Part shown: positions 1 through 64,000 of the stretch, one piece after another
How the letters are laid out: each line of letters begins with the position of its first letter
Position numbering within the stretch: the first letter of the stretch is position 1
Assembly: GCF_030013205.1 (NCBI RefSeq)
Contig: NZ_CP122648.1
Reading direction: 5' to 3' (one strand)
DNA length: 64,000 nt
Origin: Escherichia coli
GTDB taxonomy: Bacteria > Pseudomonadota > Gammaproteobacteria > Enterobacterales > Enterobacteriaceae
Program-made: the position numbers and the translations under genes
The notes under the pieces: model-generated
Seen by the model: only the letters and a program-made list of their open reading frames with translations
What the model was told of the DNA's origin: nothing
Databases searched by the model: none

Positions 1-297
1 ACGGTGCGGGTATTGCCCAACCATCGCCCCTGAATATAGCTGACCCAGCAACCGAGGCTGGCGGCAACGGCCAGCAGCAGAATCGTTTGCGGATAGCCCA
101 TCGCGCCTTTCGCAATCAATACGCCGACCAACACCAGTAAACTGTCGCCCGGTAAAAAGGCCGCCGGAAGCAAGCCGTTTTCAAGGAACAAAATTACAAA
201 CAAGACAAAATACAACATGCCAATCATCGACGGATTGGCCAGGGTTTCAAAATCCTGCGCCCACAGGGCTTGCAGCAATTGGGTCAAAAGTTCCATT
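1..297 (-). CDS. yqjA: DedA-family inner membrane protein YqjA, N-terminal part (gene continues beyond window start)
   Basis: Reverse-strand translation from ATG near 297 gives [58 protein letters not shown]..., recognised as YqjA; expected neighbour of exuR. Confidence 0.7.
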
Positions 298-640
298 CAT
301 TATTCCTGGTGAATCGGTTAACGCCACGCTGGTTTTAAAAGATGCACTACCGCAATGTTATTGCTGTTTTGGTATGTTTTGCGGGTTTGATACATCAACA
401 CAGCCTGAACTATTCCCTGTTAAATCGTGAGATAAGAAAGCATTCAAAAGCATAAATTCAAATTGAATCTAATTGTAACAAAGGTCAACGTTGTTCGTTA
501 TCAAAATTACATGTCCGTAGAGTCTGATTTTGCTGATTGCAGGGGAGGGTGGCGAGAGGATTTACACAGGCTGACACTTTATACTTTTCGCTTACCGACG
601 AAGCAAACAGGCGCATTGCAGCGCCTGTCGGATGGAAATT

Positions 641-1417
641 TCATTTGCTGCCGCTGGTGGCCGTATCGAGATGCACTACCGGGTTTTCTGCGAACAGATA
701 GCGGTCGGCATTGAACTCGAAATCGTCGCTGGTTTCGTTAAATAACATGATTTTGGTGTTTTCCAGATGCTGCCACATTGCCAGCTTAGCAGCATGAGGA
801 TCTTTGCGAATTAACGCCTTGAGGATTTGATCGTGGTCATCACACCAGTTATCGACGGTACGGGCATCAATGTGTTCGTGCAGTTTTTTCCAGTACGGGT
901 TATGACTACGCTGGGTCCACATTTTTTCAACGATAGCCGCCAGGGCGGAGTTCTGCGTCGCCAGGGCTACCTGAATGTGGAACTGCAAATCCCACTCGGA
1001 ATCACGGAAGCATTGTTCGCCGCGCGCCTGCTCCTGGATGGCCATCAGTTTCATGATGTCCTGTTTTGTGACCTGAGTTGCCGCGAACTCGGCAATATTA
1101 CTTTCGATGAGCTGGCGAGCCTGGAGCAACTCAAACGGACCGTAATTGGCGAATTCCATATTATTGTCAGCCGCCTGCTGATGGCGCGGCTGGTTGGAAA
1201 CCACATGAATACCTGAACCTTTACGCACTTCGACATAGCCTTCAACTTCCAGCATGATGATGGCTTCACGAACTACCGTACGGCTGACGTTCTTTTCATC
1301 GGCAATAAAGCGCTCAGCAGGCAGTTTATCACCCACCAGATAGACGCCCTGTTCGATGCGCTCTTTCAGATCAGCGGCAAGTTGTTGATACAAACGGCGT
1401 GGTTCAGTGATTTCCAT
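641..1417 (-). CDS. exuR: GntR-family repressor of hexuronate utilisation ExuR
   Basis: ORF 641..1432; protein from internal Met [37 protein letters not shown] (258 aa) recognised as ExuR; start moved to sixth codon of track ORF. Confidence 0.9.
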
Positions 1418-1492
1418 ATGCGCTCCAGGCATGATACGGCAGACTATATTTGTTATACCACTTTTGCGAGTTTAGCTCTACTCACAGTGATG

Positions 1493-1518
1493 AAAAAGCC
1501 GCCTGAGAAGGCGGCTTT
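1493..1518 (-). terminator. Rho-independent terminator downstream of exuT
   Basis: GC hairpin AAGCCGCCT-loop-AGGCGGCTT followed by a T-run when read on minus strand, just 3' of exuT stop. Confidence 0.5.
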
Positions 1519-1546
1519 GAAGGGAAACTAAAACTTACACGAAGCC

Positions 1547-2845
1547 TTAATGTTGCGGTGCAGGATCGTTATGTGTTTCCTGCGCCACCTCAATCGCCGG
1601 TTTGTTCTGCAACACCGTCCAGATAACCAGTGCACCCAGCAGGTCGAATACTGCCAGAACTGCGAACAGCGGGCTGAAGCCGATGGTGTCAGCCAGTGCA
1701 CCGACAACCAGCGCAAACAGCGTACTTGCCAGCCATGCGGACATCCCGGTTAAACCATTCGCCGTTGCCACTTCGTTACGACCGAACACGTCAGAAGAGA
1801 GCGTAATCAGCGCGCCAGACAGTGCCTGGTGGGCAAAACCACCGATACACAGCAGCATAATTGCGACATACGGGTTGGTGAACAGACCGATCATACCCGG
1901 GCCAATCATCAGCACAGCACCCAGCGTTACGACCATCTTACGGGAAACGATCAGGTTCACACCAAACCAACGCTGGAACAGCGGCGGCAGGTAACCACCG
2001 AGGATACAACCGAGGTCAGCAAACAGCATCGGCATCCAGGCGAACATCGCGATCTCTTTCAGGTTAAAGCCGTAAACTTTAAACATGAACAGCGGGATCC
2101 ACGCGTTAAAAGTACCCCAGGCAGGTTCTGCCAGGAAACGCGGCAGCGCGATACCCCAGAACTGACGGTTACGCAGGATCTGACCAACGGACATTTTCTT
2201 CGCTGTGTCAACCTGGTGCTGGGCTTCCTGACCATTAATAATGTAGTCGCGTTCTTCATCGGTCAAATGCTTCTGGTCGCGCGGATGTTTATAGAAAATC
2301 AGCCATGCCATCGCCCAGATAAAGCTCAATGCACCGGAGATGATAAATGCCATCTGCCAGCTGTGCATTACGATTGCCCATACCACCAGCGGCGGTGCAA
2401 TCATCGCACCAATCGAAGAACCTACGTTAAAGTAACCTACCGCGATGGAACGCTCTTTCGCCGGGAACCATTCGGAGCTGGCTTTCAGACCCGCCGGGAT
2501 CATCGCTGCTTCCGCGGCACCGACCGCACCACGAGCAACAGCCAGGCCGCCCCAGCTACCTGCCAGCGCGGTTGCACCACAGAACACGGCCCACAGCACA
2601 GCAAACATTGCATAACCGATTTTCGTACCCAGCACATCCAGTACATAACCTGCTACCGGTTGCATGACCGTATAAGCAGCAGAATAGGCTGCGATGATAT
2701 AGGAATACTGTTGGGTGGAGATGTTTAACTCTTCCATCAGAGTTGGCGCAGCTGCCGCCACAGTGTTACGCGTCAGGTAACCAAGCACGGTGCCGAGCGT
2801 CACCAGTGCGATCATATACCAACGTAACCCTTTAATTTTACGCAT
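1547..2845 (-). CDS. exuT: Hexuronate transporter ExuT (MFS)
   Basis: ORF 1547..2965; recognised ExuT sequence begins at internal MRKIKGLRWYMIALVTLGTV (432 aa), multi-TM MFS composition. Confidence 0.9.
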   Translation of the reverse strand: MRKIKGLRWYMIALVTLGTVLGYLTRNTVAAAAPTLMEELNISTQQYSYIIAAYSAAYTVMQPVAGYVLDVLGTKIGYAMFAVLWAVFCGATALAGSWGGLAVARGAVGAAEAAMIPAGLKASSEWFPAKERSIAVGYFNVGSSIGAMIAPPLVVWAIVMHSWQMAFIISGALSFIWAMAWLIFYKHPRDQKHLTDEERDYIINGQEAQHQVDTAKKMSVGQILRNRQFWGIALPRFLAEPAWGTFNAWIPLFMFKVYGFNLKEIAMFAWMPMLFADLGCILGGYLPPLFQRWFGVNLIVSRKMVVTLGAVLMIGPGMIGLFTNPYVAIMLLCIGGFAHQALSGALITLSSDVFGRNEVATANGLTGMSAWLASTLFALVVGALADTIGFSPLFAVLAVFDLLGALVIWTVLQNKPAIEVAQETHNDPAPQH

Positions 2846-4739
<1,894 letters not shown>

Positions 4740-4753
4740 GGTCTGGGGTTGAT

Positions 4754-6241
4754 ATGCAATACATCAAGATCCATGCGCTGGATAACGTCGCGGTCGCTTT
4801 AGCAGATTTGGCGGAAGGCACAGAAGTCAGTGTCGATAACCAGACTGTTACGCTGCGCCAGGATGTTGCTCGTGGACATAAATTTGCGTTAACGGATATC
4901 GCAAAAGGGGCCAACGTCATCAAATATGGCCTGCCGATTGGTTATGCATTGGCGGATATTGCGGCGGGGGAACACGTTCACGCCCACAATACGCGCACGA
5001 ATCTGAGCGATCTGGATCAGTATCGCTATCAACCTGATTTTCAGGATCTGCCTGCGCAAGCGGCAGATCGTGAAGTGCAGATCTATCGTCGCGCTAACGG
5101 CGATGTCGGGGTGCGTAATGAGCTGTGGATCCTGCCAACCGTGGGCTGTGTCAACGGCATCGCGCGGCAGATCCAGAACCGTTTCCTGAAAGAGACCAAC
5201 AACGCCGAAGGTACTGACGGCGTGTTCCTCTTCAGCCACACCTACGGCTGCTCGCAGCTGGGCGACGATCACATCAATACCCGCACCATGCTGCAAAATA
5301 TGGTGCGCCACCCGAACGCGGGCGCAGTGCTGGTGATTGGCCTGGGTTGTGAAAACAACCAGGTTGCCGCATTCCGTGAAACGCTGGGCGATATCGATCC
5401 TGAACGCGTTCATTTCATGATCTGCCAACAGCAGGATGATGAGATCGAAGCCGGGATCGAGCATTTGCATCAGCTGTATAGCGTGATGCGCAACGATAAA
5501 CGCGAACCGGGCAAACTCAGCGAACTGAAGTTTGGTCTGGAGTGCGGTGGTTCTGACGGTCTTTCTGGTATTACTGCTAACCCGATGCTGGGGCGTTTCT
5601 CTGACTACGTGATTGCTAACGGCGGTACTACCGTACTGACCGAAGTGCCGGAGATGTTTGGCGCAGAGCAGTTGCTGATGGACCATTGCCGCGACGAAGC
5701 AACGTTTGAAAAACTGGTCACCATGGTCAATGACTTCAAGCAGTACTTTATTGCCCATGACCAGCCGATCTATGAAAACCCATCGCCGGGGAACAAAGCG
5801 GGCGGTATCACCACGCTGGAAGACAAATCACTTGGCTGTACCCAGAAAGCGGGTTCCAGCGTCGTGGTTGACGTGCTGCGTTACGGCGAGCGTCTGAAAA
5901 CGCCGGGGCTGAACTTGTTAAGTGCGCCGGGTAACGATGCCGTAGCGACCAGCGCCCTGGCGGGTGCGGGCTGCCATATGGTGCTGTTCAGTACTGGTCG
6001 CGGCACGCCATACGGCGGCTTTGTACCGACGGTGAAAATCGCCACCAACAGCGAACTGGCGGCGAAGAAAAAACACTGGATCGACTTTGACGCGGGTCAG
6101 CTGATCCACGGTAAAGCGATGCCGCAGTTGCTGGAAGAATTCATCGATACCATCGTTGAGTTTGCCAACGGTAAGCAAACCTGTAACGAGCGTAACGACT
6201 TCCGCGAACTGGCGATCTTCAAAAGCGGCGTAACGCTATAA
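4754..6241 (+). CDS. uxaA: Altronate dehydratase UxaA
   Basis: 495-aa ORF MQYIKIHALDNVAVALADL..., immediately downstream of uxaC in same orientation (operon). Confidence 0.9.
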   Translation: MQYIKIHALDNVAVALADLAEGTEVSVDNQTVTLRQDVARGHKFALTDIAKGANVIKYGLPIGYALADIAAGEHVHAHNTRTNLSDLDQYRYQPDFQDLPAQAADREVQIYRRANGDVGVRNELWILPTVGCVNGIARQIQNRFLKETNNAEGTDGVFLFSHTYGCSQLGDDHINTRTMLQNMVRHPNAGAVLVIGLGCENNQVAAFRETLGDIDPERVHFMICQQQDDEIEAGIEHLHQLYSVMRNDKREPGKLSELKFGLECGGSDGLSGITANPMLGRFSDYVIANGGTTVLTEVPEMFGAEQLLMDHCRDEATFEKLVTMVNDFKQYFIAHDQPIYENPSPGNKAGGITTLEDKSLGCTQKAGSSVVVDVLRYGERLKTPGLNLLSAPGNDAVATSALAGAGCHMVLFSTGRGTPYGGFVPTVKIATNSELAAKKKHWIDFDAGQLIHGKAMPQLLEEFIDTIVEFANGKQTCNERNDFRELAIFKSGVTL

Positions 6242-6263
6242 AGTCGAAATGAGTTGTTAATAA

Positions 6264-6302
6264 AAAACGGCGTTTCATAATGTGAAGCGCCGTTTGCTTT
6301 TC
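6264..6302 (+). terminator. Rho-independent terminator after uxaA
   Basis: AACGGCG...CGCCGTT hairpin followed by TGCTTTT directly after uxaA stop. Confidence 0.5.
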
Positions 6303-6323
6303 CAGACCTGCTAAGGATTTATC

Positions 6324-6875
6324 ATGACCGCGTATTGGCTGGCCCAGGGCGTGGGTGTCATCGCCTTTCTGATTGGTATCACAACATTTTTCAATCGTGA
6401 CGAACGTCGCTTCAAAAAGCAGCTTTCGGTCTATAGCGCCGTTATTGGCGTACATTTTTTTCTTCTGGGCACCTATCCCGCGGGGGCCAGCGCCATCCTT
6501 AATGCCATTCGTACACTCATTACCTTACGCACGCGTAGCTTATGGGTAATGGCGATTTTTATTGTGCTGACTGGCGGAATTGGCCTCGCGAAGTTCCATC
6601 ATCCTGTCGAACTATTGCCGGTAATCGGCACGATTGTCAGTACCTGGGCGCTGTTCCGCTGTAAAGGGCTGACCATGCGCTGCGTAATGTGGTTTTCAAC
6701 GTGTTGCTGGGTGATTCACAACTTCTGGGCGGGGTCGATAGGCGGCACGATGATTGAGGGGAGTTTTCTGCTGATGAATGGTCTGAATATCATTCGTTTC
6801 TGGCGGATGCAGAAAAGGGGAATTGATCCGTTTAAAGTAGAGAAAACCCCTTCCGCCGTAGACGAAAGGGGTTAA
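6324..6875 (+). CDS. ygjV: Inner membrane protein YgjV
   Basis: 183-aa hydrophobic ORF at conserved position between uxaA and sstT. Confidence 0.8.
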   Translation: MTAYWLAQGVGVIAFLIGITTFFNRDERRFKKQLSVYSAVIGVHFFLLGTYPAGASAILNAIRTLITLRTRSLWVMAIFIVLTGGIGLAKFHHPVELLPVIGTIVSTWALFRCKGLTMRCVMWFSTCCWVIHNFWAGSIGGTMIEGSFLLMNGLNIIRFWRMQKRGIDPFKVEKTPSAVDERG

Positions 6876-6879
6876 ACAA

Positions 6880-8124
6880 TTAATTACGCAGGGCGCTATT
6901 TGCCAGACGATCGTCTTCTGCCTGGCAAGCTGCCGCAGTGAATAGCACGTCAGTTGAAGAGTTCAGCGCGGTTTCGCAAGAGTCCTGCAATACGCCGATG
7001 ATAAAGCCGACGGCAACCACCTGCATGGCGATATCGTTCGAAATACCGAACATATTACAGGCCAGTGGGATCAGCAGCAGAGACCCCCCCGCCACGCCGG
7101 ATGCGCCACAGGCACACAGAGAAGCCACTACGCTCAACAGCAGCGCTGTGGGCAGATCGACCGGAATACCCAGCGTATTAACCGCAGCCAGCGTCAACAC
7201 GGTAATGGTGATTGCTGCGCCCGCCATATTGATGGTGGCTCCCAGCGGAATAGAAACGGAATAGGTATCGCGATCCAGATTCAGCTTTTCACACAGCGCC
7301 ATATTCACCGGAATGTTCGCTGCAGAGCTGCGGGTGAAGAAGGCATACACACCGCTTTCACGCAGGCACAGCAGCACCAGCGGGAACGGGTTACGACGAA
7401 TTTTCCACCACACCAGCAATGGGTTAACCACCAGCGCCACCAGTAACATACAGCCAACCAGCACGACCAGCAGTTGCGCGTAGCCCCACAGTGTGGAGAA
7501 ACCGGTGGTTGCCAGGGTAGAAGAAACCAGACCAAAAATACCGATCGGTGCGAAGCGAATGACCAGTTTCACCATAAAGGTGACGGCATTCGACATATCG
7601 TTGACCAGGTTTTTGGTGGTCTCGTTACCGTGACGCAGTGCGAAACCGAGGCCAATTGCCCACACCAGAATCCCGATGTAGTTACCTTTCAGCAGCGCGT
7701 CGATGGGGTTGGAAACCATGCTCATTACCAGCCCGCGCATCACTTCGACAATGCCTGACGGCGGCGAAATATCACCCGCGCTACTGGACAAGTGCAGGGT
7801 AGAAGGGAAGGCAAAACTGAAGACTACTGCGGCCAGAGCAGCAGAGAAGGTGCCCAGCAGATAGAGGAACAAAATAGGGCGGATATTGGTTTTCTGCCCG
7901 TGCTGGTGGTTAGCAATAGATGCCATCACCAGCATCAACACCAGGATGGGGGCAACGGCTTTCAGTGCGCCGACGAACAAAGTACCTAACAGACCAACAG
8001 CTTCCGCCGCGGGTTTTGAGATCCATGCCAGAAGAATCCCCAGAACAAGGCCGACCAGGATTTGTTTTACCAGGCTGCCATGAGCCAGACGCCGGAATAG
8101 CCCCGGTGAACGTTGCGTAGTCAT
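6880..8124 (-). CDS. sstT: Serine/threonine:Na+ symporter SstT
   Basis: 414-aa [37 protein letters not shown]..., DAACS-family transporter composition. Confidence 0.9.
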
Positions 8125-8739
8125 TTTTCGATCCTTTCATTGTGTTGTCGCACATCCCTGGTGCGTTCTGTCGACGCATCTTTCAGGATGTAACAAAGTG
8201 TTTGCAAGGTCGAGTATAAGGAAAGTTACAGCTTCGGGAAGCGAAAAATGCTGGATTTTAAAGAGAGGTCATATTTTGCAACTTAATGGTTACATTTATT
8301 TGACATAAACAGAGGGAAGGACTGGCAACTAAGGCTGATTAGATAACATATGGGCAAAACTATTTGGAATATGAGAACGGTTGCGCTCCTTTAATGTGCT
8401 ATGCCATATAAAGTCACTGGCGCAGGGAGCGCGCAGGGGGCGGCCAATCGCCGCCGCCCCCTGCACCCCCAGGCTCTGGCGAACAAAATCGCCGCTGCGC
8501 GGTTCCCTCAGCTTATCCCTTGCGGCTACCGGGTCGGGCGCAAGGGAACGTCCCTGTAAGATGCGCCCTCGCCGCGCATCCATGCGCGTCGCCCCGGCCT
8601 CCAGGGAACGCTTCGACGATTTTGACGCCACCAACACCCGTGCGGTCTTTTTGTAAAGAGCTATAAGCCGATTACATAATTAATAGCTCACCTTTGTCTG
8701 GAATGAGTTATCTCTAGTAATGGCTTAATATACAGCGAA

Positions 8740-9705
8740 TCATTCTCCCCGCTGCTTATCATGCTGATAATTCACCCAGGCGTTGATAATAAACGTCATC
8801 ACCAGAATGCCAAACACCACGCCCAGCGAGACGGCGATTGGAATATGGTAGAAGTCGACAATCAGCATCTTGATACCGATAAACACCAGAATTACCGCCA
8901 GGCCATATTTGAGCATCGAGAAACGTTCTGCTACGCCCGCCAGCAGGAAATACATCGCACGCAGGCCGAGGATTGCAAACAGGTTTGAGGTCAGCACAAT
9001 AAACGGGTCAGTGGTCACGGCGAAGATAGCCGGAATGCTATCCACGGCGAAAATCACGTCGCTCAATTCCACCAGAATCAGCACCAGCATCAGCGGCGTG
9101 GCATACAGCAAGCCATTCTTACGCACAAAGAAATGCTCGTTGTCGATGGTGTCGGTCATGCGCAAATGACCGCGCAGCCAGCGCATCAGCGGCTTGTCGC
9201 CAATGCCTGATTCATCTTCATGGGCCAGCGCCATCTTCACGCCGGTAAACAGCAGGAAGGCACCGAAGATATACAGGATCCAGTCGAACTGCGAAATCAG
9301 CCAACTGCCAGTGAAGATCATGATGGTACGCAGAACAATCGCTCCGAGTACGCCATACACCAGCACGCGCCGTTGTAACGCCGCCGGAACAGAGAAATAG
9401 CTGAACAACATCAGCCAGACAAAGACGTTATCGACCGCCAGCGATTTCTCAATCAGATAACCCGTGAGAAAGGCCAGTGCCTGTGGATCGGCAACGGCGC
9501 GACCTTCGGTTTGCACCAGATACCACCAGAAAGCGGCGTTAAACAGTAACGACAGCGTCACCCAGACCAGCGACCAGGCCGCAGCCTGTTTCATGGTCAT
9601 GGCATGTGCCCCACGACGCCCCTGCAACAACAGGTCGATAGCCAGCATAATGGCGACAACAACAGCGAATCCGCCCCATAGCAACGGCGTGCCGACAGTA
9701 TTCAT
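8740..9705 (-). CDS. alx: TerC-family inner membrane protein Alx
   Basis: 321-aa multi-[34 protein letters not shown]... Confidence 0.9.
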
Positions 9706-9900
9706 AGAAGTTCCTTACACATAAAAAAACGGCCAACGTCGGAAGACGTCAGCCGCTGCTTTTTATGCATAGACCTCGCCTTCCGGCAAGGTCTCACTTA
9801 CAACAAAAAAGGAATACGTCTGCGTATTCCTTTCGGGTTGCCCGGTGACCGGATGTGGTTTTTCACACATCGTAATGACGATCGACCGGCAATGAAGTTA
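9706..9900 (-). promoter_or_regulatory. alx 5' leader (pH-responsive RNA element / yybP-ykoY-type riboregulatory leader; sRNA SraF locus in E. coli)
   Basis: Long untranslated leader upstream of alx with several hairpins (e.g. GGAATACGCAGACGTATTCC, and GGCCAACGTCGGAAGACGTCAGCCGCTGCTTTTT); assignment from known biology of alx, motif not formally scored. Confidence 0.45.
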
Positions 9901-9987
9901 CTCCCCTTTGCAGGTAACAAAGTATGACAGACCATTCAGTCAGTCAATGGTCTGTTACATACCTTTTACACTGTTTTACTTTGGCAA

Positions 9988-10974
9988 TTATAGTTTTACG
10001 CTATCTGCCGGAAAAATCACCCCAGTCTGGCGGCGGATCTCGGTCAGCAGTTTGGCGGTGATGCGACTGACCGCCAGCCCAGGATGATCCACCAGATGCT
10101 CATCCACCAGGGTAGCGAACAGCTCTGCTTCGTAGAGCATGGTATTAATATGCTGCGGTTGGGTGAGATCCTGCATCTGGCTGCCACGCGGCACAAAACA
10201 CACTTTCTGGCATTCAGACAGTTTTTCAATCACCAGCGATCCCGCTTCGCCCTGAATCTCGCTCGCCAGGACAGAATCACTGACTTTTGAGTGCTGCAAC
10301 GTAACGCTGAAATCACCGTAATCCATCACCACCACGCCGTGGGCATCCACGCCGCTTGCCAGCAAACTGGCGGTTGCCTGCACGCTTTTCGGCTCACCAA
10401 ATAACGCCACCGCCGACGCCAGGCAGTAAAAGCCGATATCCATAATCGAACCGTTAGAGAACGCCGGATTGAAGGTATTGGGATTCTCACCATCCAGGTA
10501 ACGTTGATACCGCGAGGAATACTGGCAATAGTTGAAAAAGACTTTACGCAGTTTGCCGACTTTCGGCAGTGCCTGGCGCAACAAATGAAAGTTCGGCAGG
10601 CTGGCGGTTTTAAATGCCTCAAACAGCACCACCTGATTTTCCCGCGCACAGACAATGGCGGCATCCACTTCCGCCAGATTCGACGCCAGCGGTTTCTCGC
10701 AAATCACATGAATTTTATGGCTAAGGAAAAGTTGTGTCTGGGAAAAGTGCAGGGAATTCGGGCTGGCAATATACACCGCGTCAATGGCATCGCTTTCAGC
10801 CATCGCTTCCAGCGATGTAAACAGATGCTCGACAGAAAAATCATTGGCAAAGTGCTGGGCCTGTTCAAGGCTGCGGGAATATACGGCGGTTAACTTGTAT
10901 TTACCGCTCTCATGGGCGGCCTCGACGAACTGGCGAGTGATCCAGTTCGTACCAATCACAGCGAAACGTATCAT
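9988..10974 (-). CDS. ygjR: Gfo/Idh/MocA-family oxidoreductase YgjR
   Basis: ORF 9988..10992; protein from MIRFAVIGTNWITRQFVEAAHESGKY (Rossmann GxGxxG-type N-terminus), 328 aa. Confidence 0.85.
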   Translation of the reverse strand: MIRFAVIGTNWITRQFVEAAHESGKYKLTAVYSRSLEQAQHFANDFSVEHLFTSLEAMAESDAIDAVYIASPNSLHFSQTQLFLSHKIHVICEKPLASNLAEVDAAIVCARENQVVLFEAFKTASLPNFHLLRQALPKVGKLRKVFFNYCQYSSRYQRYLDGENPNTFNPAFSNGSIMDIGFYCLASAVALFGEPKSVQATASLLASGVDAHGVVVMDYGDFSVTLQHSKVSDSVLASEIQGEAGSLVIEKLSECQKVCFVPRGSQMQDLTQPQHINTMLYEAELFATLVDEHLVDHPGLAVSRITAKLLTEIRRQTGVIFPADSVKL

Positions 10975-11052
10975 AACGCGTGGATACTCCATAAAGGGAT
11001 TCTGTCGTCAATGTAGCACGCCTTTTTCATCTTCGACGTGCGCAGATACGCA

Positions 11053-11736
11053 TTATTTCTGCGCCGGACAGCCATGCTCACTAAACGGCCCAATCATGAC
11101 CGATGGCCCGAGATATTTCGGCTGGCGATGGAGGATTTTCGCGTCAATCACCGCGCTGACTCTGGCGAGTTTCTCCCGTAACTGAGTATAAAAACCGTGC
11201 TTCATATTGAGGTCTGGCGCGTTAAAGCCGATAGCGTCGATGCCGTACTGTTTTGCCAGCCAGATGGCGCGTTGGTTATGAAATTCTTGCGAAATAATGG
11301 TGATATGGTTTTCCCCAAACACCTTTTTGGCACGCACCACCGAATCAAGCGTTGAGAATCCGGCATAGTCGCAGAAGATCACTTTCGCCGGTACGCCTTT
11401 AGCGATCAAAGCCTGCTGCATACCTGAGGCTTCATCGTAATTTTTACGTCCGTTATCGCCACTTACCAGTAGCCATTTCACTTTTCCGGCGTGGTACAAC
11501 GCTGCTGCGGTATCAATACGTCGGGTAAAGTAGCGATTACCCGGCCTGGCTCCCAGCAATAAACCCACGTTACGCGCCGGAACTGCGTTGACATCGCTCC
11601 AGGTCAGCTGCTTGCTGGTGTTGACCATAACGCGATCGGCAATAAAAAGGGTCGCTCCTGCTATAAGCAACAATAAACAGCCAATCTTAAGAGTCCGGCG
11701 AGAAAAACAAATACGGAGAAGAAGGCGGGGCTGCAT
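11053..11736 (-). CDS. ygjQ: DUF218-family protein YgjQ
   Basis: 227-aa ORF with N-terminal hydrophobic segment, conserved position between ygjR and ygjP; exact start uncertain. Confidence 0.75.
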
Positions 11737-11812
11737 GGTCGTTATCCTTAACGAAAAGGGGGAGGTCGATTTTAGGCGCTATAGGAAGAAAAGATAACGC
11801 CTGACATCATTT

Positions 11813-12316
11813 TCAGATTTTGTCCTGCCCAAGCGACAACTGCGTTAGCCACAGCCGGGTGTCGAACTCAAGCTGGTGGTACTGCGCCTCCATATGGCAG
11901 CACAATTGATAGAACGCTTTGTTATGCTCTTTCTCCTTCAGGTGCGCCAACTCGTGCACCACGATCATGCGCAAAAACGGTTCCGGCGCGTTGCGAAACA
12001 CGGTAGCGACGCGGATCTCCGCCTTTGCTTTCAGCTTGCCGCCCTGCACACGCGAAACAGCGGTATGTAACCCGAGCGCGTTTTTCAGCACATGGATCTT
12101 GTTGTCATACATCACTTTAGTGATCGGCGGGGCATTGCGCAGAAACTGATTTTTAAGATCCTGAGTATATTGCCAGAGGGCTTTATCGGTGGCGTAGTCG
12201 TGTGTTCCCGGATAGCGTTTTGCCAGCACATCGCCCAGACGCTGTTCGTTAATCAGCGTTCGCACCTGGGAAAGTAGCTGGTCGGGATAACCCTGAAGAT
12301 AAGTAAGATTGCTCAT
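11813..12316 (-). CDS. ygjP: Putative metal-dependent hydrolase YgjP
   Basis: ORF 11813..12352; recognised protein begins [25 protein letters not shown]; HExxH-like motif [12 protein letters not shown] present. Confidence 0.8.
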
Positions 12317-12400
12317 AACCGCCCACGAAAAAGAGAAAAAGGGTATACTCACGCACCCTTTTCAGGGGCAACGTCGAAATTTTATCATTCAGGAGGGCCG

Positions 12401-13537
12401 ATGAGCCACTTAGACAACGGTTTCCGTTCACTGACACTACAACGTTTTCCGGCGACGGATGACGTTAACCCACTACAGGCGTGGGAAGCGGCGGATGAAT
12501 ATTTGCTGCAACAGTTGGACGACACAGAAATCCGCGGCCCGGTGTTGATCCTGAATGATGCCTTTGGTGCGTTAAGTTGTGCGCTGGCGGAACATAAGCC
12601 ATACAGCATTGGCGACTCATACATCAGCGAACTGGCGACGCGCGAGAATTTACGCCTCAACGGGATTGATGAGTCGAGCGTGAAGTTTCTCGACAGCACC
12701 GCCGACTACCCGCAACAGCCGGGCGTGGTACTGATCAAAGTACCGAAAACACTGGCGTTGCTGGAACAACAACTGCGTGCGCTGCGCAAAGTCGTCACGC
12801 CGGATACACGTATTATTGCCGGTGCCAAAGCCCGTGACATCCACACTTCCACGCTGGAACTGTTCGAAAAAGTGCTCGGCCCGACCACCACCACGCTGGC
12901 ATGGAAGAAGGCACGCTTAATTAACTGTACTTTCAACGAGCCGCCGCTGGCCGATGCGCCGCAGACCGTTAGCTGGAAACTGGAAGGTACTGACTGGACT
13001 ATCCACAACCATGCGAATGTCTTCTCCCGCACCGGGCTGGATATTGGCGCGCGCTTCTTTATGCAGCATCTGCCAGAGAATCTCGAAGGTGAGATTGTCG
13101 ATCTCGGTTGTGGTAATGGCGTTATTGGTCTGACGCTGCTTGATAAAAACCCGCAGGCGAAAGTGGTGTTTGTCGATGAATCGCCGATGGCGGTTGCTTC
13201 CAGCCGTTTGAACGTTGAAACCAACATGCCAGAGGCGTTGGATCGCTGCGAGTTTATGATCAACAACGCGCTCTCCGGCGTGGAGCCTTTCCGCTTTAAT
13301 GCTGTGCTCTGCAACCCGCCGTTTCATCAGCAACATGCGCTGACCGATAACGTCGCCTGGGAGATGTTCCACCACGCCCGCCGCTGTCTGAAAATCAACG
13401 GCGAGCTGTATATCGTTGCCAACCGTCACCTGGATTACTTCCATAAACTGAAGAAGATTTTCGGCAACTGCACCACCATCGCCACGAATAATAAATTTGT
13501 GGTGCTGAAAGCAGTGAAGCTGGGGCGTCGTCGGTAA
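12401..13537 (+). CDS. rlmG: 23S rRNA (guanine1835-N2)-methyltransferase RlmG
   Basis: 378-aa ORF with SAM-MTase motif [10 protein letters not shown] and NPPFH catalytic motif. Confidence 0.9.
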
Positions 13538-13550
13538 GATTGGCAGCTAC

Positions 13551-13641
13551 CTGCCAGATAAGGCGTAAACGCCTTATCTGGCATACGTTCAGCACATTAC
13601 CCCCAGGTCGGATAAGACGCGGCAAGCGTCGCATCCGGCAC
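13551..13641. repeat. REP (repetitive extragenic palindrome) pair
   Basis: CTGCCAGATAAGGCGTAAACGCCTTATCTGGCA and GTCGGATAAGACGCGGCAAGCGTCGCATCCGGCA, typical E. coli REP units, in the rlmG-fadH spacer. Confidence 0.7.
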
Positions 13642-13654
13642 TTCAATGCACGAT

Positions 13655-15700
<2,046 letters not shown>

Positions 15701-15827
15701 TTATGTGGTCGGATGAGTTCTAATTTAGCTGTCGCCGGGGAAAAGGGAAAAGGGGAGTGCGGGGTTTGTGATGGGATTCAAAAAGAATACGCCCATTGGA
15801 AATGCCAGATACGACGCTTGTCGCGTT

Positions 15828-15864
<37 letters not shown>

Positions 15865-15865
15865 G

Positions 15866-15965
<100 letters not shown>

Positions 15966-15977
15966 ACTTCGACCATT

Positions 15978-17547
<1,570 letters not shown>

Positions 17548-17573
17548 AGATAGTGCCGTGTTTGCTCACTGGC

Positions 17574-17650
<77 letters not shown>

Positions 17651-17651
17651 A

Positions 17652-27634
<9,983 letters not shown>

Positions 27635-27642
27635 TTATCGGA

Positions 27643-27702
<60 letters not shown>

Positions 27703-27704
27703 TG

Positions 27705-28134
<430 letters not shown>

Positions 28135-28175
28135 AAAGATCGGATGGCGACGTCGTATCGCCATCCGATTTGATA

Positions 28176-29690
<1,515 letters not shown>

Positions 29691-29896
29691 TTAACATTTG
29701 TTGTTATTTTGCACGGTTTTTGTCGGGTATGGATTTGGCGATTGCTTCACAAATGCACACTTTCAGGGCAACAACTGCCTGATTTTTGGGCAAGATAATT
29801 AACGTTTTCGTATAGTAACAGAGTGAAAGTATTTTAAATCAAGGGATTAGATTTATGCTTTAATCGCAAATTGCGATCTAAATCAAATTAATCAGT

Positions 29897-29925
29897 TAAA
29901 GATAACCGCAGCGGGGCCGACATAA
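29897..29925 (+). promoter_or_regulatory. Sigma-28 (FliA) type promoter upstream of aer
   Basis: TAAAGATA-N11-GCCGACATAA closely matches the class-3 flagellar promoter consensus TAAAGTTT-N11-GCCGATAA, ~50 bp upstream of aer ATG. Confidence 0.55.
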
Positions 29926-29972
29926 ACTCTGACAAGAAGTTAACAACCATATAACCTGCACAGGACGCGAAC

Positions 29973-31493
29973 ATGTCTTCTCATCCGTATGTCACCCAGC
30001 AAAATACCCCGCTGGCGGACGATACCACTCTGATGTCCACTACCGATCTGCAAAGCTATATCACTCATGCTAATGACACTTTTGTGCAGGTGAGCGGCTA
30101 TACCTTGCAAGAGTTACAAGGGCAGCCGCACAACATGGTGCGTCACCCGGATATGCCAAAAGCGGCATTTGCGGATATGTGGTTCACCCTGAAAAAAGGG
30201 GAGCCCTGGAGCGGTATCGTGAAAAATCGCCGCAAAAATGGCGACCATTATTGGGTGCGGGCCAATGCGGTACCGATGGTGCGCGAGGGAAAAATCAGTG
30301 GCTATATGTCGATTCGTACCCGGGCGACGGATGAAGAGATCGCGGCGGTGGAGCCGCTGTACAAAGCGTTGAACGCCGGACGTACCAGTAAGCGTATTCA
30401 TAAAGGCCTGGTGGTGCGTAAAGGCTGGCTGGGTAAACTGCCTTCATTACCGCTTCGCTGGCGGGCGCGTGGCGTGATGACCCTGATGTTTATCTTGCTG
30501 GCGGTCATGCTTTGGTTTGTTGCTGCCCCGGTGGTGACGTATATCCTCTGTGCGTTAGTGGTATTGTTGGCAAGCGCCTGTTTTGAATGGCAGATTGTCC
30601 GCCCGATAGAAAATGTCGCCCGTCAGGCACTGAAGGTGGCGACCGGAGAGCGTAATAGTGTTGAGCATCTGAATCGCAGCGATGAGCTGGGGCTGACATT
30701 ACGCGCGGTAGGGCAGCTTGGCCTGATGTGCCGTTGGCTAATTAACGATGTCTCAAGCCAGGTGTCCAGTGTCAGAAACGGCAGTGAGACGCTGGCGAAA
30801 GGCACCGATGAACTGAACGAACATACCCAGCAGACAGTTGATAACGTTCAGCAAACGGTGGCGACCATGAACCAAATGGCGGCGTCGGTGAAACAGAACT
30901 CTGCCACGGCGTCGGCTGCCGATAAACTTTCTATCACTGCCAGTAATGCGGCAGTGCAGGGCGGGGAGGCGATGACCACGGTGATCAAGACAATGGACGA
31001 TATCGCCGACAGTACCCAGCGCATTGGCACCATTACTTCGCTGATTAACGATATTGCGTTTCAGACCAATATTCTGGCCCTGAATGCGGCGGTGGAAGCG
31101 GCACGAGCCGGCGAACAAGGCAAAGGTTTTGCAGTGGTGGCAGGGGAAGTGCGTCATTTAGCCAGCCGCAGCGCCAATGCTGCCAACGATATTCGCAAGC
31201 TGATTGATGCCAGTGCTGATAAGGTGCAATCCGGTTCGCAGCAGGTACACGCAGCCGGACGGACGATGGAAGATATTGTGGCACAGGTGAAAAACGTCAC
31301 CCAGTTGATCGCCCAGATTAGCCATTCAACGCTGGAACAGGCAGATGGGCTTTCCAGCCTGACCCGTGCGGTGGATGAGCTTAACCTGATCACCCAGAAA
31401 AATGCCGAGCTGGTGGAAGAGAGTGCGCAGGTGTCGGCGATGGTGAAACACCGCGCCAGCCGACTGGAAGACGCGGTGACGGTGCTGCATTAA
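29973..31493 (+). CDS. aer: Aerotaxis receptor Aer (PAS-HAMP-MCP signalling domain)
   Basis: 506-aa [47 protein letters not shown]... with MCP signalling domain. Confidence 0.9.
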
Positions 31494-31500
31494 TCGATAT

Positions 31501-31596
31501 GCCGGATCCGGTGTTTGATACACGATGCCTGATGCGATGCTGGCGCATCTTATCTGGCCTACGGGGGGTGTAGGGTACGCCGCATCCGGCAATCGG
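31501..31596. repeat. REP element cluster
   Basis: GATGCCTGATGCGATGCTGGCGCATCTTATCTGGCCTAC and GTACGCCGCATCCGGCAATCG, REP-like palindromes between aer and yqjI. Confidence 0.65.
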
Positions 31597-31599
31597 TGA

Positions 31600-32223
31600 T
31601 TAATCCAGTTGCGTAATATCAAAAGCGGCGCGGTCGATCACCGCAATGATCTTTTTTATTTGTGCATCAGTGATATCGCTCTGGTTGACGCGTAAATCCA
31701 GCACCGCTTTAAAATTATCCAGCGCCCGCTTCATTTGCGGGTTCTGGCGCAGCGCCGCGCCAACGCAACGCGCTTTGATGCGTTCTTCAATCATCTCCAC
31801 CTGTTCGCGGTTTTCTTCCAGCCACTGCGCGCCTTGTTCGGTCAGTGCAATCTGCTTCTTACCACCTTCCTCTTCGCGGATGGTAATCAGCGACTGCTCC
31901 TGCAGAAAATCCAGCGTTGGGTAGATGACGCCCGGGCTTGGGGTGTAATTCCCCTGGGTTAGATTCTCAATCGCTTTAATCAATTCGTAACCGTGGCTGT
32001 CATCGCGCGAGAGAATATCCAGAATCACCAGACGCAATTCACCGTGACCAAAGAAACGCTGCCGACGACCGCCGCCGCGACCGTGGCGACCACCGCAGCA
32101 TTGACCGTGTTCATGCTGGTGACCGTGTCCGCAGTGCTCATGTTCTGACTTCTCACCTTTGCAGCAGCCTTCATGGCGTGGCTGGCCTTCATGTTTACAA
32201 CACCCTTCGTGATGATGGCTCAT
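31600..32223 (-). CDS. yqjI: PadR-family metal-responsive regulator YqjI (NfeR)
   Basis: 207-aa ORF with His/Cys-rich N-terminus MSHHHEGCCKHEGQPRHEGCCKGEKSEHEHCGHGHQHEHGQCCGG. Confidence 0.85.
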   Translation of the reverse strand: MSHHHEGCCKHEGQPRHEGCCKGEKSEHEHCGHGHQHEHGQCCGGRHGRGGGRRQRFFGHGELRLVILDILSRDDSHGYELIKAIENLTQGNYTPSPGVIYPTLDFLQEQSLITIREEEGGKKQIALTEQGAQWLEENREQVEMIEERIKARCVGAALRQNPQMKRALDNFKAVLDLRVNQSDITDAQIKKIIAVIDRAAFDITQLD

Positions 32224-32499
32224 ATCAGCCTCCTTTTGCTTAATTAGATATATCTAATTTATATCTGATATGAGCGCTCTTGCAAGTATAAAAATGATTT
32301 TTAAACGTGAATACACCTCACATCCAGGCCGGATAATTCGTTCACGCCGCATCCAACAGCCTTGCTACGACGCTGAATGTCTTCTCATACTTCAGATATA
32401 TCAGTTCTACAAATCGCTTGCATTTATCATGATTAACAATCATTATCATTTGCGAAATTTATTTAGATATATCTGATTGCTATCACGAAGGCGATAACA

Positions 32500-33264
32500 A
32501 TGAATAACTCTCCCCGCTACCCGCAGCGCGTTCGCAATGATCTGCGCTTCCGTGAACTGACTGTGCTACGCGTTGAGCGTATTAGCGCCGGTTTTCGGCG
32601 CATTGTCCTTGGCGGCGAGGCGCTGGACGGTTTTACATCGCGCGGCTTTGACGATCACAGCAAACTCTTCTTTCCTCAATCTGATGCTCACTTTGTGCCG
32701 CCAACAGTAACGGAAGAGGGCATCGTCTGGCCGGAAGGACCACGCCCACCGTCGCGTGACTATACACCGCTGTATGACGAACTACGCCATGAACTGGCGA
32801 TTGATTTCTTTATTCACGAAGGTGGCGTCGCCAGCGGCTGGGCGATGCAGGCGCAACCGGGCGATAAACTCACGGTGGCAGGTCCGCGCGGTTCGCTGGT
32901 GGTGCCAGAGGATTACGCGTATCAGCTGTATGTCTGCGATGAATCCGGAATGCCCGCACTGCGCCGCCGCCTGGAAACGTTGAGCAAACTTGCCGTTAAA
33001 CCGCAAGTTAGCGCGCTGGTTAGCGTGCGGGATAACGCCTGTCAGGATTATCTCGCGCACCTTGATGGTTTTAATATCGAATGGCTGGCACATGATGAGC
33101 AGGCAGTAGATGCGCGTCTGGCGCAGATGCAAATCCCTGCCGATGATTACTTCATCTGGATAACCGGCGAAGGCAAAGTCGTTAAGAATTTAAGCCGCCG
33201 CTTTGAAGCGGAACAGTATGATCCACAGCGGGTACGTGCAGCGGCTTACTGGCACGCAAAGTAA
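32500..33264 (+). CDS. yqjH: NADPH-dependent ferric-chelate (siderophore) reductase YqjH
   Basis: 254-aa ORF MNNSPRYPQRVRNDLRFRELTVLRVERISAGFRRIVLGGEALDGF... Confidence 0.85.
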   Translation: MNNSPRYPQRVRNDLRFRELTVLRVERISAGFRRIVLGGEALDGFTSRGFDDHSKLFFPQSDAHFVPPTVTEEGIVWPEGPRPPSRDYTPLYDELRHELAIDFFIHEGGVASGWAMQAQPGDKLTVAGPRGSLVVPEDYAYQLYVCDESGMPALRRRLETLSKLAVKPQVSALVSVRDNACQDYLAHLDGFNIEWLAHDEQAVDARLAQMQIPADDYFIWITGEGKVVKNLSRRFEAEQYDPQRVRAAAYWHAK

Positions 33265-33317
33265 CTGATATATAAAAAGAAAAAGGCTGACGATTTCTCG
33301 TCAGCCTTTGCTATGTC

Positions 33318-33362
33318 TGGTGGCCCCTGCTGGACTTGAACCAGCGACCAAGCGATTATGAG
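33318..33362 (-). repeat. 45-bp direct repeat of the tRNA ileX 3' end (island att core, yqjH-proximal side)
   Basis: TGGTGGCCCCTGCTGGACTTGAACCAGCGACCAAGCGATTATGAG is identical to 44410..44454 (3' part of ileX); diverges from the tRNA thereafter. Confidence 0.85.
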
Positions 33363-33471
33363 TTGGTTGATAACCCTTTACTTACAGATAATTAGCGATA
33401 CTTTTCAATACCTTAGTATTTTTTAAAACTACTGTATAAATACCTGTATATACCCCAAAATACTTCTTTAC

Positions 33472-33520
33472 GGTATCCTATAGGTATCCTGGAGCAGAAC
33501 AAGCGATTTTCCAGGATACC
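33472..33520. promoter_or_regulatory. Putative integrase arm-type binding sites (GGTATCC repeats)
   Basis: GGTATCCTATAGGTATCCTGG plus inverted CCAGGATACC just upstream of int; near-identical GGTATCCTATAAGTATCCTGG recurs at 44347..44367 at the other island end. Confidence 0.5.
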
Positions 33521-33543
33521 AGATCGCTTGGTGGGGTGTATGA

Positions 33544-34971
33544 GTGAAATTATTCAGATTCTCTAAAGTAAAAATTGCAGAACTGCCAACGCCGGAACAT
33601 GGACAGGTCGAATATGGTGATACGGAGGTTAACGGGCTGCGTGTCCGTGTAGGTTCGTCTGGTGTGAAAAGTTTCTGCATTTCCCGTAAGCGTAACGGAA
33701 AATTTATTCGTGCAACGCTGGGGCGTTTTCCTGATCTGAGCGTGGATAATGCCAGGGCTAAAGCTATGGAACTCCTTGGCGAAGTCGCCACAACGGGGAT
33801 AAATCCGAACATAGCAAAGCGCACTAACAACAAGGCCATGATAACGCTGAGTAAGGCGATTGACGCCTACGTAAAAAATCGTGGCCACCGCCTGAAACCC
33901 GCCACAGAAAAACAGTACCGCAGCATATTACAGAATTATTCCGGTGACTGGATGGCCCATACCCTCGCCAGTATTTCCCGCGAACGGGTGGAACAACGGC
34001 ATAAGGCCATCACTGATGGGGCTGTATGGTTCGGTGCTGATAAAACCACGTTACGGGCTGGGGTTGGTACAGGAAGCAAGGCACAGGCCGATTTATGGGC
34101 GCGTGCGCTACGTGCTGTGTGTCGGTTTGCGCATGATCATTACCGTGATGATGCGGGTAATACTCTTTTACCGGATCCGCCGACTCTGGTACTGAGCACC
34201 AAGCGCCAGTGGCACGGAACGGTAAGAAAAACGGAACGTATCCGCCTGCATGATTTTCCCCGCTGGTTTGCTGCTGTAGCTGCTGTGCGCGACCAGGGCG
34301 AACAGGAAAGGGATGATATAGCGGTGACGGTATGCGATGCCGTGGAAATGGCGCTTTTTACCGGACTGAGGAAATCAGAAATTTTTGGCCTTACGTGGGA
34401 TCGCGTGAATATGGGCGGTCGTTTTTTCTGGATAGACACCACGAAAAACGGGGATCCGCTCGAATTACCGATTACTGATACGTTGCGGGAAATGTTCCAC
34501 CGCCGACTGAAAATAAAAAACGCTGATGATGTTCTGGTGTTTCCTGGTGTGAAGGGAGTGATTCAGGAAACACGGCACATCATAGACCGGATAAGCGCGG
34601 CTACTGTTCCAGAGTCGAACGATGAAATGCTCTCCCCTGTACCATTCAAATGGCACGATGCACGCCGGACGTTCGGAACGGTTGCCGAACTGGTGGGCGT
34701 GGGCAATTACATCCTCAAGCGCCTGATGAATCACCGTACTATGCGAAGTGCTGACGTAACGCAGGGGTATTTACATTTTGGTGCTGATGAACTGCTGGAG
34801 CCAGCGTCACGGATAGAACGGGCAATTCTGGAACATGCCGGGCTGGTGGAGAGTAAAAAATCTATCGATGCGCAATTGCTTTCCGCACTGGAGAGTATGA
34901 GTGACAGTGAGAAACGCGCATTACTATTTAGTATCGTTAATTCAAATGGTGGTTTGAATGTCAGAAAATAA
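33544..34971 (+). CDS. Tyrosine recombinase / P4-type integrase
   Basis: 475-aa ORF (GTG start at 33544); N-terminal arm-binding-like segment (GLRVRVGSSGVKSFCISRKRNGKFIRATLGRFPDLSVDNARAKAMELL) and C-terminal catalytic region with H-x-x-R and Tyr (WHDARRTFGT...TQGYLHF). Confidence 0.85.
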   Translation: MKLFRFSKVKIAELPTPEHGQVEYGDTEVNGLRVRVGSSGVKSFCISRKRNGKFIRATLGRFPDLSVDNARAKAMELLGEVATTGINPNIAKRTNNKAMITLSKAIDAYVKNRGHRLKPATEKQYRSILQNYSGDWMAHTLASISRERVEQRHKAITDGAVWFGADKTTLRAGVGTGSKAQADLWARALRAVCRFAHDHYRDDAGNTLLPDPPTLVLSTKRQWHGTVRKTERIRLHDFPRWFAAVAAVRDQGEQERDDIAVTVCDAVEMALFTGLRKSEIFGLTWDRVNMGGRFFWIDTTKNGDPLELPITDTLREMFHRRLKIKNADDVLVFPGVKGVIQETRHIIDRISAATVPESNDEMLSPVPFKWHDARRTFGTVAELVGVGNYILKRLMNHRTMRSADVTQGYLHFGADELLEPASRIERAILEHAGLVESKKSIDAQLLSALESMSDSEKRALLFSIVNSNGGLNVRK

Positions 34972-35644
34972 AATCATTGCTGCAATAGAATTTGACCATA
35001 ATGATGCGAAGGATATGAATACTATTGCAGATTATATTAGAGATGAACTGGCGTCTTCTTTTGTAAAAAAAACGATATGCGATATGGCAAATATCACACC
35101 ATCTAAAATGTCTCTGGAGGAGAGATTATCATTATCGTCAGAGATAGAAAATAAGGATTTAAAGGTTAATATTTCTGTATGTGCCGGATATGGAGATGAT
35201 TTTGATAAAAAATTTAATAGTGCATATTCAGAATTCAATGATATTTTGAAAGCTGCCATTATATTTGAAGTTCTTGGTTTCAACAGACTTGCAGATCAGT
35301 TACGTGAAAGATATGCGATTTTAGTGTCGGAGAATTTATTAAAATCAGTACGTGATATAGCTAATGTAAAGAAAATTATCAGTAAAGACCGTAGTAAAGC
35401 AAAGAAAGGAAAAACAAACAGGCATAAATCAACAGCGTTATCTATAGCTTGTAACACTTGGAAAAAATACCCTAATGCCAGTTTACCCGGGCTATCCGCA
35501 GAGATATACGCGCACTTACGCAATAAATGGAATGATGTCCCTGTAGTTGGGACTATAGAGAGATGGCTTAAGGAGTCGGGGATGAATCCAAAATCCCCGC
35601 AAAAAAACAGGGATTTTAAGTTAGTTATTGGAGACAAAGAATAA
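34958..35644 (+). CDS. Hypothetical protein, AT-rich cargo gene (no family recognised)
   Basis: 228-aa ORF MSENKIIAAIEFDHNDAKDMNTIADYIRDE...; start overlaps int stop; markedly AT-rich by eye compared with the rest of the island; Lys-rich central segment. Confidence 0.55.
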   Translation: MSENKIIAAIEFDHNDAKDMNTIADYIRDELASSFVKKTICDMANITPSKMSLEERLSLSSEIENKDLKVNISVCAGYGDDFDKKFNSAYSEFNDILKAAIIFEVLGFNRLADQLRERYAILVSENLLKSVRDIANVKKIISKDRSKAKKGKTNRHKSTALSIACNTWKKYPNASLPGLSAEIYAHLRNKWNDVPVVGTIERWLKESGMNPKSPQKNRDFKLVIGDKE

Positions 35645-35776
35645 ATCCAGTTTTATCCTCTGTAATCCAGATTTCAGCCATGTAAACCAGATATGCGATT
35701 TTGTATCTGGTTTTCCTGTCTTCAAGACTTCCCCATCGCTAAATAACGTATACCTGTTCTTAATCAGAAGTATACG

Positions 35777-35974
35777 GTGATACTCATGCATTTAGAAAAG
35801 ATGACCCGCAAAGAAGCTGCCGAGCATTTGGGGGTAAGTGTCCAGACTCTTGCTAACTGGGCGTGTACTGGCAAGGTAAAAATCCCTTTTCATAAGCTGG
35901 GGCGCAAAGTGCTGTATATGCGCACTGATCTCGATGCTTATCTTGCATCCACTCGCAGAACGCAGACGGTGTAA
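35777..35974 (+). CDS. Excisionase/AlpA-type helix-turn-helix DNA-binding protein
   Basis: MTRKEAAEHLGVSVQTLANWACTGKVKIPFHKLGRKVLYMRTDLDAYLAS fits the excisionase-family HTH pattern; three candidate starts (GTG 35777, ATG 35786, ATG 35801). Confidence 0.7.
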   Translation: MILMHLEKMTRKEAAEHLGVSVQTLANWACTGKVKIPFHKLGRKVLYMRTDLDAYLASTRRTQTV

Positions 35975-36115
35975 GGGGGGAGTGATGGCACATAAAACAA
36001 AGGCGACCGCAAAAGGGTCGCCAGTGGGAACAAGGGAAAACAAAAGCATCACCAACAATGCCACATTTGCGGCTGGTGGGCAATGTGATCAGTGTGCTGG
36101 CTTGCTGGTTAGCTG

Positions 36116-36298
36116 TCAGCCTTTGGGTTCTATGCCTTCTTTGCGTAGCTTATCACGACAAGCATTTTTTACCCATGAGCTGAAATTACCAGGCCCTGCA
36201 ACTTCGTTAATTTGTTGCAACAATGTGTCTTCGAAGCGGATGTTTTTCTTTGTGCTGCCGGAGCGATCAAATTTTGGTTTCACATTTTCTTCTTGCAT
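36116..36298 (-). CDS. Putative ribbon-helix-helix (Arc/CopG-like) small regulator
   Basis: 60-aa ORF; segment KKNIRFEDTLLQQINEVAGPGNFSSWVKNACRDKLRKE fits a beta-strand/helix/Gly-turn/helix RHH pattern; start abuts palindrome TGGTACGTACCA; weak RBS. Confidence 0.4.
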   Translation of the reverse strand: MQEENVKPKFDRSGSTKKNIRFEDTLLQQINEVAGPGNFSSWVKNACRDKLRKEGIEPKG

Positions 36299-36343
36299 TG
36301 GTACGTACCATCGTTATAAACTGAAATCAAATGGTACGTACCA
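36299..36343. promoter_or_regulatory. Pair of identical 12-bp perfect palindromes TGGTACGTACCA (candidate operators)
   Basis: Copies at 36299..36310 and 36332..36343, 33 bp centre-to-centre, in the spacer between divergent small genes. Confidence 0.5.
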
Positions 36344-36443
36344 CATTAAAAATACGCAACCATTAAATACAGCGAAGCCCGGCAGTGCGGGAACACTAAC
36401 CGGGCTTCTAACCACCAACGATAGAAAGCGTATCGAGGTAGCT

Positions 36444-36647
36444 ATGAGAAATCATACCACACACCCGCAAGGGCGGGACTCGCACGACCTGAATAAATAC
36501 ATCTGGCGTTTTATCGCCCTGAGCACCGCACAACCGCGCGTGATTCACATCGTGGCCACCAGCGAACAGGAAGCACGCCAGCAATCCCCGGCTGGCTGCG
36601 TGATGGTATTCGCCGCCCGTATTCGTCAGGGGGTGTGCCATGCCTGA
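36444..36647 (+). CDS. Hypothetical small protein (68 aa)
   Basis: ATG at 36444 preceded by GAGGT RBS; MRNHTTHPQGRDSHDLNKYIWRFIALSTAQPRVIHIVATSEQEARQQSPAGCVMVFAARIRQGVCHA; stop overlaps next start. Confidence 0.5.
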   Translation: MRNHTTHPQGRDSHDLNKYIWRFIALSTAQPRVIHIVATSEQEARQQSPAGCVMVFAARIRQGVCHA

Positions 36648-36960
36648 TATGTCAAATTACCAGTACCTGATTAATCCGCATTTTAACTGTGAGCATGATA
36701 TTGCTAAAAAGGTTTATTCCGCTGCGGATGGGGCTACTGACAATATATCAATGGGTATTGCGTCAATTGGTAGCCTGATGTGGCATGCGTCAGAAAATGA
36801 GGACTATGACGAAAAGGCTATGCGCATTGATATGGGTAATATCGGTTTGTTACTGGCAATGCTTGGGCAGTTTGATATTTCGTTACGGTGCACCATTGAA
36901 AATGCCACAGATGCATTAAATGCCATAAAGAAAGCGAATACTGATTCAAATCGGGGATAA
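36640..36960 (+). CDS. Hypothetical protein (106 aa)
   Basis: ORF with start overlapping upstream stop (translational coupling), part of a same-strand chain leading to the primase gene. Confidence 0.5.
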   Translation: MPDMSNYQYLINPHFNCEHDIAKKVYSAADGATDNISMGIASIGSLMWHASENEDYDEKAMRIDMGNIGLLLAMLGQFDISLRCTIENATDALNAIKKANTDSNRG

Positions 36961-36966
36961 ATAATC

Positions 36967-37266
36967 ATGAGAACATATTTATCTGGCTTGACTGCCAGCG
37001 GTTATGCACACCCCAAAATTATCCCCGGCGCTATTTATCTGGATAAGAACGGTAACAGAGTAACGGTAAAAGAACTGATGTTTGACCGTGTGTATTTTAT
37101 TCGTGATGGCTATTCATTTCATAGTTCGCTGAACGTGGAGATCTTTATTAGCAGATTCAGGCGGGAAATCCCGCTTTCCAGAAATAACCATGTGTCATGT
37201 ATGGATGTTGATAAAAAACTACAGGAACTGAAAAACATGATTGCCGCGTGGAGAGAGCAGAAATGA
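36967..37266 (+). CDS. Hypothetical protein (99 aa)
   Basis: ORF immediately after previous gene; stop overlaps primase start. Confidence 0.5.
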   Translation: MRTYLSGLTASGYAHPKIIPGAIYLDKNGNRVTVKELMFDRVYFIRDGYSFHSSLNVEIFISRFRREIPLSRNNHVSCMDVDKKLQELKNMIAAWREQK

Positions 37267-39080
37267 AAAAAGCGCCAAATTTAAAACACCAGCCGCGTGA
37301 CAAAATGACGGAAGTCATCATTTTTGCGGGTAGTGATGCGTGGGCACATGCGAAACAGTGGCAGGAACAGGACGGGCGACTGGCTGGCGATAACGTGCCA
37401 CCTGTCTGGCTTGGAGAGCAACAACTTGCCGAACTGGACAACCTGCAAATCGTACCGGACGGACGCTATCGCGTGCGTCTCTATCAGGCGGGGTTATTGC
37501 GTCCGGGGCTTGTTAATACCATCGGGCAGAAACTGGCAGTGGCAGGTGTCAGGGATGCTGATTATTACCCTGAAGGAATGCACAGCCAGAAACGGGAGAA
37601 CTGGCGCGAATATCTGGAACGTGAACGGGCAGAGCAGGCGGAAAAGAAAAAGGTAGTTGAACTGCCTGTAAAGAAAAAAGAGCGGGTAAAAGACGATAAC
37701 GCTTCATCACTGGCGCTTAACCAGATGGGAGCAAGTCAACGCGGCGAAGTTCTCCTGGCACATTATGGCGGTGAACTGGCGATTCATGCTGACTCTGACA
37801 CTGTTCACCATTACAACGGCGTTGTATGGGAGCCAGTACAGGATAAAGAATTACAGCGAGCTATGGCACAGATTTTCATTGATGCGGAGATCAGCTATTC
37901 GCAGAACGCCATTAAATCGGCGGTCGATACCATGAAGTTAAGTTTGCCTGTAATGGGGAATACAGCCCGTAACCTGATTGGATTCAGTAACGGGGTATTT
38001 GATACCAGAACAGGTAATTTTCGGGAGCATAACAAAAACGACTGGTTGTTAATTGCCAGTGAATTACCTTTCAGCCCACCAGCAGAGGGGGAAACGCTGG
38101 CAACACATGCGCCGAATTTCTGGAAGTGGTTACGCCGTTCGGTGGCTGAGAATGACCGCAAGGCGGATCGCGTACTGGCTGCATTATTCATGGTGCTGGC
38201 GAACCGGTACGACTGGCAGTTATTCATTGAGGTAACAGGTCCAGGGGGAAGTGGTAAAAGCGTGATGGCGGAGATTTGCACCATGCTGGCGGGTAAGGCC
38301 AACACAGTATCGGCAAGCATGAAGGCGCTGGAAGATGCAAGGGAACGCGCGTTAGTGGTTGGCTTTTCGCTGATTATCATGCCGGATATGACCCGCTACG
38401 CTGGTGATGGGGCAGGAATTAAGGCCATTACAGGCGGTGACAAGGTGGCAATTGACCCGAAACACAAAGCCCCCTACTCAACGCGTATTCCGGCAGTAGT
38501 GCTGGCGGTTAACAATAACGCCATGTCATTCAGTGACCGCAGCGGGGGGATCTCACGTCGTCGGGTGATATTCAATTTTTCGGAAGTTGTACCGGAGAAC
38601 GAACGCGATCCAATGCTGGCGGAAAAAATAGAAGGTGAGCTGGCGGTAGTGATTCGCCATCTGCTTACACGGTTTGCTGACCAGGACGAAGCCAGACGCC
38701 TGTTATATGAGCAGCAGAAATCTGAAGAAGCACTGGCGATAAAGCGAGAGGGGGATTCGCTGGTGGACTTCTGCGGCTATCTCATGGCGTCGGTAATGTG
38801 TGATGGCCTGTTAGTGGGTAATGCTGAAATTGTGCCATTCAGCCCACGCAGGTATCTCTATCATGCCTATCTGGCTTATATGAGGGCACATGGGTTTGGT
38901 AAACCTGTAACACTGACGCGCTTCGGTAAAGATATGCCGGGGGCAATGGCGGAATATGGCAGGGAGTATATGAAACGGAAAACGAAGCACGGTTTGCGTT
39001 CAAACGTGACACTGACGGAGGAATCAGAAGACTGGATGCCATCATGTGTATCGGTCACTAATGACGATAGCAAAAATTAA
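37263..39080 (+). CDS. Primase/helicase-type replication protein (P4 alpha-like; D5-type NTPase)
   Basis: ORF 37248..39080; likely ATG at 37263 (MKKAPNLKHQ...); Walker A GPGGSGKS with downstream hydrophobic-D Walker B-like LIIMPD; immediately followed by TGTTCACC iteron array. Confidence 0.8.
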   Translation: MKKAPNLKHQPRDKMTEVIIFAGSDAWAHAKQWQEQDGRLAGDNVPPVWLGEQQLAELDNLQIVPDGRYRVRLYQAGLLRPGLVNTIGQKLAVAGVRDADYYPEGMHSQKRENWREYLERERAEQAEKKKVVELPVKKKERVKDDNASSLALNQMGASQRGEVLLAHYGGELAIHADSDTVHHYNGVVWEPVQDKELQRAMAQIFIDAEISYSQNAIKSAVDTMKLSLPVMGNTARNLIGFSNGVFDTRTGNFREHNKNDWLLIASELPFSPPAEGETLATHAPNFWKWLRRSVAENDRKADRVLAALFMVLANRYDWQLFIEVTGPGGSGKSVMAEICTMLAGKANTVSASMKALEDARERALVVGFSLIIMPDMTRYAGDGAGIKAITGGDKVAIDPKHKAPYSTRIPAVVLAVNNNAMSFSDRSGGISRRRVIFNFSEVVPENERDPMLAEKIEGELAVVIRHLLTRFADQDEARRLLYEQQKSEEALAIKREGDSLVDFCGYLMASVMCDGLLVGNAEIVPFSPRRYLYHAYLAYMRAHGFGKPVTLTRFGKDMPGAMAEYGREYMKRKTKHGLRSNVTLTEESEDWMPSCVSVTNDDSKN

Positions 39081-39093
39081 ACTTATGGAATAA

Positions 39094-39316
39094 CTGTTCA
39101 CCACTGTTCACCCTGTCATAAATATCTTTTGTATCAGTATGTTATAGGGTGAGCAGTTATTTATGAACTGTTCACCAAACTATTCACTGTTCACCTTTTT
39201 GATTGTTTATTGAGCTTCAAGGGTGAACAGTGGTGAACAGTTGGTGAATAGTTTTTGTGAAACTGTTCACCCCTTAACATTATGAATTAAAAGATAAAAT
39301 ATCAAAAGGTGAACAG
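39094..39316. repeat. Iteron array, 9-mer CTGTTCACC in both orientations (candidate satellite replication origin)
   Basis: Forward CTGTTCACC at 39094, 39104, 39168, 39187, 39263; reverse GGTGAACAG at 39222, 39232, 39308; one-mismatch variants at 39148 and 39243; TGTTCACC is the iteron bound by P4 alpha protein at ori/crr. Confidence 0.7.
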
Positions 39317-39367
39317 GTGAAGGGTTAAAACGCAAAAATTTTAATTTACTGCTGTGAGATAAAGCCT

Positions 39368-39613
39368 ATGACAGCGAAGCACACAAAAAAATCACAATCG
39401 CACGCCCTTGATTTGACGGAACACTGGTTAAGGGTGTCGATAAAAATCATCGACCGCAACGCCGGGGAAGGATATGCGAAAGCACATCCCGAACTGATTA
39501 GCTCATTCATGACAACGGCAGCTGCAAACTTTGCCACGCTGACAGAACGGGAGATTGCCGAAGCGGAACAGGTGACAACCATCAACGTTAAAACCGGAGA
39601 GCAGACAGCATGA
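39368..39613 (+). CDS. Hypothetical protein (81 aa)
   Basis: ORF downstream of iterons, stop overlaps next gene start. Confidence 0.45.
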   Translation: MTAKHTKKSQSHALDLTEHWLRVSIKIIDRNAGEGYAKAHPELISSFMTTAAANFATLTEREIAEAEQVTTINVKTGEQTA

Positions 39614-40032
39614 CAGCACAGATAGCGGCTTACGGGCGGCTGGTGGCTGACCCGCAGTTAAAGACCACCAGCAAGGGTACACAAATGACGATGGCGAGTA
39701 TGGCGGTCCCACTTCCGTGCAGCCAGGCAGATGACGGAACGGCGACGATGTGGTTATCCGTCCTGGCGTTTGGCAGACAGGCCGAAGCACTGGCAAAGCA
39801 CCGCAAGGGTGAACTCCTGAGCGTGGCGGGTAACATGCAGGTGAGCCAGTGGACCGGACAGAACGGGGAGACGCGGCAGGGCTGGCAGGTTATCGCAGAC
39901 AGCGTAATCAGTGCGAGAACGGCGCGACCGGGCGGCAAAAAAGGCCAACAGGGGCAGGCTACTGATGCACTGAGCAGAGCAAAACAACAGGCGGGAAATG
40001 ATGATCCGTACGGGGATAACATACCGTTTTAA
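39610..40032 (+). CDS. Single-stranded DNA-binding protein-like (OB fold) with Gly/Gln-rich tail
   Basis: 140-aa ORF; layout (N-terminal OB-fold-like segment, then GGKKGQQGQ..., acidic DDPYGDNIPF C-terminus) resembles SSB; similarity judged by eye. Confidence 0.55.
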   Translation: MTAQIAAYGRLVADPQLKTTSKGTQMTMASMAVPLPCSQADDGTATMWLSVLAFGRQAEALAKHRKGELLSVAGNMQVSQWTGQNGETRQGWQVIADSVISARTARPGGKKGQQGQATDALSRAKQQAGNDDPYGDNIPF

Positions 40033-40046
40033 GCAACGAGTAACAG

Positions 40047-40072
40047 AAGCCGGAGCAATCCGGCTTTTTTCT
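40047..40072 (+). terminator. Rho-independent terminator after SSB-like gene
   Basis: GCCGGAGCAATCCGGC hairpin followed by TTTTTT. Confidence 0.6.
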
Positions 40073-40144
40073 GGGTCCTCCCGGTGTAGTGACCTGCCAC
40101 GGGGCGGGAGCGTCGCGGAAAAAGGCTGGTTTTTGCATTTTCAT
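40073..40144. repeat. 72-bp conserved element, copy A (paired with 42607..42678)
   Basis: GGGTCCTCCCGGTGTAGTGACCTGCCACGGGGCGGGAGCGTCGCGGAAAAAGGCTGGTTTTTGCATTTTCAT; about 67/72 identical to copy B by manual alignment; contains dyad CTCCCGGTG...CCACGGGGCGGGAG. Confidence 0.7.
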
Positions 40145-40330
40145 GGCGGCGGCAGCATGTGTAGTAATTTATTGATAATTAAAAGTTATTTCTGTTTTCA
40201 CCTGTACAATATTTTTTTCTCCCTGTCATTAGACCAGTTTGCAATTAATTGAAATATATAAATAAATTTGTTTTTCACCTGCCAGATGGAGTTGCCTGTG
40301 CAAAACGTGTTCAGATGGCGGGATATTTAT

Positions 40331-40355
40331 GCCGGATTCTCTCCGGCTTTTTTGT
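40331..40355 (+). terminator. Rho-independent terminator between repeat copy A and the capsid operon
   Basis: GCCGGATTCTCTCCGGC hairpin followed by TTTTTT. Confidence 0.55.
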
Positions 40356-40455
40356 GTCTGAATCTGATTAATCTATTTTTATGATAGAAATATGTTTATC
40401 TACCACTTTTATCGATCAATAATGCGCGCAGTTTAGTCAGTAAGAGGAAGTTACT

Positions 40456-40665
40456 GTGAATTGTATTAACGACCTGAACACAGGCGAGGTAAAAGGTGGT
40501 TCCGTTCATCTGGATGCGCAGACCGTTATGCGCCTTAAGCAGTACAGGATCGACCACATAAATCATCATCCTGACCAACCATTACCAGGTGCGGCGCAGA
40601 TTGTCAGACACGCGGTTAACGCGTGGCTTGATAAGAATGGTTTTGCATCTGGGGGGGAGCAATGA
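40456..40665 (+). CDS. Hypothetical small protein (69 aa), translationally coupled to protease-capsid gene
   Basis: GTG start preceded by AAGAGGAAG RBS; stop overlaps start of the 637-aa ORF. Confidence 0.45.
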   Translation: MNCINDLNTGEVKGGSVHLDAQTVMRLKQYRIDHINHHPDQPLPGAAQIVRHAVNAWLDKNGFASGGEQ

Positions 40666-42575
40666 ATCACTGGTACACCATTAAGGCGCTGGGTGTTCGC
40701 GGAGCGGCAGAAATATCCATCTATGAAGAAATTGGCGGCTTCGGTATTACCGCGAAGCAGTTTGCGGAAGACCTGAAAGCCCTGGGCGATGTCTCACATA
40801 TCGACCTGCGGATCCATTCGCCAGGTGGTGACGTGTTTGAAGGCATCGCCATCTATAACCTGTTACGGAATCATCCGGCAGAAATTACGGTTTATATCGA
40901 TGGTGTTGCGGCTTCAATGGCTTCGGTTGTCGCAATGGCTGGCGATCGTGTTGTGATGCCGGAAAACGCCATGATGATGATACATAAGCCGTGGGGTATC
41001 TCTGGCGGAAATGCTGGTGATATGCGTGATTATGCTGATTTGCTGGATAAGGTGGAAACCGTGTTAGTCCCTGCTTATGCCAGAAAAACGGGCAAATCAG
41101 CACAGGAAATTACCGCCATGCTGGAAGATGAAACCTGGATGGACGGGAAAGAATGCCTTAAGCACGGTTTTGCTGATGAATTGTTGCCATCTGTCACAGC
41201 AATGGCGCGAATTGAATCGAAACGCACAGGAGATTTTTCACACATGCCTGAAACCATTAAAGGAATGATTACCCCGCCACAGGGAGCAGCCAATATTGCT
41301 GGTAATGAACAGAAGCGCATCAACGGAATAAGTGAAGTGTTTAGCCTGTTCGGCAGTCGTTACGACGGGATCAAAATGGCGTGCCTGGAGGATGCATCAT
41401 GTACACCGGAGATGGCCCGTGAAAAGTTGTTGAACGAGCTGGGGCGCGAGTCCACGCCATCCAATAAAAATATCCCGACTCATATTTATGCCGGTAACGG
41501 GAACATAACAGGCGATGCAATTCGTCAGGGGCTTTATTCTCGTCTTGGGTATGAACGCCCAGAGCGGGGAAATCCTTACGCGATGATGAGCCTTTTTGAA
41601 ATGGCCCAGGCATCACTAACTGATCGTGGTATCAGTGTTGGCAGTTTTTTAAATCGCTCGCAGGTCGTTAATGCAGCTTTCACACACAGCAGCAGCGATT
41701 TTTCTCATATTCTGGCTGGTGGTGCTGAAAAATCAGTGCTGAAAGGCTGGCAGGACAGCGGCGAAACGTTCCAGAAATGGACGCGTACCGGATCGCTTTC
41801 AAACTTTCATGAAGCAAAGCGCGTTGGTCTGAATGGTTTTTCAAAGCTGGATAAAGTACCGGAAGGTGCGGAATATAAATACATCACCACCAGCGATAAA
41901 GGTGTACCTATTGCGCTGGCCACATACGGTAATATTTTTTCTGTTACCCGTCAGGCCATTATCAACGATGACCTGACCCAGTTAACTACAATCCCCATGG
42001 CGATGGGGCGTGCGGCCGCCAGAACAGTAGGTAATCTGGTTTATCTTCTGTTAACCAGCAACGGCAAATTTACGGATGGTAAAGCGTTATTCCATGCCGA
42101 TCATAAAAATCTTATTGCGAAGGATATGGACATGGTGGGGCTTGATGAAGCCCGTAAGCTGATGCGCCTCCAGGAGGATGCTAACGGCGACTCACTGAAT
42201 ATTACCCCTGCTTTTGTTCTGGTCCCTGCCGCGCTGGAATCTGCCGCGCGTCGCGCCATTCTGTCATCGTCATCAGTCTTTCCGGTTGGTGATGAGAGCA
42301 CTATCAATCAGAACCCCGGCATCATTAACGTGGTGAAAGATATGGCAGAAGTAATTGTTGAGCCACGTCTTGATAAGGCCAATAGCAAGGAATGGTATGT
42401 AGCCGCAGCTAAGGGGATGGACACAATAGAAGTCGCTTATCTTGATGGTATGGATACGCCATATCTTGAGGAGCAGGTGGGCTTTACTGTTGATGGTGTC
42501 GCCTGGAAAGTGCGCATAGATGCAGGTGTCGCGGCCCTCGATTATCGCGGATTACTGAAATCGAGTGGAGCATGA
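40662..42575 (+). CDS. Prohead protease (ClpP/S49-like) fused to a capsid-like C-terminal domain
   Basis: 637-aa ORF; N-terminal IHSPGGDVFEGIAIYN and GVAASMASVVAMAGD resemble the ClpP/S49 serine-protease motifs (cf. lambda gpC DTPGG); C-terminal ~350 aa has no recognised enzyme motif and is interpreted as major capsid by context and composition. Confidence 0.7.
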   Translation: MNHWYTIKALGVRGAAEISIYEEIGGFGITAKQFAEDLKALGDVSHIDLRIHSPGGDVFEGIAIYNLLRNHPAEITVYIDGVAASMASVVAMAGDRVVMPENAMMMIHKPWGISGGNAGDMRDYADLLDKVETVLVPAYARKTGKSAQEITAMLEDETWMDGKECLKHGFADELLPSVTAMARIESKRTGDFSHMPETIKGMITPPQGAANIAGNEQKRINGISEVFSLFGSRYDGIKMACLEDASCTPEMAREKLLNELGRESTPSNKNIPTHIYAGNGNITGDAIRQGLYSRLGYERPERGNPYAMMSLFEMAQASLTDRGISVGSFLNRSQVVNAAFTHSSSDFSHILAGGAEKSVLKGWQDSGETFQKWTRTGSLSNFHEAKRVGLNGFSKLDKVPEGAEYKYITTSDKGVPIALATYGNIFSVTRQAIINDDLTQLTTIPMAMGRAAARTVGNLVYLLLTSNGKFTDGKALFHADHKNLIAKDMDMVGLDEARKLMRLQEDANGDSLNITPAFVLVPAALESAARRAILSSSSVFPVGDESTINQNPGIINVVKDMAEVIVEPRLDKANSKEWYVAAAKGMDTIEVAYLDGMDTPYLEEQVGFTVDGVAWKVRIDAGVAALDYRGLLKSSGA

Positions 42576-42581
42576 CAACAA

Positions 42582-42605
42582 GGGCGGCGACAGCCGCCTT
42601 TTTTA
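42582..42605 (+). terminator. Rho-independent terminator after protease-capsid gene
   Basis: GGCGGCGACAGCCGCC hairpin followed by TTTTTT. Confidence 0.6.
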
Positions 42606-42606
42606 C

Positions 42607-42678
42607 GGGTCCTCCCGGTGGAGTGGTCTGCCACGGGGCGGGAGCGGCGCGGAAAAAGGCTAGTTTTTGCATTTTCAT
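42607..42678. repeat. 72-bp conserved element, copy B
   Basis: GGGTCCTCCCGGTGGAGTGGTCTGCCACGGGGCGGGAGCGGCGCGGAAAAAGGCTAGTTTTTGCATTTTCAT; same terminator-then-element arrangement as copy A. Confidence 0.7.
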
Positions 42679-42831
42679 TCGTCGTCATCATCTTTATATG
42701 ATATTGAATTTTAAGTATTTTTATTTTTGGTATGTTAATTTTGCTTGTTTTATGCTCAACATATAGCGCATTTTTTGACCTCTTCTGAAAGTTGTTCGCA
42801 GGATGCATGTTTAAAACATTCTGGAGCGGGT

Positions 42832-43317
42832 ATGGATCGAGAACTGAAAAATCTGATGCTGAACATTAATCAACTGGCGGCGATAGCGGGAATATGTCGT
42901 CAGACTGCGGCGGCAAGGCTGAAAAACATCCAGCCAGCCGGAGGGCATGACAAGCTGAAACTCTATCGGGTGACTGACATTCTGACCTGTTTTCTTGATC
43001 TTCCCGTTCCGGCATCACTGGAAGAAATGGAGCCACATGACCGTAAGGCCTGGTATCAGTCCGAACGTGAACGCCTCAAGTTCGAACAGGAAACGGCGCA
43101 ACTCATACCCGCCGATGATGTGCGAAAAGAGATGGCTATATGGGGGGAAATCGTAAGCGAGGAACTGGCAAAACTCCCCAATATTCTGGCACGTGATGCC
43201 GGGCTTAAACCGATGGCAGTAAACAGAGTGCAGTCAATTATTGACGATTTGTGTAATCAGATTATCAGCCGGATGGTAAAAAATGACGTAGTGAATGAGG
43301 TCGCAAAACAGGCATGA
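42832..43317 (+). CDS. Terminase small subunit, lambda Nu1-like
   Basis: ORF 42745..43317; likely ATG at 42832 with GGAG RBS; MDRELKNLMLNINQLAAIAGICRQTAAARLKNIQPAGGHDKLKLYRVTDILTCF parallels the Nu1 N-terminal wHTH region (KKQLADIFGASIRTIQNWQEQGMPV...EVLYDSAAVIKWY); comparison from memory. Confidence 0.65.
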   Translation: MDRELKNLMLNINQLAAIAGICRQTAAARLKNIQPAGGHDKLKLYRVTDILTCFLDLPVPASLEEMEPHDRKAWYQSERERLKFEQETAQLIPADDVRKEMAIWGEIVSEELAKLPNILARDAGLKPMAVNRVQSIIDDLCNQIISRMVKNDVVNEVAKQA

Positions 43318-43601
43318 TAATGACCGAATCTGAAATACTGCGATTAATCCGCTGTGCTGGTGGAATCAGCCAGTTGGCTGACGAACAGGCCGCGCAGCCG
43401 GATACAGTCACCGCTGAAAATTACGCGCGTGTGGTGGCTGAGGTGATGCGCCGTGACGGTATTGAGCTTAACGGCGTGGATATGCGCAACATACGAACCA
43501 GAGTTCTTGAGTTGCTGGCATACCGTCGCCGTTCTCAACAACGGAGGGAGAGCGCGAAAAATACTTACCAGTGGAGGAAGCCGGAGCACTTACGGCGGTA
43601 A
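43314..43601 (+). CDS. Hypothetical protein (95 aa)
   Basis: ORF overlapping terS stop by 4 nt; basic C-terminus. Confidence 0.45.
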   Translation: MIMTESEILRLIRCAGGISQLADEQAAQPDTVTAENYARVVAEVMRRDGIELNGVDMRNIRTRVLELLAYRRRSQQRRESAKNTYQWRKPEHLRR

Positions 43602-43618
43602 CTGGTTGATATTATCGA

Positions 43619-43870
43619 AAGTGCAAAAATGCACTTAGCAACTGGTGGCGAGTTGCAGATCTGCAACTCGACTATGAAACTACGGAAACTACCCGTAGTT
43701 TGGGTAGTAAGAGTAACACCCAGATTTTGGGGCTTACTCGCGATACCCAAATAAATGGTATCGGTGGAAGAAATATCGTTTCTCATATGTGAGTACCGAG
43801 GGCGGAATTCCGCCTTCGGTTACTTATTGTGCTCATGCACAGGGAGAGGCGGGTACAAATCTCTGTACCC
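43619..43870. other. Hairpin/palindrome-dense non-coding region at the attR-proximal end of the island
   Basis: At least eight distinct dyads in ~250 bp: AAGTGCAAAAATGCACTT, GAGTTGCAGATCTGCAACTC, AAACTACGG-N7-CCGTAGTTT, TGGGTAGTAAGAGTAACACCCA, CGATACC-N9-GGTATCG, GGCGGAATTCCGCC, TGTGCTCATGCACA, GGGTACA-N6-TGTACCC; no convincing ORF. Confidence 0.6.
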
Positions 43871-44051
43871 TGACGTCTTCCGGACTGCCAGCCCCATCGT
43901 TTTTTTACGCCCGCGAAAAATAAAAATTGTTTGTATGTGAGTATTGTAGCCAGCAAAAGCTCTTTCTTTGGTGGCTTATTGTTTCTAATAGATTTTGGGA
44001 GGTAGAAATGGGAGGCCCAGCGAAAGCTGGGCCGAGCTTGTTACGCTGTCA

Positions 44052-44195
44052 TTACTTCAGCATGATAACTAAAGCTATACATACTAGCACTACGGCTATT
44101 GGGCATAGACCTAAATTGCCAAGTGCTGCGATTAAACCTGTAACGGCAATCACACGTGCAGACAGCAGGTCTGAGCCCTTTCTTAAAGTATCCAT
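44052..44195 (-). CDS. Small hydrophobic peptide (47 aa), candidate membrane peptide of type-I-toxin-like size
   Basis: ATG preceded by GGAGG RBS (ACGGAGGTATCA-ATG); translation MDTLRKGSDLLSARVIAVTGLIAALGNLGLCPIAVVLVCIALVIMLK has polar N-terminus and one predicted TM helix; below the 60-aa track cutoff. Confidence 0.3.
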   Translation of the reverse strand: MDTLRKGSDLLSARVIAVTGLIAALGNLGLCPIAVVLVCIALVIMLK

Positions 44196-44346
44196 TGATA
44201 CCTCCGTCAGGGTTTTTGCCGGTCTCTTGGAGAGTTGGGGGCAAAAGTTCAGACCCGTAGCACTTTCTTGTTCGCAGGTGAACGGCTGCTACGACCCAAC
44301 TGTTCTGTAGGCATGAGCCAATTCTTACTTGTTAATACTTCTCAGA

Positions 44347-44367
44347 GGTATCCTATAAGTATCCTGG
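44347..44367. promoter_or_regulatory. Putative integrase arm-type site, tRNA-proximal side
   Basis: GGTATCCTATAAGTATCCTGG, near-identical to 33472..33492. Confidence 0.45.
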
Positions 44368-44409
44368 TAAAGCAAGATAGTTTGGATACATCTGTAATTC
44401 ATTGAAATC

Positions 44410-44485
44410 TGGTGGCCCCTGCTGGACTTGAACCAGCGACCAAGCGATTATGAGTCGCCTGCTCTAACCACTGAGCTAAGGGGCC
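44410..44485 (-). tRNA. ileX: tRNA-Ile (anticodon CAU, lysidine-modified isoleucine tRNA)
   Basis: Reverse complement reads GGCCCCTTAGCTCAGTGGTTAGAGCAGGCGACTCATAATCGCTTGGTCGCTGGTTCAAGTCCAGCAGGGGCCACCA: 76 nt, CAT anticodon in loop, encoded CCA end; canonical position next to mug. Confidence 0.9.
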
Positions 44486-44609
44486 ATGGTAGCGGATTAT
44501 AAAGTAACTCCGTGTCGCAATCCAGCCATTACCGCGCGCCTGCTGTTTTTATAAACAATGTATTTTCAATCCGTTATACTTTTCCTGGTGATGTTAGAAA
44601 GGAGTAAAT

Positions 44610-45116
44610 ATGGTTGAGGATATTTTGGCTCCAGGGTTACGGGTCGTGTTTTGCGGTATCAACCCTGGGCTTTCATCTGCCGGGACTGGTTTTCCCTTTG
44701 CTCATCCGGCAAATCGCTTCTGGAAGGTGATATATCAGGCCGGGTTTACCGACCGTCAGTTGAAGCCGCAGGAGTCACAGCATCTGCTGGATTATCGTTG
44801 TGGCGTCACCAAACTGGTAGACCGTCCAACGGTGCAAGCCAATGAAGTTTCAAAGCAAGAACTACACGCAGGCGGGCGTAAGCTGATTGAAAAAATTGAA
44901 GATTATCAGCCGCAGGCGTTGGCGATTCTGGGCAAACAAGCATATGAACAGGGATTCAGCCAGCGCGGTGCACAGTGGGGGAAACAAACGCTCACCATTG
45001 GTTCGACGCAGATTTGGGTGCTGCCAAATCCCAGTGGTTTAAGTCGCGTTTCACTGGAGAAACTGGTTGAAGCGTATCGCGAGCTGGACCAGGCGCTGGT
45101 AGTGCGTGGGCGATAA
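44610..45116 (+). CDS. mug: G/U mismatch-specific DNA glycosylase Mug
   Basis: 168-aa [45 protein letters not shown]... Confidence 0.9.
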
Positions 45117-45142
45117 AAAACGCCACCGAAAAGGTGGCGTTT
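45115..45142. terminator. Bidirectional rho-independent terminator between mug and rpoD
   Basis: AAAAAACGCCACCGAAAAGGTGGCGTTT: hairpin flanked by A-run and T-run. Confidence 0.6.
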
Positions 45143-45194
45143 GTGCAGAGGGCCTAGTGCCGGGTGCGGCGTAACGCCTGATCCGGCCTACCGA

Positions 45195-47036
45195 TTAATC
45201 GTCCAGGAAGCTACGCAGCACTTCAGAACGGCTCGGGTGACGCAGTTTGCGCAGCGCCTTCGCTTCGATCTGACGGATACGTTCGCGGGTAACGTCGAAC
45301 TGTTTACCCACTTCTTCCAGCGTGTGGTCGGTGTTCATATCGATACCGAAACGCATACGCAGAACTTTTGCTTCACGCGCGGTCAGGCCAGCCAGCACGT
45401 CGTGCGTTGCCGCGCGCAGGCTTTCGGTGGTCGCAGAATCCAGCGGCAGCTCGAGGGTGGTATCCTCGATGAAATCCCCCAGATGCGAATCTTCATCATC
45501 ACCGATCGGCGTTTCCATGGAGATTGGCTCTTTGGCGATCTTCAGCACTTTGCGGATCTTGTCTTCCGGCATCAGCATACGTTCAGCCAGTTCTTCCGGC
45601 GTCGGTTCACGGCCCATCTCTTGCAGCATCTGGCGAGAAATACGGTTGAGTTTGTTGATAGTCTCAATCATATGCACCGGAATACGGATGGTACGCGCCT
45701 GATCCGCGATAGAACGGGTGATCGCCTGACGGATCCACCAGGTTGCGTAGGTGGAGAACTTGTAACCACGGCGGTATTCGAATTTATCAACCGCTTTCAT
45801 CAGGCCGATGTTACCTTCCTGAATCAGGTCAAGGAACTGCAAGCCACGGTTGGTGTATTTCTTGGCGATAGAAATAACCAGACGTAAGTTCGCTTCAACC
45901 ATCTCTTTCTTCGCACGGCGGGCTTTTGCTTCACCGATGGACATACGACGGTTGATATCTTTAACCTGCTCGATGGTCAGGCCTGTTTCTTCTTCAATCT
46001 GCTGCAGTTTCTGCAGGGCGCGATGCACTTCTTCAGAGACATCGTGCAGTTTTTCCGACCACGGCTTGTTCATTGCAATTGCCGCGTTGAACCAGGTATC
46101 GCTGGTTTCGTTGCCGGTAAACAGGGTAATGAAGTTTTTCTTCGGCATTTTGCACTGCTCAACGCAGAGCTTCATGATCAGACGTTCTTGCGTACGAACG
46201 CGGTCCATCATGACGCGCATGCTGTTGACCAGGTAGTCAAACTGCTTCGGCACCAGGCGGAACTGTTTGAATACTTCAGACAGTTTCAGGATCTCTTCCT
46301 GAGCGGCAGCGTGACTGCGACCTTTCGCTTTGATGGTGTCACGCGTTACAACGTACTGAGCGCGCAGTTCCGCAAATTTTTCGCGAGCCAGTTCCGGGTC
46401 GATGCTGTTGTCATCATCGGCGCTGTCGTCATCGCCATCTTCTTCGTCTTCATCTTCGTCATCGTCCAGATCTTCCTGGGAAAGCTCAGAACCGACGTGA
46501 GTGGCGGTAGGTGCCAGATCTTCTTCTGCGTTCGGGTCAACAAAGCCGGTGATCAGATCGGACAGACGCGCTTCTTCTGCTTCAACACGATCGTACTGTT
46601 CCAGCAGATAGGTGATCGCTTCCGGATATTCAGCAACGGAGCATTGAACCTGGTTGATCCCGTCTTCAATACGCTTAGCGATGTCAATTTCGCCTTCGCG
46701 GGTCAACAGTTCAACGGTGCCCATTTCACGCATGTACATGCGTACCGGGTCAGTCGTGCGCCCGATTTCAGATTCCACGCTGGAAAGCACCTGCGCGGCG
46801 GCTTCGGCAGCATCTTCGTCCGCGGTGTTTTCAGCCAGCATCAGATCATCGGCATCCGGTGCTTCTTCCATCACCTGAATGCCCATGTCGTTGATCATTT
46901 GGATGATGTCTTCGATCTGATCTGAATCGACGATATCTTCCGGCAGATGGTCATTGACCTCGGCATAGGTCAGATAGCCTTGCTCCTTACCACGGGTGAC
47001 AAGAAGTTTCAGCTGTGACTGCGGGTTTTGCTCCAT
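45195..47036 (-). CDS. rpoD: RNA polymerase sigma-70 factor RpoD
   Basis: 613-aa [58 protein letters not shown]... Confidence 0.95.
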
Positions 47037-47230
47037 AAGACGGTATCCACACTTATTTCATGAGGTTGGTGTTGGGCGATTGACCCGATGTCCTTCAGCC
47101 GTTAACGCTGAAATCCAACGGTTGTTTACCGCCAACGATAATTACGAGGGCGTACTTATATATTTGCCGCTGCCTCTCAGTGCGGCTGTCGGGGGCTTCC
47201 CGATCGCTCTTCGGCACTTAAGCCGTTAAA

Positions 47231-48976
47231 TCACTTTTTCGCCAGCTCCTGGTTTAATGTCCAGAGCTCCAGGCGTTCTTCGTTGCTTAAACCATGCGTG
47301 CGCTCACGAGCGATTAACTCTTCCTGGCGCAGTTCAAGCAGCGAATCAAACATATGGTTGAGTGAGTCGGTGAAGGTTTGCTCAGCAATATTCTTATCTG
47401 CTATATCGTCCCACATCGACAGTTTTTCAAGGGTGGCAGCATTATTTGTACCACGATAGTGCTCTAAAAGTTGCCCGGTGGTCAGACCTGGCTGAGAGAG
47501 ACAAGTGTTGACCAGTTCTCTGAATAAGCCAAGTCCAGGGAGCTTATTTTCATCCAGATTCTCAAGCGGCGGGACCAACGTCGCTAATTCTGGATTTTGC
47601 ACCAGCAACCCTATAAGTATACGCATGGTCGTGCGTTTTAGCTGCGGAACAGGGCGAGAAACGCCGCTCTCTGCCGCTTTTGGCATTAATCGTTCAAGCT
47701 GGCTGTCATCAAGTATGCCTAATTTGTTGCCTAATTCCTGACGAAGATATATTCGCAGCGTTTCGCCCGGCACTTGCGATATCAATGGCAGTGCCAGCGT
47801 ACTCAAACGTGCGCGCCCGTCAGGGGTACTCAGATCAACTTGCGGCATCAGGCTGTTAAACAGAAATGCGGAGAGCGGCATCGCCTGCTCCATCCGCGCT
47901 TCAAACGCTTCTTTACCTTCTTTTCGTACCAGCGTGTCAGGGTCTTCGCCATCCGGCAAAAACATAAAGCGTAGCTGACGACCGTCTGTCATGTAAGGCA
48001 GCGCCGTTTCCAGCGCTCGCCAGGCGGCATCGCGGCCTGCACGGTCGCCGTCATAACAGCAAATGACATTGTTGGTCGCGCGGAACAACAGTTGTATGTG
48101 ATCGGCGGTGGTTGACGTACCTAACGACGCAACGGCGTAATTAATGCCGTATTGCGCCAGCGCCACCACGTCCATATAGCCTTCGACCACAAGCAGACGA
48201 TTGGGTTCAGCGTTATCCTGCTGCGCTTCATAAAGACCGTAAAGCTGGCGGCCTTTATGGAAAATGTCCGTTTCCGGCGAGTTCAGGTATTTGGGGGTAT
48301 CGTTGCCCAGCACGCGTCCGCCAAAACCAATCACCCGACCGCGTTTATCACGAATGGGGAACATCACCCGCTCGCGGAAACGGTCGTAACTGCGCCCCTG
48401 ATCGTTAGTGACCAACATCCCCGCATCAATCAATGACTGGCGATTTTCTGGATTGCCGCCAAACCGCTTCAGGACGTTGTCCCAGCCGGGGGGCGCAAAA
48501 CCAATCGCAAAGCGGGCGATAACCTCGTGGCTTAATCCGCGTTTTTCCAGATACTGGCGCGCAGACGTGGCAACAGGTTGCTGTAAAGATTGTTGGTAAA
48601 ACGTATTCAGACCGTCCATCAACTGATAAAGCGTTTGCCGTTGATGGCGCTCGATCTGGCTGGGGCCGCTACCTGCTTCAAATGGCACTTCAAGATTGTG
48701 CATTGCCGCCAGCTCTTCGACCGTTTCGACGAACTCAAGCTTGTCGTAGTTCATCAGGAAGTCGATCGCGTTGCCGTGCGCGCCACATCCAAAGCAGTGG
48801 TAAAACTGTTTCTCACCGTTAACGGTGAATGATGGGGTTTTCTCGTTGTGGAATGGACAACACGCGTGGAAATTCTTGCCCTGCTTTTTCAGCTTCACAC
48901 GGGCATCGATCAGATCGACGATGTCAGTGCGTGCCAGCAGATCATTAATGAATACGCGTGGGATTCGTCCAGCCAT
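47231..48976 (-). CDS. dnaG: DNA primase DnaG
   Basis: 581-aa ORF with zinc-ribbon N-terminus CPFHNEKTPSFTVNGEKQFYHCFGCGAHGN. Confidence 0.95.
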   Translation of the reverse strand: MAGRIPRVFINDLLARTDIVDLIDARVKLKKQGKNFHACCPFHNEKTPSFTVNGEKQFYHCFGCGAHGNAIDFLMNYDKLEFVETVEELAAMHNLEVPFEAGSGPSQIERHQRQTLYQLMDGLNTFYQQSLQQPVATSARQYLEKRGLSHEVIARFAIGFAPPGWDNVLKRFGGNPENRQSLIDAGMLVTNDQGRSYDRFRERVMFPIRDKRGRVIGFGGRVLGNDTPKYLNSPETDIFHKGRQLYGLYEAQQDNAEPNRLLVVEGYMDVVALAQYGINYAVASLGTSTTADHIQLLFRATNNVICCYDGDRAGRDAAWRALETALPYMTDGRQLRFMFLPDGEDPDTLVRKEGKEAFEARMEQAMPLSAFLFNSLMPQVDLSTPDGRARLSTLALPLISQVPGETLRIYLRQELGNKLGILDDSQLERLMPKAAESGVSRPVPQLKRTTMRILIGLLVQNPELATLVPPLENLDENKLPGLGLFRELVNTCLSQPGLTTGQLLEHYRGTNNAATLEKLSMWDDIADKNIAEQTFTDSLNHMFDSLLELRQEELIARERTHGLSNEERLELWTLNQELAKK

Positions 48977-49086
48977 AGGCCCCGATTTTTAGCAATTCAT
49001 AAACGAAAATAAGCCGCGCATTCCTTTCGGAAGCACGGCCTTACAACTACAACTCGGTCTGATCGGAGAGCAACGCTCTCGGGGAA

Positions 49087-49341
<255 letters not shown>

Positions 49342-49539
49342 TCAACGCCAGCTTATTTCAAAATGGTGCGGAATTTTACTGCAATTGCTGCTGCTTTGTA
49401 AAGCACCGCGGCCTTTTTTGAAAGGGACTTTTATAAGGGTGAGGAGTATACACGAGGCTTTCTCCAGGGGCGAACAAAGTTTTACATCAACCCGCATTAG
49501 TCCTACACTGCGCGGTAATAAAGCGAGGTAAAACAAGTC

Positions 49540-50553
49540 ATGCGTGTACTGGGTATTGAAACTTCCTGCGATGAAACCGGCATCGCCATTTACGACGATG
49601 AAAAAGGTTTGTTAGCCAACCAATTGTATAGTCAGGTGAAATTGCACGCTGACTACGGCGGCGTCGTGCCTGAACTGGCCTCCCGCGATCACGTGCGTAA
49701 AACCGTACCGTTGATCCAGGCGGCGCTAAAGGAGTCTGGTTTAACGGCAAAAGACATTGATGCTGTGGCCTATACCGCAGGCCCTGGATTAGTCGGCGCG
49801 CTGCTGGTTGGCGCGACCGTGGGGCGTTCTCTGGCGTTTGCCTGGGACGTTCCGGCGATCCCGGTACACCATATGGAAGGGCATCTGTTAGCGCCGATGC
49901 TGGAAGATAACCCACCGGAATTTCCGTTTGTGGCGCTGCTGGTTTCCGGCGGTCATACGCAGTTAATCAGCGTGACTGGCATTGGTCAGTACGAGCTGCT
50001 CGGCGAGTCTATCGATGATGCGGCTGGTGAAGCGTTTGATAAAACCGCGAAGCTGCTGGGGCTGGATTATCCTGGCGGGCCATTACTGTCGAAAATGGCG
50101 GCTCAGGGTACAGCCGGGCGCTTTGTCTTCCCGCGCCCGATGACCGACCGTCCAGGGCTGGATTTCAGCTTTTCTGGTCTGAAAACCTTCGCGGCAAATA
50201 CCATTCGTGATAACGGCACCGACGACCAGACGCGTGCTGATATCGCCCGCGCCTTTGAAGATGCGGTGGTCGATACGTTGATGATTAAGTGTAAGCGAGC
50301 GCTGGATCAGACGGGCTTTAAGCGACTGGTAATGGCAGGCGGCGTGAGTGCTAACCGCACGTTACGGGCGAAGCTGGCTGAAATGATGAAAAAACGCCGT
50401 GGCGAAGTGTTCTACGCGCGTCCGGAATTTTGTACTGATAACGGCGCGATGATCGCCTATGCCGGAATGGTGCGGTTTAAAGCAGGCGCGACGGCGGATC
50501 TCGGCGTTAGCGTGCGTCCGCGCTGGCCGCTGGCGGAGTTACCGGCTGCGTAA
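49540..50553 (+). CDS. tsaD: tRNA N6-threonylcarbamoyladenosine synthase TsaD (YgjD)
   Basis: 337-aa [36 protein letters not shown]... Confidence 0.95.
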
Positions 50554-50595
50554 AACTATTGGGTGCCGGAGAGTCACTTCCGGCACCGTCCTCAC

Positions 50596-52059
50596 TTAAA
50601 GCAACACCACGGGCATCCACAGTAAGCCGGTAATCACCAGCAATACGAGGAATATCAGCCCAAAAATCGCCCCCAGTCGCCAGTAATCCGCCGTTGGCAG
50701 ATAACCACTGCCGTAGTAAATCGGACTGGGGCCGGTGGCGTATGGTGTAAGAATGCTCCCCAGACCAATTGCCGCACCAACCATCAGGCAGAACACCGGC
50801 AGCGGGATTTCCGGCATCGCCAGCGCAGCGGCAATCATCATCGGTGCGAGGGCGGAGGTATACGCCGTGGCGCTGGCAAAGAAGTAGCGCAGCAGATAAA
50901 AGACCACAATCAACGCCACCATCACCATCGTTGGCGAATAACCGTTTAAGCTGCCTGCTAACAGTTTGCCAAACCAGCTAATAAAACCGGTGTTGTTGAG
51001 TCCGGTAGCGAGGGTGATAAGCGAGGCCAGCCAGAAGAAAACGTTCCACGCCGCTTTATTACTGACAATGTCGTCCCAACTGATAATGCGCAGAAGCAGC
51101 ATCAGTGCCACCACGCTGTAACCGACCATCGCGGCATCGATATAATCACCGCCGAAAATCCACAGCACCAGTGCGCCTACCATCAGCCCCAGCATCCGTT
51201 TTTCACGAGAACAGAGCGGGCCCATTGCCTGCAGTTCCGTCTCTGCCCAGCGCGGCACCTGATCACCAGACTTCAGTACCGGCGGGTACAGCACGTAAGC
51301 CAGCCAGGGAACCAGCAGAACCAGTAAAATACTGAGCGGCAACATCCCGAGGAACCAGTCGCCCCAGCTCAGCGTGGCGTGAGATGCGCTTTTCATCAGT
51401 CCAATTAACAGCAAATTTGGAGCCATCGCCGTCAGGAAAATGGCGCTGGTCACGCAGTCGGCAATAATCCCCATCCACATGATGTACGAGCCAATGCTGC
51501 GCGAACTGCTGTCGTTTGGTTGTGATTGATAGAGCGGTGGCAGGTTACGGATGATGGGATAGATAATCCCCGCACCGCGCGCCGAGTTGGACGGTGTTAC
51601 AGGTGCGAGGATCAGCTCGGAGAACATCACCGCATAGCCGAGAAACAGCGTACGATGCCCCATCTTTTTCACCAGAATCAGCGCGATACGTCGCCCCAGC
51701 CCGGTTTTTTCATAGCCTGTGCCAAACATAAAGGCGGCGAAAATCAGCCAGATAACCGAATTAGAAAAACCAGAAACCGCCCAGGAGAGGGATTTGGCGG
51801 TGAACTTAAAACCTGGCTGGGCGAGCTGCTCCGGGCTAAACAGCAGCCACGGCGAGAGAATGGCGATAATGGAGATACCCACCATCGCCACCACGGCACC
51901 CGGCACGGGTTCGAGGATCAGTCCAACGATCACGCCAGTAAAAACGGCAAAGTAGAGCCAGGTATGACTCTCCAGCCCTGCGGGAACCGGAATTAGAGCA
52001 ATAATGGCGATGACCGCCAGCGGCGCAAGGTATCGCCACCATTCAGTGGAAGGTTTCAT
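50596..52059 (-). CDS. ttdT: L-tartrate/succinate antiporter TtdT
   Basis: 487-aa multi-TM ORF at conserved position next to ttdAB. Confidence 0.85.
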   Translation of the reverse strand: MKPSTEWWRYLAPLAVIAIIALIPVPAGLESHTWLYFAVFTGVIVGLILEPVPGAVVAMVGISIIAILSPWLLFSPEQLAQPGFKFTAKSLSWAVSGFSNSVIWLIFAAFMFGTGYEKTGLGRRIALILVKKMGHRTLFLGYAVMFSELILAPVTPSNSARGAGIIYPIIRNLPPLYQSQPNDSSSRSIGSYIMWMGIIADCVTSAIFLTAMAPNLLLIGLMKSASHATLSWGDWFLGMLPLSILLVLLVPWLAYVLYPPVLKSGDQVPRWAETELQAMGPLCSREKRMLGLMVGALVLWIFGGDYIDAAMVGYSVVALMLLLRIISWDDIVSNKAAWNVFFWLASLITLATGLNNTGFISWFGKLLAGSLNGYSPTMVMVALIVVFYLLRYFFASATAYTSALAPMMIAAALAMPEIPLPVFCLMVGAAIGLGSILTPYATGPSPIYYGSGYLPTADYWRLGAIFGLIFLVLLVITGLLWMPVVLL

Positions 52060-52107
52060 CGTGTTATGCCTGCGAAAAAGGAGAGGGGGTGAGCCTCTCC
52101 GGGAGGG

Positions 52108-52713
52108 TTATTTGATGTAGTGGACGTGCTCGCAAATCTCTTCCACGATGGGATCGCGGCGTTCGGCGAACAGCTTTTTGTTTTCGGCTATCAGGTTGTT
52201 GCCGTGGGTATCAATAGAGACAATCAGCGGACCGAACTCTTTGACCCGGCAGACCCACAGCGACTCCGGCATCCCGAGTTCTGTCCAGTGCACCTCTTCA
52301 ATCTCTTCCACCTGGGTTGCCGCCAGTACTGCGCAGCCTGCCGGGAAAATCACATGCAGCGCCTTGAATTTCTGGCAGCCTTCTTCGGTCAGCGGCCCCA
52401 TTCCGCCTTTGCCGACCACCAGTTTCACGCCGGTCTGTTCGATAAATTCACGTTCAAAACTTTCCATACGCATACTGGTTGTCGGGCCGACGGATACCAT
52501 CTCCCATTTGTCGCCGTTTTTGCGCACGATGGGGCCAGCGTGGAAAATCGCTTTGCCGTTGAGATCGTAAGGGATCGGACGTTTGAGTTCGATCAAGCGA
52601 CGGTGGCAAACGTCACGGCAGGTCACCAGCGTACCGGTCAGGTAGATCACATCGCCGACGCGAATATCTTGCAGATCTTCAGCTTTGATCGGGGTTGTCA
52701 GGATCTTTTTCAT
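52108..52713 (-). CDS. ttdB: L(+)-tartrate dehydratase beta subunit TtdB
   Basis: 201-aa [37 protein letters not shown]..., stop overlaps ttdA. Confidence 0.9.
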
Positions 52714-53621
52714 AACGCGCTCCGGGTGTGAGACAGATTTTCAAAGGAGAGATCGGCATGAACCAGCAGTGTGCCGCGACGATGCGCCCAGCAGCCTGTA
52801 GAAACAGCAACGCCGATGGTTGACGGATGGCGGGCGGCAGATTCGATATGCACGCCCATCACTGAACTGTTGCCAGTCAGCCCTTGTGGACCAATCCCCA
52901 GACGGTTGAGTCCTTCTTCCAGGCGTACTTCCAGCTCTGCCGCTTTTGGATTTGGATGGCGGCTGCCAATCGGGCGCAAAATGGCTTTTCGCGAGAGCAC
53001 GGCGGCGGTTTCCACCGAGGTGGCGATGCCCACGCCCACCAGTACCGGTGGACAGGCGTTTACGGCGAGGGTGGAGATATTTTCGAAGACGAATTTCACT
53101 ACGCCTTCGTAGCCTTCCGACGGCATTAACACTTTCGAGCGGCCTGGTAGCGTGCAGCCGCCGCCTGCCATGTAAACTTCGATTTCCGCATCGTCATTGT
53201 CGGGGATGATGTCCCAGGTGACCCACGGTACGCCGCTACCGGTATTTTTGCCGGTATTTACTTCGTCAAAAATTTCTACCGCATTGTGACGCAGTGGCGC
53301 TTTGACGGTTGCCTCTTCCACGGCTTGTTTGAGTATGCTTTGCAGCTCGCCAAGCAGTGGGAAGCGGGAACCGACTTTAACGAAGAACATAATCTCCCCG
53401 GTGTCCTGACAGGCAGGACGATTCAGGTCAATCGCTTTTTGCATGTTGTCGAACATCGTATGGTAGATAATTTTCCCCATCGACGACGTTTCGGCATCCT
53501 TTAGCTGTTTTAGTTTATCCACCACGTCATCAGGCATTCGGGTAGAAATCATGGCGGTAAAGTTAGCGACAATCTCCGTCAACTTATTCACTGCCTGTTG
53601 CTTATTACTTTCGCTCATCAT
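52710..53621 (-). CDS. ttdA: L(+)-tartrate dehydratase alpha subunit TtdA
   Basis: ORF 52710..53675; recognised start at internal [21 protein letters not shown] (303 aa). Confidence 0.9.
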
Positions 53622-53827
53622 GGCAACTCCAGTTTCTTTATTTGTCTGGAAAAATTCACCGCAACAAACTACCACTAAAAATGTGGTTTTATATTTTTTG
53701 CCACCGTGAATATGTAATTAACAGTTCGTGAATCAACGCGAAAATAAGAATGAATATTGCGCCAGAGCAGGGAATGGCAATGTTTTGCGAAATACACTGC
53801 GCTTATCACAACTGCGGATAATTAACG

Positions 53828-54760
53828 ATGCTGAATAGCTGGCCTTTAGCCAAAGACTTGCAGGTACTGGTAGAAATCGTCCACAGCGGGAGTTTTAGTG
53901 CTGCAGCGGCGACGCTTGGGCAAACGCCTGCATTTGTCACCAAGCGGATCCAAATCCTTGAAAATACGCTGGCAACAACGCTGTTGAACCGCTCCGCCCG
54001 CGGCGTGGCGCTGACTGAAAGTGGCCAACGTTGTTACGAGCATGCGCTGGAAATCCTCACCCAATATCAGCGACTGGTCGATGACGTCACGCAAATCAAA
54101 ACGCGCCCGGAGGGGATGATTCGTATTGGCTGTAGTTTTGGTTTTGGGCGCAGCCATATTGCGCCAGCTATTACCGAACTGATGCGCAATTATCCTGAGT
54201 TACAGGTGCATTTTGAATTGTTCGATCGGCAAATTGATTTAGTGCAGGATAATATTGATCTGGATATTCGGATTAATGACGAAATTCCTGATTATTATAT
54301 TGCGCATCTGTTAACGAAAAATAAACGAATATTATGCGCAGCACCTGAGTATCTGCAAAAATATCCGCAGCCACAATCCTTACAGGAATTAAGTCGTCAT
54401 GATTGTCTGGTGACCAAAGAGCGCGATATGACCCACGGAATATGGGAGTTGGGGAACGGTCAGGAGAAAAAATCGGTGAAGGTAAGCGGGCACCTTTCCT
54501 CCAATAGCGGTGAGATTGTGCTGCAATGGGCGCTGGAAGGAAAAGGAATTATGCTGCGTTCTGAGTGGGATGTTTTACCGTTTCTGGAGAGTGGCAAACT
54601 GGTGCGAGTATTGCCGGAGTATGCACAAAGCGCCAATATCTGGGCTGTTTACCGGGAGCCGCTCTATCGCAGCATGAAATTACGTGTCTGCGTGGAATTT
54701 CTGGCGGCATGGTGCCAGCAACGGCTGGGCAAGCCCGACGAAGGCTATCAGGTTATGTAG
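53828..54760 (+). CDS. ttdR: LysR-family transcriptional activator TtdR
   Basis: 310-aa ORF with LysR-type HTH N-terminus; divergent from ttdA. Confidence 0.9.
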
Positions 54761-54772
54761 ATCCACCAGAAA

Positions 54773-55390
54773 TCACTCGGGATCCTTTTCGCGCTTTCTT
54801 TTGAATTTCGTCCAGATTTTTGTCTCCTGACGACGCCACAGACGCTGGATGTTGTCATGATGACGCAGCAGGATCAGGCAAGAGAGCATCGAAACCGGGA
54901 AGGTGAATTGTGGCTTAAACCTCCAGACATAAAACGGAGCAATCAGTGCGCTTACAATCGCTCCCAGCGACGAGTATCCGCTCAATAGCACGGTCAGTAA
55001 CCAGGTTCCCGCCATTACTCCGGTGAGATCCCAGCCAATTGGTGCGATGGCACCAAAAGCGGTAGCAACGCCTTTTCCTCCTTTAAAACCGAAGAAAACG
55101 GGCCAGATGTGTCCAAGGCAGGCGGCGATGGCAATTAAGCCTAGCCAGAAGGGGCTGACACCTAATTCATACGCACCCCAGACGGGCAACATTCCTTTCA
55201 GAACGTCGAAAATCAGTACTGCTACGGCTGCTCCCTTGCCACCGATACGTAACACATTGGTTGCGCCTGGATTGCCGGAGCCGCTGGTTCGCGGATCGGG
55301 CAGCCCACACAAGCGGCAAACCAGAATGGCACTGGAAATGGAGCCGCAGAGGTACGCGATGAGGATCATTCCAGGCGCGATTGCACTCAT
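54773..55390 (-). CDS. plsY: Glycerol-3-phosphate acyltransferase PlsY
   Basis: 205-aa multi-[56 protein letters not shown]. Confidence 0.9.
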
Positions 55391-55494
55391 AAGCTGTTCC
55401 GTTTTGAAAATTCGTGTTCAACGATGAATCTGTGGATAATACGCACATTTCGCCGGAAGTGGTATCCGGTTAGCCAAAAAGCAGGCAGGACGTG

Positions 55495-55863
55495 ATGGAT
55501 ATTGTATTTATAGAGCAACTTTCGGTAATCACCACCATTGGTGTTTACGACTGGGAACAGACCATCGAACAGAAGTTAGTGTTCGATATCGAAATGGCGT
55601 GGGATAACCGTAAAGCGGCGAAAAGTGATAATGTGGCGGATTGCCTCAGTTACGCTGACATTGCAGAAACGGTAGTCAGCCACGTCGAGGGGGCGCGTTT
55701 TGCGCTGGTGGAACGTGTGGCGGAAGAGGTGGCGGAGCTGCTGTTAGCACGCTTCAACTCGCCGTGGGTGCGTATCAAACTCAGCAAGCCAGGCGCAGTG
55801 GCGCGGGCGGCGAATGTTGGCGTCATCATTGAGCGTGGCAATAATCTGAAAGAAAATAATTAA
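55495..55863 (+). CDS. folB: Dihydroneopterin aldolase FolB
   Basis: ORF 55492..55863; MDIVFIEQLSVITTIGVYDWEQTIEQKLVFDIEMAWD... (start at second Met). Confidence 0.9.
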   Translation: MDIVFIEQLSVITTIGVYDWEQTIEQKLVFDIEMAWDNRKAAKSDNVADCLSYADIAETVVSHVEGARFALVERVAEEVAELLLARFNSPWVRIKLSKPGAVARAANVGVIIERGNNLKENN

Positions 55864-55953
55864 TTTTACAGCTGTTAAACCAAACGGTTATAACCTGGTC
55901 ATACTGCAGTAGTTCGGACAAGCGTTACATTTTTATAATTTAGGGGTTTATTG

Positions 55954-56775
55954 ATGAGCGATATGCACTCGCTGCTGATAGCGGCAATATTGGGTGTGGT
56001 CGAAGGATTGACAGAATTTCTGCCGGTATCCAGCACGGGCCATATGATTATTGTCGGTCACTTGTTGGGGTTTGAGGGCGACACGGCGAAAACCTTTGAA
56101 GTCGTGATCCAGTTAGGATCAATTCTGGCAGTGGTTGTCATGTTCTGGCGACGTCTGTTTGGCCTTATTGGTATTCACTTTGGTCGCCCGTTGCAGCACG
56201 AAGGAGAAAGCAAAGGCCGTTTAACGCTGATCCACATTCTGCTTGGCATGATCCCAGCGGTAGTACTGGGGCTATTGTTCCACGACACGATTAAATCATT
56301 GTTTAACCCGATAAATGTGATGTATGCACTGGTCGTTGGCGGTCTGTTGCTGATTGCCGCTGAATGCCTGAAGCCGAAAGAGCCGCGTGCGCCGGGTCTT
56401 GATGATATGACCTATCGTCAGGCGTTTATGATTGGCTGTTTCCAGTGTCTGGCGCTGTGGCCGGGTTTCTCCCGTTCCGGGGCGACCATTTCAGGTGGGA
56501 TGCTGATGGGGGTGAGCCGTTACGCTGCTTCCGAGTTTTCGTTCCTGCTGGCGGTGCCGATGATGATGGGCGCAACGGCGCTCGATCTCTACAAAAGCTG
56601 GGGCTTCCTGACAACCGGCGATATCCCGATGTTTGCCGTTGGGTTTATCACCGCTTTTGTGGTGGCGCTGATAGCGATTAAAACCTTCCTGCAATTGATT
56701 AAGCGCATTTCGTTTATCCCGTTCGCCATTTATCGCTTTATTGTGGCGGCTGCGGTGTATGTCGTGTTCTTTTGA
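55954..56775 (+). CDS. uppP: Undecaprenyl-diphosphatase UppP (BacA)
   Basis: ORF 55951..56775; [40 protein letters not shown]..., multi-TM. Confidence 0.9.
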
Positions 56776-56855
56776 TTGAGGAATAGTGTCGGATATGACG
56801 CTTGTGCGTCTTATCCGACCTGGCCGGTGTTTGCAATAAATTGAAATTCAAGTGC

Positions 56856-58094
56856 TTAATCAGGCTTTGGACAACGTTGTTCCTTCCAGCTGGCTACCGC
56901 CGCAATCCGCCGTCGGGTCAGCTCCTCGCGAATCTCCGCACCTTTAAATCCCGCTTCAACGACGGCTTTTGTCGGCACTGACTGTGCCACTTCCCAGGCT
57001 TCGCGCAACCAGCGGCCTTGCGGGTAGTCCGCTGATTCAAAACCGGTTCTGCCGCGCACATCAGCCTCGCTGGTCAGCGCCAGTTGCTCGACACGCTGCG
57101 GTTTACGCCAGGCGTCGATGGAATCAAACAATTTGACGATGGTTTTTGGGTTCAGCATTGGGAAGGTGTGGATGAGATCGTGAAACTCAGCCACCAGTCT
57201 GGCTAAATCGCGAATTTCATTTGGCACGCGCAGACGCTGACAGAGTTGTTCCACTAACTTAACACCCGCCGGGCCATGACCATGATGACGCGGCCAAAGT
57301 TCTGGTGGCGTCAGTCCTTTACCGAGATCGTGGCATAAAGTTGCGAAACGGACATCGACCTGCGGACTTAGCATCGCCGCCATTGAGAGCGTCATTAAGG
57401 TGTGAATACCGGTGTCGATTTCCGGATGCCACCTGGCAGGGGCCGGAACGCCAAACAGGGCGTCAATTTCCGGGAATAAAACGCGTAGTGCACCACAATC
57501 GCGCAGTACCTGGAAGAACACCTGGGGATTGCGGGTGGTGAGGGCACTTTCCGTCTCTTTCCATACCCGTTCAGGCGTCAGGTGTTCCAGTTCACCCGCA
57601 TGGGTCATCTCGCGCATCAGTGCCAGAGTTTCATCGGCAATACGAAAACCGAGGTGGGCATAACGCGCAGCAAAACGCGCCACGCGCAATACGCGTAACG
57701 GATCTTCGCCAAAAGCGGGGGAAACATGGCGCAACAGACGATTTTGCAGATCGCCCAGACCGTTGTACGGGTCGATAATCTCGCCGTTATCGTCCTGGGC
57801 CAGCGCATTAATGGTCAGATCGCGACGCTTAAGATCATCTTCCAGCGTGACATCCGGTGCGGCATAGCAGGTAAAACCGGTGTAACCGGAACCGGATTTC
57901 CGTTCAGTACGTGCCAGCGCATACTCTTCATGCGTTTGCGGATGCAGAAAAACAGGAAAATCGCGGCCTACCTGCTGGTAGCCCGCGTCGAGCATCTCCT
58001 GTGGCGTACTGCCGACCACCACCCAATCTCTGTCTTTGACCGGTAGCCCTAACAATGCATCCCGAACAGCACCACCGACCAGATAAATCTTCAC
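56856..58094 (-). CDS. cca: CCA tRNA nucleotidyltransferase / phosphohydrolase Cca
   Basis: 412-aa [31 protein letters not shown]... with C-terminal HD domain. Confidence 0.9.
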
Positions 58095-58157
58095 GCCATC
58101 ATCCCTTCGTCAAATACACAATTCCTAATAATAAGACAGTGCAACGAAGAAGGCGAT

Positions 58158-58778
58158 TTAGTTCATCCAGCGATCTTTGCGTTTGCGGCTTGGGATCAGG
58201 TGCGGCAGTACCAGACCGAGCAGCAAGCCAAGCCCCAGCACGCCGCCGCCATACATAAACCATTGCATGATGATGGTGCGCTGTTTGTCATCCAGCTGTA
58301 CGCTGGCGGCATCGACCTTTTTCTGCGCGACAATCAGCTCGTTTTTCAGTTTCTGATTTTCTTCTTTTAACCCGTTGATCACGCTGTCGCTCTGCGCCAC
58401 TTTTTGCTGCATTTCTGCGGTGCGCTGATTCCAGGTGTTATCGATATTGGTGAGTTTATCGGTCAGGGTTTTGACCTGATTTTCCAGATCTGGCACACGG
58501 GAGCGCAGGCTTGGCTCAGTGCTAAGTTGTTTCAACGGGATCCAGGCGGTACGGCCAGAGCTGTCTTTCACCTGGGCATAATTGGTGTTGGCGTCAGTTT
58601 GTAATAAGGTCACTTCCTCGCCGGCATTAACCGTGCCCACGAGGCGATAATGATCTCCCGGACCGCTACGGACCCAGGTATTCAGTTCGTCGGAAACATA
58701 GCGCGTTTCTTCAGCGTGTGAGACGGCAGTGGCGCTAAGTGCGAGTAAAGTTAATCCGATCAGGCGTAATTTTGGCAT
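58158..58778 (-). CDS. ygiM: SH3-domain membrane protein YgiM
   Basis: 206-aa ORF with signal peptide MPKLRLIGLTLLALSATAVSHA, coiled-coil middle, C-terminal TM. Confidence 0.85.
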   Translation of the reverse strand: MPKLRLIGLTLLALSATAVSHAEETRYVSDELNTWVRSGPGDHYRLVGTVNAGEEVTLLQTDANTNYAQVKDSSGRTAWIPLKQLSTEPSLRSRVPDLENQVKTLTDKLTNIDNTWNQRTAEMQQKVAQSDSVINGLKEENQKLKNELIVAQKKVDAASVQLDDKQRTIIMQWFMYGGGVLGLGLLLGLVLPHLIPSRKRKDRWMN

Positions 58779-59019
58779 CAGGCTGTCGTTATTGTCATGG
58801 AAAGTGGAACGATAGTAGTGGCATCAGTGTCGCTACGCAAAGCATTCGACATCAATCGGAATCCTCTGTGTCAGGTCTTGCCACTGCTTCAAACTTTTAC
58901 GCCCGTCAAATTGCCCGTTGCATGGCAATTTGGCGCAAAATACTATCTACTGACAAAAAAGATCGCATTAAGTTCGCCGTTCATCGTCACTTATGTGACA
59001 TAACCGATAAGTAAAGGCC

Positions 59020-60321
59020 ATGGCTCAGGAAATCGAATTAAAGTTTATTGTTAATCACAGTGCCGTTGAGGCGTTGCGTGACCATCTCAATACGCTGGGC
59101 GGCGAGCACCATGACCCCGTGCAGTTGTTGAATATTTACTACGAAACGCCGGATAACTGGCTGCGTGGGCACGACATGGGCTTGCGTATTCGTGGCGAAA
59201 ACGGTCGCTATGAGATGACCATGAAAGTTGCAGGAAGAGTGACAGGCGGCTTACACCAGCGCCCGGAATATAACGTGGCGTTGAGCGAACCGACGCTCGA
59301 CCTGGCGCAGTTACCGACGGAAGTCTGGCCGAACGGCGAATTGCCTGCCGATCTCGCTTCCCGCGTACAACCGCTGTTCAGCACCGATTTTTATCGCGAA
59401 AAGTGGCTGGTAGAGGTTGATGGTAGCCAAATTGAAATCGCCCTCGACCAGGGGGAAGTGAAAGCGGGTGAATTTGCTGAACCTATCTGCGAGCTGGAAC
59501 TGGAACTGCTTAGCGGCGACACGCGCGCGGTGCTGAAACTGGCGAACCAACTGGTATCGCAAACCGGATTACGCCAGGGCAGCCTGAGCAAAGCGGCGCG
59601 TGGCTATCATCTGGCGCAGGGCAATCCGGCGCGTGAAATCAAACCGACCACCATTTTGCATGTTGCGGCAAAAGCCGATGTGGAACAGGGGCTGGAAGCG
59701 GCGTTCGAGCTGGCGTTAGCGCAATGGCAGTATCATGAAGAACTGTGGGTACGCGGCAACGATGCGGCGAAAGAACAGGTGCTGGCAGCCATTAGCCTGG
59801 TCCGTCATACGCTGATGCTGTTCGGTGGTATTGTGCCGCGTAAAGCGAGCACTCACTTACGTGATTTGCTGACCCAATGCGAAGCGACCATTGCTTCTGC
59901 GGTTTCTGCCGTGACGGCGGTCTACTCTACCGAAACGGCAATGGCGAAGCTGGCGTTGACCGAATGGTTGGTAAGCAAAGCATGGCAGCCATTTTTAGAT
60001 GCCAAAGCGCAGAGTAAAATGAGCGATTCCTTCAAACGCTTTGCCGATATCCATCTTTCCCGCCATGCCGCTGAACTGAAAAGCGTTTTCTGCCAGCCGT
60101 TGGGCGATCGCTACCGTGACCAGTTGCCACGCCTGACGCGTGATATTGACTCAATCCTGTTGCTGGCGGGTTACTACGATCCTGTCGTCGCGCAAGCCTG
60201 GCTGGAGAACTGGCAGGGGCTGCGTCACGCTATTGCGACCGGGCAACGCATCGAAATTGAACATTTCCGTAATGAGGCAAACAATCAGGAACCGTTCTGG
60301 TTGCACAGCGGAAAACGTTAA
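59020..60321 (+). CDS. ygiF: Inorganic triphosphatase YgiF (CYTH domain)
   Basis: 433-aa [61 protein letters not shown]. Confidence 0.9.
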
Positions 60322-60343
60322 TCAGGCAAGGATAAAATCGCTT

Positions 60344-63184
60344 ATGAAGCCGCTCTCTTCACCGTTACAGCAGTACTGGCAGACCGTTGTTGAGCGGCTG
60401 CCAGAGCCTTTAGCCGAGGAATCACTTAGCGCACAGGCGAAGTCAGTACTTACTTTTAGTGATTTTGTGCAGGACAGCATAATTGCGCATCCAGAGTGGC
60501 TGACGGAACTGGAAAGCCAACCGCCGCAGGCCGACGAATGGCAGCATTACGCTGCCTGGTTGCAGGAGGCGCTCAGTAATGTGAGTGACGAAGCCGGGTT
60601 AATGCGTGAACTGCGGCTATTCCGGCGGCGCATTATGGTGCGCATTGCCTGGGAGCAAACGCTGGCACTGGTTACTGAAGAGAGCATATTGCAGCAGCTC
60701 AGCCATCTGGCGGAGACGCTGATTGTTGCGGCGCGTGACTGGCTGTATGACGCCTGCTGCCGCGAATGGGGAACGCCGTGCAATGCGCAGGGCGAAGCGC
60801 AACCGCTGCTGATTTTAGGCATGGGTAAGCTGGGCGGTGGGGAGCTGAATTTCTCCTCTGATATCGATCTGATTTTTGCCTGGCCGGAACATGGTTGTAC
60901 GCAGGGTGGACGCCGGGAACTGGATAACGCCCAGTTTTTTACCCGCATGGGGCAGCGGCTGATTAAAGTGCTGGATCAACCAACACAGGATGGCTTCGTC
61001 TATCGCGTGGATATGCGGCTGCGTCCGTTTGGCGAAAGTGGCCCGCTGGTGCTGAGCTTTGCGGCGCTGGAAGATTATTACCAGGAGCAAGGGCGCGACT
61101 GGGAGCGTTACGCGATGGTCAAGGCGCGGATTATGGGCGATAGCGAAGGCGTCTATGCTAACGAGTTGCGTGCGATGCTGCGCCCGTTTGTTTTCCGCCG
61201 TTACATCGATTTCAGCGTCATCCAGTCGCTGCGCAATATGAAAGGGATGATTGCCCGCGAAGTGCGTCGACGCGGTTTGACCGACAACATCAAACTTGGC
61301 GCGGGTGGCATTCGTGAAATTGAATTTATCGTCCAGGTATTCCAGCTTATTCGCGGCGGGCGCGAGCCGTCGCTGCAATCGCGCTCTTTACTACCAACGC
61401 TCAGCGCTATTGCCGAGCTGCATCTGCTTTCTGAAAACGATGCTGAACAATTGCGAGTGGCGTATCTGTTCCTGCGGCGTCTGGAAAACCTGCTGCAAAG
61501 CATTAACGACGAACAAACCCAGACGCTTCCTTCTGATGAGCTTAACCGTGCGCGGCTGGCGTGGGCGATGGACTTTGCTGACTGGCCGCAACTGACCGGG
61601 GCGCTGACCGGACATATAACCAATGTGCGCCGGGTGTTTAATGAATTGATTGGCGACGACGAAAGCGAAACACAGGAAGAGTCGCTGTCGGAACAGTGGC
61701 GTGAGCTGTGGCAGGATGCGTTGCAGGAAGATGACACTACGCCAGTGCTGGCGCATCTTAGCGAAGATGATCGCAAACAGGTGCTGAAGCTGATTGCTGA
61801 TTTCCGCAAAGAGCTGGATAAGCGCACTATTGGGCCGCGAGGACGTCAGGTGCTCGACCATCTGATGCCGCATCTGCTAAGTGATGTCTGTGCGCGTGAA
61901 GACGCTGCTGTCACGCTGTCGCGCATTACCGCCTTGCTGGTGGGAATTGTTACCCGCACTACCTATTTAGAATTGCTTAGTGAATTTCCTGCGGCGCTTA
62001 AGCATTTGATTTCTCTGTGTGCCGCATCGCCGATGATTGCCAGCCAGCTAGCGCGTTATCCATTATTGCTGGATGAATTGCTCGATCCAAATACCCTTTA
62101 CCAACCAACGGCGACGGATGCCTATCGTGATGAACTGCGCCAGTATTTGCTGCGTGTGCCGGAAGATGACGAAGAACAACAGCTTGAGGCGCTGCGTCAG
62201 TTCAAACAGGCGCAACTGTTACGTATTGCGGCAGCGGATATCGCCGGTACGCTACCGGTAATGAAAGTGAGCGATCACTTAACCTGGCTGGCGGAGGCTA
62301 TGATAGATGCCGTCGTTCAGCAGGCGTGGGTTCAAATGGTTGCCCGCTACGGTAAGCCAAATCACCTGAACGAACGCGAAGGGCGTGGTTTTGCGGTGGT
62401 CGGCTACGGCAAGCTGGGCGGCTGGGAGTTAGGCTACAGTTCCGATCTTGACCTGATCTTCCTCCATGATTGCCCAATGGATGCGATGACTGACGGCGAG
62501 CGGGAAATCGACGGGCGACAGTTTTATCTGCGTCTGGCGCAACGCATTATGCATCTGTTCAGTACGCGAACCTCTTCCGGCATTTTGTATGAAGTGGATG
62601 CACGGTTGCGTCCGTCCGGGGCGGCGGGAATGCTGGTGACATCCGCAGAAGCGTTTGCCGATTATCAGAAAAACGAGGCCTGGACGTGGGAACATCAGGC
62701 GCTGGTGCGTGCGCGTGTAGTGTACGGCGATCCGCAGCTCACCGCGCACTTTGACGCAGTACGCCGGGAGATTATGACGCTGCCGCGCGAAGGCAAAACC
62801 CTGCAAACAGAAGTGCGGGAAATGCGCGAGAAAATGCGTGCCCATCTCGGCAATAAACATCGCGATCGCTTTGATATCAAAGCCGATGAAGGCGGAATTA
62901 CCGATATCGAATTTATTACTCAATATCTGGTGTTGCGCTACGCTCATGAAAAACCGAAGTTAACGCGTTGGTCAGACAACGTGCGCATTCTGGAACTACT
63001 GGCGCAAAACGACATTATGGAAGAGCAGGAAGCGATGGCGCTGACCCGTGCTTACACGACGCTGCGCGATGAACTTCATCATCTGGCATTACAGGAATTG
63101 CCGGGCCATGTGTCGGAGGATTGCTTCACCGCAGAGCGTGAACTGGTGCGGGCAAGCTGGCAGAAGTGGCTGGTGGAAGAATGA
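60344..63184 (+). CDS. glnE: Glutamine synthetase adenylyltransferase / adenylyl-removing enzyme GlnE
   Basis: ORF 60140..63184; recognised start at internal [26 protein letters not shown] (946 aa). Confidence 0.9.
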
Positions 63185-63231
63185 AGTATGGTATTATCGC
63201 GCGCAAATTTTGAATCTCTCAGGAGACAGGA

Positions 63232-64000
63232 ATGAAAGTAACGCTGCCAGAGTTTGAACGTGCAGGAGTGATGGTGGTTGGTGATGTGATGCTGGATCGT
63301 TACTGGTACGGCCCCACCAGTCGTATCTCGCCGGAAGCGCCGGTGCCCGTGGTTAAAGTAAATACCATCGAAGAACGTCCGGGCGGCGCGGCTAACGTGG
63401 CGATGAATATCGCTTCTCTCGGTGCTAATGCACGCCTGGTCGGGTTGACGGGCATTGACGATGCGGCGCGCGCGCTGAGTAAATCTCTGGCCGACGTCAA
63501 CGTCAAATGCGACTTTGTTTCTGTACCGACGCATCCGACTATCACCAAATTACGGGTACTTTCCCGCAACCAACAGCTGATCCGTCTGGATTTCGAAGAA
63601 GGTTTCGAAGGGGTTGATCCGCAGCCGCTGCACGAGCGGATTAATCAGGCACTGAGTTCGATTGGCGCGCTGGTGCTTTCTGACTACGCCAAAGGTGCGC
63701 TGGCAAGCGTACAGCAGATGATCCAACTGGCGCGTAAAGCGGGTGTTCCGGTGCTGATTGATCCAAAAGGTACCGATTTTGAGCGCTACCGCGGCGCTAC
63801 GCTGTTAACGCCGAATCTCTCGGAATTTGAAGCTGTTGTCGGTAAATGTAAGACCGAAGAAGAGATTGTTGAGCGCGGCATGAAACTGATTGCCGATTAC
63901 GAACTCTCGGCTCTGTTGGTGACCCGTTCCGAACAGGGTATGTCGCTGCTGCAACCGGGTAAAGCACCGCTGCATATGCCAACTCAGGCGCAGGAAGTGT
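63232..64000 (+). CDS. hldE: Bifunctional heptose-7-phosphate kinase / heptose-1-phosphate adenylyltransferase HldE (RfaE), N-terminal part; continues beyond window end
   Basis: ATG at 63232 with [56 protein letters not shown]... Confidence 0.9.

Follow-up and report, generated by a model that had tools for sequence, protein, structure and literature searches.

Sequence comparison identifies the GC-rich block between alx and sstT of an Escherichia coli chromosome as TRIP1d, a copy of the TRIP1/Replication Risk Sequence family

Intergenic repeats of Escherichia coli named TRIP1 by Rudd (1999) have since been described as five types (Li et al. 2024, PMC10888264), and the copies at lysO and dusC were independently named Replication Risk Sequences (RRS) by Pham, Cox, Goodman and colleagues, who equate RRS with Rudd's TRIP1. 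Recognised only recently as a class, RRS are signals encoded in the genome that bring about programmed, transient single-strand gaps. Chromosome supercoiling is affected by them, and the presence of at least one copy seems conditionally essential for K-12. In vitro, Pol I, II and IV are blocked by the RRS strand that contains the G-quadruplex (G4) motif, and M13 replication that depends on Pol III is reduced by it; when this strand is the lagging-strand template, it gives rise, at any chromosomal placement, to gaps reaching about 2 kb in length, which are loaded with RecA and SSB (PMC10287960, PMC10592627). At lysO and dusC in MG1655 the G4 strand is the lagging-strand template (PMC10592627), and gaps form at nearly every replisome encounter with an RRS in this native orientation (2026 preprint, bioRxiv 10.64898/2026.06.16.732529). 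Both native copies could not be deleted without compensating amplification (PMC10287960, PMC10592627), and RRS deletion or inversion shifts genome-wide supercoiling (PMC10287960, PMC10592627, bioRxiv 10.64898/2026.06.16.732529). An inverted RRS shows no RecA or SSB peak in vivo (PMC10592627), and a double deletion of the lysO and dusC RRS is rescued by an inverted RRS.

According to the published experiments on the family, an element on the lagging-strand template folds, once the duplex is unwound at the fork, into a very stable structure made up of a G-quadruplex-forming tract and GC-rich hairpins. The lagging-strand polymerase halts at this fold and restarts downstream. It leaves behind a single-strand gap (again up to about 2 kb) to which SSB and RecA bind, and a role as a topological swivel has been proposed for this gap. 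As the only other example the RRS authors cite the pilE G4 of Neisseria gonorrhoeae, which is likewise a G-quadruplex-forming intergenic sequence causing a replication-associated gap or nick. The pilE G4 shares no sequence relationship with the element described below. It is short and not a 264-bp folded repeat, it functions in antigenic variation, and it depends on an sRNA transcribed in cis.

The locus considered here lies in a 64,000-nt stretch of an E. coli chromosome (contig NZ_CP122648.1; the window, in whose numbering positions are given). An initial annotation had singled out a block of about 240 bp at 8400-8640, in the spacer between alx and sstT, for its very high G+C content and nested inverted repeats, and both features were borne out. 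In 100-nt windows the GC content is 0.66-0.70 across 8400-8650, compared with 0.35-0.45 in the flanks; the value for 8400-8639 (0.671) ranks at the 99.95th percentile among 240-nt windows from the entire 64 kb, and the maximum for windows of this size (0.683) starts at 8408. Eleven inverted-repeat pairs fall in 8300-8720, and the string quoted in that annotation, GGGGGCGGCCAATCGCCGCCGCCCCC (8436-8461), is part of a perfect 12-bp hairpin. The block lies between the alx stop and the sstT start, both genes being minus-strand ORFs. The element itself is slightly larger than first described (8380-8643; Table 1).

A profile of the paralogues searched with nhmmer matches 8380-8643 with an E value of 4e-81, and alignments to the paralogues run from 8380 to about 8645. 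The distance from the alx stop (codon end 8740) to 8643 is 96 nt, and 255 nt lie between 8380 and the sstT start (8124). For TRIP1d the published length is 264 bp, with 96 bp separating it from the alx stop upstream and 255 bp from the sstT start downstream (Li et al. 2024, Genes 15:236, PMC10888264). Since the length and both offsets agree exactly with that description, we identify the block from these comparisons as TRIP1d, the alx-sstT copy of the TRIP1 repeat family, alias RRS. The element is 87-91% identical to the copies at lysO-aqpZ, yohP-dusC and putP-efeU over 92-99% of the query, in agreement with the 89% published for TRIP1a, and its GC content (66%) is similar to the published 62-65% (PMC10888264). 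The locus, length and offsets are the same as for the TRIP1d of Li et al. (2024) and the strain frequency is similar, leaving no substantive difference between the two. TRIP1d at alx-sstT is thus a real element but not a new one: it has already been described at exactly this locus, and a mechanism is published for the family. Because it was catalogued in 2024, this copy adds nothing new to the RRS picture; to the account of Li et al. (2024) we add how it is oriented with respect to replication, and a covariation analysis.

Table 1 Features of the alx-sstT spacer and its neighbours (window positions).
Feature	Positions	Strand	Basis
TRIP1d repeat element, 264 bp	8380-8643	- (G4 strand)	nhmmer profile of paralogues, paralogue alignments, published offsets
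RRS G-quadruplex-forming motif GGGGGTGCAGGGGGCGGCGG	8451-8470	-	Exact match, 0 mismatches; 0 expected by chance
Perfect 12-bp G+C hairpin with 8-nt loop	8433-8464 (arms 8433-8444, 8453-8464)		Helix 11; 4 of 12 pairs with double compensatory changes; overlaps G4 motif
Long closing stem round multi-branched domain	8476-8633 (arms about 8476-8505, 8604-8633; core 8484-8499 with 8609-8624)		Inverted repeats, MFE folds, helices 2-3, 6 covarying pairs
Hairpin with loop AUGGAU on G4 strand	8570-8591	-	Loop identical in 31 of 32 copies; stem pair 62-71 A-U in 16, G-C in 16
Hairpin with loop ACAGGGACG on G4 strand, GGA invariant	8536-8568	-	MFE folds; helices 8-9; pair 91-100 A-U in 17, G-C in 15
Terminal hairpin, GCGCTCC with GGAGCGC, variable A+T-rich loop	8383-8432		Helix 13
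Polymorphic spacer segment, TRIP1d plus unique A+T-rich flanks	8312-8737		MG1655 alignment; K-12 has about 200 bp of unrelated sequence
sstT, downstream neighbour of TRIP1d	6880-8124	-	ORF and synteny with MG1655 sstT
alx, upstream neighbour, with TRIP1d in its 3' flank	8740-9705	-	ORF and synteny with MG1655 alx

The G4 motif of TRIP1d matches the RRS motif as published (PMC10592627) at every position, and its G4Hunter score of -1.84 is the third highest absolute value in the window. MG1655 has this motif at lysO in the plus strand and at dusC in the minus strand. RRS-lysO and RRS-dusC (TRIP1a and TRIP1c; Pham et al. 2023, 2024; Kusi-Appauh et al. 2026) share with TRIP1d homology over the whole length, an identical G4 motif, the hairpin architecture and extreme folding stability. 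Unlike them, TRIP1d carries its G4 in the template of the leading strand, does not flank Ter and occurs in a minority of strains only, and its sequence is about 10-13% diverged from theirs.

Other classes of dispersed enterobacterial repeat, namely REP/BIME and ERIC/IRU, resemble TRIP1d in being intergenic and GC-rich or palindromic, but do not match it in sequence. These searches used consensus sequences of REP and of the ERIC core. As the initial annotation had held, no REP match was found: the 34-nt consensus had no match in the element at up to 3 mismatches, and the 13-nt core occurred 0 times in 8380-8643 and 12 times elsewhere in the window, which served as a positive control. TRIP1d is also much longer than REP, has far fewer copies and adopts another fold. 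The comparison with ERIC that had been proposed at the outset likewise gave no match of the conserved core at up to 3 mismatches.

Several further identities were set aside. No Rfam family reached threshold over the element, and miRNA-type matches merely reflect its GC hairpin. Reading frames of 102 aa (minus strand) and 91 aa (plus strand) span the block, but we judged protein coding not credible because long ORFs arise by chance in GC-rich sequence, because paralogues carry 1-nt indels (alignment columns 94, 83, 108 and 119) and because substitutions covary as base pairs. Phage origin was rejected for want of phage matches, and plasmid origin since all 33 'plasmid' matches were to non-mobilizable records, among them chromosome-sized sequences and short partial matches. 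Alignments to MG1655 and to the paralogues revealed no transposon-like ends at the junctions, and a scan for promoter and terminator signals inside TRIP1d found none.

Both strands of TRIP1d are predicted to fold stably. Against dinucleotide shuffles, the RNA fold energy is -145.1 kcal/mol for the minus strand (z -5.0) and -127.1 kcal/mol for the plus strand (z -3.2); the corresponding DNA energies, again against shuffles, are -80.3 (z -5.4) and -74.2 kcal/mol (z -5.1). For comparison, 32 full-length copies, taken from Escherichia, Klebsiella, Pseudocitrobacter and related assemblies, were aligned with each read along its G4 strand. Their consensus fold comprises 75 pairs arranged in 13 helices: a long closing stem surrounds a branched two-hairpin domain, and after it come the 12-bp GC hairpin and then a terminal hairpin. 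In this alignment 98.8% of cells are paired. Double compensatory changes occur at 18 pairs, compared with 9.7 +/- 1.4 in shuffled alignments (0 of 500 reached 18) and at most 4 in slid-partner controls. Invariant core columns are about equally common at paired (63%) and unpaired (56%) positions, and the loop of the terminal hairpin is the least conserved part of the element (mean major-allele frequency of its columns, 0.70).

This covariation shows that compensatory evolution maintains the hairpins of the fold, the one overlapping the G4 tract among them. The AUGGAU hairpin carries two lineage-specific compensatory changes in TRIP1d itself, and these suggest that the fold stayed under selection in the TRIP1d lineage. 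Since the covariation supports hairpins of which one competes with the G4 tract, it is compatible with either structure blocking the polymerase. Strongly conserved loop sequences also speak against the G4-obstacle explanation in its simplest form, as a purely structural obstacle would leave them unexplained.

These loops invite a reading in which the element is a structured RNA, or part of one, made from the G4 strand in the alx 3' or sstT 5' region, with two GGA loops that bind a CsrA dimer as in the candidate sponge TwoAYGGAY; we consider it very unlikely that this accounts for the element. The minus strand matches Rfam TwoAYGGAY (RF01731) over the full model (1-168), with 30.6 bits and an E value of 0.03 in a 2.1-kb search, and the dusC copy of C600 scores 30.9 bits. 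The score of TRIP1d is sub-threshold, however (gathering cut-off 43), and Klebsiella copies had no TwoAYGGAY match at E <= 1. In both TwoAYGGAY and TRIP1d an outer stem surrounds two GGA-loop hairpins, one with a loop that is exactly AUGGAU, but the second loop of TRIP1d is CAGGGACG and not AYGGAY. Conservation of the loops AUGGAU and CA(N)GGAYG goes together with covariation in their stems. Both loops have an invariant GGA; AUGGAU is found in 31 of the 32 copies, and in CA(N)GGAYG the GGA alone is invariant. Both hairpin loops resemble the CsrA SELEX consensus, RUACARGGAUGU. TwoAYGGAY belongs to Rfam clan CL00106 together with CsrB and has been proposed as a CsrA binder (PMC4333381), but in a CsrA CLIP/integrated data set (Potts et al.) dusC and ybjE were negative or not significant. 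A literature search for dusC or yohP RNAs with ProQ or in RIL-seq found none.

Strand preference bears on the same question. The G4 strand is the better RNA folder in all 32 copies, and among 59 strand-neutral pairs there are 12 G-U and 2 A-C combinations. This bias is no proof of RNA because G-T wobbles are tolerated in DNA hairpins too; moreover, structures predicted for each strand on its own recruit their own G-U pairs (118 and 109), and the 12 versus 2 among strand-neutral pairs is too weak to decide the strand of function. In this chromosome, as at dusC in K-12, the upstream gene has the G4 strand as its sense strand. However, the element has no consistent orientation with respect to its neighbouring genes and differs in direction between strains at the same locus (also PMC10888264), no promoter or terminator signal frames it in our signal scan, and in the literature its function is ascribed to single-stranded DNA in the course of replication.

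The two activities could be combined, such that the DNA is a replication obstacle and the G4 strand is also transcribed (here in the alx 3' region) into an RNA that takes up the fold backed by covariation and has CsrA-binding GGA loops, which would make TRIP1 an enterobacterial relative of the orphan TwoAYGGAY motif. We give this dual function little credence. In a weaker form of this reading, selection would act on how the hairpins fold and on their loops and not on a G-quadruplex, in which case the published G4-centred mechanism would be incomplete.

To orient this copy relative to replication, we determined that the leading strand is the window's plus strand, as indicated by GC skew (+0.033), Chi sites (18 vs 8) and KOPS (3 vs 0), and this agrees with the position expected from K-12 synteny (about 3.24 Mb, left replichore). 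The G4 motif of TRIP1d consequently falls on the template of the leading strand, opposite to its placement in the two native RRS. A G4 on the lagging-strand template defines the native functional arrangement of RRS, not membership of the family. With the G4 on the minus strand and the plus strand leading, the lagging-strand template of TRIP1d is the weaker, C-rich strand, and a G4 strand on the leading template would be expected to have a weaker gap-triggering effect. We infer that TRIP1d is a reverse-oriented accessory RRS whose gap triggering in vivo is probably weaker or nil: its G4 motif and fold are intact, but gaps would likely be triggered more rarely, if at all, and the element would serve as a substrate for homologous recombination with other copies.

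Even this limited activity has points against it. An inverted RRS gives no RecA or SSB peak, so the copy may do nothing measurable; by K-12 synteny it sits a long way from the sites that are thought to matter, which flank Ter at about 650 kb from dif, the native RRS lying at 0.915 and 2.229 Mb; and it is missing from K-12 and most strains. Because about two thirds of strains are without it, TRIP1d must be dispensable. Taken as a whole, TRIP1d/RRS identity with a reverse-oriented accessory role is nonetheless the best explanation, and one in which we have high confidence. Natural TRIP1d strains, including those of BL21(DE3) type, carry a third full-length element with an intact G4 motif in reverse orientation, and TRIP1d could affect the outcome of RRS deletion experiments in such backgrounds.

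We searched 5426 complete E. coli genomes with 8390-8660 by megablast. TRIP1 copies were present in 5425 of them, at 1-5 places each (median 3), which bears out the suggestion that the block might be a repetitive extragenic element other than REP; paralogous sites are lysO-aqpZ, yohP-dusC and putP-efeU. A copy at least 90% identical, that is, the alx-sstT copy itself, is found in about 34% of these genomes, and Li et al. reported TRIP1d in 1565 of 6725 (23%; PMC10888264). In a set of swine ETEC/O139:H1 strains TRIP1d is 100% identical to that of the window and each genome has five TRIP1 places, a copy number reported for only 3 of 6725 genomes (Li et al., PMC10888264).

Homologues in Klebsiella are about 80% identical, with 13 places in one K. 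pneumoniae chromosome, and an exact-pattern scan of one genome per species added copies in E. albertii, Pseudocitrobacter, Kluyvera and another Enterobacteriaceae genome. A single-copy sequence lacking conservation outside close relatives would have counted against the initial annotation; TRIP1 is instead multi-copy, with homologues in Klebsiella, Pseudocitrobacter and Kluyvera. In K. pneumoniae strain 176 two full-length elements stand in tandem about 170 bp apart (1463-1726 and 1900-2163 of L010), and both Pseudocitrobacter genomes have a strongly diverged, inverted second copy about 80 bp away (1869-2132 and 2210-2428 of L023; 5321-5583 and 5662-5880 of L052). Strong profile matches (nhmmer E 1.5e-16 to 4e-84) also occurred on tiny or low-coverage contigs of unrelated taxa, namely a Bacillus sp. 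(L048; 583 bp, coverage 0.7), an Ensifer sp. (L059; 439 bp), a Desulfacinum MAG (L020) and a 'Proteobacteria' MAG (L022), those of L020 and L059 being partial; these are most likely enterobacterial assembly contamination.

Part of this distribution would suit a dispersed repeat that is selfish or a relic, either MITE-like or propagated by recombination, and that lacks a cellular function, its only effects being those of a recombination site and a sequencing obstacle. TRIP1d is polymorphic for presence and absence in both genome surveys, K-12 has unrelated sequence in its place and another repeat family in the same spacer, copy number ranges from 1-5 in E. coli to the 13 places of a K. pneumoniae chromosome, tandem and inverted neighbouring copies exist in other genera, and rearrangements between copies are documented (PMC10888264). 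Yet the element lacks terminal inverted repeats, a target-site duplication and an associated transposase, it has no phage matches, and its 'plasmid' matches are the non-mobilizable records described above. The consensus sequences of TRIP1 from Escherichia and Klebsiella are about 79% identical, which is unusually high for intergenic DNA between these genera and argues against a relic, as do the compensatory substitutions of TRIP1d's own in the AUGGAU hairpin and the phenotypes demonstrated for family members. On balance we think it unlikely that TRIP1d is a functionless repeat, while according that reading some weight.

The position of TRIP1d between the 3' end of a gene and the conserved sstT promoter region, and its very stable hairpins, could also suit a barrier that separates alx from sstT in transcription, as an insulator or in the manner of a terminator, or some other cis-regulatory element of sstT, and Li et al. 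(PMC10888264) speculate on effects on adjacent transporter genes. However, a terminator scan of the element found no match, with no hairpin followed by a T-run; sstT is expressed without TRIP1d in K-12 and most strains; and the same element occurs in unrelated contexts and in both orientations. Such a role seems to us highly improbable, and a reverse-oriented accessory RRS remains our preferred account of TRIP1d.

The orientation of TRIP1/RRS between the same genes varies among E. coli strains, both at yohP-dusC (2300-2900 of L002 vs 2320-2950 of L006) and at lysO-aqpZ (2800-3420 of L008 vs 2300-2870 of L004). In such pairs the gene-proximal flanks are 97-100% identical, whereas the element is only 89-91% identical and the adjacent 40-70 bp on each side are unmatched; the two orientations look like old allelic lineages and not recent inversions.

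The alx-sstT spacer itself also has at least two unrelated alleles, represented by 8312-8737 of the window and by 3047-3444 of the MG1655 locus (L001). It measures 615 bp in the window and 398 bp in K-12 MG1655, where TRIP1d is absent. In place of TRIP1d the K-12 allele has another GC-rich dispersed repeat, GGGAGAGGGTCGGGGTGAGGG ... CCCCTCACCCTAACCCTCTCCCC, which looks like box C. Full-length matches to the K-12 segment are present in 2582 genomes, with a median of 5 places per genome for the repeat that it contains.

Elsewhere in the window, the 5' leader of alx (9706-9987, minus strand), which is known as a yybP-ykoY Mn/pH riboswitch, had no Rfam match at the gathering threshold or at E <= 10, although the conserved GGGGAGUA is visible near 9905-9912. 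The highest G4Hunter scores of the window cluster at 15740-16720 on both strands, for example GGGGGCGGGTGGGCAGTGGCGGGGT at 16172 (score 2.24). The only Rfam match above threshold in the window is a tRNA gene at 44413-44485 on the minus strand.

Follow-up and report, generated by a model that had tools for sequence, protein, structure and literature searches.

Chromosomal toxin-antitoxin (TA) modules vary among strains of Escherichia coli. The type II higBA (ygjNM) locus of K-12 encodes HigB, a ribosome-dependent mRNA interferase, and HigA, a repressor (Christensen-Dalsgaard et al. 2010, PMC2814082), and lies between fadH and rlmG; in MG1655 the genes fadH, higA, higB and rlmG follow one another as b3081, b3082, b3083 and b3084, the order that an earlier reading of this DNA from its letters alone (the sequence-only reading) had given. 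The region between fadH and rlmG is already described as variable, with a complete module in K-12 and HS and an orphan higA in CFT073 and NRG857c (PMC7232551). REPs have in addition been found at the ends of deletions in E. coli: among 14 Cas9-induced deletions, 11 had REP borders and 7 passed through 35-bp REP repeats (PMC4872102), and F'128 is itself a product of REP-REP recombination (PMC4872102, citing Kofoid et al. 2003). The allele described here shares with the K-12 locus both the fadH/rlmG site and the REP pair that adjoins rlmG, but it lacks the whole 938-bp module. Like the orphan-higA allele of CFT073 and NRG857c, it would be a decayed state of that locus; however, in the orphan allele the loss is confined to the promoter and a 5′ portion of higB (324 bp), higA is kept and the breakpoints are inside the cassette, whereas in the present allele both genes are missing and the breakpoints fall in REP arms.

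The allele lies in a 64,000-nt window of E. coli DNA (by the window we mean the whole stretch that was analyzed), which is 100% identical here to K_EC180, the finished chromosome of a Korean swine isolate. The two genes rlmG and fadH converge on a spacer of 117 bp, against 1055 bp in MG1655, a difference of 938 bp (Table 1). The RlmG ORF matches the NF011577 profile over positions 1-378 of 378 with 888.8 bits (cutoff 468), and rlmG and fadH each keep a REP hairpin about 14-15 nt past the stop codon. The sequence-only reading had described the spacer as about 117 bp long, made of two REP units and free of ORFs, and this is borne out by the coordinates, the ORFs, the predicted fold and the REP half-sites: the spacer contains no gene, the ORFs that touch it (58, 83 and 30 aa) being mechanical and overlapping rlmG or fadH. 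Its claim that higBA is absent from between the two genes holds as well. When K-12 HigB and HigA were used as tblastn queries across the whole 64-kb window, no similarity was found (best E = 0.65), and the window has no gene for a RelE-fold HigB (PF09907) followed by one for an HTH-XRE HigA; the K-12 proteins themselves match these domains at 3.6e-22 (HigB, PF09907) and 1.5e-7 (HigA, HTH_3). A search of the spacer for promoter-like or intrinsic terminator-like sites found none, the REP hairpins being without T-tracts.

Table 1. Features of the rlmG-fadH spacer and its flanking genes, in window coordinates
Feature	Coordinates	Strand	Basis
rlmG (ygjO), 23S rRNA m2G1835 methyltransferase, intact	12401..13537	+	378-aa ORF; NF011577 match; annotated rlmG in K_EC180
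rlmG-fadH spacer: empty higBA site, one BIME (REP pair) plus 14 nt adjoining fadH	13538..13654	.	
REP1, y-type, iREP orientation; stems 13553-13565 and 13570-13582, loop TAAA, degenerate head ATAC	13553..13586	+	fold, half-site, alignments
Linker between REP heads, 16 nt, head-to-head BIME	13587..13602	.	read from sequence
REP2, opposite orientation; head CCAG (13603-13606), then palindrome 13607-13639	13603..13640	+	fold, half-site
GCGTCGCATCCGGCA, single retained direct-repeat copy; junction within it or at its end, 13640|13641	13626..13640	.	repeat search, in-silico deletion, alignment
CTTCAATGCACGAT, 14 nt from junction to fadH stop, the same as the sequence past the O157:H7 third hairpin	13641..13654	.	
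fadH, 2,4-dienoyl-CoA reductase, intact	13655..15673	-	672-aa ORF; FadH/OYE-family matches; annotated fadH in K_EC180

Folding predicts two strong hairpins in the spacer (MFE -53.6 kcal/mol; z = -5.6 relative to shuffled sequences), both of which are present in the MFE and the centroid structures. REPs were detected by the head half-site CGYCTTATCMGGCCTAC instead of a full-length consensus; the latter, taken as GCCKGATGNCGRCGY-N5-RCGYCTTATCMGGCCTAC, had no matches even in K-12, either as a fixed pattern or as a fuzzy regular expression, its arm and loop lengths being wrong for this REP type. The half-site has seven matches in the window, where 0.35 would be expected by chance, and two of the seven are in this spacer, one for each hairpin (13570-13586, plus strand, 2 mismatches; 13603-13619, minus strand, 3 mismatches). 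They lie on opposite strands, with the heads facing each other over the 16-nt linker and the pair situated between two convergent stop codons, in keeping with the definition of a BIME that we used (PMC3333891). The same linker is kept in K-12, O157 and Yu5.

Both REP1 and REP2 are stem-loop palindromes of the 30-40-nt, imperfect type, and both belong to a dispersed family that shares the REP consensus. The GTAG expected 5′ of the palindrome foot, or CTAC on an inverted copy, is present in neither. The head of REP1 (13583-13586) has ATAC where K-12 has CTAC, and the CCAG of REP2 is a degenerate GTAG. CTAC is retained in the orthologous copies of K-12, E62 and EC261, GTAG is intact in HH107, AR24.2b and E69, and the K-12 orthologue of REP1 matches the half-site with 0 mismatches; on this comparison, we read the REPs of the window as mutated copies of true REPs. 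Relative to K-12, the REP1 of the window, O157, Yu5 and DCE7 has a G>A change at 13556 paired with C>T at 13579, plus GC>AA at 13560-61, and these substitutions turn an imperfect stem into a perfect 13-bp palindrome. Removal of the stem mismatch was shown to abolish TnpA_REP binding in vitro (PMC3333891), and the BIME of the window is probably decaying and inert for TnpA_REP. Overall, it resembles the described BIME/REP elements of E. coli (Bachellier/Gilson nomenclature; Ton-Hoang et al. 2012, PMC3333891) in consisting of two inverse palindromes of 34-38 nt and a linker, placed outside genes and past convergent stop codons; unlike them, it has both GTAG/CTAC heads mutated and has lost the stem mismatch of REP1.

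The window was aligned with the corresponding regions of K-12, Yu5, E62 and DCE7, and also with that of O157:H7 Xuzhou21. The alignment with K-12 MG1655 and other E. coli, which the sequence-only reading had proposed as a check, showed that a 938-bp block is missing from the window. The arrangement REP1-linker-REP2 adjoins rlmG in K-12, Yu5, O157, E62 and DCE7, and the window differs only in that the block is absent after ...GCATCCGGCA. A REP pair had been said to stand in place of higBA; the pair is indeed present, but the same pair adjoins rlmG in the higBA carriers K-12, Yu5 and O157. To judge from these alignments, the missing block is bounded by the REPs, which did not replace it and are more than bystanders. 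In the occupied alleles, the block lies between REP2 and a third, short REP-derived hairpin beside fadH. It starts directly after the distal arm of REP2 (...GCGTCGCATCCGGCA|ATGTCTGCCC...) and ends at a short perfect hairpin just past the higA stop codon (...GCCGGATGCGT(C/T)GCATCCGGC(A/G)|CTTCAA...), 14 nt before the fadH stop codon. Within it are the promoter and the operators of higBA, both genes and the larger part of the third hairpin, which in E. coli measures 21 nt.

A direct repeat, GCGT(C/T)GCATCCGGC(A/G), stands on either side of the cassette, and its copies were placed 938 bp apart in O157 and 939 bp apart in Yu5 by an independent repeat search. In E. coli this repeat is 15 nt long with 0-1 mismatch. 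The window retains one copy, its flanks are colinear with those of the occupied alleles, and it is identical to O157 from 13641 to 13717. Deletion in silico between the two O157 repeats produces a 117-nt spacer that matches the window at 114 of 117 positions; the mismatches are at 13543, 13590 and 13618, and none is at the junction. The sequence CTTCAA(T/C/A)GCAC to the right of the junction was considered as a marker of empty alleles that would form an old, separate class. This was ruled out, as O157:H7, with a full higBA, has the right flank of the window.

The origin of the third hairpin can be followed in relatives of E. coli. E. whittamii has full REP pairs on both sides of higBA, which form a 42-nt perfect and a 34-nt, 91% direct repeat at spacings of 1004 and 992 bp. 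When 54 internal nucleotides bounded by GCG microhomology are taken out of its right-hand BIME, the E. coli third hairpin results, with 4 mismatches to Yu5 (our own count) and 7 to O157. Escherichia sp. MOD1-EC7003 has a full BIME to the right of higA, the linker of which is that of the left BIME of E. coli. From these sequences, the third hairpin of K-12 and other E. coli is best read as a collapsed BIME, in which the outer arm of the first REP has been joined to the outer arm of the second. The ancestral Escherichia layout is likely to have been rlmG-BIME-higB-higA-BIME-fadH, the one still present in E. whittamii.

Occupied and empty alleles both occur among the 5,426 complete E. coli genomes that we surveyed, a clinically biased collection and not the species, in agreement with the presence/absence polymorphism at a REP-bearing site that the sequence-only reading had proposed. 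A higA gene covered over at least 80% of its length was found in 4,372 genomes (4,377 with any match), and 1,049 have higA nowhere. For higB, coverage of at least 80% was found in 2,822, and about 1,460 have only a partial match, mostly a 78-bp 3′ remnant. An 80-bp query spanning the empty junction matched 1,008 genomes. The empty counts rest on this query and on the higA and higB gene queries; a 200-bp junction query returned 2,560 genomes and was rejected as an overcount, in which pieces had been joined over the 614-bp orphan-higA allele. The locus has at least four states: higBA may be full or absent, or higA may be left as an orphan by either of two kinds of higB deletion. About 52% of the genomes have a near-full-length higB together with higA, about 29% have higA with a truncated or missing higB, and about 19% are empty. 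The strain had been marked as non-K-12 by its lack of higBA. That it is not K-12 agrees with its flanks, which are about 95-96% identical to K-12, and with its 100% match to K_EC180, but an empty state of this frequency is no rare marker. In the main type of orphan higA, a 324-bp deletion takes the promoter and operators together with 237 bp from the start of higB (E62, 2039-2769 in L003; also Nissle 1917), and no obvious repeat was found at its breakpoints; in the rarer type, 193 bp are deleted within higB (DCE7, L004 2039-2900). Orphan higA occurs in about 1,460-1,550 complete genomes, and in this collection the antitoxin-only state is commoner than complete loss.

Empty alleles are found on several flank haplotypes: the window type, that of EC261, HH107 and AR24.2b, and those of 1604D011 and YL3. 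The EC261/HH107/AR24.2b haplotype has a K-12-like REP1 and the right flank CTTCAACGCACTTT, which was not seen among the occupied alleles sampled; this class may be old, or its site may never have been occupied. The empty allele of 1604D011 (L007 298-407) is 7 bp shorter, with a REP2 that reads GTAGGCCGAATAATATGCGTCGCATCCGGCG and a K-12-type right flank; as a simple repeat-to-repeat product it fails unless two extra substitutions are admitted, and it probably arose independently. The main junction is also lacking in about 40 genomes without higA. The allele of YL3 (L008, about 298-452) is empty too and differs from the window solely in that REP1 is duplicated in tandem over 38 bp, with AGCTACCTGCCAGATAAGGCGTAAACGCCTTATCTGGC present twice, which shows that REP copy number is still changing at this site.

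One genome per species was scanned with RlmG, and tblastn was run for four proteins. Throughout Enterobacteriaceae, rlmG and fadH are conserved as a convergent pair with a spacer that usually consists of 0-130 bp of REPs, and in most of the enterobacterial species sampled besides E. coli this spacer is short and contains REPs only. At the same site, higBA is present in E. whittamii (L014; HigB 98%, HigA 97% identity to K-12), Pseudocitrobacter faecalis (L062; 69% and 83%), Citrobacter sp. 18056 (L075; 61% and 71%) and Enterobacteriaceae bacterium RIT691 (L077; 69% and 71%). Read unaligned, the three copies from outside Escherichia appear to share their upstream leader with E. coli. Pairwise HigA/RlmG identities were 97/99, 83/88, 82/91, 72/87, 71/85 and 68/86; thus the divergence of HigA roughly tracks that of the flank, the pairs at 72/87 and 68/86 being exceptions, and this pattern fits an old, vertically inherited orthologous cassette that has been lost repeatedly. 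E. albertii is of no use for polarity, its contig ending in IS10 644 bp past rlmG.

Several other arrangements were seen in this spacer. In Pseudocitrobacter (L062 4640-4680 and 5610-5635) and RIT691 (L077 4640-4700 and 5650-5672), higBA is bracketed on both sides by another palindromic family, CCCTCTCCC...GGGAGAGGG, which mirrors the bracketing by REPs in Escherichia. MOD1-EC7003 (L012 4833-5630) has an AT-rich DUF1266 gene (PF06889, E = 1.7e-24) in the place of higB, directly upstream of an intact higA, which may represent a swap of the partner gene of the antitoxin. What is apparently the start of the same DUF1266 gene is found in E. albertii NBRC 107761 (L011 past 1632), where it is interrupted, presumably by the IS10 end, and the contig stops. 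Enterobacter sp. kpr-6 (L063 4797-6181) carries, between two spacer REPs, an AT-rich cassette of a DUF3289 (E = 1.6e-92) and a DUF943 gene (E = 1.9e-32); the stop codon of its second ORF is inside the GTAG of the right-hand REP. Tandem BIME/REP arrays occupy the spacer in three taxa (L034 4638-5094, L035 4638-5009 and L065 4638-5083), among them Citrobacter youngae with five near-identical units of about 90 bp each, and these arrays indicate that the spacer is a site of REP expansion across genera.

The allele in the window is the empty one of a polymorphic locus with several states, and we consider it likely that it arose through loss of higBA by recombination between REP repeats rather than from a site that was ancestrally empty. 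The occupied ancestor would have had a BIME on each side of higB and higA, the one on the fadH side having collapsed to the 21-nt hairpin in E. coli. The REP arms that flank the cassette would serve as direct repeats, recombination or replication slippage between them would remove exactly 938 bp, and one BIME would be left between the convergent stop codons with rlmG and fadH untouched. We infer both the direction, loss rather than gain, and the homology-driven mechanism. Partial-decay alleles point towards loss, the 1604D011 join and the separate 324-bp and 193-bp higB deletions indicating that the cassette has been eroded repeatedly. As for the mechanism, the simplest account would be that REP arms recombine by homology or slip, for which there is direct precedent in E. 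coli. In F'128 and the Cas9-induced deletions of the lac region, the breakpoints are likewise in directly repeated REPs and one hybrid REP is left (PMC4872102). However, those events cover 13-35 kb or more and come from laboratory selection, whereas the present one is a 938-bp natural allele for which the present-day E. coli repeat is only 10-15 nt and the mechanism is inferred. The window strain seems to have inherited or imported an allele that was already deleted, as nothing in it indicates a recent deletion in situ. Its flanks are mosaic, with 1 SNP in 786 bp relative to Yu5 on the rlmG side and 97% identity on the fadH side, and the empty allele has probably been moved between backgrounds by ordinary homologous recombination; such import blurs the history of the locus.

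Alternatively, the site may never have been occupied in this lineage, the empty state being ancestral in E. coli and the other strains having gained higBA at the BIME. A Campbell-type integration, in which a circular higBA-BIME fragment enters by a single crossover at the BIME, would create the same repeats that we take for substrates of the deletion, and other cassettes have clearly been inserted in this spacer (DUF3289 plus DUF943 in Enterobacter sp. kpr-6, DUF1266 in MOD1-EC7003). A site never filled would also be in keeping with the empty state of two divergent Escherichia representatives (L013 and L015) and with the EC261-type right flank, unmatched among the sampled occupied alleles. The REP-only spacers of most other species sampled and the low GC content of the cassette (44%, against 54-57% in the flanks) argue in the same direction, and they imply that the cassette was acquired at one time and that the empty state is ancestral at some depth. 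What makes this explanation unlikely for the window allele is that E. coli, E. whittamii and MOD1-EC7003 have higBA or higA at exactly this site and three other genera have diverged copies there, so that several independent insertions of the same family would be needed, and that HigA divergence roughly follows the flanks. Furthermore, the junction of the window is the exact product of a deletion between the O157 repeats, and the partial-decay alleles suggest that loss is the prevailing direction. As regards polarity, same-site copies and roughly congruent HigA divergence favor an occupied ancestor, and mostly empty genera and low GC speak against one.

A different route to loss would be excision by the REP-associated tyrosine transposase (TnpA_REP/RAYT) in place of homology-driven recombination or slippage. 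The boundaries of the block are at REP arms, and TnpA_REP cleaves iREP and linker sites and carries out strand exchange between BIMEs in vitro (PMC3333891); some REP-REP deletions also formed without RecB, for which a role of TnpA was suggested by the authors (PMC4872102). Nevertheless, we regard this route as very improbable. Cleavage needs a central C|T, as TGCC|TGAT or within CTAC, and binding needs GTAG and a stem mismatch (PMC3333891), whereas in this allele the relevant strand has TGCC|GGAT at the junction, the palindrome of REP1 is perfect and the two heads have degenerated; moreover, a simple direct-repeat deletion accounts fully for the junction. REPs are repeats and can confuse short-read assemblies, but an assembly or collapse artefact can be dismissed almost entirely, given the same junction in 1,008 complete genomes, about 1,049 genomes with no higA anywhere, and the complete identity of the window to a finished chromosome.

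A further difference from K-12 lies nearby. Between ygjK and fadH, the window has a 513-aa ORF (15978-17519, minus strand, with flanks 15674-15977 and 17520-17810), annotated as 'hypothetical protein' WP_063086268.1 in K_EC180, at a position that in K-12 holds nothing but a REP-rich spacer of 425 bp. It had no match in Pfam, NCBIfam, PADLOC or PDB sequences. By eye, three internal repeats of roughly 150 aa can be made out, each with a ...LIN(R/A)(N/D)TD... motif and a 13-letter motif, and a REP lies at the ygjK-proximal edge (about 17765-17800). Present in 251 of the 5,426 complete E. coli genomes, this ORF is rarer and less understood than the absence of higBA.

Polymorphism of the kind seen here in the absence of higBA is known, and the locus has been published as variable. 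What the present analysis adds are the REP-derived repeats that bound the module, the exact repeat-to-repeat junction, the collapsed BIME in K-12 and the allele frequencies. As about one complete genome in five is without higBA, its absence should not be used as a distinctive strain marker. To judge from its sequence, the window strain would be without the ribosome-dependent mRNA interferase HigB and the repressor HigA, and its allele can serve to illustrate how REPs may mediate the loss of an accessory module. A broader proposal, which we hold to be distinctly doubtful, is that the rlmG-fadH spacer is an ancient, REP-bracketed hotspot of cassette exchange across Enterobacteriaceae, in which REP/BIME elements or other local palindromes act as recombination substrates by which small toxin-type cassettes are gained, swapped and lost. 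Examples would be higBA itself, DUF1266-higA in MOD1-EC7003, with apparently the same gene start in E. albertii, and DUF3289 plus DUF943 in an Enterobacter; their insertion points differ relative to the REPs, which argues against a single site-specific mechanism. If this proposal were true, REP arrays would be a general and overlooked vehicle for the turnover of TA modules.

Follow-up and report, generated by a model that had tools for sequence, protein, structure and literature searches.

EcCICFT073, the prototype Gram-negative PICI (PMC6092414, PMC6739421), is an element of ~11 kb. In its family, induction is triggered by a helper and depends on AlpA, replication is of the pri-ori type, and two cos sites are functional (PMC6092414). 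EcCICFT073 is packaged in phage-sized capsids, and its Rpp protein blocks phage packaging (PMC6739421). When the capsid homologue was deleted, interference with lambda was not relieved (PMC6092414), and this, together with the phage-sized capsids, leaves the role of PICI capsid genes unproven. EcCIIHE3034 and EcCIATCC25922 (Table S1, PMC6092414) have their own terS instead of rpp. In their packaging genes they follow the head type of lambda: the capsid protein is E-like, there is a decoration protein, and the 180-aa TerS shares 38% identity with Nu1. The cf-PICIs, such as EcCIEDL933, combine a PICI backbone with their own capsid, protease functions and TerS, and additionally encode a portal, head-tail connectors, HNH and TerL (bioRxiv 10.1101/2022.09.08.507074). 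SatelliteFinder recognizes PICIs by five core components, namely int, regulator, pri-rep, capsid gene and terS (PMC10085698).

All five components are present in the 11.1-kb element described here, which lies between nfeF (yqjH) and the tRNA-Ile(CAU) gene ileX of a pig E. coli strain. The window, by which we mean the whole 64-kb stretch of DNA analysed, matches E. coli ETEC4079 (NZ_CP122643.1) with 100% identity. The element is very probably an intact PICI from the classical E. coli family that EcCICFT073 exemplifies. Its class has already been described and it is an ordinary member of it, but its three cos sites correspond to those of helper phages from two groups that are unrelated to each other. 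These sites, which were overlooked in the preliminary description of this DNA, are the key to the packaging of the element.

Insertion at ileX and gene layout

The ends of the element are an exact 48-bp direct repeat that spans the 3' 46 nt of ileX and 2 nt more (Table 1). The preliminary description had recognized this repeat of the tRNA 3' end, with a length of 45 bp that needs correction, and had rightly placed the insertion between two genes that are adjacent in K-12. K-12 carries the empty site, with ileX 53 bp from nfeF/yqjH, and in a three-way alignment this site consists of the left flank, a single copy of the core and the right flank. At the sequence level it is shown that the tyrosine integrase put the island into the 3' end of ileX and that the insertion regenerates the tRNA gene, whose intact copy has the anticodon CAT and is annotated as tRNA-Ile in RefSeq. 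Core genes flank the element: aer-nfeR-nfeF next to one end, ileX-mug-rpoD next to the other. Among the putative integrase arm-type sites, a 21-mer has just two copies in the window, each close to a different att core (0 expected), and a 9-mer occurs three times (0.27 expected).

Table 1. Coordinates of the element's genes and sites in the 64-kb window
Feature	Position	Strand	Evidence
Left att core (duplicate of ileX 3' 46 nt + 2 nt, adjoins nfeF)	33316..33363	.	Exact repeat; K-12 empty-site alignment
Putative integrase arm-type sites: GGTATCCTATAGGTATCCTGG and inverted GTATCCTGG (33511-33519)	33472..33519	.	Repeat counts
Tyrosine integrase, 475 aa, Arm-DNA-bind_3 and Phage_integrase domains	33544..34971	+	PHROG 1, E = 3e-38; Pfam
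228-aa cargo protein, overlaps int end by 14 nt	34958..35644	+	In 35% G+C stretch
62-aa HTH regulator, excisionase/MerR/AlpA class, PICI alpA slot	35786..35974	+	TIGR01764, E = 6e-10; PHROG 66
YlcI/YnfO family protein	36116..36298	-	NF041551
Icd-like protein	36444..36647	+	NF033153, E = 5e-20; 94% identical to EcCICFT073 homologue
106-aa protein, function not assigned	36640..36960	+	PHROG 15327
DUF4222 protein	36967..37266	+	PHROG 285; 35% identical to EcCICFT073 homologue
Pri/Rep: PICI-type N-terminal domain, D5_N, SF3 P-loop helicase, P4-type winged-helix origin-binding domain	37263..39080	+	Pfam, identities
Replication origin: 8 TGTTCACC iterons (5 plus, 3 minus), A+T-rich spacer	39095..39315	.	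Directly 3' of pri
81-aa protein coupled to ssb, function not assigned	39368..39613	+	PHROG 1231; position as in EcCICFT073
Single-stranded DNA-binding protein	39610..40032	+	TIGR00621, PHROG 44; 71% identical to EcCICFT073 SSB
cos1: terminator-like hairpin, cosQ-like GGGTCCT, cosN GGGCGGGAGCGT	40051..40144	+	94-nt repeat, alignment, pattern search
69-aa ORF translationally coupled to capsid gene, absent from RefSeq annotation	40456..40665	+	PHROG 4934, E = 5e-30
ClpP-like prohead protease/scaffold/major capsid protein fusion, 637 aa	40662..42575	+	NF045540; Pfam
cos2: hairpin, cosQ-like GGGTCCT, cosN GGGCGGGAGCGG, then cosB-like region up to terS start	42585..42831	+	Alignment
Small terminase TerS, DUF1441, 161 aa	42832..43317	+	PHROG 141, E = 7e-57; Pfam DUF1441
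Conserved 93-aa terminal PICI gene, homologue of EcCICFT073 c1505	43320..43601	+	72% identity; PHROG 1561
Conserved non-coding right-end block: palindrome-rich part (43640-43840), then cos3 (43842-43928)	43602..43930	+	Phage-terminus identity
Putative integrase arm-type site GGTATCCTATAAGTATCCTGG, right end	44347..44367	.	Repeat count
Right att core (44408-44455) inside intact ileX (44410-44485)	44408..44485	-	Repeat, tRNA call, K-12 alignment

The earlier suggestion of a hybrid layout outside the known classes does not hold. The order of genes is, gene for gene, the standard classical Gram-negative PICI layout of EcCICFT073, also found in EcCIIHE3034 and EcCIATCC25922: integrase, HTH activator, reverse-strand ylcI, Icd-like gene, small ORFs, DUF4222, Pri with an iteron origin, a small ORF, SSB, capsid gene, a packaging-specificity slot for TerS or Rpp, and a 93-aa gene (c1505 is given as 93 aa in the supplement of PMC6092414). 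Five backbone proteins are 35-94% identical to those of EcCICFT073. The ylcI gene has the same position and orientation in EcCICFT073, IHE3034, 042 and RM13514, and in EcCICFT073-type PICIs the DUF4222 gene invariably lies directly upstream of pri. RefSeq annotates 15 genes in the element, 13 of which are on the plus strand; the other two are ylcI and a 57-aa ORF (40396-40569) antisense to the 69-aa ORF. The 57-aa ORF had no match in profile searches and is probably a mis-call.

The integrase end differs from that of the prototype. Profile matches back both the integrase and the excisionase-type HTH protein proposed earlier, and the integrase is only 20-24% identical to those of P4, EcCICFT073 and RM13514. 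EcCICFT073 uses a 10-bp att core between ycfD and phoQ, in contrast to the 48-bp ileX core. The HTH regulator gave no BLASTP alignment with EcCICFT073 AlpA; it is therefore assigned through position and family only, and the inducing signal may differ. The 228-aa cargo protein had no match in PHROG, NCBIfam, PADLOC or Pfam, and its gene accompanies the same integrase in both other ileX islands inspected (n = 2).

Replication module, packaging genes and three cos sites

Pri is 48% identical to EcCICFT073 Pri over its full length and 51% identical to P4 alpha, with residues 320-771 being the sole part that aligns. It matches D5_N, DUF5906 and Pox_D5 in Pfam, and its C-terminus matches PDB 1KA8 (a 100-residue chain named 'putative P4-specific DNA primase'; E = 2e-24), while its N-terminal domain (aa 1-144) had no family match. 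The label 'alpha-like primase' given to it before needs correction: Pri corresponds to no more than the helicase and origin-binding portion of P4 alpha, and the alpha primase domain is absent. The iteron TGTTCACC is identical to the annotated 'ori type 1 repeat' of P4 (the P4 ori/crr type-1 repeat) and absent from the EcCICFT073 origin; the window holds 10 copies against 1.8 expected, a count reached in no shuffle. With helicase, origin-binding domain and iterons all P4-alpha-like, the earlier reading of P4-like replication logic, with P4 ori/crr iterons after the primase gene, stands, as does that of an SSB-like protein, backed by its two family matches.

The morphogenesis genes, as had been recognized, are lambdoid-like. 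The capsid fusion scores 904 bits against NF045540 (cutoff 475) and is 56-60% identical to the fusion proteins of mEp460, mEp213, phi458 and Stx phages; relative to these, it lacks 29 aa of the linker and has 7 aa inserted. Its Pfam matches are CLP_protease (1.6e-34) and Phage_capsid_4, and the alignment with phage homologues shows no variation at Ser85 (GVAASMAS) and His108 (MMIHKP), the residues of the ClpP-type motifs. In the fusion of a protease and a capsid protein proposed earlier, the protease domain is ClpP-like; the S49/SppA alternative named with it has a marginal match only. TerS is a small terminase of mEp460/Gifsy-2/Stx-type lambdoid phages. It shares 62-71% identity with its counterparts encoded ahead of TerL in mEp460, phi458, 606R10 and Ayreon. 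It was formerly called Nu1-like; its identity as TerS is upheld by PHROG family and by position in phage genomes, but homology to lambda Nu1 is not demonstrable (BLASTP E = 3.1, hhalign E = 0.13). It occupies the slot that in EcCICFT073 holds Rpp, and has no similarity to RppA. Its last ~15 residues are unlike the acidic tail of phage TerS, and TerL recruitment could be affected.

Two of the cos sites are of the lambda/mEp460 type, co-oriented and 2.5 kb apart, so that sub-genomic fragments would be expected if both were cut efficiently. The 94-nt cos1 repeat is 87% identical to cos2, and its cosN is identical to that of phage phi458/606R10. Alignment with lambda and phage cos regions found no phage-like cosB following cos1. 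The cos2 region is 77-81% identical over 210-230 bp to the interval from cos to terS in phi458, 569R4 and PhiR47_1, and a single base is changed in its cosN, at position 12. Records for the phages cdtI and Tritos start at window position 42636, and we infer a cos2 nick between 42635 and 42636. Alignments show cos1, cos2, TerS and the protease-capsid fusion to be homologous to one lambdoid head lineage, that of mEp460, mEp213, phi458, Gifsy-2 and the Stx phages.

The third site, cos3, is of the SfV/SfII/ST64B type. Identity to the termini of the SfII, SfV, SfI, SfIV and ST64B genomes is 84-90%, and these phages carry the site between HNH and terS. In its cohesive-end 10-mer, TGCCAGCCCC (43886-43895), a single position of the 10-nt overhang is mismatched; for SfI the cos 10-mer reads TGCCCGCCCC (PMC3636060). 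The right-end block has an RNA fold z-score of -8.5 and is present in 348 out of 5,426 complete E. coli genomes.

EcCICFT073 also has two lambda-type cos sites, but its cosB is divergent whereas that of the island is phage-like; it has a lambda-E-like capsid protein and a decoration protein in place of the ClpP-MCP fusion, Rpp in place of a true TerS (DUF1441), and no SfV-type cos3. EcCIIHE3034 and EcCIATCC25922, which share the island's backbone, lack cos3 as well, and unlike them the island copies the mEp460/Gifsy-2/Stx head type. The SaPIbov5-type cos SaPIs (cf-PICI preprint; PMC5052747) resemble the island in having helper-type cos and a homologue of the helper capsid (Ccm), but they are of a Gram-positive lineage with unrelated proteins, and the island's capsid homologue is a protease-capsid fusion accompanied by its own TerS.

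Competing readings and a proposed life cycle

A P4-like element, a cf-PICI and a prophage remnant were each considered and rejected. It is extremely improbable that the island is a P4-like satellite of P2-type helpers that has lost sid, psu and delta. Besides the helicase and origin-binding part of Pri and the P4-identical iterons, it shares with P4 integration into a tRNA gene and a ~11-kb genome. However, no ORF matched the Sid, Psu, Delta or Epsilon families in profile searches, which agrees with the earlier statement that sid, psu and delta are absent. The integrase, HTH, Icd-like and 106-aa ORFs (the last unrelated to P4 ORF106) fail to match P4 counterparts, the cos sites, TerS and the capsid gene belong to lambdoid or SfV types and not to the P2 type, int is at the end distal to the intact tRNA, and both the missing primase domain and the EcCICFT073 gene order speak against a P4 relative. 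An immobile, decaying prophage or island remnant that keeps a few phage-like genes is also very unlikely. Many such islands have been annotated as defective prophages (PMC6092414), but both att cores are exact and flanked by matching arm-type repeats, RefSeq flags no pseudogene in the element, structural-gene fragments are absent, the flanks are core genes, the backbone also occurs at another site behind a different integrase, and modules are exchanged between islands. Neither RefSeq annotation nor profile searches found portal, TerL, tail or lysis genes within or beside the element, which upholds the preliminary description on their absence and on a phage satellite rather than a degraded prophage.

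Two further readings concern what the packaging genes do. The fusion polypeptide alone might build island-sized shells on a helper portal, making the element an intermediate between classical PICIs and cf-PICIs. The fusion joins protease, linker/scaffold and HK97-fold capsid domains with conserved ClpP-type motifs, it has diverged from the phage versions in identity, linker and insertion as given above, and the candidate helpers, at 42-45 kb, are about four times as large as the island. We nevertheless consider this doubtful, given that the portal, connector, HNH and TerL genes of cf-PICIs are all absent and that the EcCICFT073 homologue was dispensable for lambda interference in an element with phage-sized capsids (PMC6092414, PMC6739421). 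Alternatively, the capsid and TerS homologues could serve mainly to interfere with phages and so protect the host, poisoning the head assembly or packaging of the helper, rather than serving in transfer. PICIs commonly interfere with helpers, Rpp acts so in the equivalent slot (PMC6739421), and HEPN-domain and tail-assembly-like genes lie in neighbouring hot spots of sister islands. This seems quite unlikely as the main role, since the cosB-like region lies directly beside the island's own terS, an arrangement also seen in phage genomes, which argues that TerS packages island DNA. Interference and transfer are not mutually exclusive.

For an intact classical PICI, we infer induction, excision, replication and transfer by analogy with EcCICFT073. 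A helper phage would turn on the HTH activator, and the island would be excised across the 48-bp core. The SF3 helicase Pri would bind the iterons and, with the island SSB, replicate the circle into concatemers. The island TerS is predicted to bind the cosB-like DNA beside cos2 and recruit a helper gpA-type large terminase that nicks cosN, and island DNA would then be packaged into heads using the portal, completion proteins and tail of the helper. The protease-scaffold-capsid protein may co-assemble to give island-sized heads, or may interfere with helper head assembly. Finally, a second type of helper would be able to package the island through cos3, with the HNH, TerS and TerL of that helper making the cuts.

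Distribution of the island and its modules

The whole island is found at ileX, 97-100% conserved, in 32 out of 5,426 complete genomes. The same backbone occurs at cspD-clpS behind a different integrase, and the packaging module is present in 176 genomes. Conservation at ileX, the backbone at cspD-clpS and the shared packaging module are comparative evidence that the element is mobile and modular, and modules have been exchanged between islands. In sister islands, the neighbouring hot spots hold the HEPN-domain and tail-assembly-like genes mentioned above.

Insertion site and boundaries of the element

The only tRNA gene found in the window by ARAGORN and Rfam has the anticodon CAT and is labelled tRNA-Ile in RefSeq, which corresponds to ileX. 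An exact direct repeat of 48 bp, rather than the 45 bp of the preliminary description, spans the last 46 nt of this tRNA, and its two copies are 11,092 bp apart. In K-12, ileX and nfeF (yqjH) are separated by 53 bp, and in a three-way alignment the K-12 site consists of the left flank, one copy of the core and the window's right flank. The repeat and the empty K-12 site together indicate that an 11,092-bp element entered ileX at its 3' end with regeneration of the tRNA gene, confirming the earlier statement that the element separates two genes that are neighbors in K-12. In addition, the 64 kb contain a 21-bp motif, GGTATCCTATARGTATCCTGG, at two places only, one just inside each att core, and its copies are plausible arm sites of the integrase. 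Beyond the repeats lie core genes only: aer-nfeR-nfeF flanks the element at one end and ileX-mug-rpoD-dnaG at the other. E. coli ETEC4079 (NZ_CP122643.1), a Belgian pig isolate, matches the window at 100% identity.

Two minor observations concern the arrangement of this region. The integrase gene (33544-34971) adjoins the duplicated tRNA fragment at the 33316 end and is far from the intact tRNA gene (44408-44485); in P4-type tRNA islands, such as those at leuX-intB and ssrA-intA in K-12, int typically comes right after the intact tRNA. Also, a gene annotated as a 513-aa 'hypothetical protein' lies on the minus strand between fadH and ygjK (15978-17519).

Features of the ileX element, in window coordinates
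Feature	Position	Description	Basis
Left att core	33316-33363	direct repeat	exact match
Tyrosine integrase	33544-34971	475 aa, arm-binding domain	profile searches
228-aa ORF	34958-35644	35% G+C stretch, 14-nt overlap with integrase stop
HTH protein	downstream of int	62 aa, excisionase/MerR/AlpA class	profile searches
YlcI/YnfO protein		minus strand	profile searches
Icd-like protein			profile searches
DUF4222 protein			profile searches
Replicase (Pri)		P4 family	profile searches
Iterons	39095-39315	eight copies of TGTTCACC
SSB			profile searches
cos1 repeat copy	40051-40144	94 nt
57-aa ORF	40396-40569	minus strand	RefSeq
69-aa ORF	40456-40665	plus strand	PHROG 4934, E = 5e-30
ClpP-like protease/major-capsid fusion	40662-42575	637 aa	NF045540, 904 bits
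cos2 repeat copy	42585-42678	94 nt
DUF1441 protein		161 aa	PHROG 141 'terminase small subunit', E = 7e-57
Terminal protein		93 aa, c1505 homologue	PDB sequence search without match
Right-end block	43602-43930	329 nt, non-coding
Palindrome-rich part	43640-43840
Hairpin	43795-43820	13 bp, perfect
cos3	43842-43928	SfV/SfII/ST64B-type site
10-mer of cos3	43886-43895	TGCCAGCCCC
Right att core	44408-44455	direct repeat	exact match
tRNA-Ile (ileX)	44410-44485	minus strand	ARAGORN, Rfam

Gene content and affinity to phage-inducible chromosomal islands

The gene calls rest on profile searches of all ORFs of the element against PHROGs, NCBIfam and Pfam. RefSeq places 13 of the 15 genes inside the element on the plus strand, and gene orientation predicts that transcription runs rightward in one direction, as expected for a phage-inducible chromosomal island (PICI). 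The two exceptions are ylcI and the 57-aa ORF; the latter, which has no family match and is overlapped by the 69-aa ORF (coupled with the capsid gene, absent from the RefSeq annotation), is probably a strand mis-call. The product of the 228-aa ORF found no match in PADLOC, PHROGs, NCBIfam or Pfam, its cluster names are all 'hypothetical', and it is not similar to the ORF following int in another PICI, EcCIRM13514. This ORF travels with the same integrase in both other ileX islands inspected (n = 2), and its product could be either cargo or an integrase accessory factor.

We consider it very likely that the island is a PICI of the classical family. The SatelliteFinder core of a PICI comprises an integrase, a regulator, a primase-replicase, a capsid-morphogenesis gene and a small terminase, and 97% of those elements that possessed all five components were found in E. 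coli (PMC10085698). All five are present in the island, profiling of all ORFs revealed none of the 'forbidden' components (tail, lysis, portal, connector and large terminase, TerL), and the five-component model would probably detect it. The integrase gene is located at one end between flanking att repeats, the size falls within about 8-12 kb, an AlpA/MerR-type HTH gene lies downstream of int, the replicase gene is followed at once by an iteron origin, the capsid-morphogenesis gene and the small terminase gene (terS) occupy the right end, and orthologues of PICI-specific backbone genes are present. Moreover, the island shares its gene order with the prototype Gram-negative PICI EcCICFT073: int, HTH, ylcI (reverse), Icd-like, small ORFs, DUF4222, Pri and the origin, followed by a small ORF, SSB, a small ORF, the capsid gene, a packaging-specificity gene and the 93-aa gene. 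Identity to EcCICFT073 proteins is 94% for the Icd-like protein, 72% for the c1505 homologue, 71% for SSB, 48% for Pri and 35% for the DUF4222 protein; no similarity was detected by BLASTP between the 62-aa HTH protein and AlpA of EcCICFT073. The layout had been regarded earlier as an unclassified hybrid, a view that does not hold given the gene order of EcCICFT073. Since PICIs are a known kind that is abundant in E. coli, with automated tools made to detect this five-component layout, the island adds a member rather than a new kind. The 2018 PICI listing includes neither its integrase nor its tRNA att site.

The replication module has P4-type specificity. Residues 145-595 of Pri are 51% identical to residues 320-771 of P4 alpha, which comprise its helicase and origin-binding part. 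The alpha-like primase of the preliminary description is therefore correct for this part but not for the primase domain, which is missing with the rest of the N-terminal ~320 residues of alpha; a 144-aa domain common to EcCICFT073 Pri is found instead. The model TIGR01613 scored 95 bits on Pri, with a cutoff of 108.7. The C-terminus of Pri matches the 100-residue chain of PDB 1KA8, 'putative P4-specific DNA primase' (E = 2e-24), which we take to be the winged-helix origin-binding domain of P4 alpha. This is consistent with the eight iterons, all within 240 bp after the Pri stop codon, whose motif is the P4 'type 1' ori/crr repeat, as described before; their count in the window was reached by no shuffle of it. 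The iterons of the EcCICFT073 origin, in contrast, differ from these P4-type repeats. The combination of P4 type-1 repeats and a P4-type origin-binding domain points to possible cross-talk in replication, or incompatibility, with P4-like satellites residing in the same host.

We reject a P4-like satellite. PHROGs and NCBIfam gave no match to sid, psu, delta or epsilon, and the position of the capsid module holds different genes. The integrase, the regulator and the 106-aa ORF of the island are not related to their P4 counterparts (Int, Vis and ORF106), and the Icd-like ORF matches the P4 cI ORF only marginally (E = 0.04). A cf-PICI is rejected too, since the island encodes no portal, head-tail adaptor or connector, HNH protein or TerL. 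The remnant of a prophage is rejected because portal, large terminase, tail and lysis genes are lacking, as already stated in the preliminary description, and because the flanks consist of core genes; no gene of these four kinds adjoins the element among the flanking genes examined. A cos PICI of the Rpp type (Fillol-Salom 2019) encodes Rpp; in EcCICFT073 this is RppA (c1503, 144 aa), which occupies the slot before the 93-aa gene and retargets the helper TerS to a divergent cosB (PMC6739421). In our island, however, this slot holds a true TerS of the DUF1441 family next to a cosB-like region that is 77-81% identical to phage cos regions, and TerS and RppA are not similar, their profile comparison also being non-significant.

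Packaging genes and three cos sites

The DUF1441 protein is 62-71% identical to a protein of mEp460, Ayreon, phi458 and vB_EcoS-606R10 that is encoded between cos and a gpA-type large terminase. This likeness, together with the PHROG 141 match and the position of the phage homologues, identifies it by sequence as a small terminase of the mEp460/phi458-type lineage. Its earlier designation as a Nu1-like TerS is thus right as to TerS, but homology to lambda Nu1 was not demonstrable: BLASTP gave E = 3.1, and an hhalign comparison of TerS with lambda Nu1 plus the TerS of EcCIIHE3034, made with very shallow profiles, reached E = 0.13 across 120 colinear columns. No chain of the PDB sequence set matched TerS, and an AlphaFold2 model built on a 5-sequence alignment (pLDDT 52) was too poor for use.

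The capsid gene matches the same lambdoid head lineage. The fusion of protease and capsid had been recognized from the sequence, and its protease domain is ClpP-like (Pfam, 1.6e-34), while the S49/SppA part of that proposal has a marginal signal. The protein is 56-60% identical to its counterpart in mEp460, mEp213, phi458 and Stx phages, and Ser85 and His108 of the ClpP-type motif are invariant in the alignment with the phage proteins. It differs from the phage homologues in missing a Pro/Ala-rich linker of 29 aa behind the protease domain, in 7 extra N-terminal residues and in an insertion of 7 aa (VFPVGDE) within the capsid domain, all of which are candidate determinants of altered assembly. 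The fusion stands in place of the lambda-E-like capsid gene and the decoration gene of EcCICFT073, EcCIIHE3034, EcCIATCC25922 and EcCI042, neither of which is found in EcCIRM13514. It could give rise to small or mixed heads, or interfere with assembly of the helper. Deletion of the capsid homologue of EcCICFT073 did not relieve interference (PMC6092414), and that element is packaged in full-sized heads (PMC6739421). Four units of our island (44.4 kb) would fill a helper head of 42-45 kb.

The preliminary description did not mention cos sites, of which we identified three. Two lie in the 94-nt direct repeats, which are 87% identical to each other and can be aligned with the cos region of lambda and, nearly perfectly, with those of phi458 and 606R10. 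An Rfam scan of the whole window returned the tRNA only, so the repeats are not a known RNA family; they proved to be cos sites. Each copy contains a terminator-like hairpin, then GGGTCCT, presumably the lambda cosQ heptamer, and then ...CCACG|GGGCGGGAGCGT, where lambda has ...TTACG|GGGCGGCGACCT. In the database records of phages cdtI and Tritos, the genome starts exactly at the position equivalent to 42636, which places the cos2 nick there. The two sites are not equivalent: in cos1, the 12-mer of cosN is the same as in the phages and is followed by no phage-like DNA, whereas in cos2, cosN differs at base 12 and the ~200 bp that lead to the terS start are 77-81% identical to the cos-to-terS interval of the phages. 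By sequence comparison, this stretch is cosB-like and adjoins the island's own terS, arranged as in phages. Two lambda-type cos sites, both functional, are also present in EcCICFT073 (PMC6092414).

The third site, cos3, is located to the right of the 93-aa gene and is unrelated to cos1 and cos2. It shares 84-90% identity with the ends of the genomes of SfII, SfV, SfI, SfIV, ST64B and related E. coli phages, where the like sequence lies between an HNH gene and terS. The cohesive end of SfI, determined experimentally, is TGCCCGCCCC (PMC3636060), and the 10-mer of the island differs from it by one base. cos3 belongs to a conserved, palindrome-rich right-end block, present in 348 of 5,426 E. coli genomes at a coverage of at least 80%. 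The part preceding cos3 contains GAGTTGCAGATCTGCAACTC, nested AAACTAC/GTAGTTT repeats and the perfect hairpin; it has a fold z-score of -8.5 as RNA, matches no Rfam family, and is present without cos3 in some O157:H7 genomes. The block is common to PICIs with different lambda-type packaging modules, in one genome inspected following a PICI that has the lambda-type module, and is absent from EcCICFT073, EcCIIHE3034, EcCIATCC25922, EcCI042 and EcCIRM13514.

Possible mobilization and exchange of modules

Integration, a replication module of P4-type specificity, packaging signals and proteins of one lambdoid head lineage and a second type of cos are apparent in the DNA itself. For the steps of mobilization we rely on analogy with EcCICFT073, in which AlpA-dependent, helper-triggered induction and replication by pri-ori were demonstrated (PMC6092414); each step is less certain than the assignment to PICIs. 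A helper phage would activate the HTH regulator, Int would excise the island, and Pri and SSB would replicate it from the iterons. The island's TerS may then bind the cosB-like DNA and recruit a gpA-type TerL of the helper, cosN would be cut, and the DNA would enter heads completed by the portal and tail of the helper. cos3 might offer a second packaging route via SfV-type helpers. It is possible, if rather doubtful, that the island is a dual-helper satellite that uses either lambdoid mEp460/Gifsy-2/Stx-type terminases with its own TerS at cos2/cos1 or HNH-dependent terminases of the SfV/SfII/ST64B type at cos3, with the fusion perhaps building island-sized shells, which would place this subfamily between classical PICIs and cf-PICIs. 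If cos3 is functional, two packaging machineries could be exploited, which would widen the helper range of such islands and enlarge their contribution to the transfer of genes among pathogenic E. coli and Shigella. In the literature searched, we found no description of the ClpP-capsid/DUF1441 packaging variant or of an SfV-type cos in E. coli PICIs. The main value of the island lies in its dual cos types and in packaging genes that are matched, as a module, to helper head lineages.

Of 5,426 complete E. coli genomes, 32 carry the whole island at ileX. Its backbone and packaging module also occur behind a different integrase at cspD-clpS, and the packaging module alone was found in 176 genomes. 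One PICI backbone can thus take packaging modules of different lambdoid head lineages, either the lambda-type E, D and Nu1 or the mEp460-type ClpP-capsid fusion with DUF1441 TerS, and the slot next to the 93-aa gene holds either Rpp or a true TerS. In the sister ileX islands (NZ_CM192133.1, 6773-7486; NZ_CP069438.1, 9029-9729), cargo is swapped at hot spots. One of them has a gene with a HEPN domain in place of the 81-aa ORF and ssb. Another has, between the capsid gene and terS, a tail-assembly-like gene that may recall the PICI-borne Tai systems of tail-assembly interference (PMC11364771).

What the first reader, a model, noticed from the sequence alone, without database searches (positions are those of the whole stretch)
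33472..44367. Matching GGTATCCTATA(A/G)GTATCCTGG motifs at both ends of the island
Near-identical 21-bp sequences with an internal GGTATCC direct repeat occur ~110 bp inside the attL-side repeat and ~40 bp inside the attR-side tRNA end, and an inverted GGTATCCTGG copy lies at 33511. Their position and symmetry fit arm-type integrase or recombination-directionality-factor binding sites, which supports an intact, excision-competent element.
Basis: seen in the sequence. Interest (0 to 1): 0.35.

Follow-up and report, generated by a model that had tools for sequence, protein, structure and literature searches.

The report
Integrase arm sites of ileX satellite
The matching motifs at both ends of this 11-kb E. 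coli phage-satellite-like island are real, conserved across many genera, and are most likely the docking ("arm-type") sites for the N-terminal domain of the island's own integrase, which is an ordinary feature of such elements.

Summary
GGTATCCTATAGGTATCCTGG (33472-33492), GGTATCCTATAAGTATCCTGG (44347-44367) and an inverted copy (33511-33520) exist, with none expected by chance.

They lie in the two arms of an 11-kb PICI-like satellite inserted in tRNA-Ile2 (ileX). The island is bounded by a perfect 48-bp repeat, and an empty site in other E. coli matches the junctions exactly.

In 48 distinct integrase-side arms and 33 far-side arms, from E. coli, Citrobacter, Kluyvera, Buttiauxella, Erwinia, Xenorhabdus, Yersinia, Serratia and viral contigs, the tandem RGTATCCY-N3-RGTATCCY is the best conserved block. 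It sits at a fixed distance from the core while the flanks diverge. E. coli strains with an unrelated far-side arm keep it.

Decisive result: base 8 (T or C) changes together in all five sites. It tracks integrase residue 21 perfectly (Q in 39 of 39 T-type loci, R in 9 of 9 C-type loci), with at least three independent switches. Only 4 of 475 integrase columns discriminate the two types, all within residues 3-22. AlpA has no discriminating column, and one identical AlpA serves both site types.

So these are integrase arm-type sites, not RDF sites. On the integrase side they probably also act as an autoregulatory operator. Excision competence is supported only indirectly. This is a new member of a known kind, of low to moderate interest.

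The parts
33316..33363 (.). attL copy of the core: the displaced 3' part of tRNA-Ile2 (the host copy). It ends in the anticodon stem-loop, where crossover is inferred.
   Evidence: Perfect 48-bp direct repeat with 44408-44455. The empty-site alignment confirms the junction. T-arm variants in L002 place the crossover to the right of the T-arm.
33403..33415 (+). TTTCAATACCTTA, an IHF-like block (WATCAANNNNTTR with 1-2 mismatches) in the integrase-side arm.
   Evidence: TTTTCA..TTA is conserved in the alignment of 17 and of 48 arms. The assignment to IHF is inference only.
33431..33442 (+). ACTGTATAAATA block, found only in the integrase-side arm. It is a candidate -10 or operator of the int promoter.
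   Evidence: Present in 46 of 48 distinct proximal arms and absent from distal arms. The promoter scan found no canonical sigma-70 site, so its function is inferred.
33440..33463 (+). Three ATAC(C/T) repeats at exact 10-bp phasing (33440, 33450, 33460), immediately upstream of the tandem sites.
   Evidence: Conserved blocks. They do not follow the T/C switch at base 8 (sequences). Their role (bending, RDF sites or weak sites) is unknown.
33472..33479 (+). Arm-type site 1 of the integrase-side arm, GGTATCCT.
33483..33490 (+). Arm-type site 2 of the integrase-side arm, GGTATCCT, 11 bp after site 1.
33500..33507 (+). CAAGCGAT, a copy of the core half-site (left arm of an inverted pair).
   Evidence: Four of the five copies in the window lie in the two cores and this arm. 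Conserved in most loci.
33513..33520 (-). Arm-type site 3, an inverted GGTATCCT, 24 nt upstream of the int start codon.
   Evidence: Conserved in most loci, and it switches T to C together with the other sites.
33523..33530 (-). ATCGCTTG, the inverted partner of the core half-site copy.
33544..34971 (+). Tyrosine integrase of 475 aa, with an N-terminal arm-DNA-binding domain. Residue Q21 tracks base 8 of the sites.
   Evidence: PF13356 and PF00589. RefSeq annotates the same ORF. Model of residues 1-110 has pLDDT 77.8. Fold matches 3JTZ, 3RMP and 3JU0. Co-variation.
35777..35974 (+). AlpA-like HTH_17 protein, the probable RDF or activator. It is not the reader of this motif.
   Evidence: PF12728. 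phrog_66, excisionase and regulator. No co-variation with the sites.
44325..44338 (+). TTAC and ATAC blocks 10 bp apart, upstream of the far-side tandem sites.
44347..44354 (+). Arm-type site 1 of the far-side arm, GGTATCCT.
44358..44365 (+). Arm-type site 2 of the far-side arm, AGTATCCT.
44408..44455 (.). attR copy of the core, inside the functional tRNA gene.
44410..44485 (-). tRNA-Ile2 (anticodon CAU, ileX), the integration target.
   Evidence: ARAGORN. Rfam tRNA, 73 bits. RefSeq annotates tRNA-Ile.

Best explanation
The motifs are arm-type binding sites (consensus RGTATCCY) for the N-terminal arm-DNA-binding domain of the island's own P4-like tyrosine integrase.

**Layout.** In the excised circular form the two ends join into one attP of about 300 bp. 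Reading along the + strand it contains:
- [ATAC x2][RGTATCCY x2];
- about 44 bp;
- the 46-48 bp core, which is the tRNA-Ile2 3' half, with crossover in the anticodon stem-loop;
- about 108 bp holding an IHF-like site and phased ATAC repeats;
- [RGTATCCY x2];
- an inverted third site flanked by copies of the core half-site;
- the int gene.

**Mechanism.** The integrase is heterobivalent. Its N-terminal domain holds the tandem sites, which are spaced 11 bp apart and so lie on one face of the helix. Its core-binding and catalytic domains hold the core. Together they bridge and bend the arms into the intasome needed for integration (attP x attB) and, with an AlpA-like RDF, for excision (attL x attR).

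**Second role.** The three integrase-side sites lie between a conserved promoter-like block and the int start codon. Integrase occupancy there probably also represses int, as in the KplE1 intS paradigm.

**Shown here:** existence, enrichment, conservation, fixed position, co-variation with integrase residues 3-22, and natural attP junctions. **Inferred:** physical binding, the requirement for recombination, and autoregulation.
For: 1. The integrase carries Arm-DNA-bind_3 (PF13356, E = 2.8e-13) plus Phage_integrase. [quoted passage not shown]

2. The motif occurs in both arms and nowhere else in the island. There is no RGTATCCT in the interior and none in the alpA or icd promoter regions.

3. 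Integrase homologues of 68-80% identity were found in 16 genome loci from at least 10 genera and in about 45 viral-contig loci. These gave 48 distinct proximal and 33 distinct distal arms. The tandem site is at least 95% conserved while the flanks diverge. It starts 108-109 nt after the anticodon-loop ATGAG in 54 of 55 proximal arms, and ends 42-47 nt before the tRNA 3' end in 46 of 46 distal arms.

4. In E. coli, 86 genomes share the integrase-side arm but only 28 share the window's far-side arm. Genomes with an unrelated far-side arm still carry GGTATCCTATAGGTATCCT at the same place.

5. Co-variation. Base 8 is T in 39 loci and C in 9, and it changes in all five sites together. The integrase residue two positions before the conserved EY (Q21 in the window) is Q in 39 of 39 T-type loci and R in 9 of 9 C-type loci.
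   - A tree built on integrase residues 101-465 shows at least three independent switches. L007 (R) is nested among Q-type loci, and L019 (Q) is nested among R-type loci.
   - Only 4 of 475 integrase columns discriminate the two types, all within residues 3-22.
   - Gln pairing with an A:T base pair and Arg with a G:C base pair fits established amino-acid/base preferences (my knowledge, not tested here).

6. AlpA has no discriminating column. An identical AlpA sequence occurs with T-type (L019) and C-type (L071) sites.

7. Exact attP junctions (far-side arm, core, integrase-side arm) occur between tandem copies of a sister island in E. coli A33.

8. Precedent. When an integrase promoter overlaps attL arm sites, int is negatively autoregulated (PMC2951348). 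In the PICI EcCICFT073, AlpA does not control Pint (PMC6092414).
Against: - There is no direct binding or recombination data.
- Int and AlpA always co-occur in the loci found, so presence or absence cannot separate them. AlpA could still contact the invariant part of the site.
- The association of Q/R with T/C could partly reflect block exchange of a contiguous module (attP plus the integrase N-terminus) rather than direct readout by residue 21. L019's whole N-terminal 40 residues look swapped.
- In L007 a one-residue insertion makes the alignment of residue 21 ambiguous, K or R.
- The N-domain model has only moderate confidence (pLDDT 77.8), and Q21 sits at the edge of strand 1 rather than clearly within it.
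- No canonical sigma-70 promoter was found upstream of int, so the autoregulation part is inference.
Confidence: 0.8

Rival explanations
1. The repeats are binding sites for the recombination directionality factor or activator (the AlpA-like HTH_17 protein, 35777-35974). It would bend the arms to favour excision.
For: An AlpA-like gene is present in every related locus with enough sequence. It matches excisionase families (phrog_66, phrog_4691). alpA is required for excision in other E. coli PICIs (PMC11773190; PMC6092414). RDFs commonly bind tandem direct repeats (my knowledge).
Against: No AlpA column tracks the T/C switch at base 8. Identical AlpA proteins serve both site variants, whereas integrase residues 3-22 track the switch perfectly. 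The motif is absent from the alpA and downstream promoter regions, where an activator should also bind. The module is present in both arms, whereas RDF sites are usually confined to one arm (my knowledge). In EcCICFT073, AlpA did not affect Pint.
Confidence: 0.1
2. The integrase-side copies form an RNA or DNA hairpin (GGTATCCTGG pairing with CCAGGATACC) in the int leader. This would act as an attenuator or translational control element. The far-side copy would be incidental.
For: A perfect 10-bp stem is predicted in the window leader (MFE -35.2 kcal/mol, z = -3.3). The T-to-C change in site 2 and in the inverted site keeps them complementary.
Against: The same T-to-C change occurs in site 1 and in both far-side sites, which have no partner. 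Far-side arms lack the inverted copy. L007 lacks the inverted copy altogether. The predicted folds differ between loci. The flanking AAGCGATT and AATCGCTT repeats change without compensation.
Confidence: 0.03
3. The sites are bound by another factor. This could be a host nucleoid protein or the variable 228-aa protein encoded just after int.
For: The 228-aa ORF overlaps the end of int and has no known family. Conserved IHF-like and phased AT-rich blocks show that other factors probably act in the arms.
Against: The motif matches no IHF or Fis consensus (my knowledge). The 228-aa protein is only 25-55% identical between loci, or not detectable, while the motif is invariant. The site variant tracks the integrase N-terminus.
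Confidence: 0.05
4. The match is chance similarity, or a neutral leftover of a recent duplication between the two island ends.
For: Only two long copies exist in the window. Short two-copy repeats are often chance.
Against: None of 100 shuffles gave a match. The block is conserved at a fixed position in 48 and 33 distinct arms across genera, and in unrelated far-side arms. The variation is concerted.
Confidence: 0.01

Closest known systems
Arm-type sites of heterobivalent tyrosine integrases (lambda Int P1/P2 and P'1-P'3; P2 and L5 paired arm sites)
   Same: The integrase has a separate N-terminal arm-binding domain. Short repeats distinct from the core lie on both sides of the core, as adjacent tandem copies about one helical turn apart, roughly 45-135 bp from the crossover. 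An accessory bending-site candidate lies between the core and the arm sites.
   Different: The recognition sequence differs (RGTATCCY). The same module sits in direct orientation in both arms. The N-domain belongs to the DUF4102/Arm-DNA-bind_3 type. Binding was not tested here.
P4-like / HPI / HAI7 integrase arm-binding domains (PDB 3JTZ, 3RMP, 3JU0; IntSXT subgroup in PMC8138268)
   Same: The fold and Pfam family of the N-terminal domain are the same. Integration is into the 3' part of a tRNA gene, with core identity reaching the anticodon loop.
   Different: Sequence identity to the solved domains is only 20-24%. The integrase is long (475 aa). The target is ileX. The arm-site sequence of this clade was not found in the literature searched.
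KplE1 (CPS-53) IntS/TorI module, in which the integrase promoter overlaps attL and int is negatively autoregulated (Panis et al. 2010, PMC2951348)
   Same: int lies next to attL and is transcribed away from the core. Arm-type sites, and here also core-like sites, lie between the core and the int start, so the promoter and leader must overlap the arm.
   Different: The promoter is not mapped, and no consensus sigma-70 site was found. int here is next to the displaced tRNA fragment, not the intact tRNA. The RDF is of the AlpA type and is 2.2 kb away.
Gram-negative phage-inducible chromosomal islands (EcCICFT073, EcCIMP1; PMC6092414, PMC11773190)
   Same: The element is about 11 kb, with rightward int, alpA, primase-replicase, an iteron-like cluster and packaging genes (TerS-like DUF1441). 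It has a dedicated att site.
   Different: It carries a ClpP-protease/major-capsid fusion gene but no portal or large terminase. The helper phage is unknown. The att arms of PICIs were not described in the papers read.

Membership tests
attP/attL/attR arm-type sites of a heterobivalent tyrosine integrase | The cognate integrase has an N-terminal arm-DNA-binding domain in addition to the core-binding and catalytic domains. | tested here: met
   PF13356, 50.2 bits, residues 9-94. PF00589, residues 266-403. Fold match to 3JTZ, 3RMP and 3JU0.
attP/attL/attR arm-type sites of a heterobivalent tyrosine integrase | A repeated sequence, different from the core, lies in the arms flanking the core. | tested here: met
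   Two direct copies plus one inverted copy on the integrase side and two direct copies on the far side. None in the island interior.
attP/attL/attR arm-type sites of a heterobivalent tyrosine integrase | The sites are conserved with the integrase lineage, and their specificity co-evolves with the arm-binding domain. | tested here: met
   48 and 33 distinct arms, at least 95% conserved, at a fixed position. Base 8 T/C tracks Q/R at integrase residue 21 in 48 of 48 loci. The 4 discriminating columns of 475 all lie in residues 3-22.
attP/attL/attR arm-type sites of a heterobivalent tyrosine integrase | The integrase N-domain physically binds the sites (EMSA or footprint). | not testable with these tools
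   No binding assay or protein-DNA modelling tool was available.
attP/attL/attR arm-type sites of a heterobivalent tyrosine integrase | The sites are required for integrative or excisive recombination. | not testable with these tools
   Only indirect evidence: exact attP junctions in a tandem array of a sister island and an empty site in most genomes.
RDF (excisionase) binding sites | An RDF gene is present in the element. | tested here: met
   HTH_17 AlpA-like ORF at 35777-35974. Matches phrog excisionase families.
RDF (excisionase) binding sites | Site sequence co-varies with the RDF protein. | tested here: not met
   No discriminating AlpA column. An identical AlpA occurs with both site variants.
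Negatively autoregulated integrase promoter overlapping attL (KplE1 type) | int is adjacent to attL and transcribed away from the core, with integrase sites between the core and the start codon. | tested here: met
   Core ends at 33363, sites lie at 33472-33520 and int starts at 33544.
Negatively autoregulated integrase promoter overlapping attL (KplE1 type) | A mapped promoter overlaps the sites, and integrase represses it. | tested here: inconclusive
   The consensus scan found no sigma-70 site in 33250-33700. A conserved ACTGTATAAATA block is a candidate. Repression cannot be tested here.
Gram-negative PICI / phage satellite | The element has int, alpA, primase-replicase and packaging-interference or packaging genes, is about 10-15 kb, is transcribed rightward and has its own att site. 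| tested here: met
   ORFs and Pfam or PHROG matches. RefSeq annotation. Size of 11.1 kb between the repeats.
Gram-negative PICI / phage satellite | The element is induced and mobilised by a helper phage. | not testable with these tools
   No experiment was possible. Prophages with a similar TerS, TerL, portal and ClpP-capsid module exist in E. coli (H10-H17) and are candidate helpers only.

The most novel reading that the evidence does not exclude
Two linked readings are not excluded.

(a) A single residue of the DUF4102-type arm-binding domain (Q21 versus R21) sets the base read at position 8 of the arm site (T:A versus C:G). This would be a simple, portable specificity determinant for P4-like integrases, and it would be exchanged between satellites as one block together with attP.

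(b) The integrase-side arm holds a 'decoy core'. Two inverted copies of the core half-site CAAGCGAT are spaced 17 bp apart instead of 7 bp, with an inverted arm site between them. Integrase could use both of its DNA-binding surfaces on this element to shut off its own gene without cutting the DNA.
Probability: 0.3. Interest if true: 0.45.

Novelty: new member of a known kind. Interest (0 to 1): 0.3.

Why it matters
Arm-type sites are textbook for lambda-like integrases but are rarely mapped for the many P4-like (DUF4102) integrases that move satellites and genomic islands into tRNA genes. This analysis gives three things:
- a complete, comparative attP map for a widespread ileX-targeting satellite family;
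- a clean assignment of the repeats to the integrase rather than to AlpA;
- a concrete amino-acid/base pair (Q21 or R21 with base 8 T or C) that can be tested in one EMSA experiment.

The map could help in predicting or re-engineering integrase specificity, in delimiting islands automatically, and in understanding how int expression is held down in the integrated state. It does not reveal a new kind of system.

Tried and rejected
- **Int versus AlpA by presence or absence.** This was not possible, because both genes are present in every related locus.
- **Literature search for the motif string.** It found only unrelated primer sequences.
- **The 2009 JBC paper on the HPI and HAI7 arm-binding domains.** It is not held in the library, so residue-level DNA contacts could not be compared.
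- **Promoter scan upstream of int.** No consensus sigma-70 site was found.
- **RNA hairpin or leader reading.** Folds are predicted but differ between loci. They cannot explain the far-side copies or the concerted change of unpaired sites. A possible pairing between the leader and the ribosome-binding site (ACCCC with GGGGT in the window, ACTCC with GGAGT in L006) does not co-vary consistently over 39 leaders, so it was dropped.
- **LexA-box reading of ACTGTATAAATA(A/C)CCAG.** CTG-N10-CAG holds in 24 of 48 distinct arms but not in the window. This is left as a note only.
- **The inverted GGATAC at 44384 as a third far-side site.** It is not conserved. In most relatives that stretch is a terminator hairpin for the tRNA.
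- **Rfam scan of the island.** Only the tRNA passed threshold.
- **Motif matches without an integrase.** About 60 of the 114 viral-contig motif matches have no integrase homologue. That is roughly the number I estimated by hand to arise by chance for this degenerate pattern, so they were ignored.

Full report
**1. What is in the sequence**

- 33472-33492, GGTATCCTATAGGTATCCTGG;
- 44347-44367, GGTATCCTATAAGTATCCTGG.

None of 100 dinucleotide-preserving shuffles of the window gave a match, even with three mismatches allowed. The inverted CCAGGATACC is at 33511-33520. The similarity between the two ends extends to 34 nt. GTATCC occurs six times in the roughly 340 nt of the two arms, against 29 times in the whole 64-kb window on both strands.

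**2. Context**

The window is E. coli, 100% identical to strain ETEC4079. Between nfeF (yqjH) and mug/rpoD lies an 11.1-kb insertion bounded by a perfect 48-bp direct repeat (33316-33363 and 44408-44455). The repeat is the 3' part of tRNA-Ile2(CAU), ileX (44410-44485, minus strand). An empty ileX site in strain NEBExpress equals the left flank of attL, plus the core, plus the right flank of attR.

The island encodes:
- a 475-aa tyrosine integrase with an N-terminal Arm-DNA-bind_3 domain (33544-34971);
- a 228-aa protein of unknown family;
- an AlpA-like HTH_17 protein;
- YlcI-like, Icd-like and DUF4222 proteins;
- a D5-type primase, followed by an iteron-like cluster;
- SSB;
- a ClpP-protease/major-capsid fusion protein;
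- a DUF1441 small terminase.

This is the gene set of a Gram-negative PICI-like phage satellite (compare PMC6092414). Thirty-four of 5,426 complete E. coli genomes hold at least 80% of the island, and nearly all the others match only at the tRNA.

**3. Conservation within E. coli**

The integrase-side arm (33364-33560) is present in 86 genomes. The window's far-side arm (44250-44409) is present in only 28. In strains E2855, WCHEC035125 and APEC E16002 the far-side arm is unrelated in sequence, and even the T-arm of the tRNA copy supplied by the island differs. Yet GGTATCCTATAGGTATCCT(A/G)G sits about 44 nt from the tRNA end in all three.

In these strains the attL fragment keeps the host T-arm while the functional tRNA carries the island's version. 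This places the crossover to the right of the T-arm, in the anticodon stem-loop at the edge of the repeat.

**4. Conservation across genera**

The integrase has many homologues of 73-98% identity.
- A scan of one genome per species returned 16 loci (68-80% identity) from Citrobacter, Buttiauxella, Superficieibacter, Trabulsiella, Kosakonia, Erwinia, Kluyvera, Xenorhabdus, Yersinia and Serratia.
- A motif scan of viral contigs added about 45 loci with the same integrase. About 60 further matches had no integrase, roughly the number I estimated by hand to arise by chance for this degenerate pattern.

From all loci I extracted 55 integrase-side arms (48 distinct) and 46 far-side arms (33 distinct). 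The tandem site starts 108-109 nt after the anticodon-loop ATGAG in 54 of 55 integrase-side arms. It ends 42-47 nt before the tRNA 3' end in all 46 far-side arms. In alignments, the two RGTATCC units are at least 95% conserved, while most of the surrounding arm has diverged and the region further out is unalignable.

**5. Who reads the motif**

Int and AlpA are both present in every locus, so presence or absence is uninformative. The variation in the site is informative.

Base 8 of the unit (RGTATCC**Y**) is T in most loci and C in nine. Where it is C, it is C in both integrase-side direct copies, in the inverted copy and in both far-side copies.

The integrase residue two positions before the conserved Glu-Tyr (Q21 in G-Q-V-E-Y of the window protein) is:
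- Gln in 39 of 39 T-type loci;
- Arg in 9 of 9 C-type loci.

A neighbour-joining tree built only on residues 101-465 places Buttiauxella L007 (Arg) inside the Gln clade. It places Yersinia L019 (Gln) inside the Arg clade, with L047 (Gln) basal to it. That gives at least three independent switches or module exchanges.

Over the whole 475-column alignment only four columns separate the two groups, and all four lie in residues 3-22. AlpA has no discriminating column, and one and the same AlpA sequence occurs with T-type (L019) and C-type (L071) sites.

The model of integrase residues 1-110 (pLDDT 77.8) has strand 1 at residues 22-26. [quoted passage not shown] Gln with an A:T pair and Arg with a G:C pair are the commonest specific contacts (my knowledge). 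Direct readout by residue 21 remains an inference, for three reasons:
- attP and the integrase N-terminus are contiguous in the circular form and may be exchanged as one block;
- in L007 a one-residue insertion makes the alignment ambiguous, K or R;
- Q21 sits at the edge of strand 1 in a model of only moderate confidence.

**6. Other features of the arms**

Both arms carry, upstream of the tandem sites and in the same orientation, ATAC(C/T) blocks at 10-bp phasing. There are three on the integrase side (33440, 33450, 33460) and two on the far side. These do not follow the T/C switch. They may be RDF sites, weak sites or intrinsic bends.

The integrase-side arm alone also has:
- an IHF-like TTTCAATACCTTA (33403-33415);
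- an almost invariant ACTGTATAAATA block (33431-33442);
- an inverted pair of the core half-site, CAAGCGAT (33500-33507) and ATCGCTTG (33523-33530), around the inverted arm site. The spacing between GCGA and TCGC is 17 bp, against 7 bp in the true core.

All of this lies within 115 bp upstream of the int start. int is transcribed away from the core, so its promoter and leader must overlap the arm. This is the arrangement shown for KplE1 intS to give negative autoregulation by the integrase (PMC2951348). No consensus promoter was detected here, so this part is inferred.

**7. Excision competence**

Several observations are consistent with a functional recombination module:
- int and alpA are full length relative to their homologues;
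- the cores are perfect;
- all arm elements are present;
- the island is present in some E. coli genomes and absent from most;
- the same integrase module carries different cargo in different strains;
- E. coli A33 has tandem copies of a sister island joined by exact attP junctions, in the order far-side arm, core, integrase-side arm.

None of this proves excision of the copy in the window.

**8. Rivals**

RDF sites, a leader hairpin, other proteins and chance were considered. They are weighed in the rival-explanations section of this report, with the relevant calls (3, 22, 29, 31, 49, 50, 68).

**9. Verdict**

The interpretation as arm-type integrase sites is well supported by comparative and co-variation evidence, and the RDF alternative is disfavoured. 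This is an ordinary attP architecture for a P4-like integrase, described here for a widespread ileX-targeting satellite family. It is a new member of a known kind, of low to moderate interest, with one neatly testable specificity prediction (Q21 or R21 with base 8).

Noticed in passing
L023 (E. coli A33, NZ_CP028742) 1-40197; junctions at 9340-9600, 19890-20160 and about 30410-30670: Four to five tandem copies of a related ileX island (different capsid module) are joined by exact attP junctions. The assembly has many annotated frameshifts. This is either a true tandem integration or replicating concatemers captured by long reads.
   Followed up: partly
L002 30297-30372, also L004 and L005; compare window 44410-44485: In strains with the alternative far-side arm, the functional tRNA-Ile2 has an island-supplied T-arm with compensatory changes (TTGGGTTTGAACCAA instead of CTGGACTTGAACCAG). 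The host version survives in the attL fragment.
   Followed up: partly
L002 30245-30296 and L015 20330-20384; window 44368-44409: Most far-side arms carry a strong hairpin plus U-run that would terminate tRNA transcription, replacing the native terminator left behind at 33282-33309. The window-type arm has lost this hairpin.
   Followed up: partly
window 33429-33448 and the equivalent position in related loci: The block TACTGTATAAATA(A/C)CCAGAA resembles a LexA box (CTG-N10-CAG) in 24 of 48 distinct integrase-side arms. In the window the CAG half is replaced (..CCTGTAT). It may instead be the int -10 region.
   Followed up: partly
window 33500-33530: Inverted copies of the core half-site (CAAGCGAT and ATCGCTTG) flank the inverted arm site just upstream of int. 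They are spaced one helical turn wider than in the real core. Four of the five CAAGCGAT copies in the window are in the two cores and here.
   Followed up: partly
window 39079-39316: A cluster of direct and inverted CTGTTCACC repeats lies just after the primase gene, probably the replication-origin iterons of the satellite.
   Followed up: no
window 40051-40144 and 42585-42678: A 94-nt direct repeat (87% identity) lies downstream of ssb and downstream of the capsid gene. It has no Rfam match and its function is unknown.
   Followed up: no
window 36300-36343 and 35676-35721: Two copies of the palindrome GGTACGTACC lie between ylcI and the icd-like gene. An 18-nt inverted repeat (AGCCATGTAAACCAGATA / TATCTGGTTTTCCTGTCT, arms 35676-35693 and 35704-35721) lies upstream of alpA. 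Both are likely operators, and neither is related to the arm-site motif.
   Followed up: no
window 34958-35644: A 228-aa ORF with low GC (0.33 for 35000-35499) overlaps the end of int. It has no Pfam or PHROG family and is only 25-55% identical between related islands. It may be a variable accessory slot.
   Followed up: no
L003 (E. coli 90-9280) 26756-40013: A second satellite with a different integrase is inserted inside the ClpP-capsid gene of the ileX island, splitting that gene into two pseudogene fragments.
   Followed up: no

Follow-up and report, generated by a model that had tools for sequence, protein, structure and literature searches.

AlpA, Vis of P4, Xis of lambda, Cox of P2, and Apl of 186 are encoded beside integrases and bind multiple phased repeats close to promoters or att sites. 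The AlpA protein of Gram-negative PICIs is a helper-induced activator, described in a report that left its inducer and any repressor unresolved (PMC6092414). Stl of SaPIs and Rpr of PICIs, the master repressors of Gram-positive PICIs, are satellite-encoded proteins that adjoin int at the boundary of the induction and lytic genes. In each, one domain binds DNA and another, diversified domain recognizes helper proteins, and both couple the satellite cycle to the helper (PMC6092414, PMC6695447). PICIs and P4 also have hotspots (the 5' accessory region and psu-int, respectively) that lie beside int, are AT rich, and hold genes with no assigned function; related elements carry unrelated systems at these positions (PMC11364771, PMC9122126). 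Here, we compare with these systems a gene, called X, of which we found no description in the literature.

The window, a 64,000-nucleotide stretch of Escherichia coli DNA, contains an 11-kb EcCICFT073-like island inserted at a tRNA gene (44410-44485, minus strand). The left end of the island is marked by attL (33316..33363), a 48-bp direct copy of the tRNA gene's 3' part that repeats positions 44408-44455 exactly. The gene content is that of a Gram-negative PICI, a class for which the size criterion is about 10 to 15 kb: int is accompanied by a regulator of the alpA type and by a replication module with a primase, there is a specific att site, and genes for tails or lysis are absent. The island and EcCICFT073 share the backbone order YlcI/YnfO, Icd-like, DUF4222, primase, SSB, and capsid gene, with DNA identity of 72 to 91% in several backbone genes. 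Unlike the window, however, EcCICFT073 has a 409-aa Int, an AlpA that is only 18% identical, and an int-alpA spacer of 366 bp that contains ACAACG repeats and no gene. The int-X-alpA cassette in the window is a module distinct from that of EcCICFT073. Since EcCICFT073 lacks X and yet is helper inducible, X is not a general sensor of Gram-negative PICIs. EcCICFT073 also has another repeat array 3' of int, so that repeats at this place need not belong to X.

Gene X is ORF228 (34958-35644, plus strand), which encodes 228 aa and is listed in RefSeq as "hypothetical protein," an entry that comes from a strain with a 100% identical ORF. The preliminary description of this DNA had presented X as AT rich relative to its neighbors, overlapping the integrase stop, and lysine rich in its center, and all three features were borne out. 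The GC content of X is 0.342 (0.314 in the N-terminal part, the lowest within the gene, and 0.383 in the C-terminal part), or 34% against about 50% for the neighbors (0.504 for int and 0.487 for the AlpA-like gene), and that of the entire island is 0.474. The ATG start codon, which is preceded by GGTGG, is at 34958, within int, and the int stop codon is at 34969-34971; with the resulting 14-nt overlap, cotranscription of X with int is plausible. Terminator-like sites were looked for in the interval spanning int, X, and the HTH gene, and none was found. Residues 136 to 160 include ten basic residues (8 K, 2 R) and a single acidic one (D), giving a net charge of +9. Because homologues of X occur throughout the Enterobacterales, with E values down to 1e-70, and because the pN/pS of X is 0.26 (relative to one 97.4% identical allele), sequence comparison indicates that X is a real gene on which purifying selection acts.

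The neighbors of X are constant. In every related island examined, X is preceded by an integrase of ~470 aa, with the X start in most cases overlapping or adjoining the int stop, and is followed by an HTH gene of the AlpA-like type. The invariant 5' partner in the window is a 475-aa tyrosine integrase (33544..34971, plus strand; PHROG 1, E = 2.8e-38), whose homologues have Arm-DNA-bind_3 plus Phage_integrase domains. The invariant 3' partner is an AlpA-like HTH_17 gene (35786..35974, plus strand; PHROG 66, excisionase/regulator, E = 2e-10), presumed to encode the satellite master activator; its start at 35786 is that given by RefSeq, and its homologues are annotated HTH_17. At all 29 loci with upstream DNA, the end of a homologous Int (55 to 100% identity) either meets the X start or precedes it by no more than about 30 nt. 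The order int, X, HTH_17/AlpA was found in 14/14 neighborhoods having gene or feature tables, and an HTH_17/AlpA gene lies 3' of X in 15/15 tabled neighborhoods (E. coli, Salmonella, Rouxiella, and metagenomes), one of which, L042, is cut upstream of X. Among the E. coli genomes bearing a window-type integrase, 81 of 86 (57 + 24) contain X. These data establish X as a core gene of the int-X-alpA integration/regulation cassette of one Gram-negative PICI lineage.

This constancy is at odds with the preliminary description, which had taken X for laterally acquired cargo and had proposed looking for different genes at the same slot in related islands. No different gene was found there; the same X family occupies the slot at all loci examined. 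A function conserved in all related islands at an invariable slot had been named in advance as the pattern that would speak against cargo, and it is the pattern observed. Likewise, no known defense gene was seen between int and alpA, with PADLOC negative, and the loci examined held no unrelated genes at this slot of the kind that defines hotspot cargo. X resembles the PICI and P4 hotspots in lying beside int, in being AT rich, and in having no assigned function but differs from them in that the slot holds one family, with a conserved domain that matches neighboring DNA sites.

The X family comprises about 170 representatives at 50% identity, and the PICI lineage that carries it is present in E. 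coli (ETEC, APEC, and O111 strains among them), as well as in Salmonella, Klebsiella, Citrobacter, and Pectobacterium. When one genome was scanned for each species, no relative was detected, and a tblastn search of 50,697 phage records found X in none. Pfam scans with the X protein and two alignments gave nothing at E <= 0.001, including the HTH_17, Phage_AlpA, and Exc models, and neither PHROGs nor NCBIfam contains a family for X. In PADLOC-DB, 0 families matched X at E <= 1, which places X outside the known antiphage defense families of that database. A PDB sequence search gave chance-level matches only, a Foldseek search of PDB with the full X model gave nothing, and no homology to Stl or Rpr proteins was detected via PHROG, Pfam, NCBIfam, or solved structures. 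The earlier statement that X has no recognizable catalytic motif agrees with these results: no such motif was found, and X has no match in Pfam, PHROG, NCBIfam, or PADLOC.

The X protein is predicted to have four parts, all encoded on the plus strand. Residues 1 to 85 (34958..35212, the 3' limit being approximate) make up a hypervariable helical module, the proposed sensor, with helices predicted at 20 to 37, 40 to 43, and 53 to 65. Residues 86 to 128 (35213..35341) are predicted to form a semiconserved helical hairpin (helices 91 to 106 and 109 to 127, pLDDT 85 to 92), which is possibly an oligomerization element; Gly107 at its turn is at least 90% conserved in alignment A1 and invariant in alignment A2. 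A basic helix or arm follows at residues 129 to 155 (KKIISKDRSKAKKGKTNRH; 35342..35422), where the breakpoints of domain-swap recombination lie. The conserved domain at the C terminus spans residues 156 to 228 (35423..35641), and its predicted topology is that of a winged helix. The part conserved across the family is the C-terminal ~90 aa (the basic helix plus the predicted winged helix), and it is C terminal in all 170 representatives. The winged-helix criterion is the order a1-b1-a2-a3-b2-b3, with a3 as the recognition helix; the prediction for X gives a1 (155 to 170), b1 (residue 174), a2 (176 to 190), a3 (197 to 207), a loop, and then one bridge residue (217) within a conserved FKLV, and the +9 segment precedes this series. 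On the basis of this model, X is probably a modular DNA-binding protein composed of a swappable N-terminal module, a hairpin, a basic helix, and a predicted C-terminal winged helix.

X shares with AlpA, P4 Vis, lambda Xis, P2 Cox, and 186 Apl an a2-a3-wing pattern, L.xE....L ... T..xW.K.sG..P..K...F.LV, and two members of the X family gave faint matches to Exc. However, X is 3 to 4 times larger than AlpA/Xis-type proteins, to which it adds a further helix, a basic arm, and an extensive N-terminal part, and, unlike those regulators, it coexists with a true AlpA-like gene. We considered X as a member of the AlpA/Xis family and dropped this assignment: an hhalign comparison of the X C-terminal profile with the profile of the AlpA-like proteins of the same islands gave a probability of 2%, there was no Pfam match, and the a3-plus-wing stretch matched lambda Xis only weakly, at E about 1.

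Otherwise near-identical islands carry unrelated X N-terminal parts (alignments A1 and A2). The swap breakpoints in X are at nt 415 and nt 486, at the domain boundary, and the match of strains 181.1 and EC21Z-144 to X is limited to nt 415-687. The window type and the 181.1 type do not differ in the C-terminal domain or in the DNA sites described below. Between X and the 97.4% identical allele, all 18 substitutions are in codons 10 to 143 and 0 are in codons 144 to 228. These alignments indicate that the only varying element at the slot is the N-terminal part of X, exchanged at the domain boundary. Such variability keeps alive a role related to the helper phage, in which the N-terminal part would be a sensing or regulatory module and not interchangeable cargo.

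Downstream of X, the preliminary description had reported an inverted repeat, ACCAGATA-N10-TATCTGGT. The repeat exists, but it had been placed about 6 nt to the left of its true position, 35686-35711, and its arms can be lengthened to AAACCAGATA/TATCTGGTTT. The repeat makes up half of a larger array, which begins at the X stop codon and consists of four ~9-bp sites with a phasing of 20 to 21 bp. Site 1 (AATCCAGTTTT; 35644..35654, plus strand) overlaps the last base of this codon, and site 2 (AATCCAGATTT; 35664..35674, plus strand) lies 20 bp past site 1. Site 3 (AAACCAGATA; 35684..35693, plus strand) is the left arm of the inverted repeat, and site 4 (35704..35713, minus strand; TATCTGGTTT on the plus strand) is its right arm. 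The motif AAWCCAGWT has 7 matches in the 64-kb window compared with 1.8 expected, a number reached in 0 of 100 shuffles, and four of the seven fall within 70 bp (35644, 35664, 35684, and 35705). Across lineages, AAATCnnGTTTTAC is kept and the spacers vary. Most lineages checked have three to five sites, about 20 to 22 bp apart, with the first within a few nucleotides of the stop codon; the motif changes from clade to clade, with the sites conserved and the spacers not. The 20- to 21-bp spacing contrasts with the spacing of about 10 bp for AlpA/Xis-type proteins. Neither att arm contains a perfect copy of the motif, and the array is 2.3 kb from attL. One-mismatch copies (for example, at 33516, 20 bp upstream of int) were set aside, as they are too frequent by chance to be informative.

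The clade motifs are AACCAGATA for clade A, TAGCTGGCTA for clade B, TTAAGTACTT for L029, TAGCSGCTA for L041, and TCATA for L043. When the window-type loci L011 to L013 were compared with L002, the AlpA core was 91% identical, whereas the X C-terminal domain was 33% and the sites were 26 to 27% identical. L018 and L029 have unrelated motifs, although only about 3 differences, counted by eye, separate the AlpA cores of these two loci. When AlpA was controlled for, the partial rank correlation between the sites and the X C-terminal domain was 0.42; when the X C-terminal domain was controlled for, that between the sites and AlpA was 0.13. Between the window and L004, the N-terminal part is swapped without a change in the sites; sites unchanged by N-terminal swaps are as expected if DNA specificity resides in the X C-terminal domain. 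With only about 5 to 6 independent clade-level switches as their basis, these comparisons indicate that the site sequence tracks the X C-terminal clade and not the AlpA-like protein or the integrase. Two other binders were considered and rejected. AlpA was rejected because loci with unrelated sites have almost the same AlpA recognition helix and wing. Arm-type binding by Int at the array was rejected because the integrases of L011 to L013 and L002, each 97 to 99% identical to that of the window, are paired with unrelated sites and because of the distance to attL.

Two observations count against DNA recognition by X as the source of this covariation. The X C-terminal coding region adjoins the sites, so covariation could be hitchhiking. 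The putative recognition helix barely differs between clades with very different sites (GTIERWLKESG versus GTIKVWLKESG). An IMG/VR search with the clade-A inverted repeat found no recombinants that break or confirm the link between the X C-terminal domain and the sites. Thirteen of its matches are already known loci, in which the repeat is fixed 44 to 47 bp from the stop codon, and the other 17 are in unrelated contexts, have no X domain, and include several terminator-like hairpins.

The conservation and fixed position of X, its mosaic modularity, and the presence of a phased array that matches its C-terminal clade are established. We tentatively propose, and give somewhat less than an even chance, that X is a helper-sensing regulator of alpA, probably a repressor, with Stl-like logic in a new protein family. 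DNA binding by X, its repressor sign, and helper sensing by the N-terminal module are what we infer. In the resting island, X would be produced together with the integrase, and its C-terminal domain would bind the four ~9-bp sites just upstream of the alpA promoter region, which the 20- to 21-bp phasing would put on one face of the DNA. Bound X would keep alpA off and hence excision, replication, and packaging off. Recognition of a helper-phage protein by the variable N-terminal module would release X, and AlpA would then switch itself on. X as proposed would thus share with Stl and Rpr the features described above, but X has no sequence or fold relationship to Stl. Stl has an N-terminal HTH and is divergent from the genes that it controls, whereas X has a C-terminal winged-helix-like domain and is codirectional with alpA. 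X, unlike Stl, would target the promoter region of an activator gene, alpA, with repression as the presumed outcome. The wider claim, that X is the helper sensor and master gatekeeper of this PICI lineage, with plug-in N-terminal modules that retarget helpers and a C-terminal specificity codiversified with the operator array, is doubtful at present.

No sigma-70-like promoter was detected at the array, and any plausible core promoter is downstream of the sites and not covered by them. With the sites in this position, the sign of regulation by X may be either. A second, unlikely explanation is that X is a helper-dependent coactivator of alpA, which, bound upstream of -35, would recruit RNA polymerase or bend DNA once the N-terminal module holds a helper protein. 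The location of the four sites upstream of any plausible core promoter, at positions typical of class I activators, and the failure to detect a strong promoter at the sites are consistent with this explanation, as is the finding that alpA promoters of Gram-negative PICIs are activator dependent and helper induced (PMC6092414). However, X is apparently made constitutively with Int, and a repressor is the simpler off state for a self-activating gene.

A third explanation, which we regard as improbable, is that X is an accessory factor of its integrase clade (a recombination directionality or architectural factor, as are Xis, Cox, and Apl) or that the sites are bound by a Cox-like or Xis-like activator of the helper or by a host factor and travel with the X C-terminal sequence. 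Xis and Cox proteins bind phased direct repeats, and P2 Cox acts at P4 PLL. The strict linkage of the two genes, with the X start overlapping or abutting the int stop, the weak resemblance of the a3-plus-wing stretch to lambda Xis, the faint Exc matches of the two family members, and the array that follows int in EcCICFT073 without X are in favor of this explanation. An accessory factor would nonetheless have sites 2.3 kb from attL and no perfect motif copy in the att arms, and a directionality factor made at 1:1 with Int would defeat directionality. A helper-specific binder should have sites that change with the N-terminal module, yet they are constant between the window and L004. Equally improbable is the earlier view that X is an antiphage or helper-interference protein of the PICI 5' accessory region, in which the N-terminal module would recognize or attack phage components and the C-terminal domain would serve autoregulation or targeting: PICIs are reported to have immune systems at their 5' or 3' ends (PMC11364771), the module is mosaic and AT rich, as expected in an arms race, and X is absent from phages, but the slot was never seen to hold another gene and has the same family in all related islands, X has no PADLOC match and no enzymatic or toxin-like motif, and the conserved domain and the phased sites ahead of alpA would be left unexplained.

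As a helper-sensing regulator of alpA, X would be a concrete candidate helper sensor for one widespread Gram-negative PICI lineage. The family that it represents, about 170 sequence clusters without annotation, has a putative operator that is defined and candidate sensor modules that have been swapped in nature. If this proposal is true, Gram-negative satellites independently evolved helper sensing through a modular regulator dedicated to it, and natural chimeras could be used to map which phage proteins trigger which islands; it would also bear on engineered PICI "drones" and on how virulence and defense genes spread. Should the proposal be wrong, the conserved partnership of the X family with one integrase clade would still have to be explained.

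Between the array and the AlpA-like gene lies a conserved hairpin, CGTATAC-N16-GTATACG (35747..35781, plus strand), whose 3' arm enters the Shine-Dalgarno sequence (GGTGA) of that gene. RNAalifold analysis of 16 lineages gave 7 pairs for this hairpin, 3 of which have compensatory changes.

The gene reported in the preliminary description between the integrase gene and an AlpA-like HTH gene was confirmed at 34958 to 35644 on the plus strand, and is here called ORF228 for its 228 amino acids. Its GC content was 34.2%, with int at 50.4% and the AlpA-like gene at 48.7%; it overlaps int by 14 nt with its own GGTGG upstream, and its Lys-rich segment corresponds to a basic stretch with a net charge of +9 at residues 136 to 160. 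The inverted repeat described downstream is likewise real and lies at 35686 to 35711, slightly to the right of the position first given. No terminator-like site was found before the HTH gene. Full-length homologues, with matches up to E = 1e-70, were found in Citrobacter, Klebsiella, Pectobacterium, Phytobacter, and Salmonella, and comparison with an allele of 97.4% identity gave a pN/pS of 0.26. Since full-length homologues occur in five genera and pN/pS is this low, ORF228 is, on sequence grounds, a genuine gene. No curated family covers it, and a literature search found no description of it.

ORF228 lies in an 11.1-kb island in the E. coli chromosome, with nfeF (yqjH) on one side and a tRNA gene on the other. 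Both ends are marked by an exact 48-bp direct repeat of the 3' part of the tRNA (33316 to 33363 and 44408 to 44455), and the intact tRNA gene is at the end distant from int. ARAGORN called this gene tRNA-Met (CAT), whereas RefSeq called it tRNA-Ile, a call that we take to be consistent with ileX and lysidine modification. The island encodes, in order, a 475-aa tyrosine integrase, ORF228, the AlpA-like HTH_17 protein, YlcI/YnfO (minus strand), an Icd-like protein, a hypothetical protein, DUF4222, a D5-type primase, a second hypothetical protein, SSB, a ClpP-protease/major-capsid fusion, and DUF1441. The gene order is shared with EcCICFT073, the characterised Gram-negative phage-inducible chromosomal island (PICI) of CFT073. 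DNA identity between the two islands is 72 to 91% in the regions of the Icd-like gene, the primase, SSB, and the right end, and is absent from int, ORF228, and alpA; in EcCICFT073 the Int is 409 aa long, the spacer is 366 bp and gene-free, and the AlpA is only 18% identical to the window's AlpA-like protein. Because the identity is confined to regions outside it, the int-ORF228-alpA stretch is, by this comparison, a separate cassette type carried by a common PICI backbone. The protease-capsid fusion is a single 637-aa protein (40662 to 42575) that joins a ClpP-like prohead protease to a major capsid protein, with the DUF1441 gene next to it, and neither a portal nor a large terminase was found among the genes of the window satellite. 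Capsid genes are frequent in Gram-negative PICIs and yet are reported to be dispensable for transfer (PMC10111431).

The preliminary description had treated ORF228 as laterally acquired cargo and had proposed a search for different genes at its slot. Among complete E. coli genomes, 86 of 5,426 were found to have a window-type integrase; 57 of these 86 carry a window-type ORF228, and 24 carry a second slot type unconnected to the first by DNA search. The slot gene was translated from four islands whose integrase match ends short of the 3' end, and all four encode ORF228 homologues that share the C-terminal ~85 residues and fall into two subtypes. Outside E. coli (Salmonella, Rouxiella, and metagenomes), all neighbourhoods consist of Int (Arm-DNA-bind_3 plus Phage_integrase, ~470 aa), an ORF228 family gene, and HTH_17/AlpA, the shortest contig (L042) being cut before int, and the replication modules downstream differ. 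Wherever upstream sequence was available (29 of 29 loci), the family gene is preceded by a homologous integrase (55 to 100% identity) that stops at, or at most ~30 nt before, its start. When 1.84 billion proteins, clustered at 50% identity, were searched with a profile of the C-terminal domain, 170 representatives were retrieved; all have the domain at the C-terminus, and most are 180 to 350 aa long. No family member was found in 50,697 phage records. The same family thus fills the slot in the related islands examined, and the cargo view gives way, for the gene as a whole, to a conserved function in an invariant slot. At least one complete E. coli genome has five copies of both integrase and ORF228, the highest number of places per genome, which points to repeated insertion, or to amplification, of islands of this type.

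Alignment of the homologues revealed a nearly invariant C-terminal block, KAKKGKTNRH..AL.IA..TW.KYPNAS..GL..EI...L...WND.P...T...WLK.SG.NP..K.KNR.FKLV, and several mutually unrelated N-terminal versions, with a helical hairpin carrying a near-invariant glycine (G107) in between. Otherwise near-identical islands differ in the N-terminal part only; the match of strain 181.1 to the window gene begins at nt 415, and that of strain KC-Dl-1 to the type-B gene begins at nt 486. Between ORF228 and its 97.4% identical allele, all 18 substitutions are in codons 10 to 143 and none are in 144 to 228. The full-length AlphaFold model was all helical (pLDDT 82), and its long helix at 129 to 170 carries the basic stretch. 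The C-terminal domain, modelled from a 74-sequence alignment (pLDDT 77.5), has predicted helices at 155 to 170, 176 to 190, and 197 to 207 and bridge residues at 174 (in the invariant A-S) and 217 (in the conserved FKLV tail), an order that approximates a canonical winged helix. Residues 195 to 220 matched the lambda Xis recognition helix and wing at chance level only (E about 1), and comparison of the domain's profile with one of the AlpA-like proteins from the islands themselves gave a probability of 2%. For these two reasons, the domain is called winged-helix-like and was not placed in the AlpA/Xis family.

The inverted repeat proved to be the last two sites of a four-site array before alpA: AATCCAGTT at 35644, overlapping the ORF228 stop codon, AATCCAGAT at 35664, AAACCAGAT at 35684, and an inverted copy at 35705, spaced by 20, 20, and 21 bp. 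The motif AAWCCAGWT has 7 matches in the 64-kb window versus 1.8 expected. When the spacers of 20 lineages were laid out in rows of 21 nt, most had three to five sites, the first at or a few nucleotides from the stop codon, with a motif that varies by clade. Clade A, to which ORF228 belongs, has AACCAGATA / ATCYRGTTT; clade B has four copies of TAGCTGGCTA, all direct; and three further loci have TTAAGTACTT (L029), TAGCSGCTA (L041), and a TCATA-type motif (L043). Within clade A the sites are kept and the spacers vary, and all six spacer substitutions of the 97.4% allele fall outside the sites. In EcCICFT073 (L040, 9188 to 9247), six ACAACG repeats with 10-bp spacing directly follow the int stop codon; these may correspond to the phased sites.

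Across the compared loci, the AlpA-like protein is almost invariant from the recognition helix onward. Between the window-type loci L011 to L013 and locus L002, AlpA identity is 91% across the final 55 aa, versus 26 to 27% for the site regions and 33% for the ORF228 C-terminal domains, and the integrases of both are 97 to 99% identical to the window's. Loci L018 and L029 have unrelated motifs, and their AlpA cores differ at about three positions (by eye). Over 300 locus pairs, the rank correlation of the sites with ORF228 C-terminal similarity was 0.42 when AlpA was controlled, and that with AlpA was 0.13 when ORF228 was controlled. The island of strain 181.1 (L004) combines a different N-terminal module with the C-terminal domain and sites of the window, so that an N-terminal swap leaves the sites unaltered. 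That island also has an extra small HTH regulator gene (7560 to 7763) directly after its AlpA-like gene. In these alignments, the ORF228 C-terminal domain is the only one among the three adjacent genes to change with the sites, a co-variation supported by some five or six independent switches. Hitch-hiking of the sites is possible because the coding sequence of the domain abuts them; an IMG/VR search with the clade-A repeat found no recombinant by which the linkage could be judged.

The alpA gene of Gram-negative PICIs is self-activating and responds to the helper phage rather than to SOS; the published work did not settle what induces it or whether a repressor exists (PMC6092414). In EcCICFT073, int expression is independent of AlpA. 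ORF228, which starts within the end of int, would be made while the island is at rest. It would act at alpA, in front of which lies the sole detectable cluster of putative sites, and its mosaic N-terminal module would meet a helper-phage protein. The preferred explanation is therefore that ORF228 acts as a gatekeeper of alpA, with a logic that would be Stl-like in a family unrelated to Stl. It would be a satellite regulator that carries a sensor module, new in both family and architecture, in a satellite group for which no such regulator is known. Its anatomy and comparative pattern are solid and directly testable; its DNA binding, the sign of its regulation, and its sensing of the helper are inferred. 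Since EcCICFT073 lacks ORF228, the protein is tied to one int-alpA cassette type and is not a universal Gram-negative PICI sensor.

Repression of alpA is the simpler reading. Helper-dependent coactivation has to be taken seriously as well, because every plausible core promoter would lie downstream of the sites and no promoter of the sigma-70 type was detected there. Another possible binder of the sites is a Cox-like or Xis-like activator encoded by the helper, in the way that P2 Cox works at P4 PLL; the ACAACG array of EcCICFT073 follows int without ORF228. Helper-specific sites would, however, be expected to change with a helper-specific N-terminal module, and no such change was seen. The defence or interference role raised in the preliminary description is possible through the N-terminal module, and immune genes are located at PICI 5' ends (PMC11364771), but it leaves the conserved domain, the fixed slot, and the sites unexplained, and PADLOC was negative for ORF228. 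An Int accessory or directionality factor would suit the tight linkage to Int and an Xis-like pattern in ORF228, but attL is 2.3 kb away from the sites and the att arms contain no perfect motif copy.

Between the sites and alpA, a hairpin (CGTATAC-N16-GTATACG, 35747 to 35781) has a 3' arm that reaches into the AlpA-like gene's Shine-Dalgarno sequence. The hairpin is retained in relatives with altered arms (GTATCACC..GGTGATAC, GTGACTCCG..CGGAGTTAC, and GTTTCAC..GTGAAAC), and RNAalifold on 16 lineages gave 7 pairs, 3 of them with compensatory changes. The hairpin could block alpA translation on read-through int-ORF228 transcripts, as in fold-back inhibition, and transcripts beginning inside it would escape the block. 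Just upstream of the Icd-like gene, in a region 90.6% identical to EcCICFT073, the stretch from 36371 to 36443 (minus strand) matches the Rfam model of the SymR antitoxin RNA below threshold (34.8 bits versus a gathering score of 61; E = 0.0015). RNAs of the P1 c4 / P4 CI type control icd-like genes, and this stretch may encode an antisense or immunity RNA of that kind. Between attL and the int start, GGTATCCT (33472), GGTATCCTGGA (33483 to 33493), and an inverted TCCAGGATACC (33510 to 33520) are candidate integrase arm-type or regulatory sites.

Follow-up and report, generated by a model that had tools for sequence, protein, structure and literature searches.

The window analysed here, a 64-kb stretch of the Escherichia coli contig NZ_CP122648.1, contains an 11.1-kb island delimited by 48-bp att direct repeats (positions 33316-33363 and 44408-44455) that duplicate the 3′ part of a tRNA gene. 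Over this region the window is 100% identical to E. coli strain WCHEC035148. The island encodes, in order, an integrase, a 228-aa hypothetical protein, an AlpA-like HTH protein, a ylcI-like gene on the opposite strand, an Icd-like protein, a 106-aa ORF and a DUF4222 protein, followed by a D5/P4-type primase-helicase, a small ORF, an SSB, a ClpP-protease/major-capsid fusion and a DUF1441 protein. The gene for the AlpA-like, excisionase-family HTH protein (35777-35974, plus strand; HTH_17, TIGR01764) is convergent with ylcI. On the other side of ylcI, a plus-strand operon begins with the gene for a 67-aa Icd-like host cell division inhibitor (36444-36647; NF033153, 71.2 bits against a cut-off of 25, and annotated as such by PGAP) and continues through the 106-aa ORF (36640-36960) and the 99-aa DUF4222 gene (36967-37266) into the 605-aa primase-helicase (37263-39080), with stops and starts overlapping along the chain. 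At least 11 ACTGTTCACC iterons (39090-39330) lie just 3′ of the primase gene. The first-pass annotation of this DNA had described a plus-strand chain of small ORFs leading into the primase gene; the chain stands, as do the lengths of 106 and 99 aa, but the first ORF, given as 68 aa, comprises 67 aa plus the stop.

Gram-negative PICIs are arranged in zones for integration, variable regulation and replication with a downstream ori, and in a late zone, frequently with a capsid gene (PMC10111431; PMC6092414), and AlpA is their known activator (PMC6092414). The island has this anatomy, with a length between 10 and 20 kb, att repeats, integrase and alpA genes, a primase gene, an iteron ori and a capsid gene, and judged by its gene content and order it is a Gram-negative PICI. 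Three things had escaped the first-pass annotation: this identity, a structured antisense RNA predicted to cover the leader, and the occurrence of the same module in the model island EcCICFT073.

The ylcI-like gene (36116-36298, minus strand) encodes a 60-aa protein of the YlcI/YnfO family (DUF3950), a predicted ribbon-helix-helix (RHH) repressor with a strand at residues ~15-23 and helices at residues 24-34 and 39-53. Family membership was supported by a match of the whole protein to PF13132 (DUF3950; 33.0 bits against a cut-off of 25), by a match to NF041551 (YlcI/YnfO; 31.1 bits against a cut-off of 30) and by an identical protein, WP_001154805.1, that carries the YlcI/YnfO name in PGAP annotation. 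A word-indexed homologue search returned 6 close matches, and an exhaustive search returned 31 relatives. The orthologues were 64-75% identical and kept a length of 59-60 aa, and dN/dS against them was ~0.05-0.11, with dN of 0.17-0.26 and saturated dS. Low dN beside saturated dS marks the ORF as a genuine gene kept by purifying selection, and translation is argued from this conservation despite the missing Shine-Dalgarno sequence: none was recognizable upstream of the ylcI ATG, in keeping with the weak ribosome binding site (RBS) reported at first reading. A terminator-like hairpin followed by a T-run lies 3′ of ylcI (36002-36022) and reads on the minus strand only, the plus strand having no T-run. 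Literature searches on the function of YlcI, YnfO, DUF3950 or Icd-like proteins found no functional study, and none was found that joined 'ribbon-helix-helix' with PICI, satellite or primase.

The assignment to the RHH fold rests on structure prediction. In an AlphaFold model of the monomer an extended segment is followed by two helices, and a Foldseek search with this model gave non-significant matches only. An artificial tandem-fusion model, built with a paired alignment of 29 homologues, showed the strand-helix-helix arrangement twice, with the strands paired as an antiparallel ribbon and a core pLDDT of 82-92, and matched numerous RHH repressors and antitoxins. No Pfam RHH family matched YlcI at E ≤ 0.01, and neither the single sequence nor a profile reached any solved RHH protein when the PDB was searched by sequence; the assignment is therefore structural and predicted. 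The earlier RHH call, made from a sequence pattern, is supported by the tandem-fusion model and has no counterpart in sequence or profile searches, and YlcI is predicted to be a member of the RHH (Arc/MetJ/CopG) superfamily. An RHH antitoxin of a toxin-antitoxin pair was considered separately and rejected: ylcI is monocistronic, has its own terminator-like hairpin and has no partner ORF.

Two copies of the perfect 12-bp palindrome TGGTACGTACCA, both without strand, lie between ylcI and the operon and are referred to here as the putative operators O1 (36299-36310) and O2 (36332-36343). O1 directly adjoins the ylcI ATG. The copies stand 33 bp apart, start to start, equivalent to 3.1 helical turns. 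Two identical palindromes three helical turns apart, placed between a minus-strand 60-aa ORF and the plus-strand chain, with the start of the 60-aa ORF abutting one of them, had been the core of the first-pass annotation, and this description proved correct in positions, spacing and layout. Perfect 12-bp palindromes as such are not in excess, 18 being present in the window against ~16-19 expected. TGGTACGTACCA is, however, the sole palindrome sequence that recurs in the window, where both exact copies lie at the switch, and an identical neighbour within 100 bp would be expected only ~2e-4 times; one arose in 1 of 300 Markov simulations. The possibility that the palindromes are iterons of the replication origin was ruled out, as the ori is the separate ACTGTTCACC array at 39090-39330.

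Conservation of the site pair was examined with a scan that used DNA alone, searching 100,044 genomes, one per species, for TGGTANNTACC-N22-TGGTANNTACC with no protein information. The pattern was matched at 36 loci, and at 12 of these the ATG of a YlcI homologue lay 0-1 nt from the site. The loci with a homologue spanned ten genera and came from Photorhabdus, Pantoea, Xenorhabdus (n = 6), Rosenbergiella, Serratia, Erwinia, an Enterobacteriaceae MAG and Alteromonas. A thirteenth locus, from Proteus, is cut at its end and has the adjacent RNA. The other 23 loci belonged to unrelated phyla (four of them, for example, to Jiangella), contained no YlcI homologue and were treated as chance or unrelated matches. 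Together with loci reached through protein homologues, the scan yielded 16 distinct regulatory regions. The 33-bp spacing was kept in 15 of these, while the 21 bp between the sites diverged; the outer half-sites TGGT/ACCA were invariant, and the core TGGT-NNNN-ACC was present in all 16. Both the pair itself and its placement relative to the ylcI start codon are kept in homologous regions of other genera. Chance palindromes beside a spurious ORF, a reading that the unremarkable frequency of single 12-bp palindromes (18 in the window) and the weak RBS could be taken to favour, are refuted by these comparative data, given the expectation of ~2e-4 for an identical pair, an arrangement conserved in ten genera and a dN/dS of ~0.1, and we give this reading next to no weight.

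Promoter-like hexamers surround both sites. A putative rightward promoter, P_R (36293-36320, plus strand), consists of a -35 element TTGCAT (36293-36298), a 16-nt spacer made up mostly of O1 and a -10 element TATAAA (36315-36320). TTGCAT was identical in 16 of 16 regions, immediately left of O1, and the -10 position read TATAAT in 8 regions and TATAAA in 2. This -35 element overlaps the ATG-CAA codons of ylcI, which may be why many of the homologues begin with Met-Gln. A putative leftward promoter for ylcI, P_L (36331-36359, minus strand), combines a -35 element TTGCGT (36359-36354), a 17-nt spacer and a -10 element TACCAT (36336-36331) that equals half of O2 plus one base. TACCAT was present in 15 of the 16 regions, and TTGC(G/T)T stood 10 nt beyond O2 in 12, lay at a greater distance in 3 and was absent in Alteromonas. 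A consensus promoter scanner reported neither P_R nor P_L; P_R was missed because its -10 hexamer ends in A. The conservation of the hexamers suggests that each operator lies inside one of two crossing promoters, O1 putatively in the P_R spacer and O2 over the P_L -10 element and part of its spacer, at ~+5 to +16 of the rightward transcript. Since the predicted starts, near 36327 for P_R and near 36324 for P_L, are only a few bases apart, the two RNA polymerase sites would largely coincide.

The inner bases of the operator vary between regions, and in the 60-aa group they covary with residues 17-19 of the YlcI β-strand. The strand S-T-K-K-N-I-R-F, or the variant R-K-Q, goes with TGGT-ACGT-ACC; S-T-M-K-H goes with TGGT-AACT/AGTT-ACCA; S-T-S-K-I goes with TGGT-TTAT-ACCA; and S-T-R-Q-T goes with TGGT-(A/T)CGA-ACCA. 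A second allele group, found in other E. coli islands, has proteins of 59 or 101 aa that start with MATG and 3-5 copies of a different motif between the divergent genes. Here too a change of ribbon goes with a change of motif, the remainder of the protein being 85-93% identical: SLTARIP is paired with TGTAAGAC, LTTVRVP with TGTGTTTC, MTTVRIP with TGTATGTC, QLNARFP with GTGCGATTC and ALKARVP with GTGGGCCAC. In all, about ten allele classes displayed this covariation of β-ribbon and operator. Such a pattern would be expected if the ribbon reads the DNA, and it would be hard to reconcile with a different binder, although the KKN/MKH part of it could reflect few evolutionary events. If the ribbon does read the operator, the double substitution K17M/N19H (KKN to MKH) would shift the preference from TGGTACGTACCA to TGGTAACTACCA.

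These data bear directly on whether some other factor (the integrase, the AlpA-like protein, or one supplied by the host or a helper) binds the palindromes, with the adjacency of ylcI being incidental. An AlpA-like HTH protein is indeed encoded 320 bp from the palindromes. The site, however, abuts the ylcI ATG in all 12 genomes that were found by DNA pattern alone, and across about ten classes the operator bases track the YlcI β-strand while alpA type, first rightward ORF and primase type vary independently, which makes another binder very improbable.

Between the operators and the Icd-like gene, the minus strand is predicted to encode a SymR-like cis-antisense RNA of ~80 nt (36362-36443) that is complementary to the Icd-like leader and its Shine-Dalgarno sequence. 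Its predicted fold begins with a 5′ helix enclosing an inner hairpin; a UUAG linker then leads to a 3′ hairpin (36374-36408), and the U-rich tail behind it would serve as terminator. Rfam SymR (RF01809) matched positions 36371-36443 of the minus strand over its full length (34.8 bits, E 0.0011), and further full-length SymR matches, of 41 and 34.8 bits, were found on the ylcI strand in two divergent loci, the scores of 34.8-41 bits falling short of the family's gathering threshold of 61 bits. In an alignment of 13 loci, the fold comprised 27 pairs with 94.6% of cells paired, 12 of the pairs showing compensatory change, against only 34-58% pairing in slid controls. The minimum free energy of the minus-strand RNA was -38.1 kcal/mol (z -4.7). 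A covariance model trained on the island sequences scored 97 bits in the window and 33.9 bits on genuine symR, with E-values of 8e-6 in a 112-kb search and 2e-7 when the 3-kb symER locus was searched alone, and the 10-12-nt strings GTGCGCCAACAC and CTAATCACAA are common to the symE leader and one of the island leaders.

A putative promoter for this RNA, an extended -10 element TGgTATGAT (36451-36459, minus strand), lies within the first Icd-like codons and would place the start at ~36443. A -10-like box (TATGAT, TATATT, TAATAT, TACTAT and others), often preceded by TGn, was located at the same place in the 13 loci, where the ORF sequence differs, and was kept even where the downstream ORF is a different gene. 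Genuine SymR, 77 nt long, is transcribed from a promoter within symE and represses symE translation (PMC1891008). The predicted island RNA resembles it in its two-domain fold, in being cis-antisense to a 5′ UTR and start and in having its promoter inside the downstream gene (PMC1891008). The two systems differ in the partner gene, which is the AbrB-fold toxin SymE in one and the Icd-like (NF033153) or other small ORFs in the other, and in the upstream operator, which is bound by LexA at symE and putatively by YlcI here. Literature searches linking SymR with islands found no functional study.

Alternatively, the hairpins might belong to the plus strand and work as an attenuator of the leader or as a processed sense immunity RNA like P4 CI and P1 C4, with no independent antisense RNA. 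C4/isrK-type sense immunity RNAs have been reported in some Gram-negative PICIs (PMC10111431), and the plus strand of the leader does fold better than its shuffles (z -3.7). The pattern of substitutions in the alignment argues against this reading: of 332 cells, 314 are standard pairs if read on the minus strand and only 267 if read on the plus strand; G·U and A·C number 48 and 1 on the minus strand, but 1 and 48 on the plus strand. The minus strand alone has a U-tract behind the 3′ hairpin, and the well-placed, conserved -10 box is on that strand as well. No Rfam C4/isrK match was obtained at E ≤ 1 in positions 33-41 kb of the window or in nine related loci, in contrast to the SymR matches on the minus strand of three loci. 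A plus-strand attenuator or a sense RNA of the C4/CI type was therefore rejected as the explanation of the fold, and we regard it as quite improbable.

On the basis of these comparisons, the region is probably the immunity/replication switch of the 11.1-kb Gram-negative PICI, composed of the YlcI RHH repressor, its twin operators and the antisense RNA. The suggestion of the first-pass annotation that a repressor/operator pair controls replication-gene expression is thereby supported computationally, through dN/dS, the conservation and covariation of the operator and the promoter-like hexamers. For DNA binding, promoter identity, direction of regulation, effect of the RNA and route of induction we infer the following. 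A dimer of YlcI would recognize TGGT-NNNN-ACCA through its β-ribbon (residues ~17-21, K-K-N-I-R). P_R (TTGCAT-16-TATAAA), the spacer of which is filled by O1, would drive the Icd-like gene, the two small ORFs and the primase-helicase gene, and at P_L (TTGCGT-17-TACCAT) O2 would cover the -10 element as well as the very beginning of the rightward transcript. With YlcI on O1 and O2, the replication operon would therefore be off and the repressor autoregulated. The antisense RNA, proposed to be constitutive, would start beside the Icd-like start codon and end just before the leftward -35 element; being fully complementary to the leader and RBS, it probably prevents the first gene from being translated, in the manner of SymR at symE, so that any leaky leader transcript would stay silent, and may lower the downstream genes through polarity. 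Derepression could, speculatively, come from read-through of helper-induced alpA transcription, antisense across ylcI, or alternatively from a helper-encoded anti-repressor, as with Stl.

A different division of labour is that YlcI binds the sites but is not the repressor of the operon, serving instead in autoregulation, as an activator or architectural protein, or in another job such as helper interference, with silencing left to the antisense RNA and the lack of AlpA. Over-expressed AlpA alone induces replication of EcCICFT073 (PMC6092414), which would fit such a scheme. Nor does every member of the family seem to be a switch repressor, since the YlcI/YnfO paralogues in lambda and its relatives sit beside cos with no twin sites upstream. 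Of the two components, the antisense RNA is by far the commoner: the segment of leader and Icd-like gene has some match in 1532 of 5426 complete E. coli genomes (about a quarter), compared with 66 of the 5426 for the full cassette with the present ylcI allele. Against this, O1 lies in the spacer of the sole plausible rightward promoter, a placement characteristic of steric repression rather than activation, and every allele class has its own motif at the equivalent -35-proximal position. We consider a YlcI that leaves the operon alone unlikely and retain the repressor switch as the preferred reading.

As a repressor switch, the locus would combine features of several known systems. At immI of phage P22, the RHH repressors Mnt and Arc act on the overlapping promoters Pant and Pmnt, accompanied by the sar antisense RNA. 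Common to both are one or more small RHH repressors, symmetric operators in overlapping opposed promoters and a cis-antisense RNA directed at the RBS region of the downstream gene. P22 uses two repressors with different operators, whereas here a single repressor would be paired with two identical operators; it controls an antirepressor, whereas here the target would be the replication module from the Icd-like gene to the primase; and it is a phage with sar RNA, whereas the SymR-like RNA of this satellite island is unrelated to sar. Neither Arc nor Mnt has a detectable sequence relationship to YlcI. In tetR-tetA of Tn10, two palindromic operators lie in overlapping divergent promoters and the repressor controls its own gene as well as the operon. 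The same economy of twin palindromic operators and one small repressor for its own gene and a divergent operon is proposed here, although TetR is a 23-kDa HTH protein with a ligand and YlcI is a 60-aa predicted RHH protein with no known inducer.

Phage P1 immI has the order C1-controlled promoter, C4 RNA, icd and ant, and P4 owes its immunity to CI RNA. These resemble the island in that a repressor-controlled promoter would be followed by an immunity RNA acting on the RBS of a first gene of icd type and, through polarity, on the genes behind it. They differ in that C4 and CI are cut from the sense transcript, while the island RNA is predicted on the opposite strand and has no match to Rfam C4/isrK. 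In SaPIs and other Gram-positive PICIs, the master repressors Stl and Rpr are inactivated by helper-phage proteins (PMC6092414). They are encoded divergently from the replication module, at the same island position and in the same orientation as ylcI (PMC6092414), but are larger and unrelated to YlcI in sequence. Taken by its comparative sequence evidence, the YlcI switch appears to be real and well conserved, and of an ordinary RHH repressor/operator kind.

The module is not confined to the present island. A divergent small gene was found at the same position in all nine of the E. coli islands with the leader that were inspected. In eight of these it is annotated as YlcI/YnfO, including the islands of Nissle, O157:H7 and O111 and EcCICFT073, and in the ninth it encodes a 59-aa protein with the common C-terminal GIEPKG tail. 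EcCICFT073, the prototype Gram-negative PICI, has the same gene order, and its copy of the RNA scores 66.8 bits with the island RNA model. In the published work on this island, the activator AlpA was identified and induction was explained without a repressor, the existence of a repressor being called 'unclear' (PMC6092414, 2018). The 'repressor' named in the EcCIMP1 paper was also compared and dismissed as a match, being an unrelated PerC/ANR-like protein.

We tentatively suggest that RHH proteins of the YlcI/YnfO family may be the unrecognized master repressors of Gram-negative PICIs, that of EcCICFT073 included, with matched ribbon/operator pairs defining immunity groups of satellites and helpers overriding the repressor, and that the chromosomal symE-SymR control module may be a relative, possibly a domesticated copy, of the leader and antisense RNA module of PICIs. 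If the switch reading itself is right, Gram-negative PICIs would have a concrete candidate for their missing repressor, cheap to test and with defined operators, and a DUF whose namesakes are E. coli K-12 y-genes would gain a fold and a probable function. The allele classes would constitute a natural specificity series of ribbon and operator for studying and engineering RHH recognition, and SymR RNA would be tied to immunity modules of mobile elements. In EcCICFT073, the YlcI/YnfO and Icd-like genes carry the locus tags C_RS30120 and C_RS30125, out of series among neighbours numbered C_RS069xx, which suggests that both genes were added to the annotation later.

The island proper extends over 11.1 kb and is bounded by att sites in the form of a 48-bp perfect direct repeat (window 33316-33363 and 44408-44455). 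This repeat duplicates the 3' part of a tRNA gene with a CAT anticodon (window 44410-44485), and the integrase lies at the island end distant from the intact tRNA. Just 3' of the primase, at least 11 copies of the iteron ACTGTTCACC, in both orientations, flank AT-rich DNA (window 39090-39330), and this array is most likely the island replication origin. A weak Rfam match to 'MIR1508' over the same interval was rejected as an artefact of the repeats. Further downstream, a 637-aa protein in which a ClpP-like prohead protease is fused to a major capsid protein (window 40662-42575) is encoded within this small island, which has neither portal nor terminase-large genes, and is followed by a DUF1441 protein (window 42.8-43.3 kb).

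In EcCICFT073, the prototype Gram-negative PICI, the corresponding region (locus L058 9474-10053, at E. coli CFT073 NC_004431.1 1380473-1381052) also contains a divergent YlcI/YnfO gene. A repeated motif of its own, GTGGGCCAC, is present in it, and the antisense RNA was likewise detected there (66.8 bits). RefSeq locus tags are out of series for both small genes of this module, suggesting that the two were annotated late. Annotation of the Icd-like family (window 36444-36647) is itself in conflict, with PHROGs phrog_6196 and phrog_1743 labelled 'transcriptional repressor' whilst the NCBIfam name is that of a cell-division inhibitor. Covariance models of the island antisense RNA (window 36362-36443, minus strand) and of chromosomal SymR (locus L050 1507-1593) detected each other, at 34.8-41 and 33.9 bits, and leader strings, GTGCGCCAACAC and CTAATCACAA among them, are common to both. 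On the basis of these reciprocal matches and common strings, the PICI immunity modules and the symE-SymR control module may be related.

Otherwise different repressor alleles, those of the window and BH100 as well as P0016 and P0027, have different operators and a common C-terminal tail, (E/R)GIEPKG (window 36116-36136; locus L056 1638-1817), which might act as a peptide to which a partner docks. Homologues of YlcI/YnfO were also found outside islands. In lambda, which is known to act as a helper for PICIs of E. coli, and in many lambdoid phages, including 434, HK630 and the lambda-like phage ev207 (locus L052 228-422), the interval between bor and cos encodes a frequently unannotated 64-aa homologue (MSTKNRTRR...NIRFPNQMIEQINIALEQKGSGNFSAWVIEACRRRL), upstream of which no twin TGGT..ACCA sites were found. 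Another homologue, with the beta-strand SSVKNIRM and one CGGTACATACCG site approximately 33 bp upstream (locus L048 1501-1680), adjoins an RND efflux operon rather than lying in an island, and may be a domesticated copy. The first-ranked match of the exhaustive protein search, P0007 (1338 aa), contained 11 separate DUF3950-like stretches.

The twin-site DNA pattern also matched the genomes of four Jiangella species (loci L010, L012, L038 and L039), where no YlcI homologue was found near it. Four matches are above chance for one genus, and an unrelated conserved element may therefore exist in Jiangella.

Follow-up and report, generated by a model that had tools for sequence, protein, structure and literature searches.

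Background

It is well established that the alpha protein of satellite P4 binds type I iterons. Indirect pointers to this binding are given by the GenBank annotation of P4, by the title of Ziegelin 1993 and by PMC2777425, where the double arginine of P4 alpha is treated. In the P4 record (GenBank NC_001609), ori spans 9310-9413, while crr, labelled 'cis required region for replication', spans 4291-4590, a short distance past the alpha stop (4636). The gene set of P4-like satellites (de Sousa and Rocha) comprises int, alpA, alpha, epsilon/ash, sid, delta and psu.

A second kind of satellite origin was described by Fillol-Salom et al. 2018, ISME J (PMC6092414), for enterobacterial PICIs (phage-inducible chromosomal islands), in which two iteron sets flank AT-rich DNA just 3′ of pri-rep; the same organisation was given for the origins of Gram-positive PICIs (SaPIs), i.e., iteron sets around an AT-rich stretch 3′ of the rep gene. 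In that study, a pri-ori plasmid of EcCICFT073 persisted at the restrictive temperature, which its delta-ori and delta-pri counterparts failed to do, and the cos sites of this island were mapped as elements separate from the origin. The layout was called unique to PICIs (i.e., present in no other replicon), and the relation between Pri-Rep and alpha was termed 'distant'. In the literature, P4-like and PICI satellite families are treated as independently evolved, and de Sousa et al. 2023 suggest that the replicases may be analogous, and not homologous, from one satellite family to another.

Results

An enterobacterial PICI at a tRNA gene

The iteron array analysed here lies in a 64-kb stretch of Escherichia coli chromosome (the window), which matches strain ETEC4079 with 100% identity over the part compared. 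The array is located within an island bounded by 48-bp direct repeats at a tRNA gene and whose size of 11.09 kb follows from the positions of the two att copies. The main features of the island, apart from the initiator gene and the array itself, are:

33316-33363: left att repeat, 48 bp (3′ part of the tRNA)
33544-34971 (+): integrase
between the integrase and the AlpA-type gene (+): hypothetical protein
35786-35974 (+): AlpA-type HTH regulator
39368-39613 (+): conserved 81-aa protein, function not assigned, directly 3′ of the putative ori in all relatives
39610-40032 (+): SSB, after the 81-aa gene and downstream of the putative ori in all relatives
40662-42575 (+): ClpP-like prohead protease/major capsid fusion (NF045540, 903.9 bits)
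42832-43317 (+): small terminase subunit terS (DUF1441; phrog_141 terminase small subunit, 6.7e-57)
44408-44455: right att repeat, 48 bp, inside the tRNA gene listed next
44410-44485 (-): intact gene for a tRNA with anticodon CAT (tRNA-Ile by annotation), adjoining mug-rpoD

The gene order runs from integrase, hypothetical protein, AlpA-type HTH regulator, YlcI/YnfO ORF, Icd-like, hypothetical protein and DUF4222 to the initiator, and resumes after the array with the 81-aa protein, SSB, the protease/capsid fusion, terS and a hypothetical protein. Only the YlcI/YnfO ORF (60 aa) stands on the opposite strand, all other island genes being on the + strand. The protease-capsid fusion and terS (40662-43317) are the hijacking module of the island. 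Thus, the locus displays the organisation of a PICI, with int, alpA, pri-rep, ori and hijacking genes in a small element with rightward transcription and its own att sites. Unlike P4, it gave no match to sid, psu, delta or epsilon when the annotated proteins and longer ORFs were compared with NCBIfam or PHROGs (PHROGs only for the 60-aa YlcI/YnfO ORF), and the tRNA was the only known RNA family found in the island. The lack of these four genes sets the island apart from P4-like satellites, and its organisation is that of an enterobacterial PICI.

Twelve iterons in two inverted modules

The window contains 10 exact copies of the octamer TGTTCACC, whereas 1.78 +/- 1.38 are expected (100 dinucleotide-preserving shuffles of the whole 64 kb, maximum 5), and 8 of these 10 copies are located within 39095-39315, which excludes a chance cluster as the origin of the array. 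The first-pass annotation had reported ten copies or near-copies in both orientations over ~220 bp; the cluster and its mixed orientations hold, and the count becomes 12 sites through alignment with relatives. Indeed, 39094-39324 contains 8 exact copies of CTGTTCACC/GGTGAACAG and 4 degenerate ones (i3, i5, i9 and i12), organised as follows:

39094-39324: complete array and putative ori, an imperfect palindrome of 230 bp with 12 sites arranged ++-+++ / ---+--
39094-39195 (-): module A, six iterons i1-i6, colinear with P4 ori1 when reverse-complemented
39094-39102 (+), 39104-39112 (+) and 39148-39156 (-, 1 mismatch): i1, i2 and i3 of module A
39168-39176 (+), 39180-39188 (+, degenerate) and 39187-39195 (+): i4, i5 and i6 of module A
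39222-39324 (+): module B, six iterons i7-i12, colinear with P4 ori1
39222-39230 (-), 39232-39240 (-) and 39243-39251 (-, 1 mismatch): i7, i8 and i9 of module B
39263-39271 (+), 39308-39316 (-) and 39316-39324 (-, degenerate in the window, intact in relatives): i10, i11 and i12 of module B
39113-39147: internal AT-rich spacer of module A, 35 bp, GC 0.26, candidate melting site
39196-39221: central AT-rich spacer, 26 bp, GC 0.27, centre of symmetry and loop of a predicted hairpin
39272-39307: internal AT-rich spacer of module B, 36 bp, GC 0.17, candidate melting site

The exact 9-mer CTGTTCACC is found on the + strand at 39094, 39104, 39168, 39187 and 39263, and on the - strand (where it reads GGTGAACAG) at 39222, 39232 and 39308. 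The copies at 39148 (-, GGTGAGCAG) and 39243 (-, GGTGAATAG) have one mismatch, and the sites 39180-39188 (+, CTATTCACT) and 39316-39324 (-, GGTGAAGGG), degenerate here, are good iterons in relatives according to our reading and alignment. The first iteron lies 13 bp past the stop codon of the initiator gene (39078-39080), which bears out the placement immediately downstream of the 'primase' gene and is the location of PICI origins, immediately 3′ of pri-rep. The anatomy is that of PICI origins as well, i.e., two inverted six-site modules around AT-rich DNA. Array spacers have a GC content of 0.09-0.28 versus ~0.5 in the flanking genes, and the spacer 39272-39307 contains the least stable 25-mers of the region, within the top 0.1% of the island.

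An alpha-type initiator with a different N-terminal module

The gene preceding the array is composed of three parts:

37263-39080 (+): initiator gene, 'DNA primase family protein', the PICI Pri-Rep, 605 aa (RefSeq annotation, identical locus)
37263-37682 (+): N-terminal module (N-module), aa 1-140, without Pfam match, swapped as a unit between different helicases
37746-38561 (+): D5_N and SF3 helicase core (DUF5906), from Pfam and alignment with P4 alpha
38751-39041 (+): C-terminal winged-helix origin-binding domain (Pfam Pox_D5; PDB 1KA8), proposed iteron reader

The Pfam domains D5_N, DUF5906 (SF3 P-loop core) and Pox_D5 follow each other as in P4 alpha. Initiator residues 145-595 share 51% identity with P4 alpha 320-771, with conservation of Walker A (GPGGSGKS), Walker B, sensor and the SRRR arginine-finger motif, and the last 100 residues match PDB 1KA8, the solved origin-binding winged-helix domain of alpha (E=1.8e-24). 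The earlier suggestion that the gene belongs with P4 alpha is therefore sustained for the helicase and origin-binding parts: these similarities place both in the alpha family, and the homology to alpha is plain for this allele.

The label 'primase' did not fare as well as this family assignment. According to Pfam, P4 alpha contains Zn_Ribbon_Prim (30-66) and Toprim_3 (210-299), whereas neither a Zn_Ribbon_Prim nor a Toprim domain was found in the initiator, which thus lacks the DnaG-type primase part (Zn ribbon and Toprim with the EGYATA motif); because of this, 'primase' should be taken as a label and not as a demonstrated activity. In an hhalign profile comparison, residues 1-140 did not match alpha 1-323 (probability 3.8%), and the fold of the N-module weakly resembles the Toprim region of DnaG-type primases. 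Read by eye, with no computed structural alignment, this module has AGSDA after the first strand, at the place of the EGxxD of Toprim primases, and lacks a DxD past the third strand. Given no Pfam match and the hhalign value, a primase identity of the N-module was rejected at the sequence level, the weak likeness in fold alone being left. As for SaPIs, no sequence relationship is known for their Pri and Rep, and the two often occur as separate proteins.

The array corresponds to the origin of a characterised sister PICI

Functional precedent for an origin of this kind comes from EcCICFT073 only, whose initiator is 48% identical to that of the window (~75% in the N-module, as estimated from the alignment) and whose iteron is different. 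In the CFT073 genome, the 290 bp past the initiator stop hold the same 12-site layout, ++-+++ / ---+-- (L008 9010-9237), with the iteron TGTCTACC in place of the TGTTCACC of the window. Both islands share the order int, alpA, YlcI, Icd-like, DUF4222 and pri-rep, and in both the origin lies 3′ of pri-rep and is followed by a small ORF and SSB. They differ in their winged-helix domains (33% identity) and in their cargo, which consists of PerC, a capsid protein and a decoration protein in EcCICFT073 and of the protease-capsid fusion and terS in the window. Note that the supplements of PMC6092414 contain no iteron sequences.

The array therefore has the position and anatomy of a PICI origin, a site required for replication in EcCICFT073 (PMC6092414), and the first-pass view of a strong candidate origin for the island is reinforced. 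From this comparison of sequences, we consider it very probable that the 11.09-kb PICI at the tRNA gene has its vegetative replication origin in this array.

Each half of the array is a P4 ori1-type module

The octamer had been recognised from the start as the iteron of P4 ori and crr, and the GenBank record agrees, since TGTTCACC or its one-mismatch variants are annotated in both regions as 'ori type 1 repeat' (NC_001609). In the proposed comparison with P4 ori/crr spacing, both modules proved colinear with the six-iteron ori1 in site order, orientation and spacing. The iteron offsets are 0, 10, 21, 41, 86 and 94 in module B and, on the reverse strand, 0, 7, 19, 39, 83 and 93 in module A, versus 0, 10, 21, 43, 86 and 96 in P4 ori1. 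In module B, the base-for-base match to ori1 extends to the non-iteron flank TTCACCCyTTAAC and to the AT-rich spacer, the P4 equivalent of 39272-39307 being 9361-9395, and module A matches in the same way as its reverse complement. In the alignment, the 120-bp crr units of P4 share part only of the six-site layout, and each half of the array aligns more fully and better with ori1 than with crr. Overall, the features of alpha-type origins are present, i.e., multiple TGTTCACC in both orientations together with a cognate SF3 helicase bearing a C-terminal winged-helix domain. The arrangement is nevertheless different: P4 has one ori1 module and two direct 120-bp crr units ~4.7 kb away, whereas the window has two abutting inverted modules in a single compact array with no distant partner several kb apart. 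Judged from these alignments, the window origin is an inverted duplication of a P4-ori1-type module in the crr position of P4, since crr lies just past the alpha stop as the array lies just past the stop of the alpha-type gene.

This position could also mean that the array is a crr-like cis enhancer to which the initiator binds, with replication starting at another site of the island. The partial likeness of the crr units to the module layout goes in the same direction, as do two weak iteron-like sites, 37770(-) and 37801(+), that fall within the initiator gene. However, each half of the array resembles ori1 more than crr, and a 9-mer scan with one mismatch allowed found no second, crr-like cluster in the 11-kb island. 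The intragenic pair was considered as an analogue of P4 'ori2' and rejected, as it is kept only in near-identical relatives and is absent from vB_KppS-Ant, from the related locus L007 and, when sought as TGTCTACC, from EcCICFT073. Furthermore, pri-rep and its 3′ region from EcCICFT073 are sufficient on a plasmid (PMC6092414), and P4-like elements with the same 19-mer (see below) remain bipartite, which PICIs do not. We thus regard an enhancer-only role as improbable.

In P4, a terminator separates alpha from crr, whereas consensus scans detected no terminator in or near the array of the window and no promoter-like site in 38900-39500, so that the array is presumably transcribed through. With co-oriented genes on both sides, a protein bound there could act as a roadblock, and the array might mainly serve transcriptional control, the initiator either regulating its own gene or gating read-through into SSB and the packaging genes. 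Iteron-binding initiators do often autoregulate. The lack of a promoter-like site and the location of the array downstream, and not upstream, of the initiator gene nonetheless argue against this reading, and the sites are laid out as in a characterised origin, whose function a possible regulatory side-effect on read-through would not replace; we therefore give transcriptional control a still smaller chance than the enhancer role and retain the origin reading.

Iterons are conserved while spacers vary

A search of 5426 complete E. coli genomes found the array in 685 of them. The median of 2 array places per genome was not retained as a sign of co-resident arrays, a palindrome matching both strands being the likelier cause. 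Among six arrays with 71-100% identity, the mean pairwise identity is 0.88 in iteron columns versus 0.65 in spacer columns (Mann-Whitney p=5e-10); invariant positions make up 73 of 96 columns in the former and 59 of 150 in the latter. Such a contrast between aligned columns points to purifying selection on the iterons while the spacers drift, although these remain AT-rich (GC 0.09-0.28). Downstream of the homologous gene, the array recurs in classical PICIs with PerC, ProQ and Q-type cargo as well as in capsid-forming PICIs (cfPICIs); as an example, vB_KppS-Ant, a 16.5-kb cfPICI element from induced particles, has the same 12-site array after the homologous gene.

Beyond E. coli, a scan of one genome per species with the 19-mer CTGTTCACCACTGTTCACC returned 18 loci, 2 of them from metagenome bins and the other 16 in nine genera (Klebsiella, Enterobacter, Citrobacter, Cedecea, Superficieibacter, Tenebrionibacter, Buttiauxella, Phytobacter and Raoultella), all of which we take to be Enterobacteriaceae. 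At least 5 of the 18 (L013, L016, L019, L020 and L023) are bipartite, with one ori1 module and a cluster 4.1-4.9 kb away, and in one of these the protein encoded between the clusters is 84% identical to alpha over its full length. Thus, ori and crr are kept apart in P4-like elements, whereas two modules are fused in PICIs.

The iteron changes with the helicase and binding domain

Compared with the winged-helix domain of the window, that of P4 alpha, which shares the iteron, is 47% identical and those of the TGTTCACC-type PICIs are 75-94% identical, the EcCICFT073 domain having the low value mentioned above. The DNA of the N-module was found in 1855 of the 5426 E. coli genomes, in proteins annotated as 'DNA primase family', DUF927, 'helicase RepA family' or DUF5906, and Foldseek retrieved it fused to DUF927, VapE and NrS-1-like helicases. 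As an example, the protein of strain B1172 is 95% identical to that of the window over residues 1-140 and unrelated beyond, where it continues as a DUF927 helicase. The origin of this strain is built on TAACCCGCA iterons, with two TGCGGGTTA, an AT-rich spacer and four inverted ATAACCCGCA, followed by SSB. In Serratia phage Scapp, an 839-aa alpha-like primase-helicase is followed by GAAAAGTGCAA iterons in both orientations. The linear record of Pasteurella Pmp7 has no repeats after the primase gene and is uninformative here; the other comparisons indicate that the iteron tracks the helicase/binding-domain cassette and not the N-module. This is our strongest comparative argument that the C-terminal part reads the array, because the iteron changes when this cassette does.

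The least credible proposal, in which the array is a relic, a chance cluster or a packaging or recombination site (cos/pac, cruciform) without a replication role, could invoke the long imperfect palindrome and the recognition site that the island's own small terminase needs somewhere, but it is opposed by the octamer statistics, by the selective conservation of iterons among arrays of 71-100% identity and across so many genomes, by the fit of the repeat to the specificity of the adjacent binding domain (both of which change together), and by the separate cos sites of EcCICFT073 (PMC6092414).

Discussion

Both the kind of element (a PICI origin) and the repeat (the P4 type I iteron) are known already, and a sister origin has been tested experimentally. 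Taken alone, the array therefore gives the place of the probable origin in a further E. coli PICI, which is a useful footnote of little weight. The comparison adds modestly to this, since it ties PICI origins to the classical P4 ori: both have the octamer and the six-site module, and their binding domains are homologous. In the open literature searched, we found no statement that PICI origins consist of P4 ori1 modules, and a full-text search for the octamer returned primer lists only. In addition, the three natural specificity swaps (TGTTCACC, TGTCTACC and TAACCCGCA) could be used to map how the winged helix reads its iteron.

If the array is the origin, replication could proceed as follows. 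A helper phage would trigger AlpA-dependent transcription and excision of the island, and the winged-helix domains of the initiator would then bind the iterons, of which the tandem ones, being 10-11 bp apart, would lie on one helix face. Each six-site module might load one hexamer, which we infer would give two oppositely oriented hexamers as at other SF3 palindromic origins; head-to-head double hexamers appear in the title of PMC12137749 for a D5-type primase-helicase. SV40 large T, papillomavirus E1 and poxvirus D5/E5 are likewise SF3 helicases with their own origin-binding domain and inverted sites around AT-rich DNA, although their binding domains and sites are unrelated to those described here, so that the analogy is mechanistic only. 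An AT-rich spacer, of which 39272-39307 is the least stable, would melt, and bidirectional theta replication would follow with host Pol III and the island's own SSB. Since the Zn-ribbon and Toprim domains of alpha are absent, priming would probably fall to host DnaG or to some activity of the N-module that has gone unrecognised. Finally, the two adjacent modules probably replace the separated ori and crr of P4. Note that the sufficiency of one compact array is drawn from EcCICFT073 and not from P4, because P4 needs two separated cis sites.

The modular pattern may be extended further, although we put this forward only tentatively and consider it rather doubtful. The helicase, the winged-helix domain and the iteron origin would be a single cassette, exchanged between P4-like satellites and PICIs/cfPICIs; in PICIs, this cassette would be joined to the common 140-aa N-module, which took the place of the primase of alpha. 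If so, P4 alpha and the PICI initiator may recognise each other's origins, and with such cross-recognition, co-resident satellites of the two families could cross-fire, titrate each other or be incompatible. Likewise, the 'Pri' half of the enterobacterial Pri-Rep may be no primase and could instead be a Toprim-like adaptor, e.g., one that recruits the host primase or another part of the replisome. The claim in the literature of a layout found in no other replicon would need revision too, as both halves of the array correspond to the P4 ori1 module. Altogether, this raises the questions of replication cross-talk and incompatibility between satellite families, and of who primes PICI replication.

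Two minor observations concern the surroundings and the folding of the array. An iteron-like site had been pointed out near 44277; the sequence GGTGAACGG is indeed present, and its suggested significance was dropped, as it is a lone one-mismatch copy of a frequent kind. Outside the array, one-mismatch 9-mers are also over-represented in the window (26 versus 12.4 expected), so that this single copy has no weight as a part of the system. The 44277 site reads CTG-TTC-ACC, i.e., Leu-Phe-Thr codons, and since CTG, TTC and ACC are taken as preferred codons in E. coli, such near-copies are expected to be common in its coding DNA. As to the folding, the segment 39085-39330 (246 nt), treated as single-stranded DNA, is predicted to form one long imperfect hairpin with a dG of -52.8 versus -22.95 +/- 3.16 for shuffled sequences (z = -9.45), a fold that restates the palindromic layout of the array.

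Iteron arrays paired with other initiators

The iteron arrays compared with the probable twelve-iteron origin of the window are as follows.

Experimentally validated origin of EcCICFT073, E. coli CFT073 (L008 9010-9237): iteron TGTCTACC
Origin after a DUF927-type initiator allele, E. coli B1172 (L029 5648-5772): two copies of TGCGGGTTA, a 43-bp AT-rich spacer and four inverted copies of ATAACCCGCA
Iteron array of Serratia phage Scapp (L010 3035-3330): GAAAAGTGCAA/TTGCACTTTTC in both orientations
Array on contig CAMHPW010000004.1, from a MAG labelled 'uncultured Clostridia bacterium' (L018 1721-2110): 13 exact copies of TGTTCACC

The EcCICFT073 origin shares the twelve-position layout of the window array, but its iteron differs by two bases in the octamer. 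This pair is a natural specificity swap, in which the EcCICFT073 winged-helix domain has diverged alongside the iteron. The B1172 origin is simpler than the window's and is directly followed by an SSB gene. In Scapp, a 43-kb phage, the array comes after the gene for an 839-aa alpha-like primase-helicase, and the rule that an iteron origin lies just after the alpha-type gene is therefore extended to a full phage.

On the AT-rich Clostridia-labelled contig, the P4-type octamer and layout are paired with a different initiator. The gene preceding the array encodes a VapE-like helicase, in which no similarity to the alpha winged-helix domain was detectable. The first six copies reproduce the P4 ori1 layout (---+, AT-rich spacer, --), and beyond them lie an AT tract of ~80 bp and five direct copies, the last four at 22-bp spacing.

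Note that, across the window, one-mismatch variants of CTGTTCACC are in approximately twofold excess over the expectation from dinucleotide shuffles, also when the array is set aside (26 observed, 12.4 expected), and single copies should therefore not be taken for iterons. CTG, TTC and ACC are presumably preferred codons in E. coli, and this succession of codons is the likely source of the excess.

The initiator and its neighboring genes

36967-37266: DUF4222 gene
37263-37682: N-terminal module of the initiator (aa 1-140)
39368-39613: gene for an 81-aa phrog_1231 protein, between the origin and the SSB gene

The N-terminal module was confidently modelled as a compact domain in the predicted structure, and no Pfam family was found for these residues. 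Among 1.8 billion proteins, it occurs in only 92 clusters, and its fusion partners are helicases of at least four types (alpha-type, DUF927, RepA-family and VapE/NrS-1-like); similarity between the B1172 protein and the window initiator ends abruptly at residue 140. Its resemblance to the Toprim region of primases of the DnaG type is only weak, and the acidic motifs appear to be missing from it.

The DUF4222 gene overlaps the initiator start codon by 4 bp (ATGA, 37263-37266), and this pairing is also present in nearly all relatives. The arrangement suggests that the two genes are translationally coupled.

Island ends and cargo

33316-33363 and 44408-44455: perfect 48-bp direct repeat, 3′ part of a tRNA (anticodon CAT, annotated tRNA-Ile)
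40662-43317: cargo, a ClpP-like prohead protease/major capsid fusion and a DUF1441 small terminase

The repeats bound the island at 11.09 kb, and the integrase adjoins the tRNA fragment, not the intact tRNA gene. The small PICI of the window carries the protease/capsid fusion (637 aa; NF045540 match at 904 bits) and a small terminase but lacks a portal, a connector and a large terminase, which places it between the classical and the capsid-forming PICIs. In every related island, the gene for the phrog_1231 protein likewise follows the origin and precedes the SSB gene, and the protein may be an accessory factor in replication.
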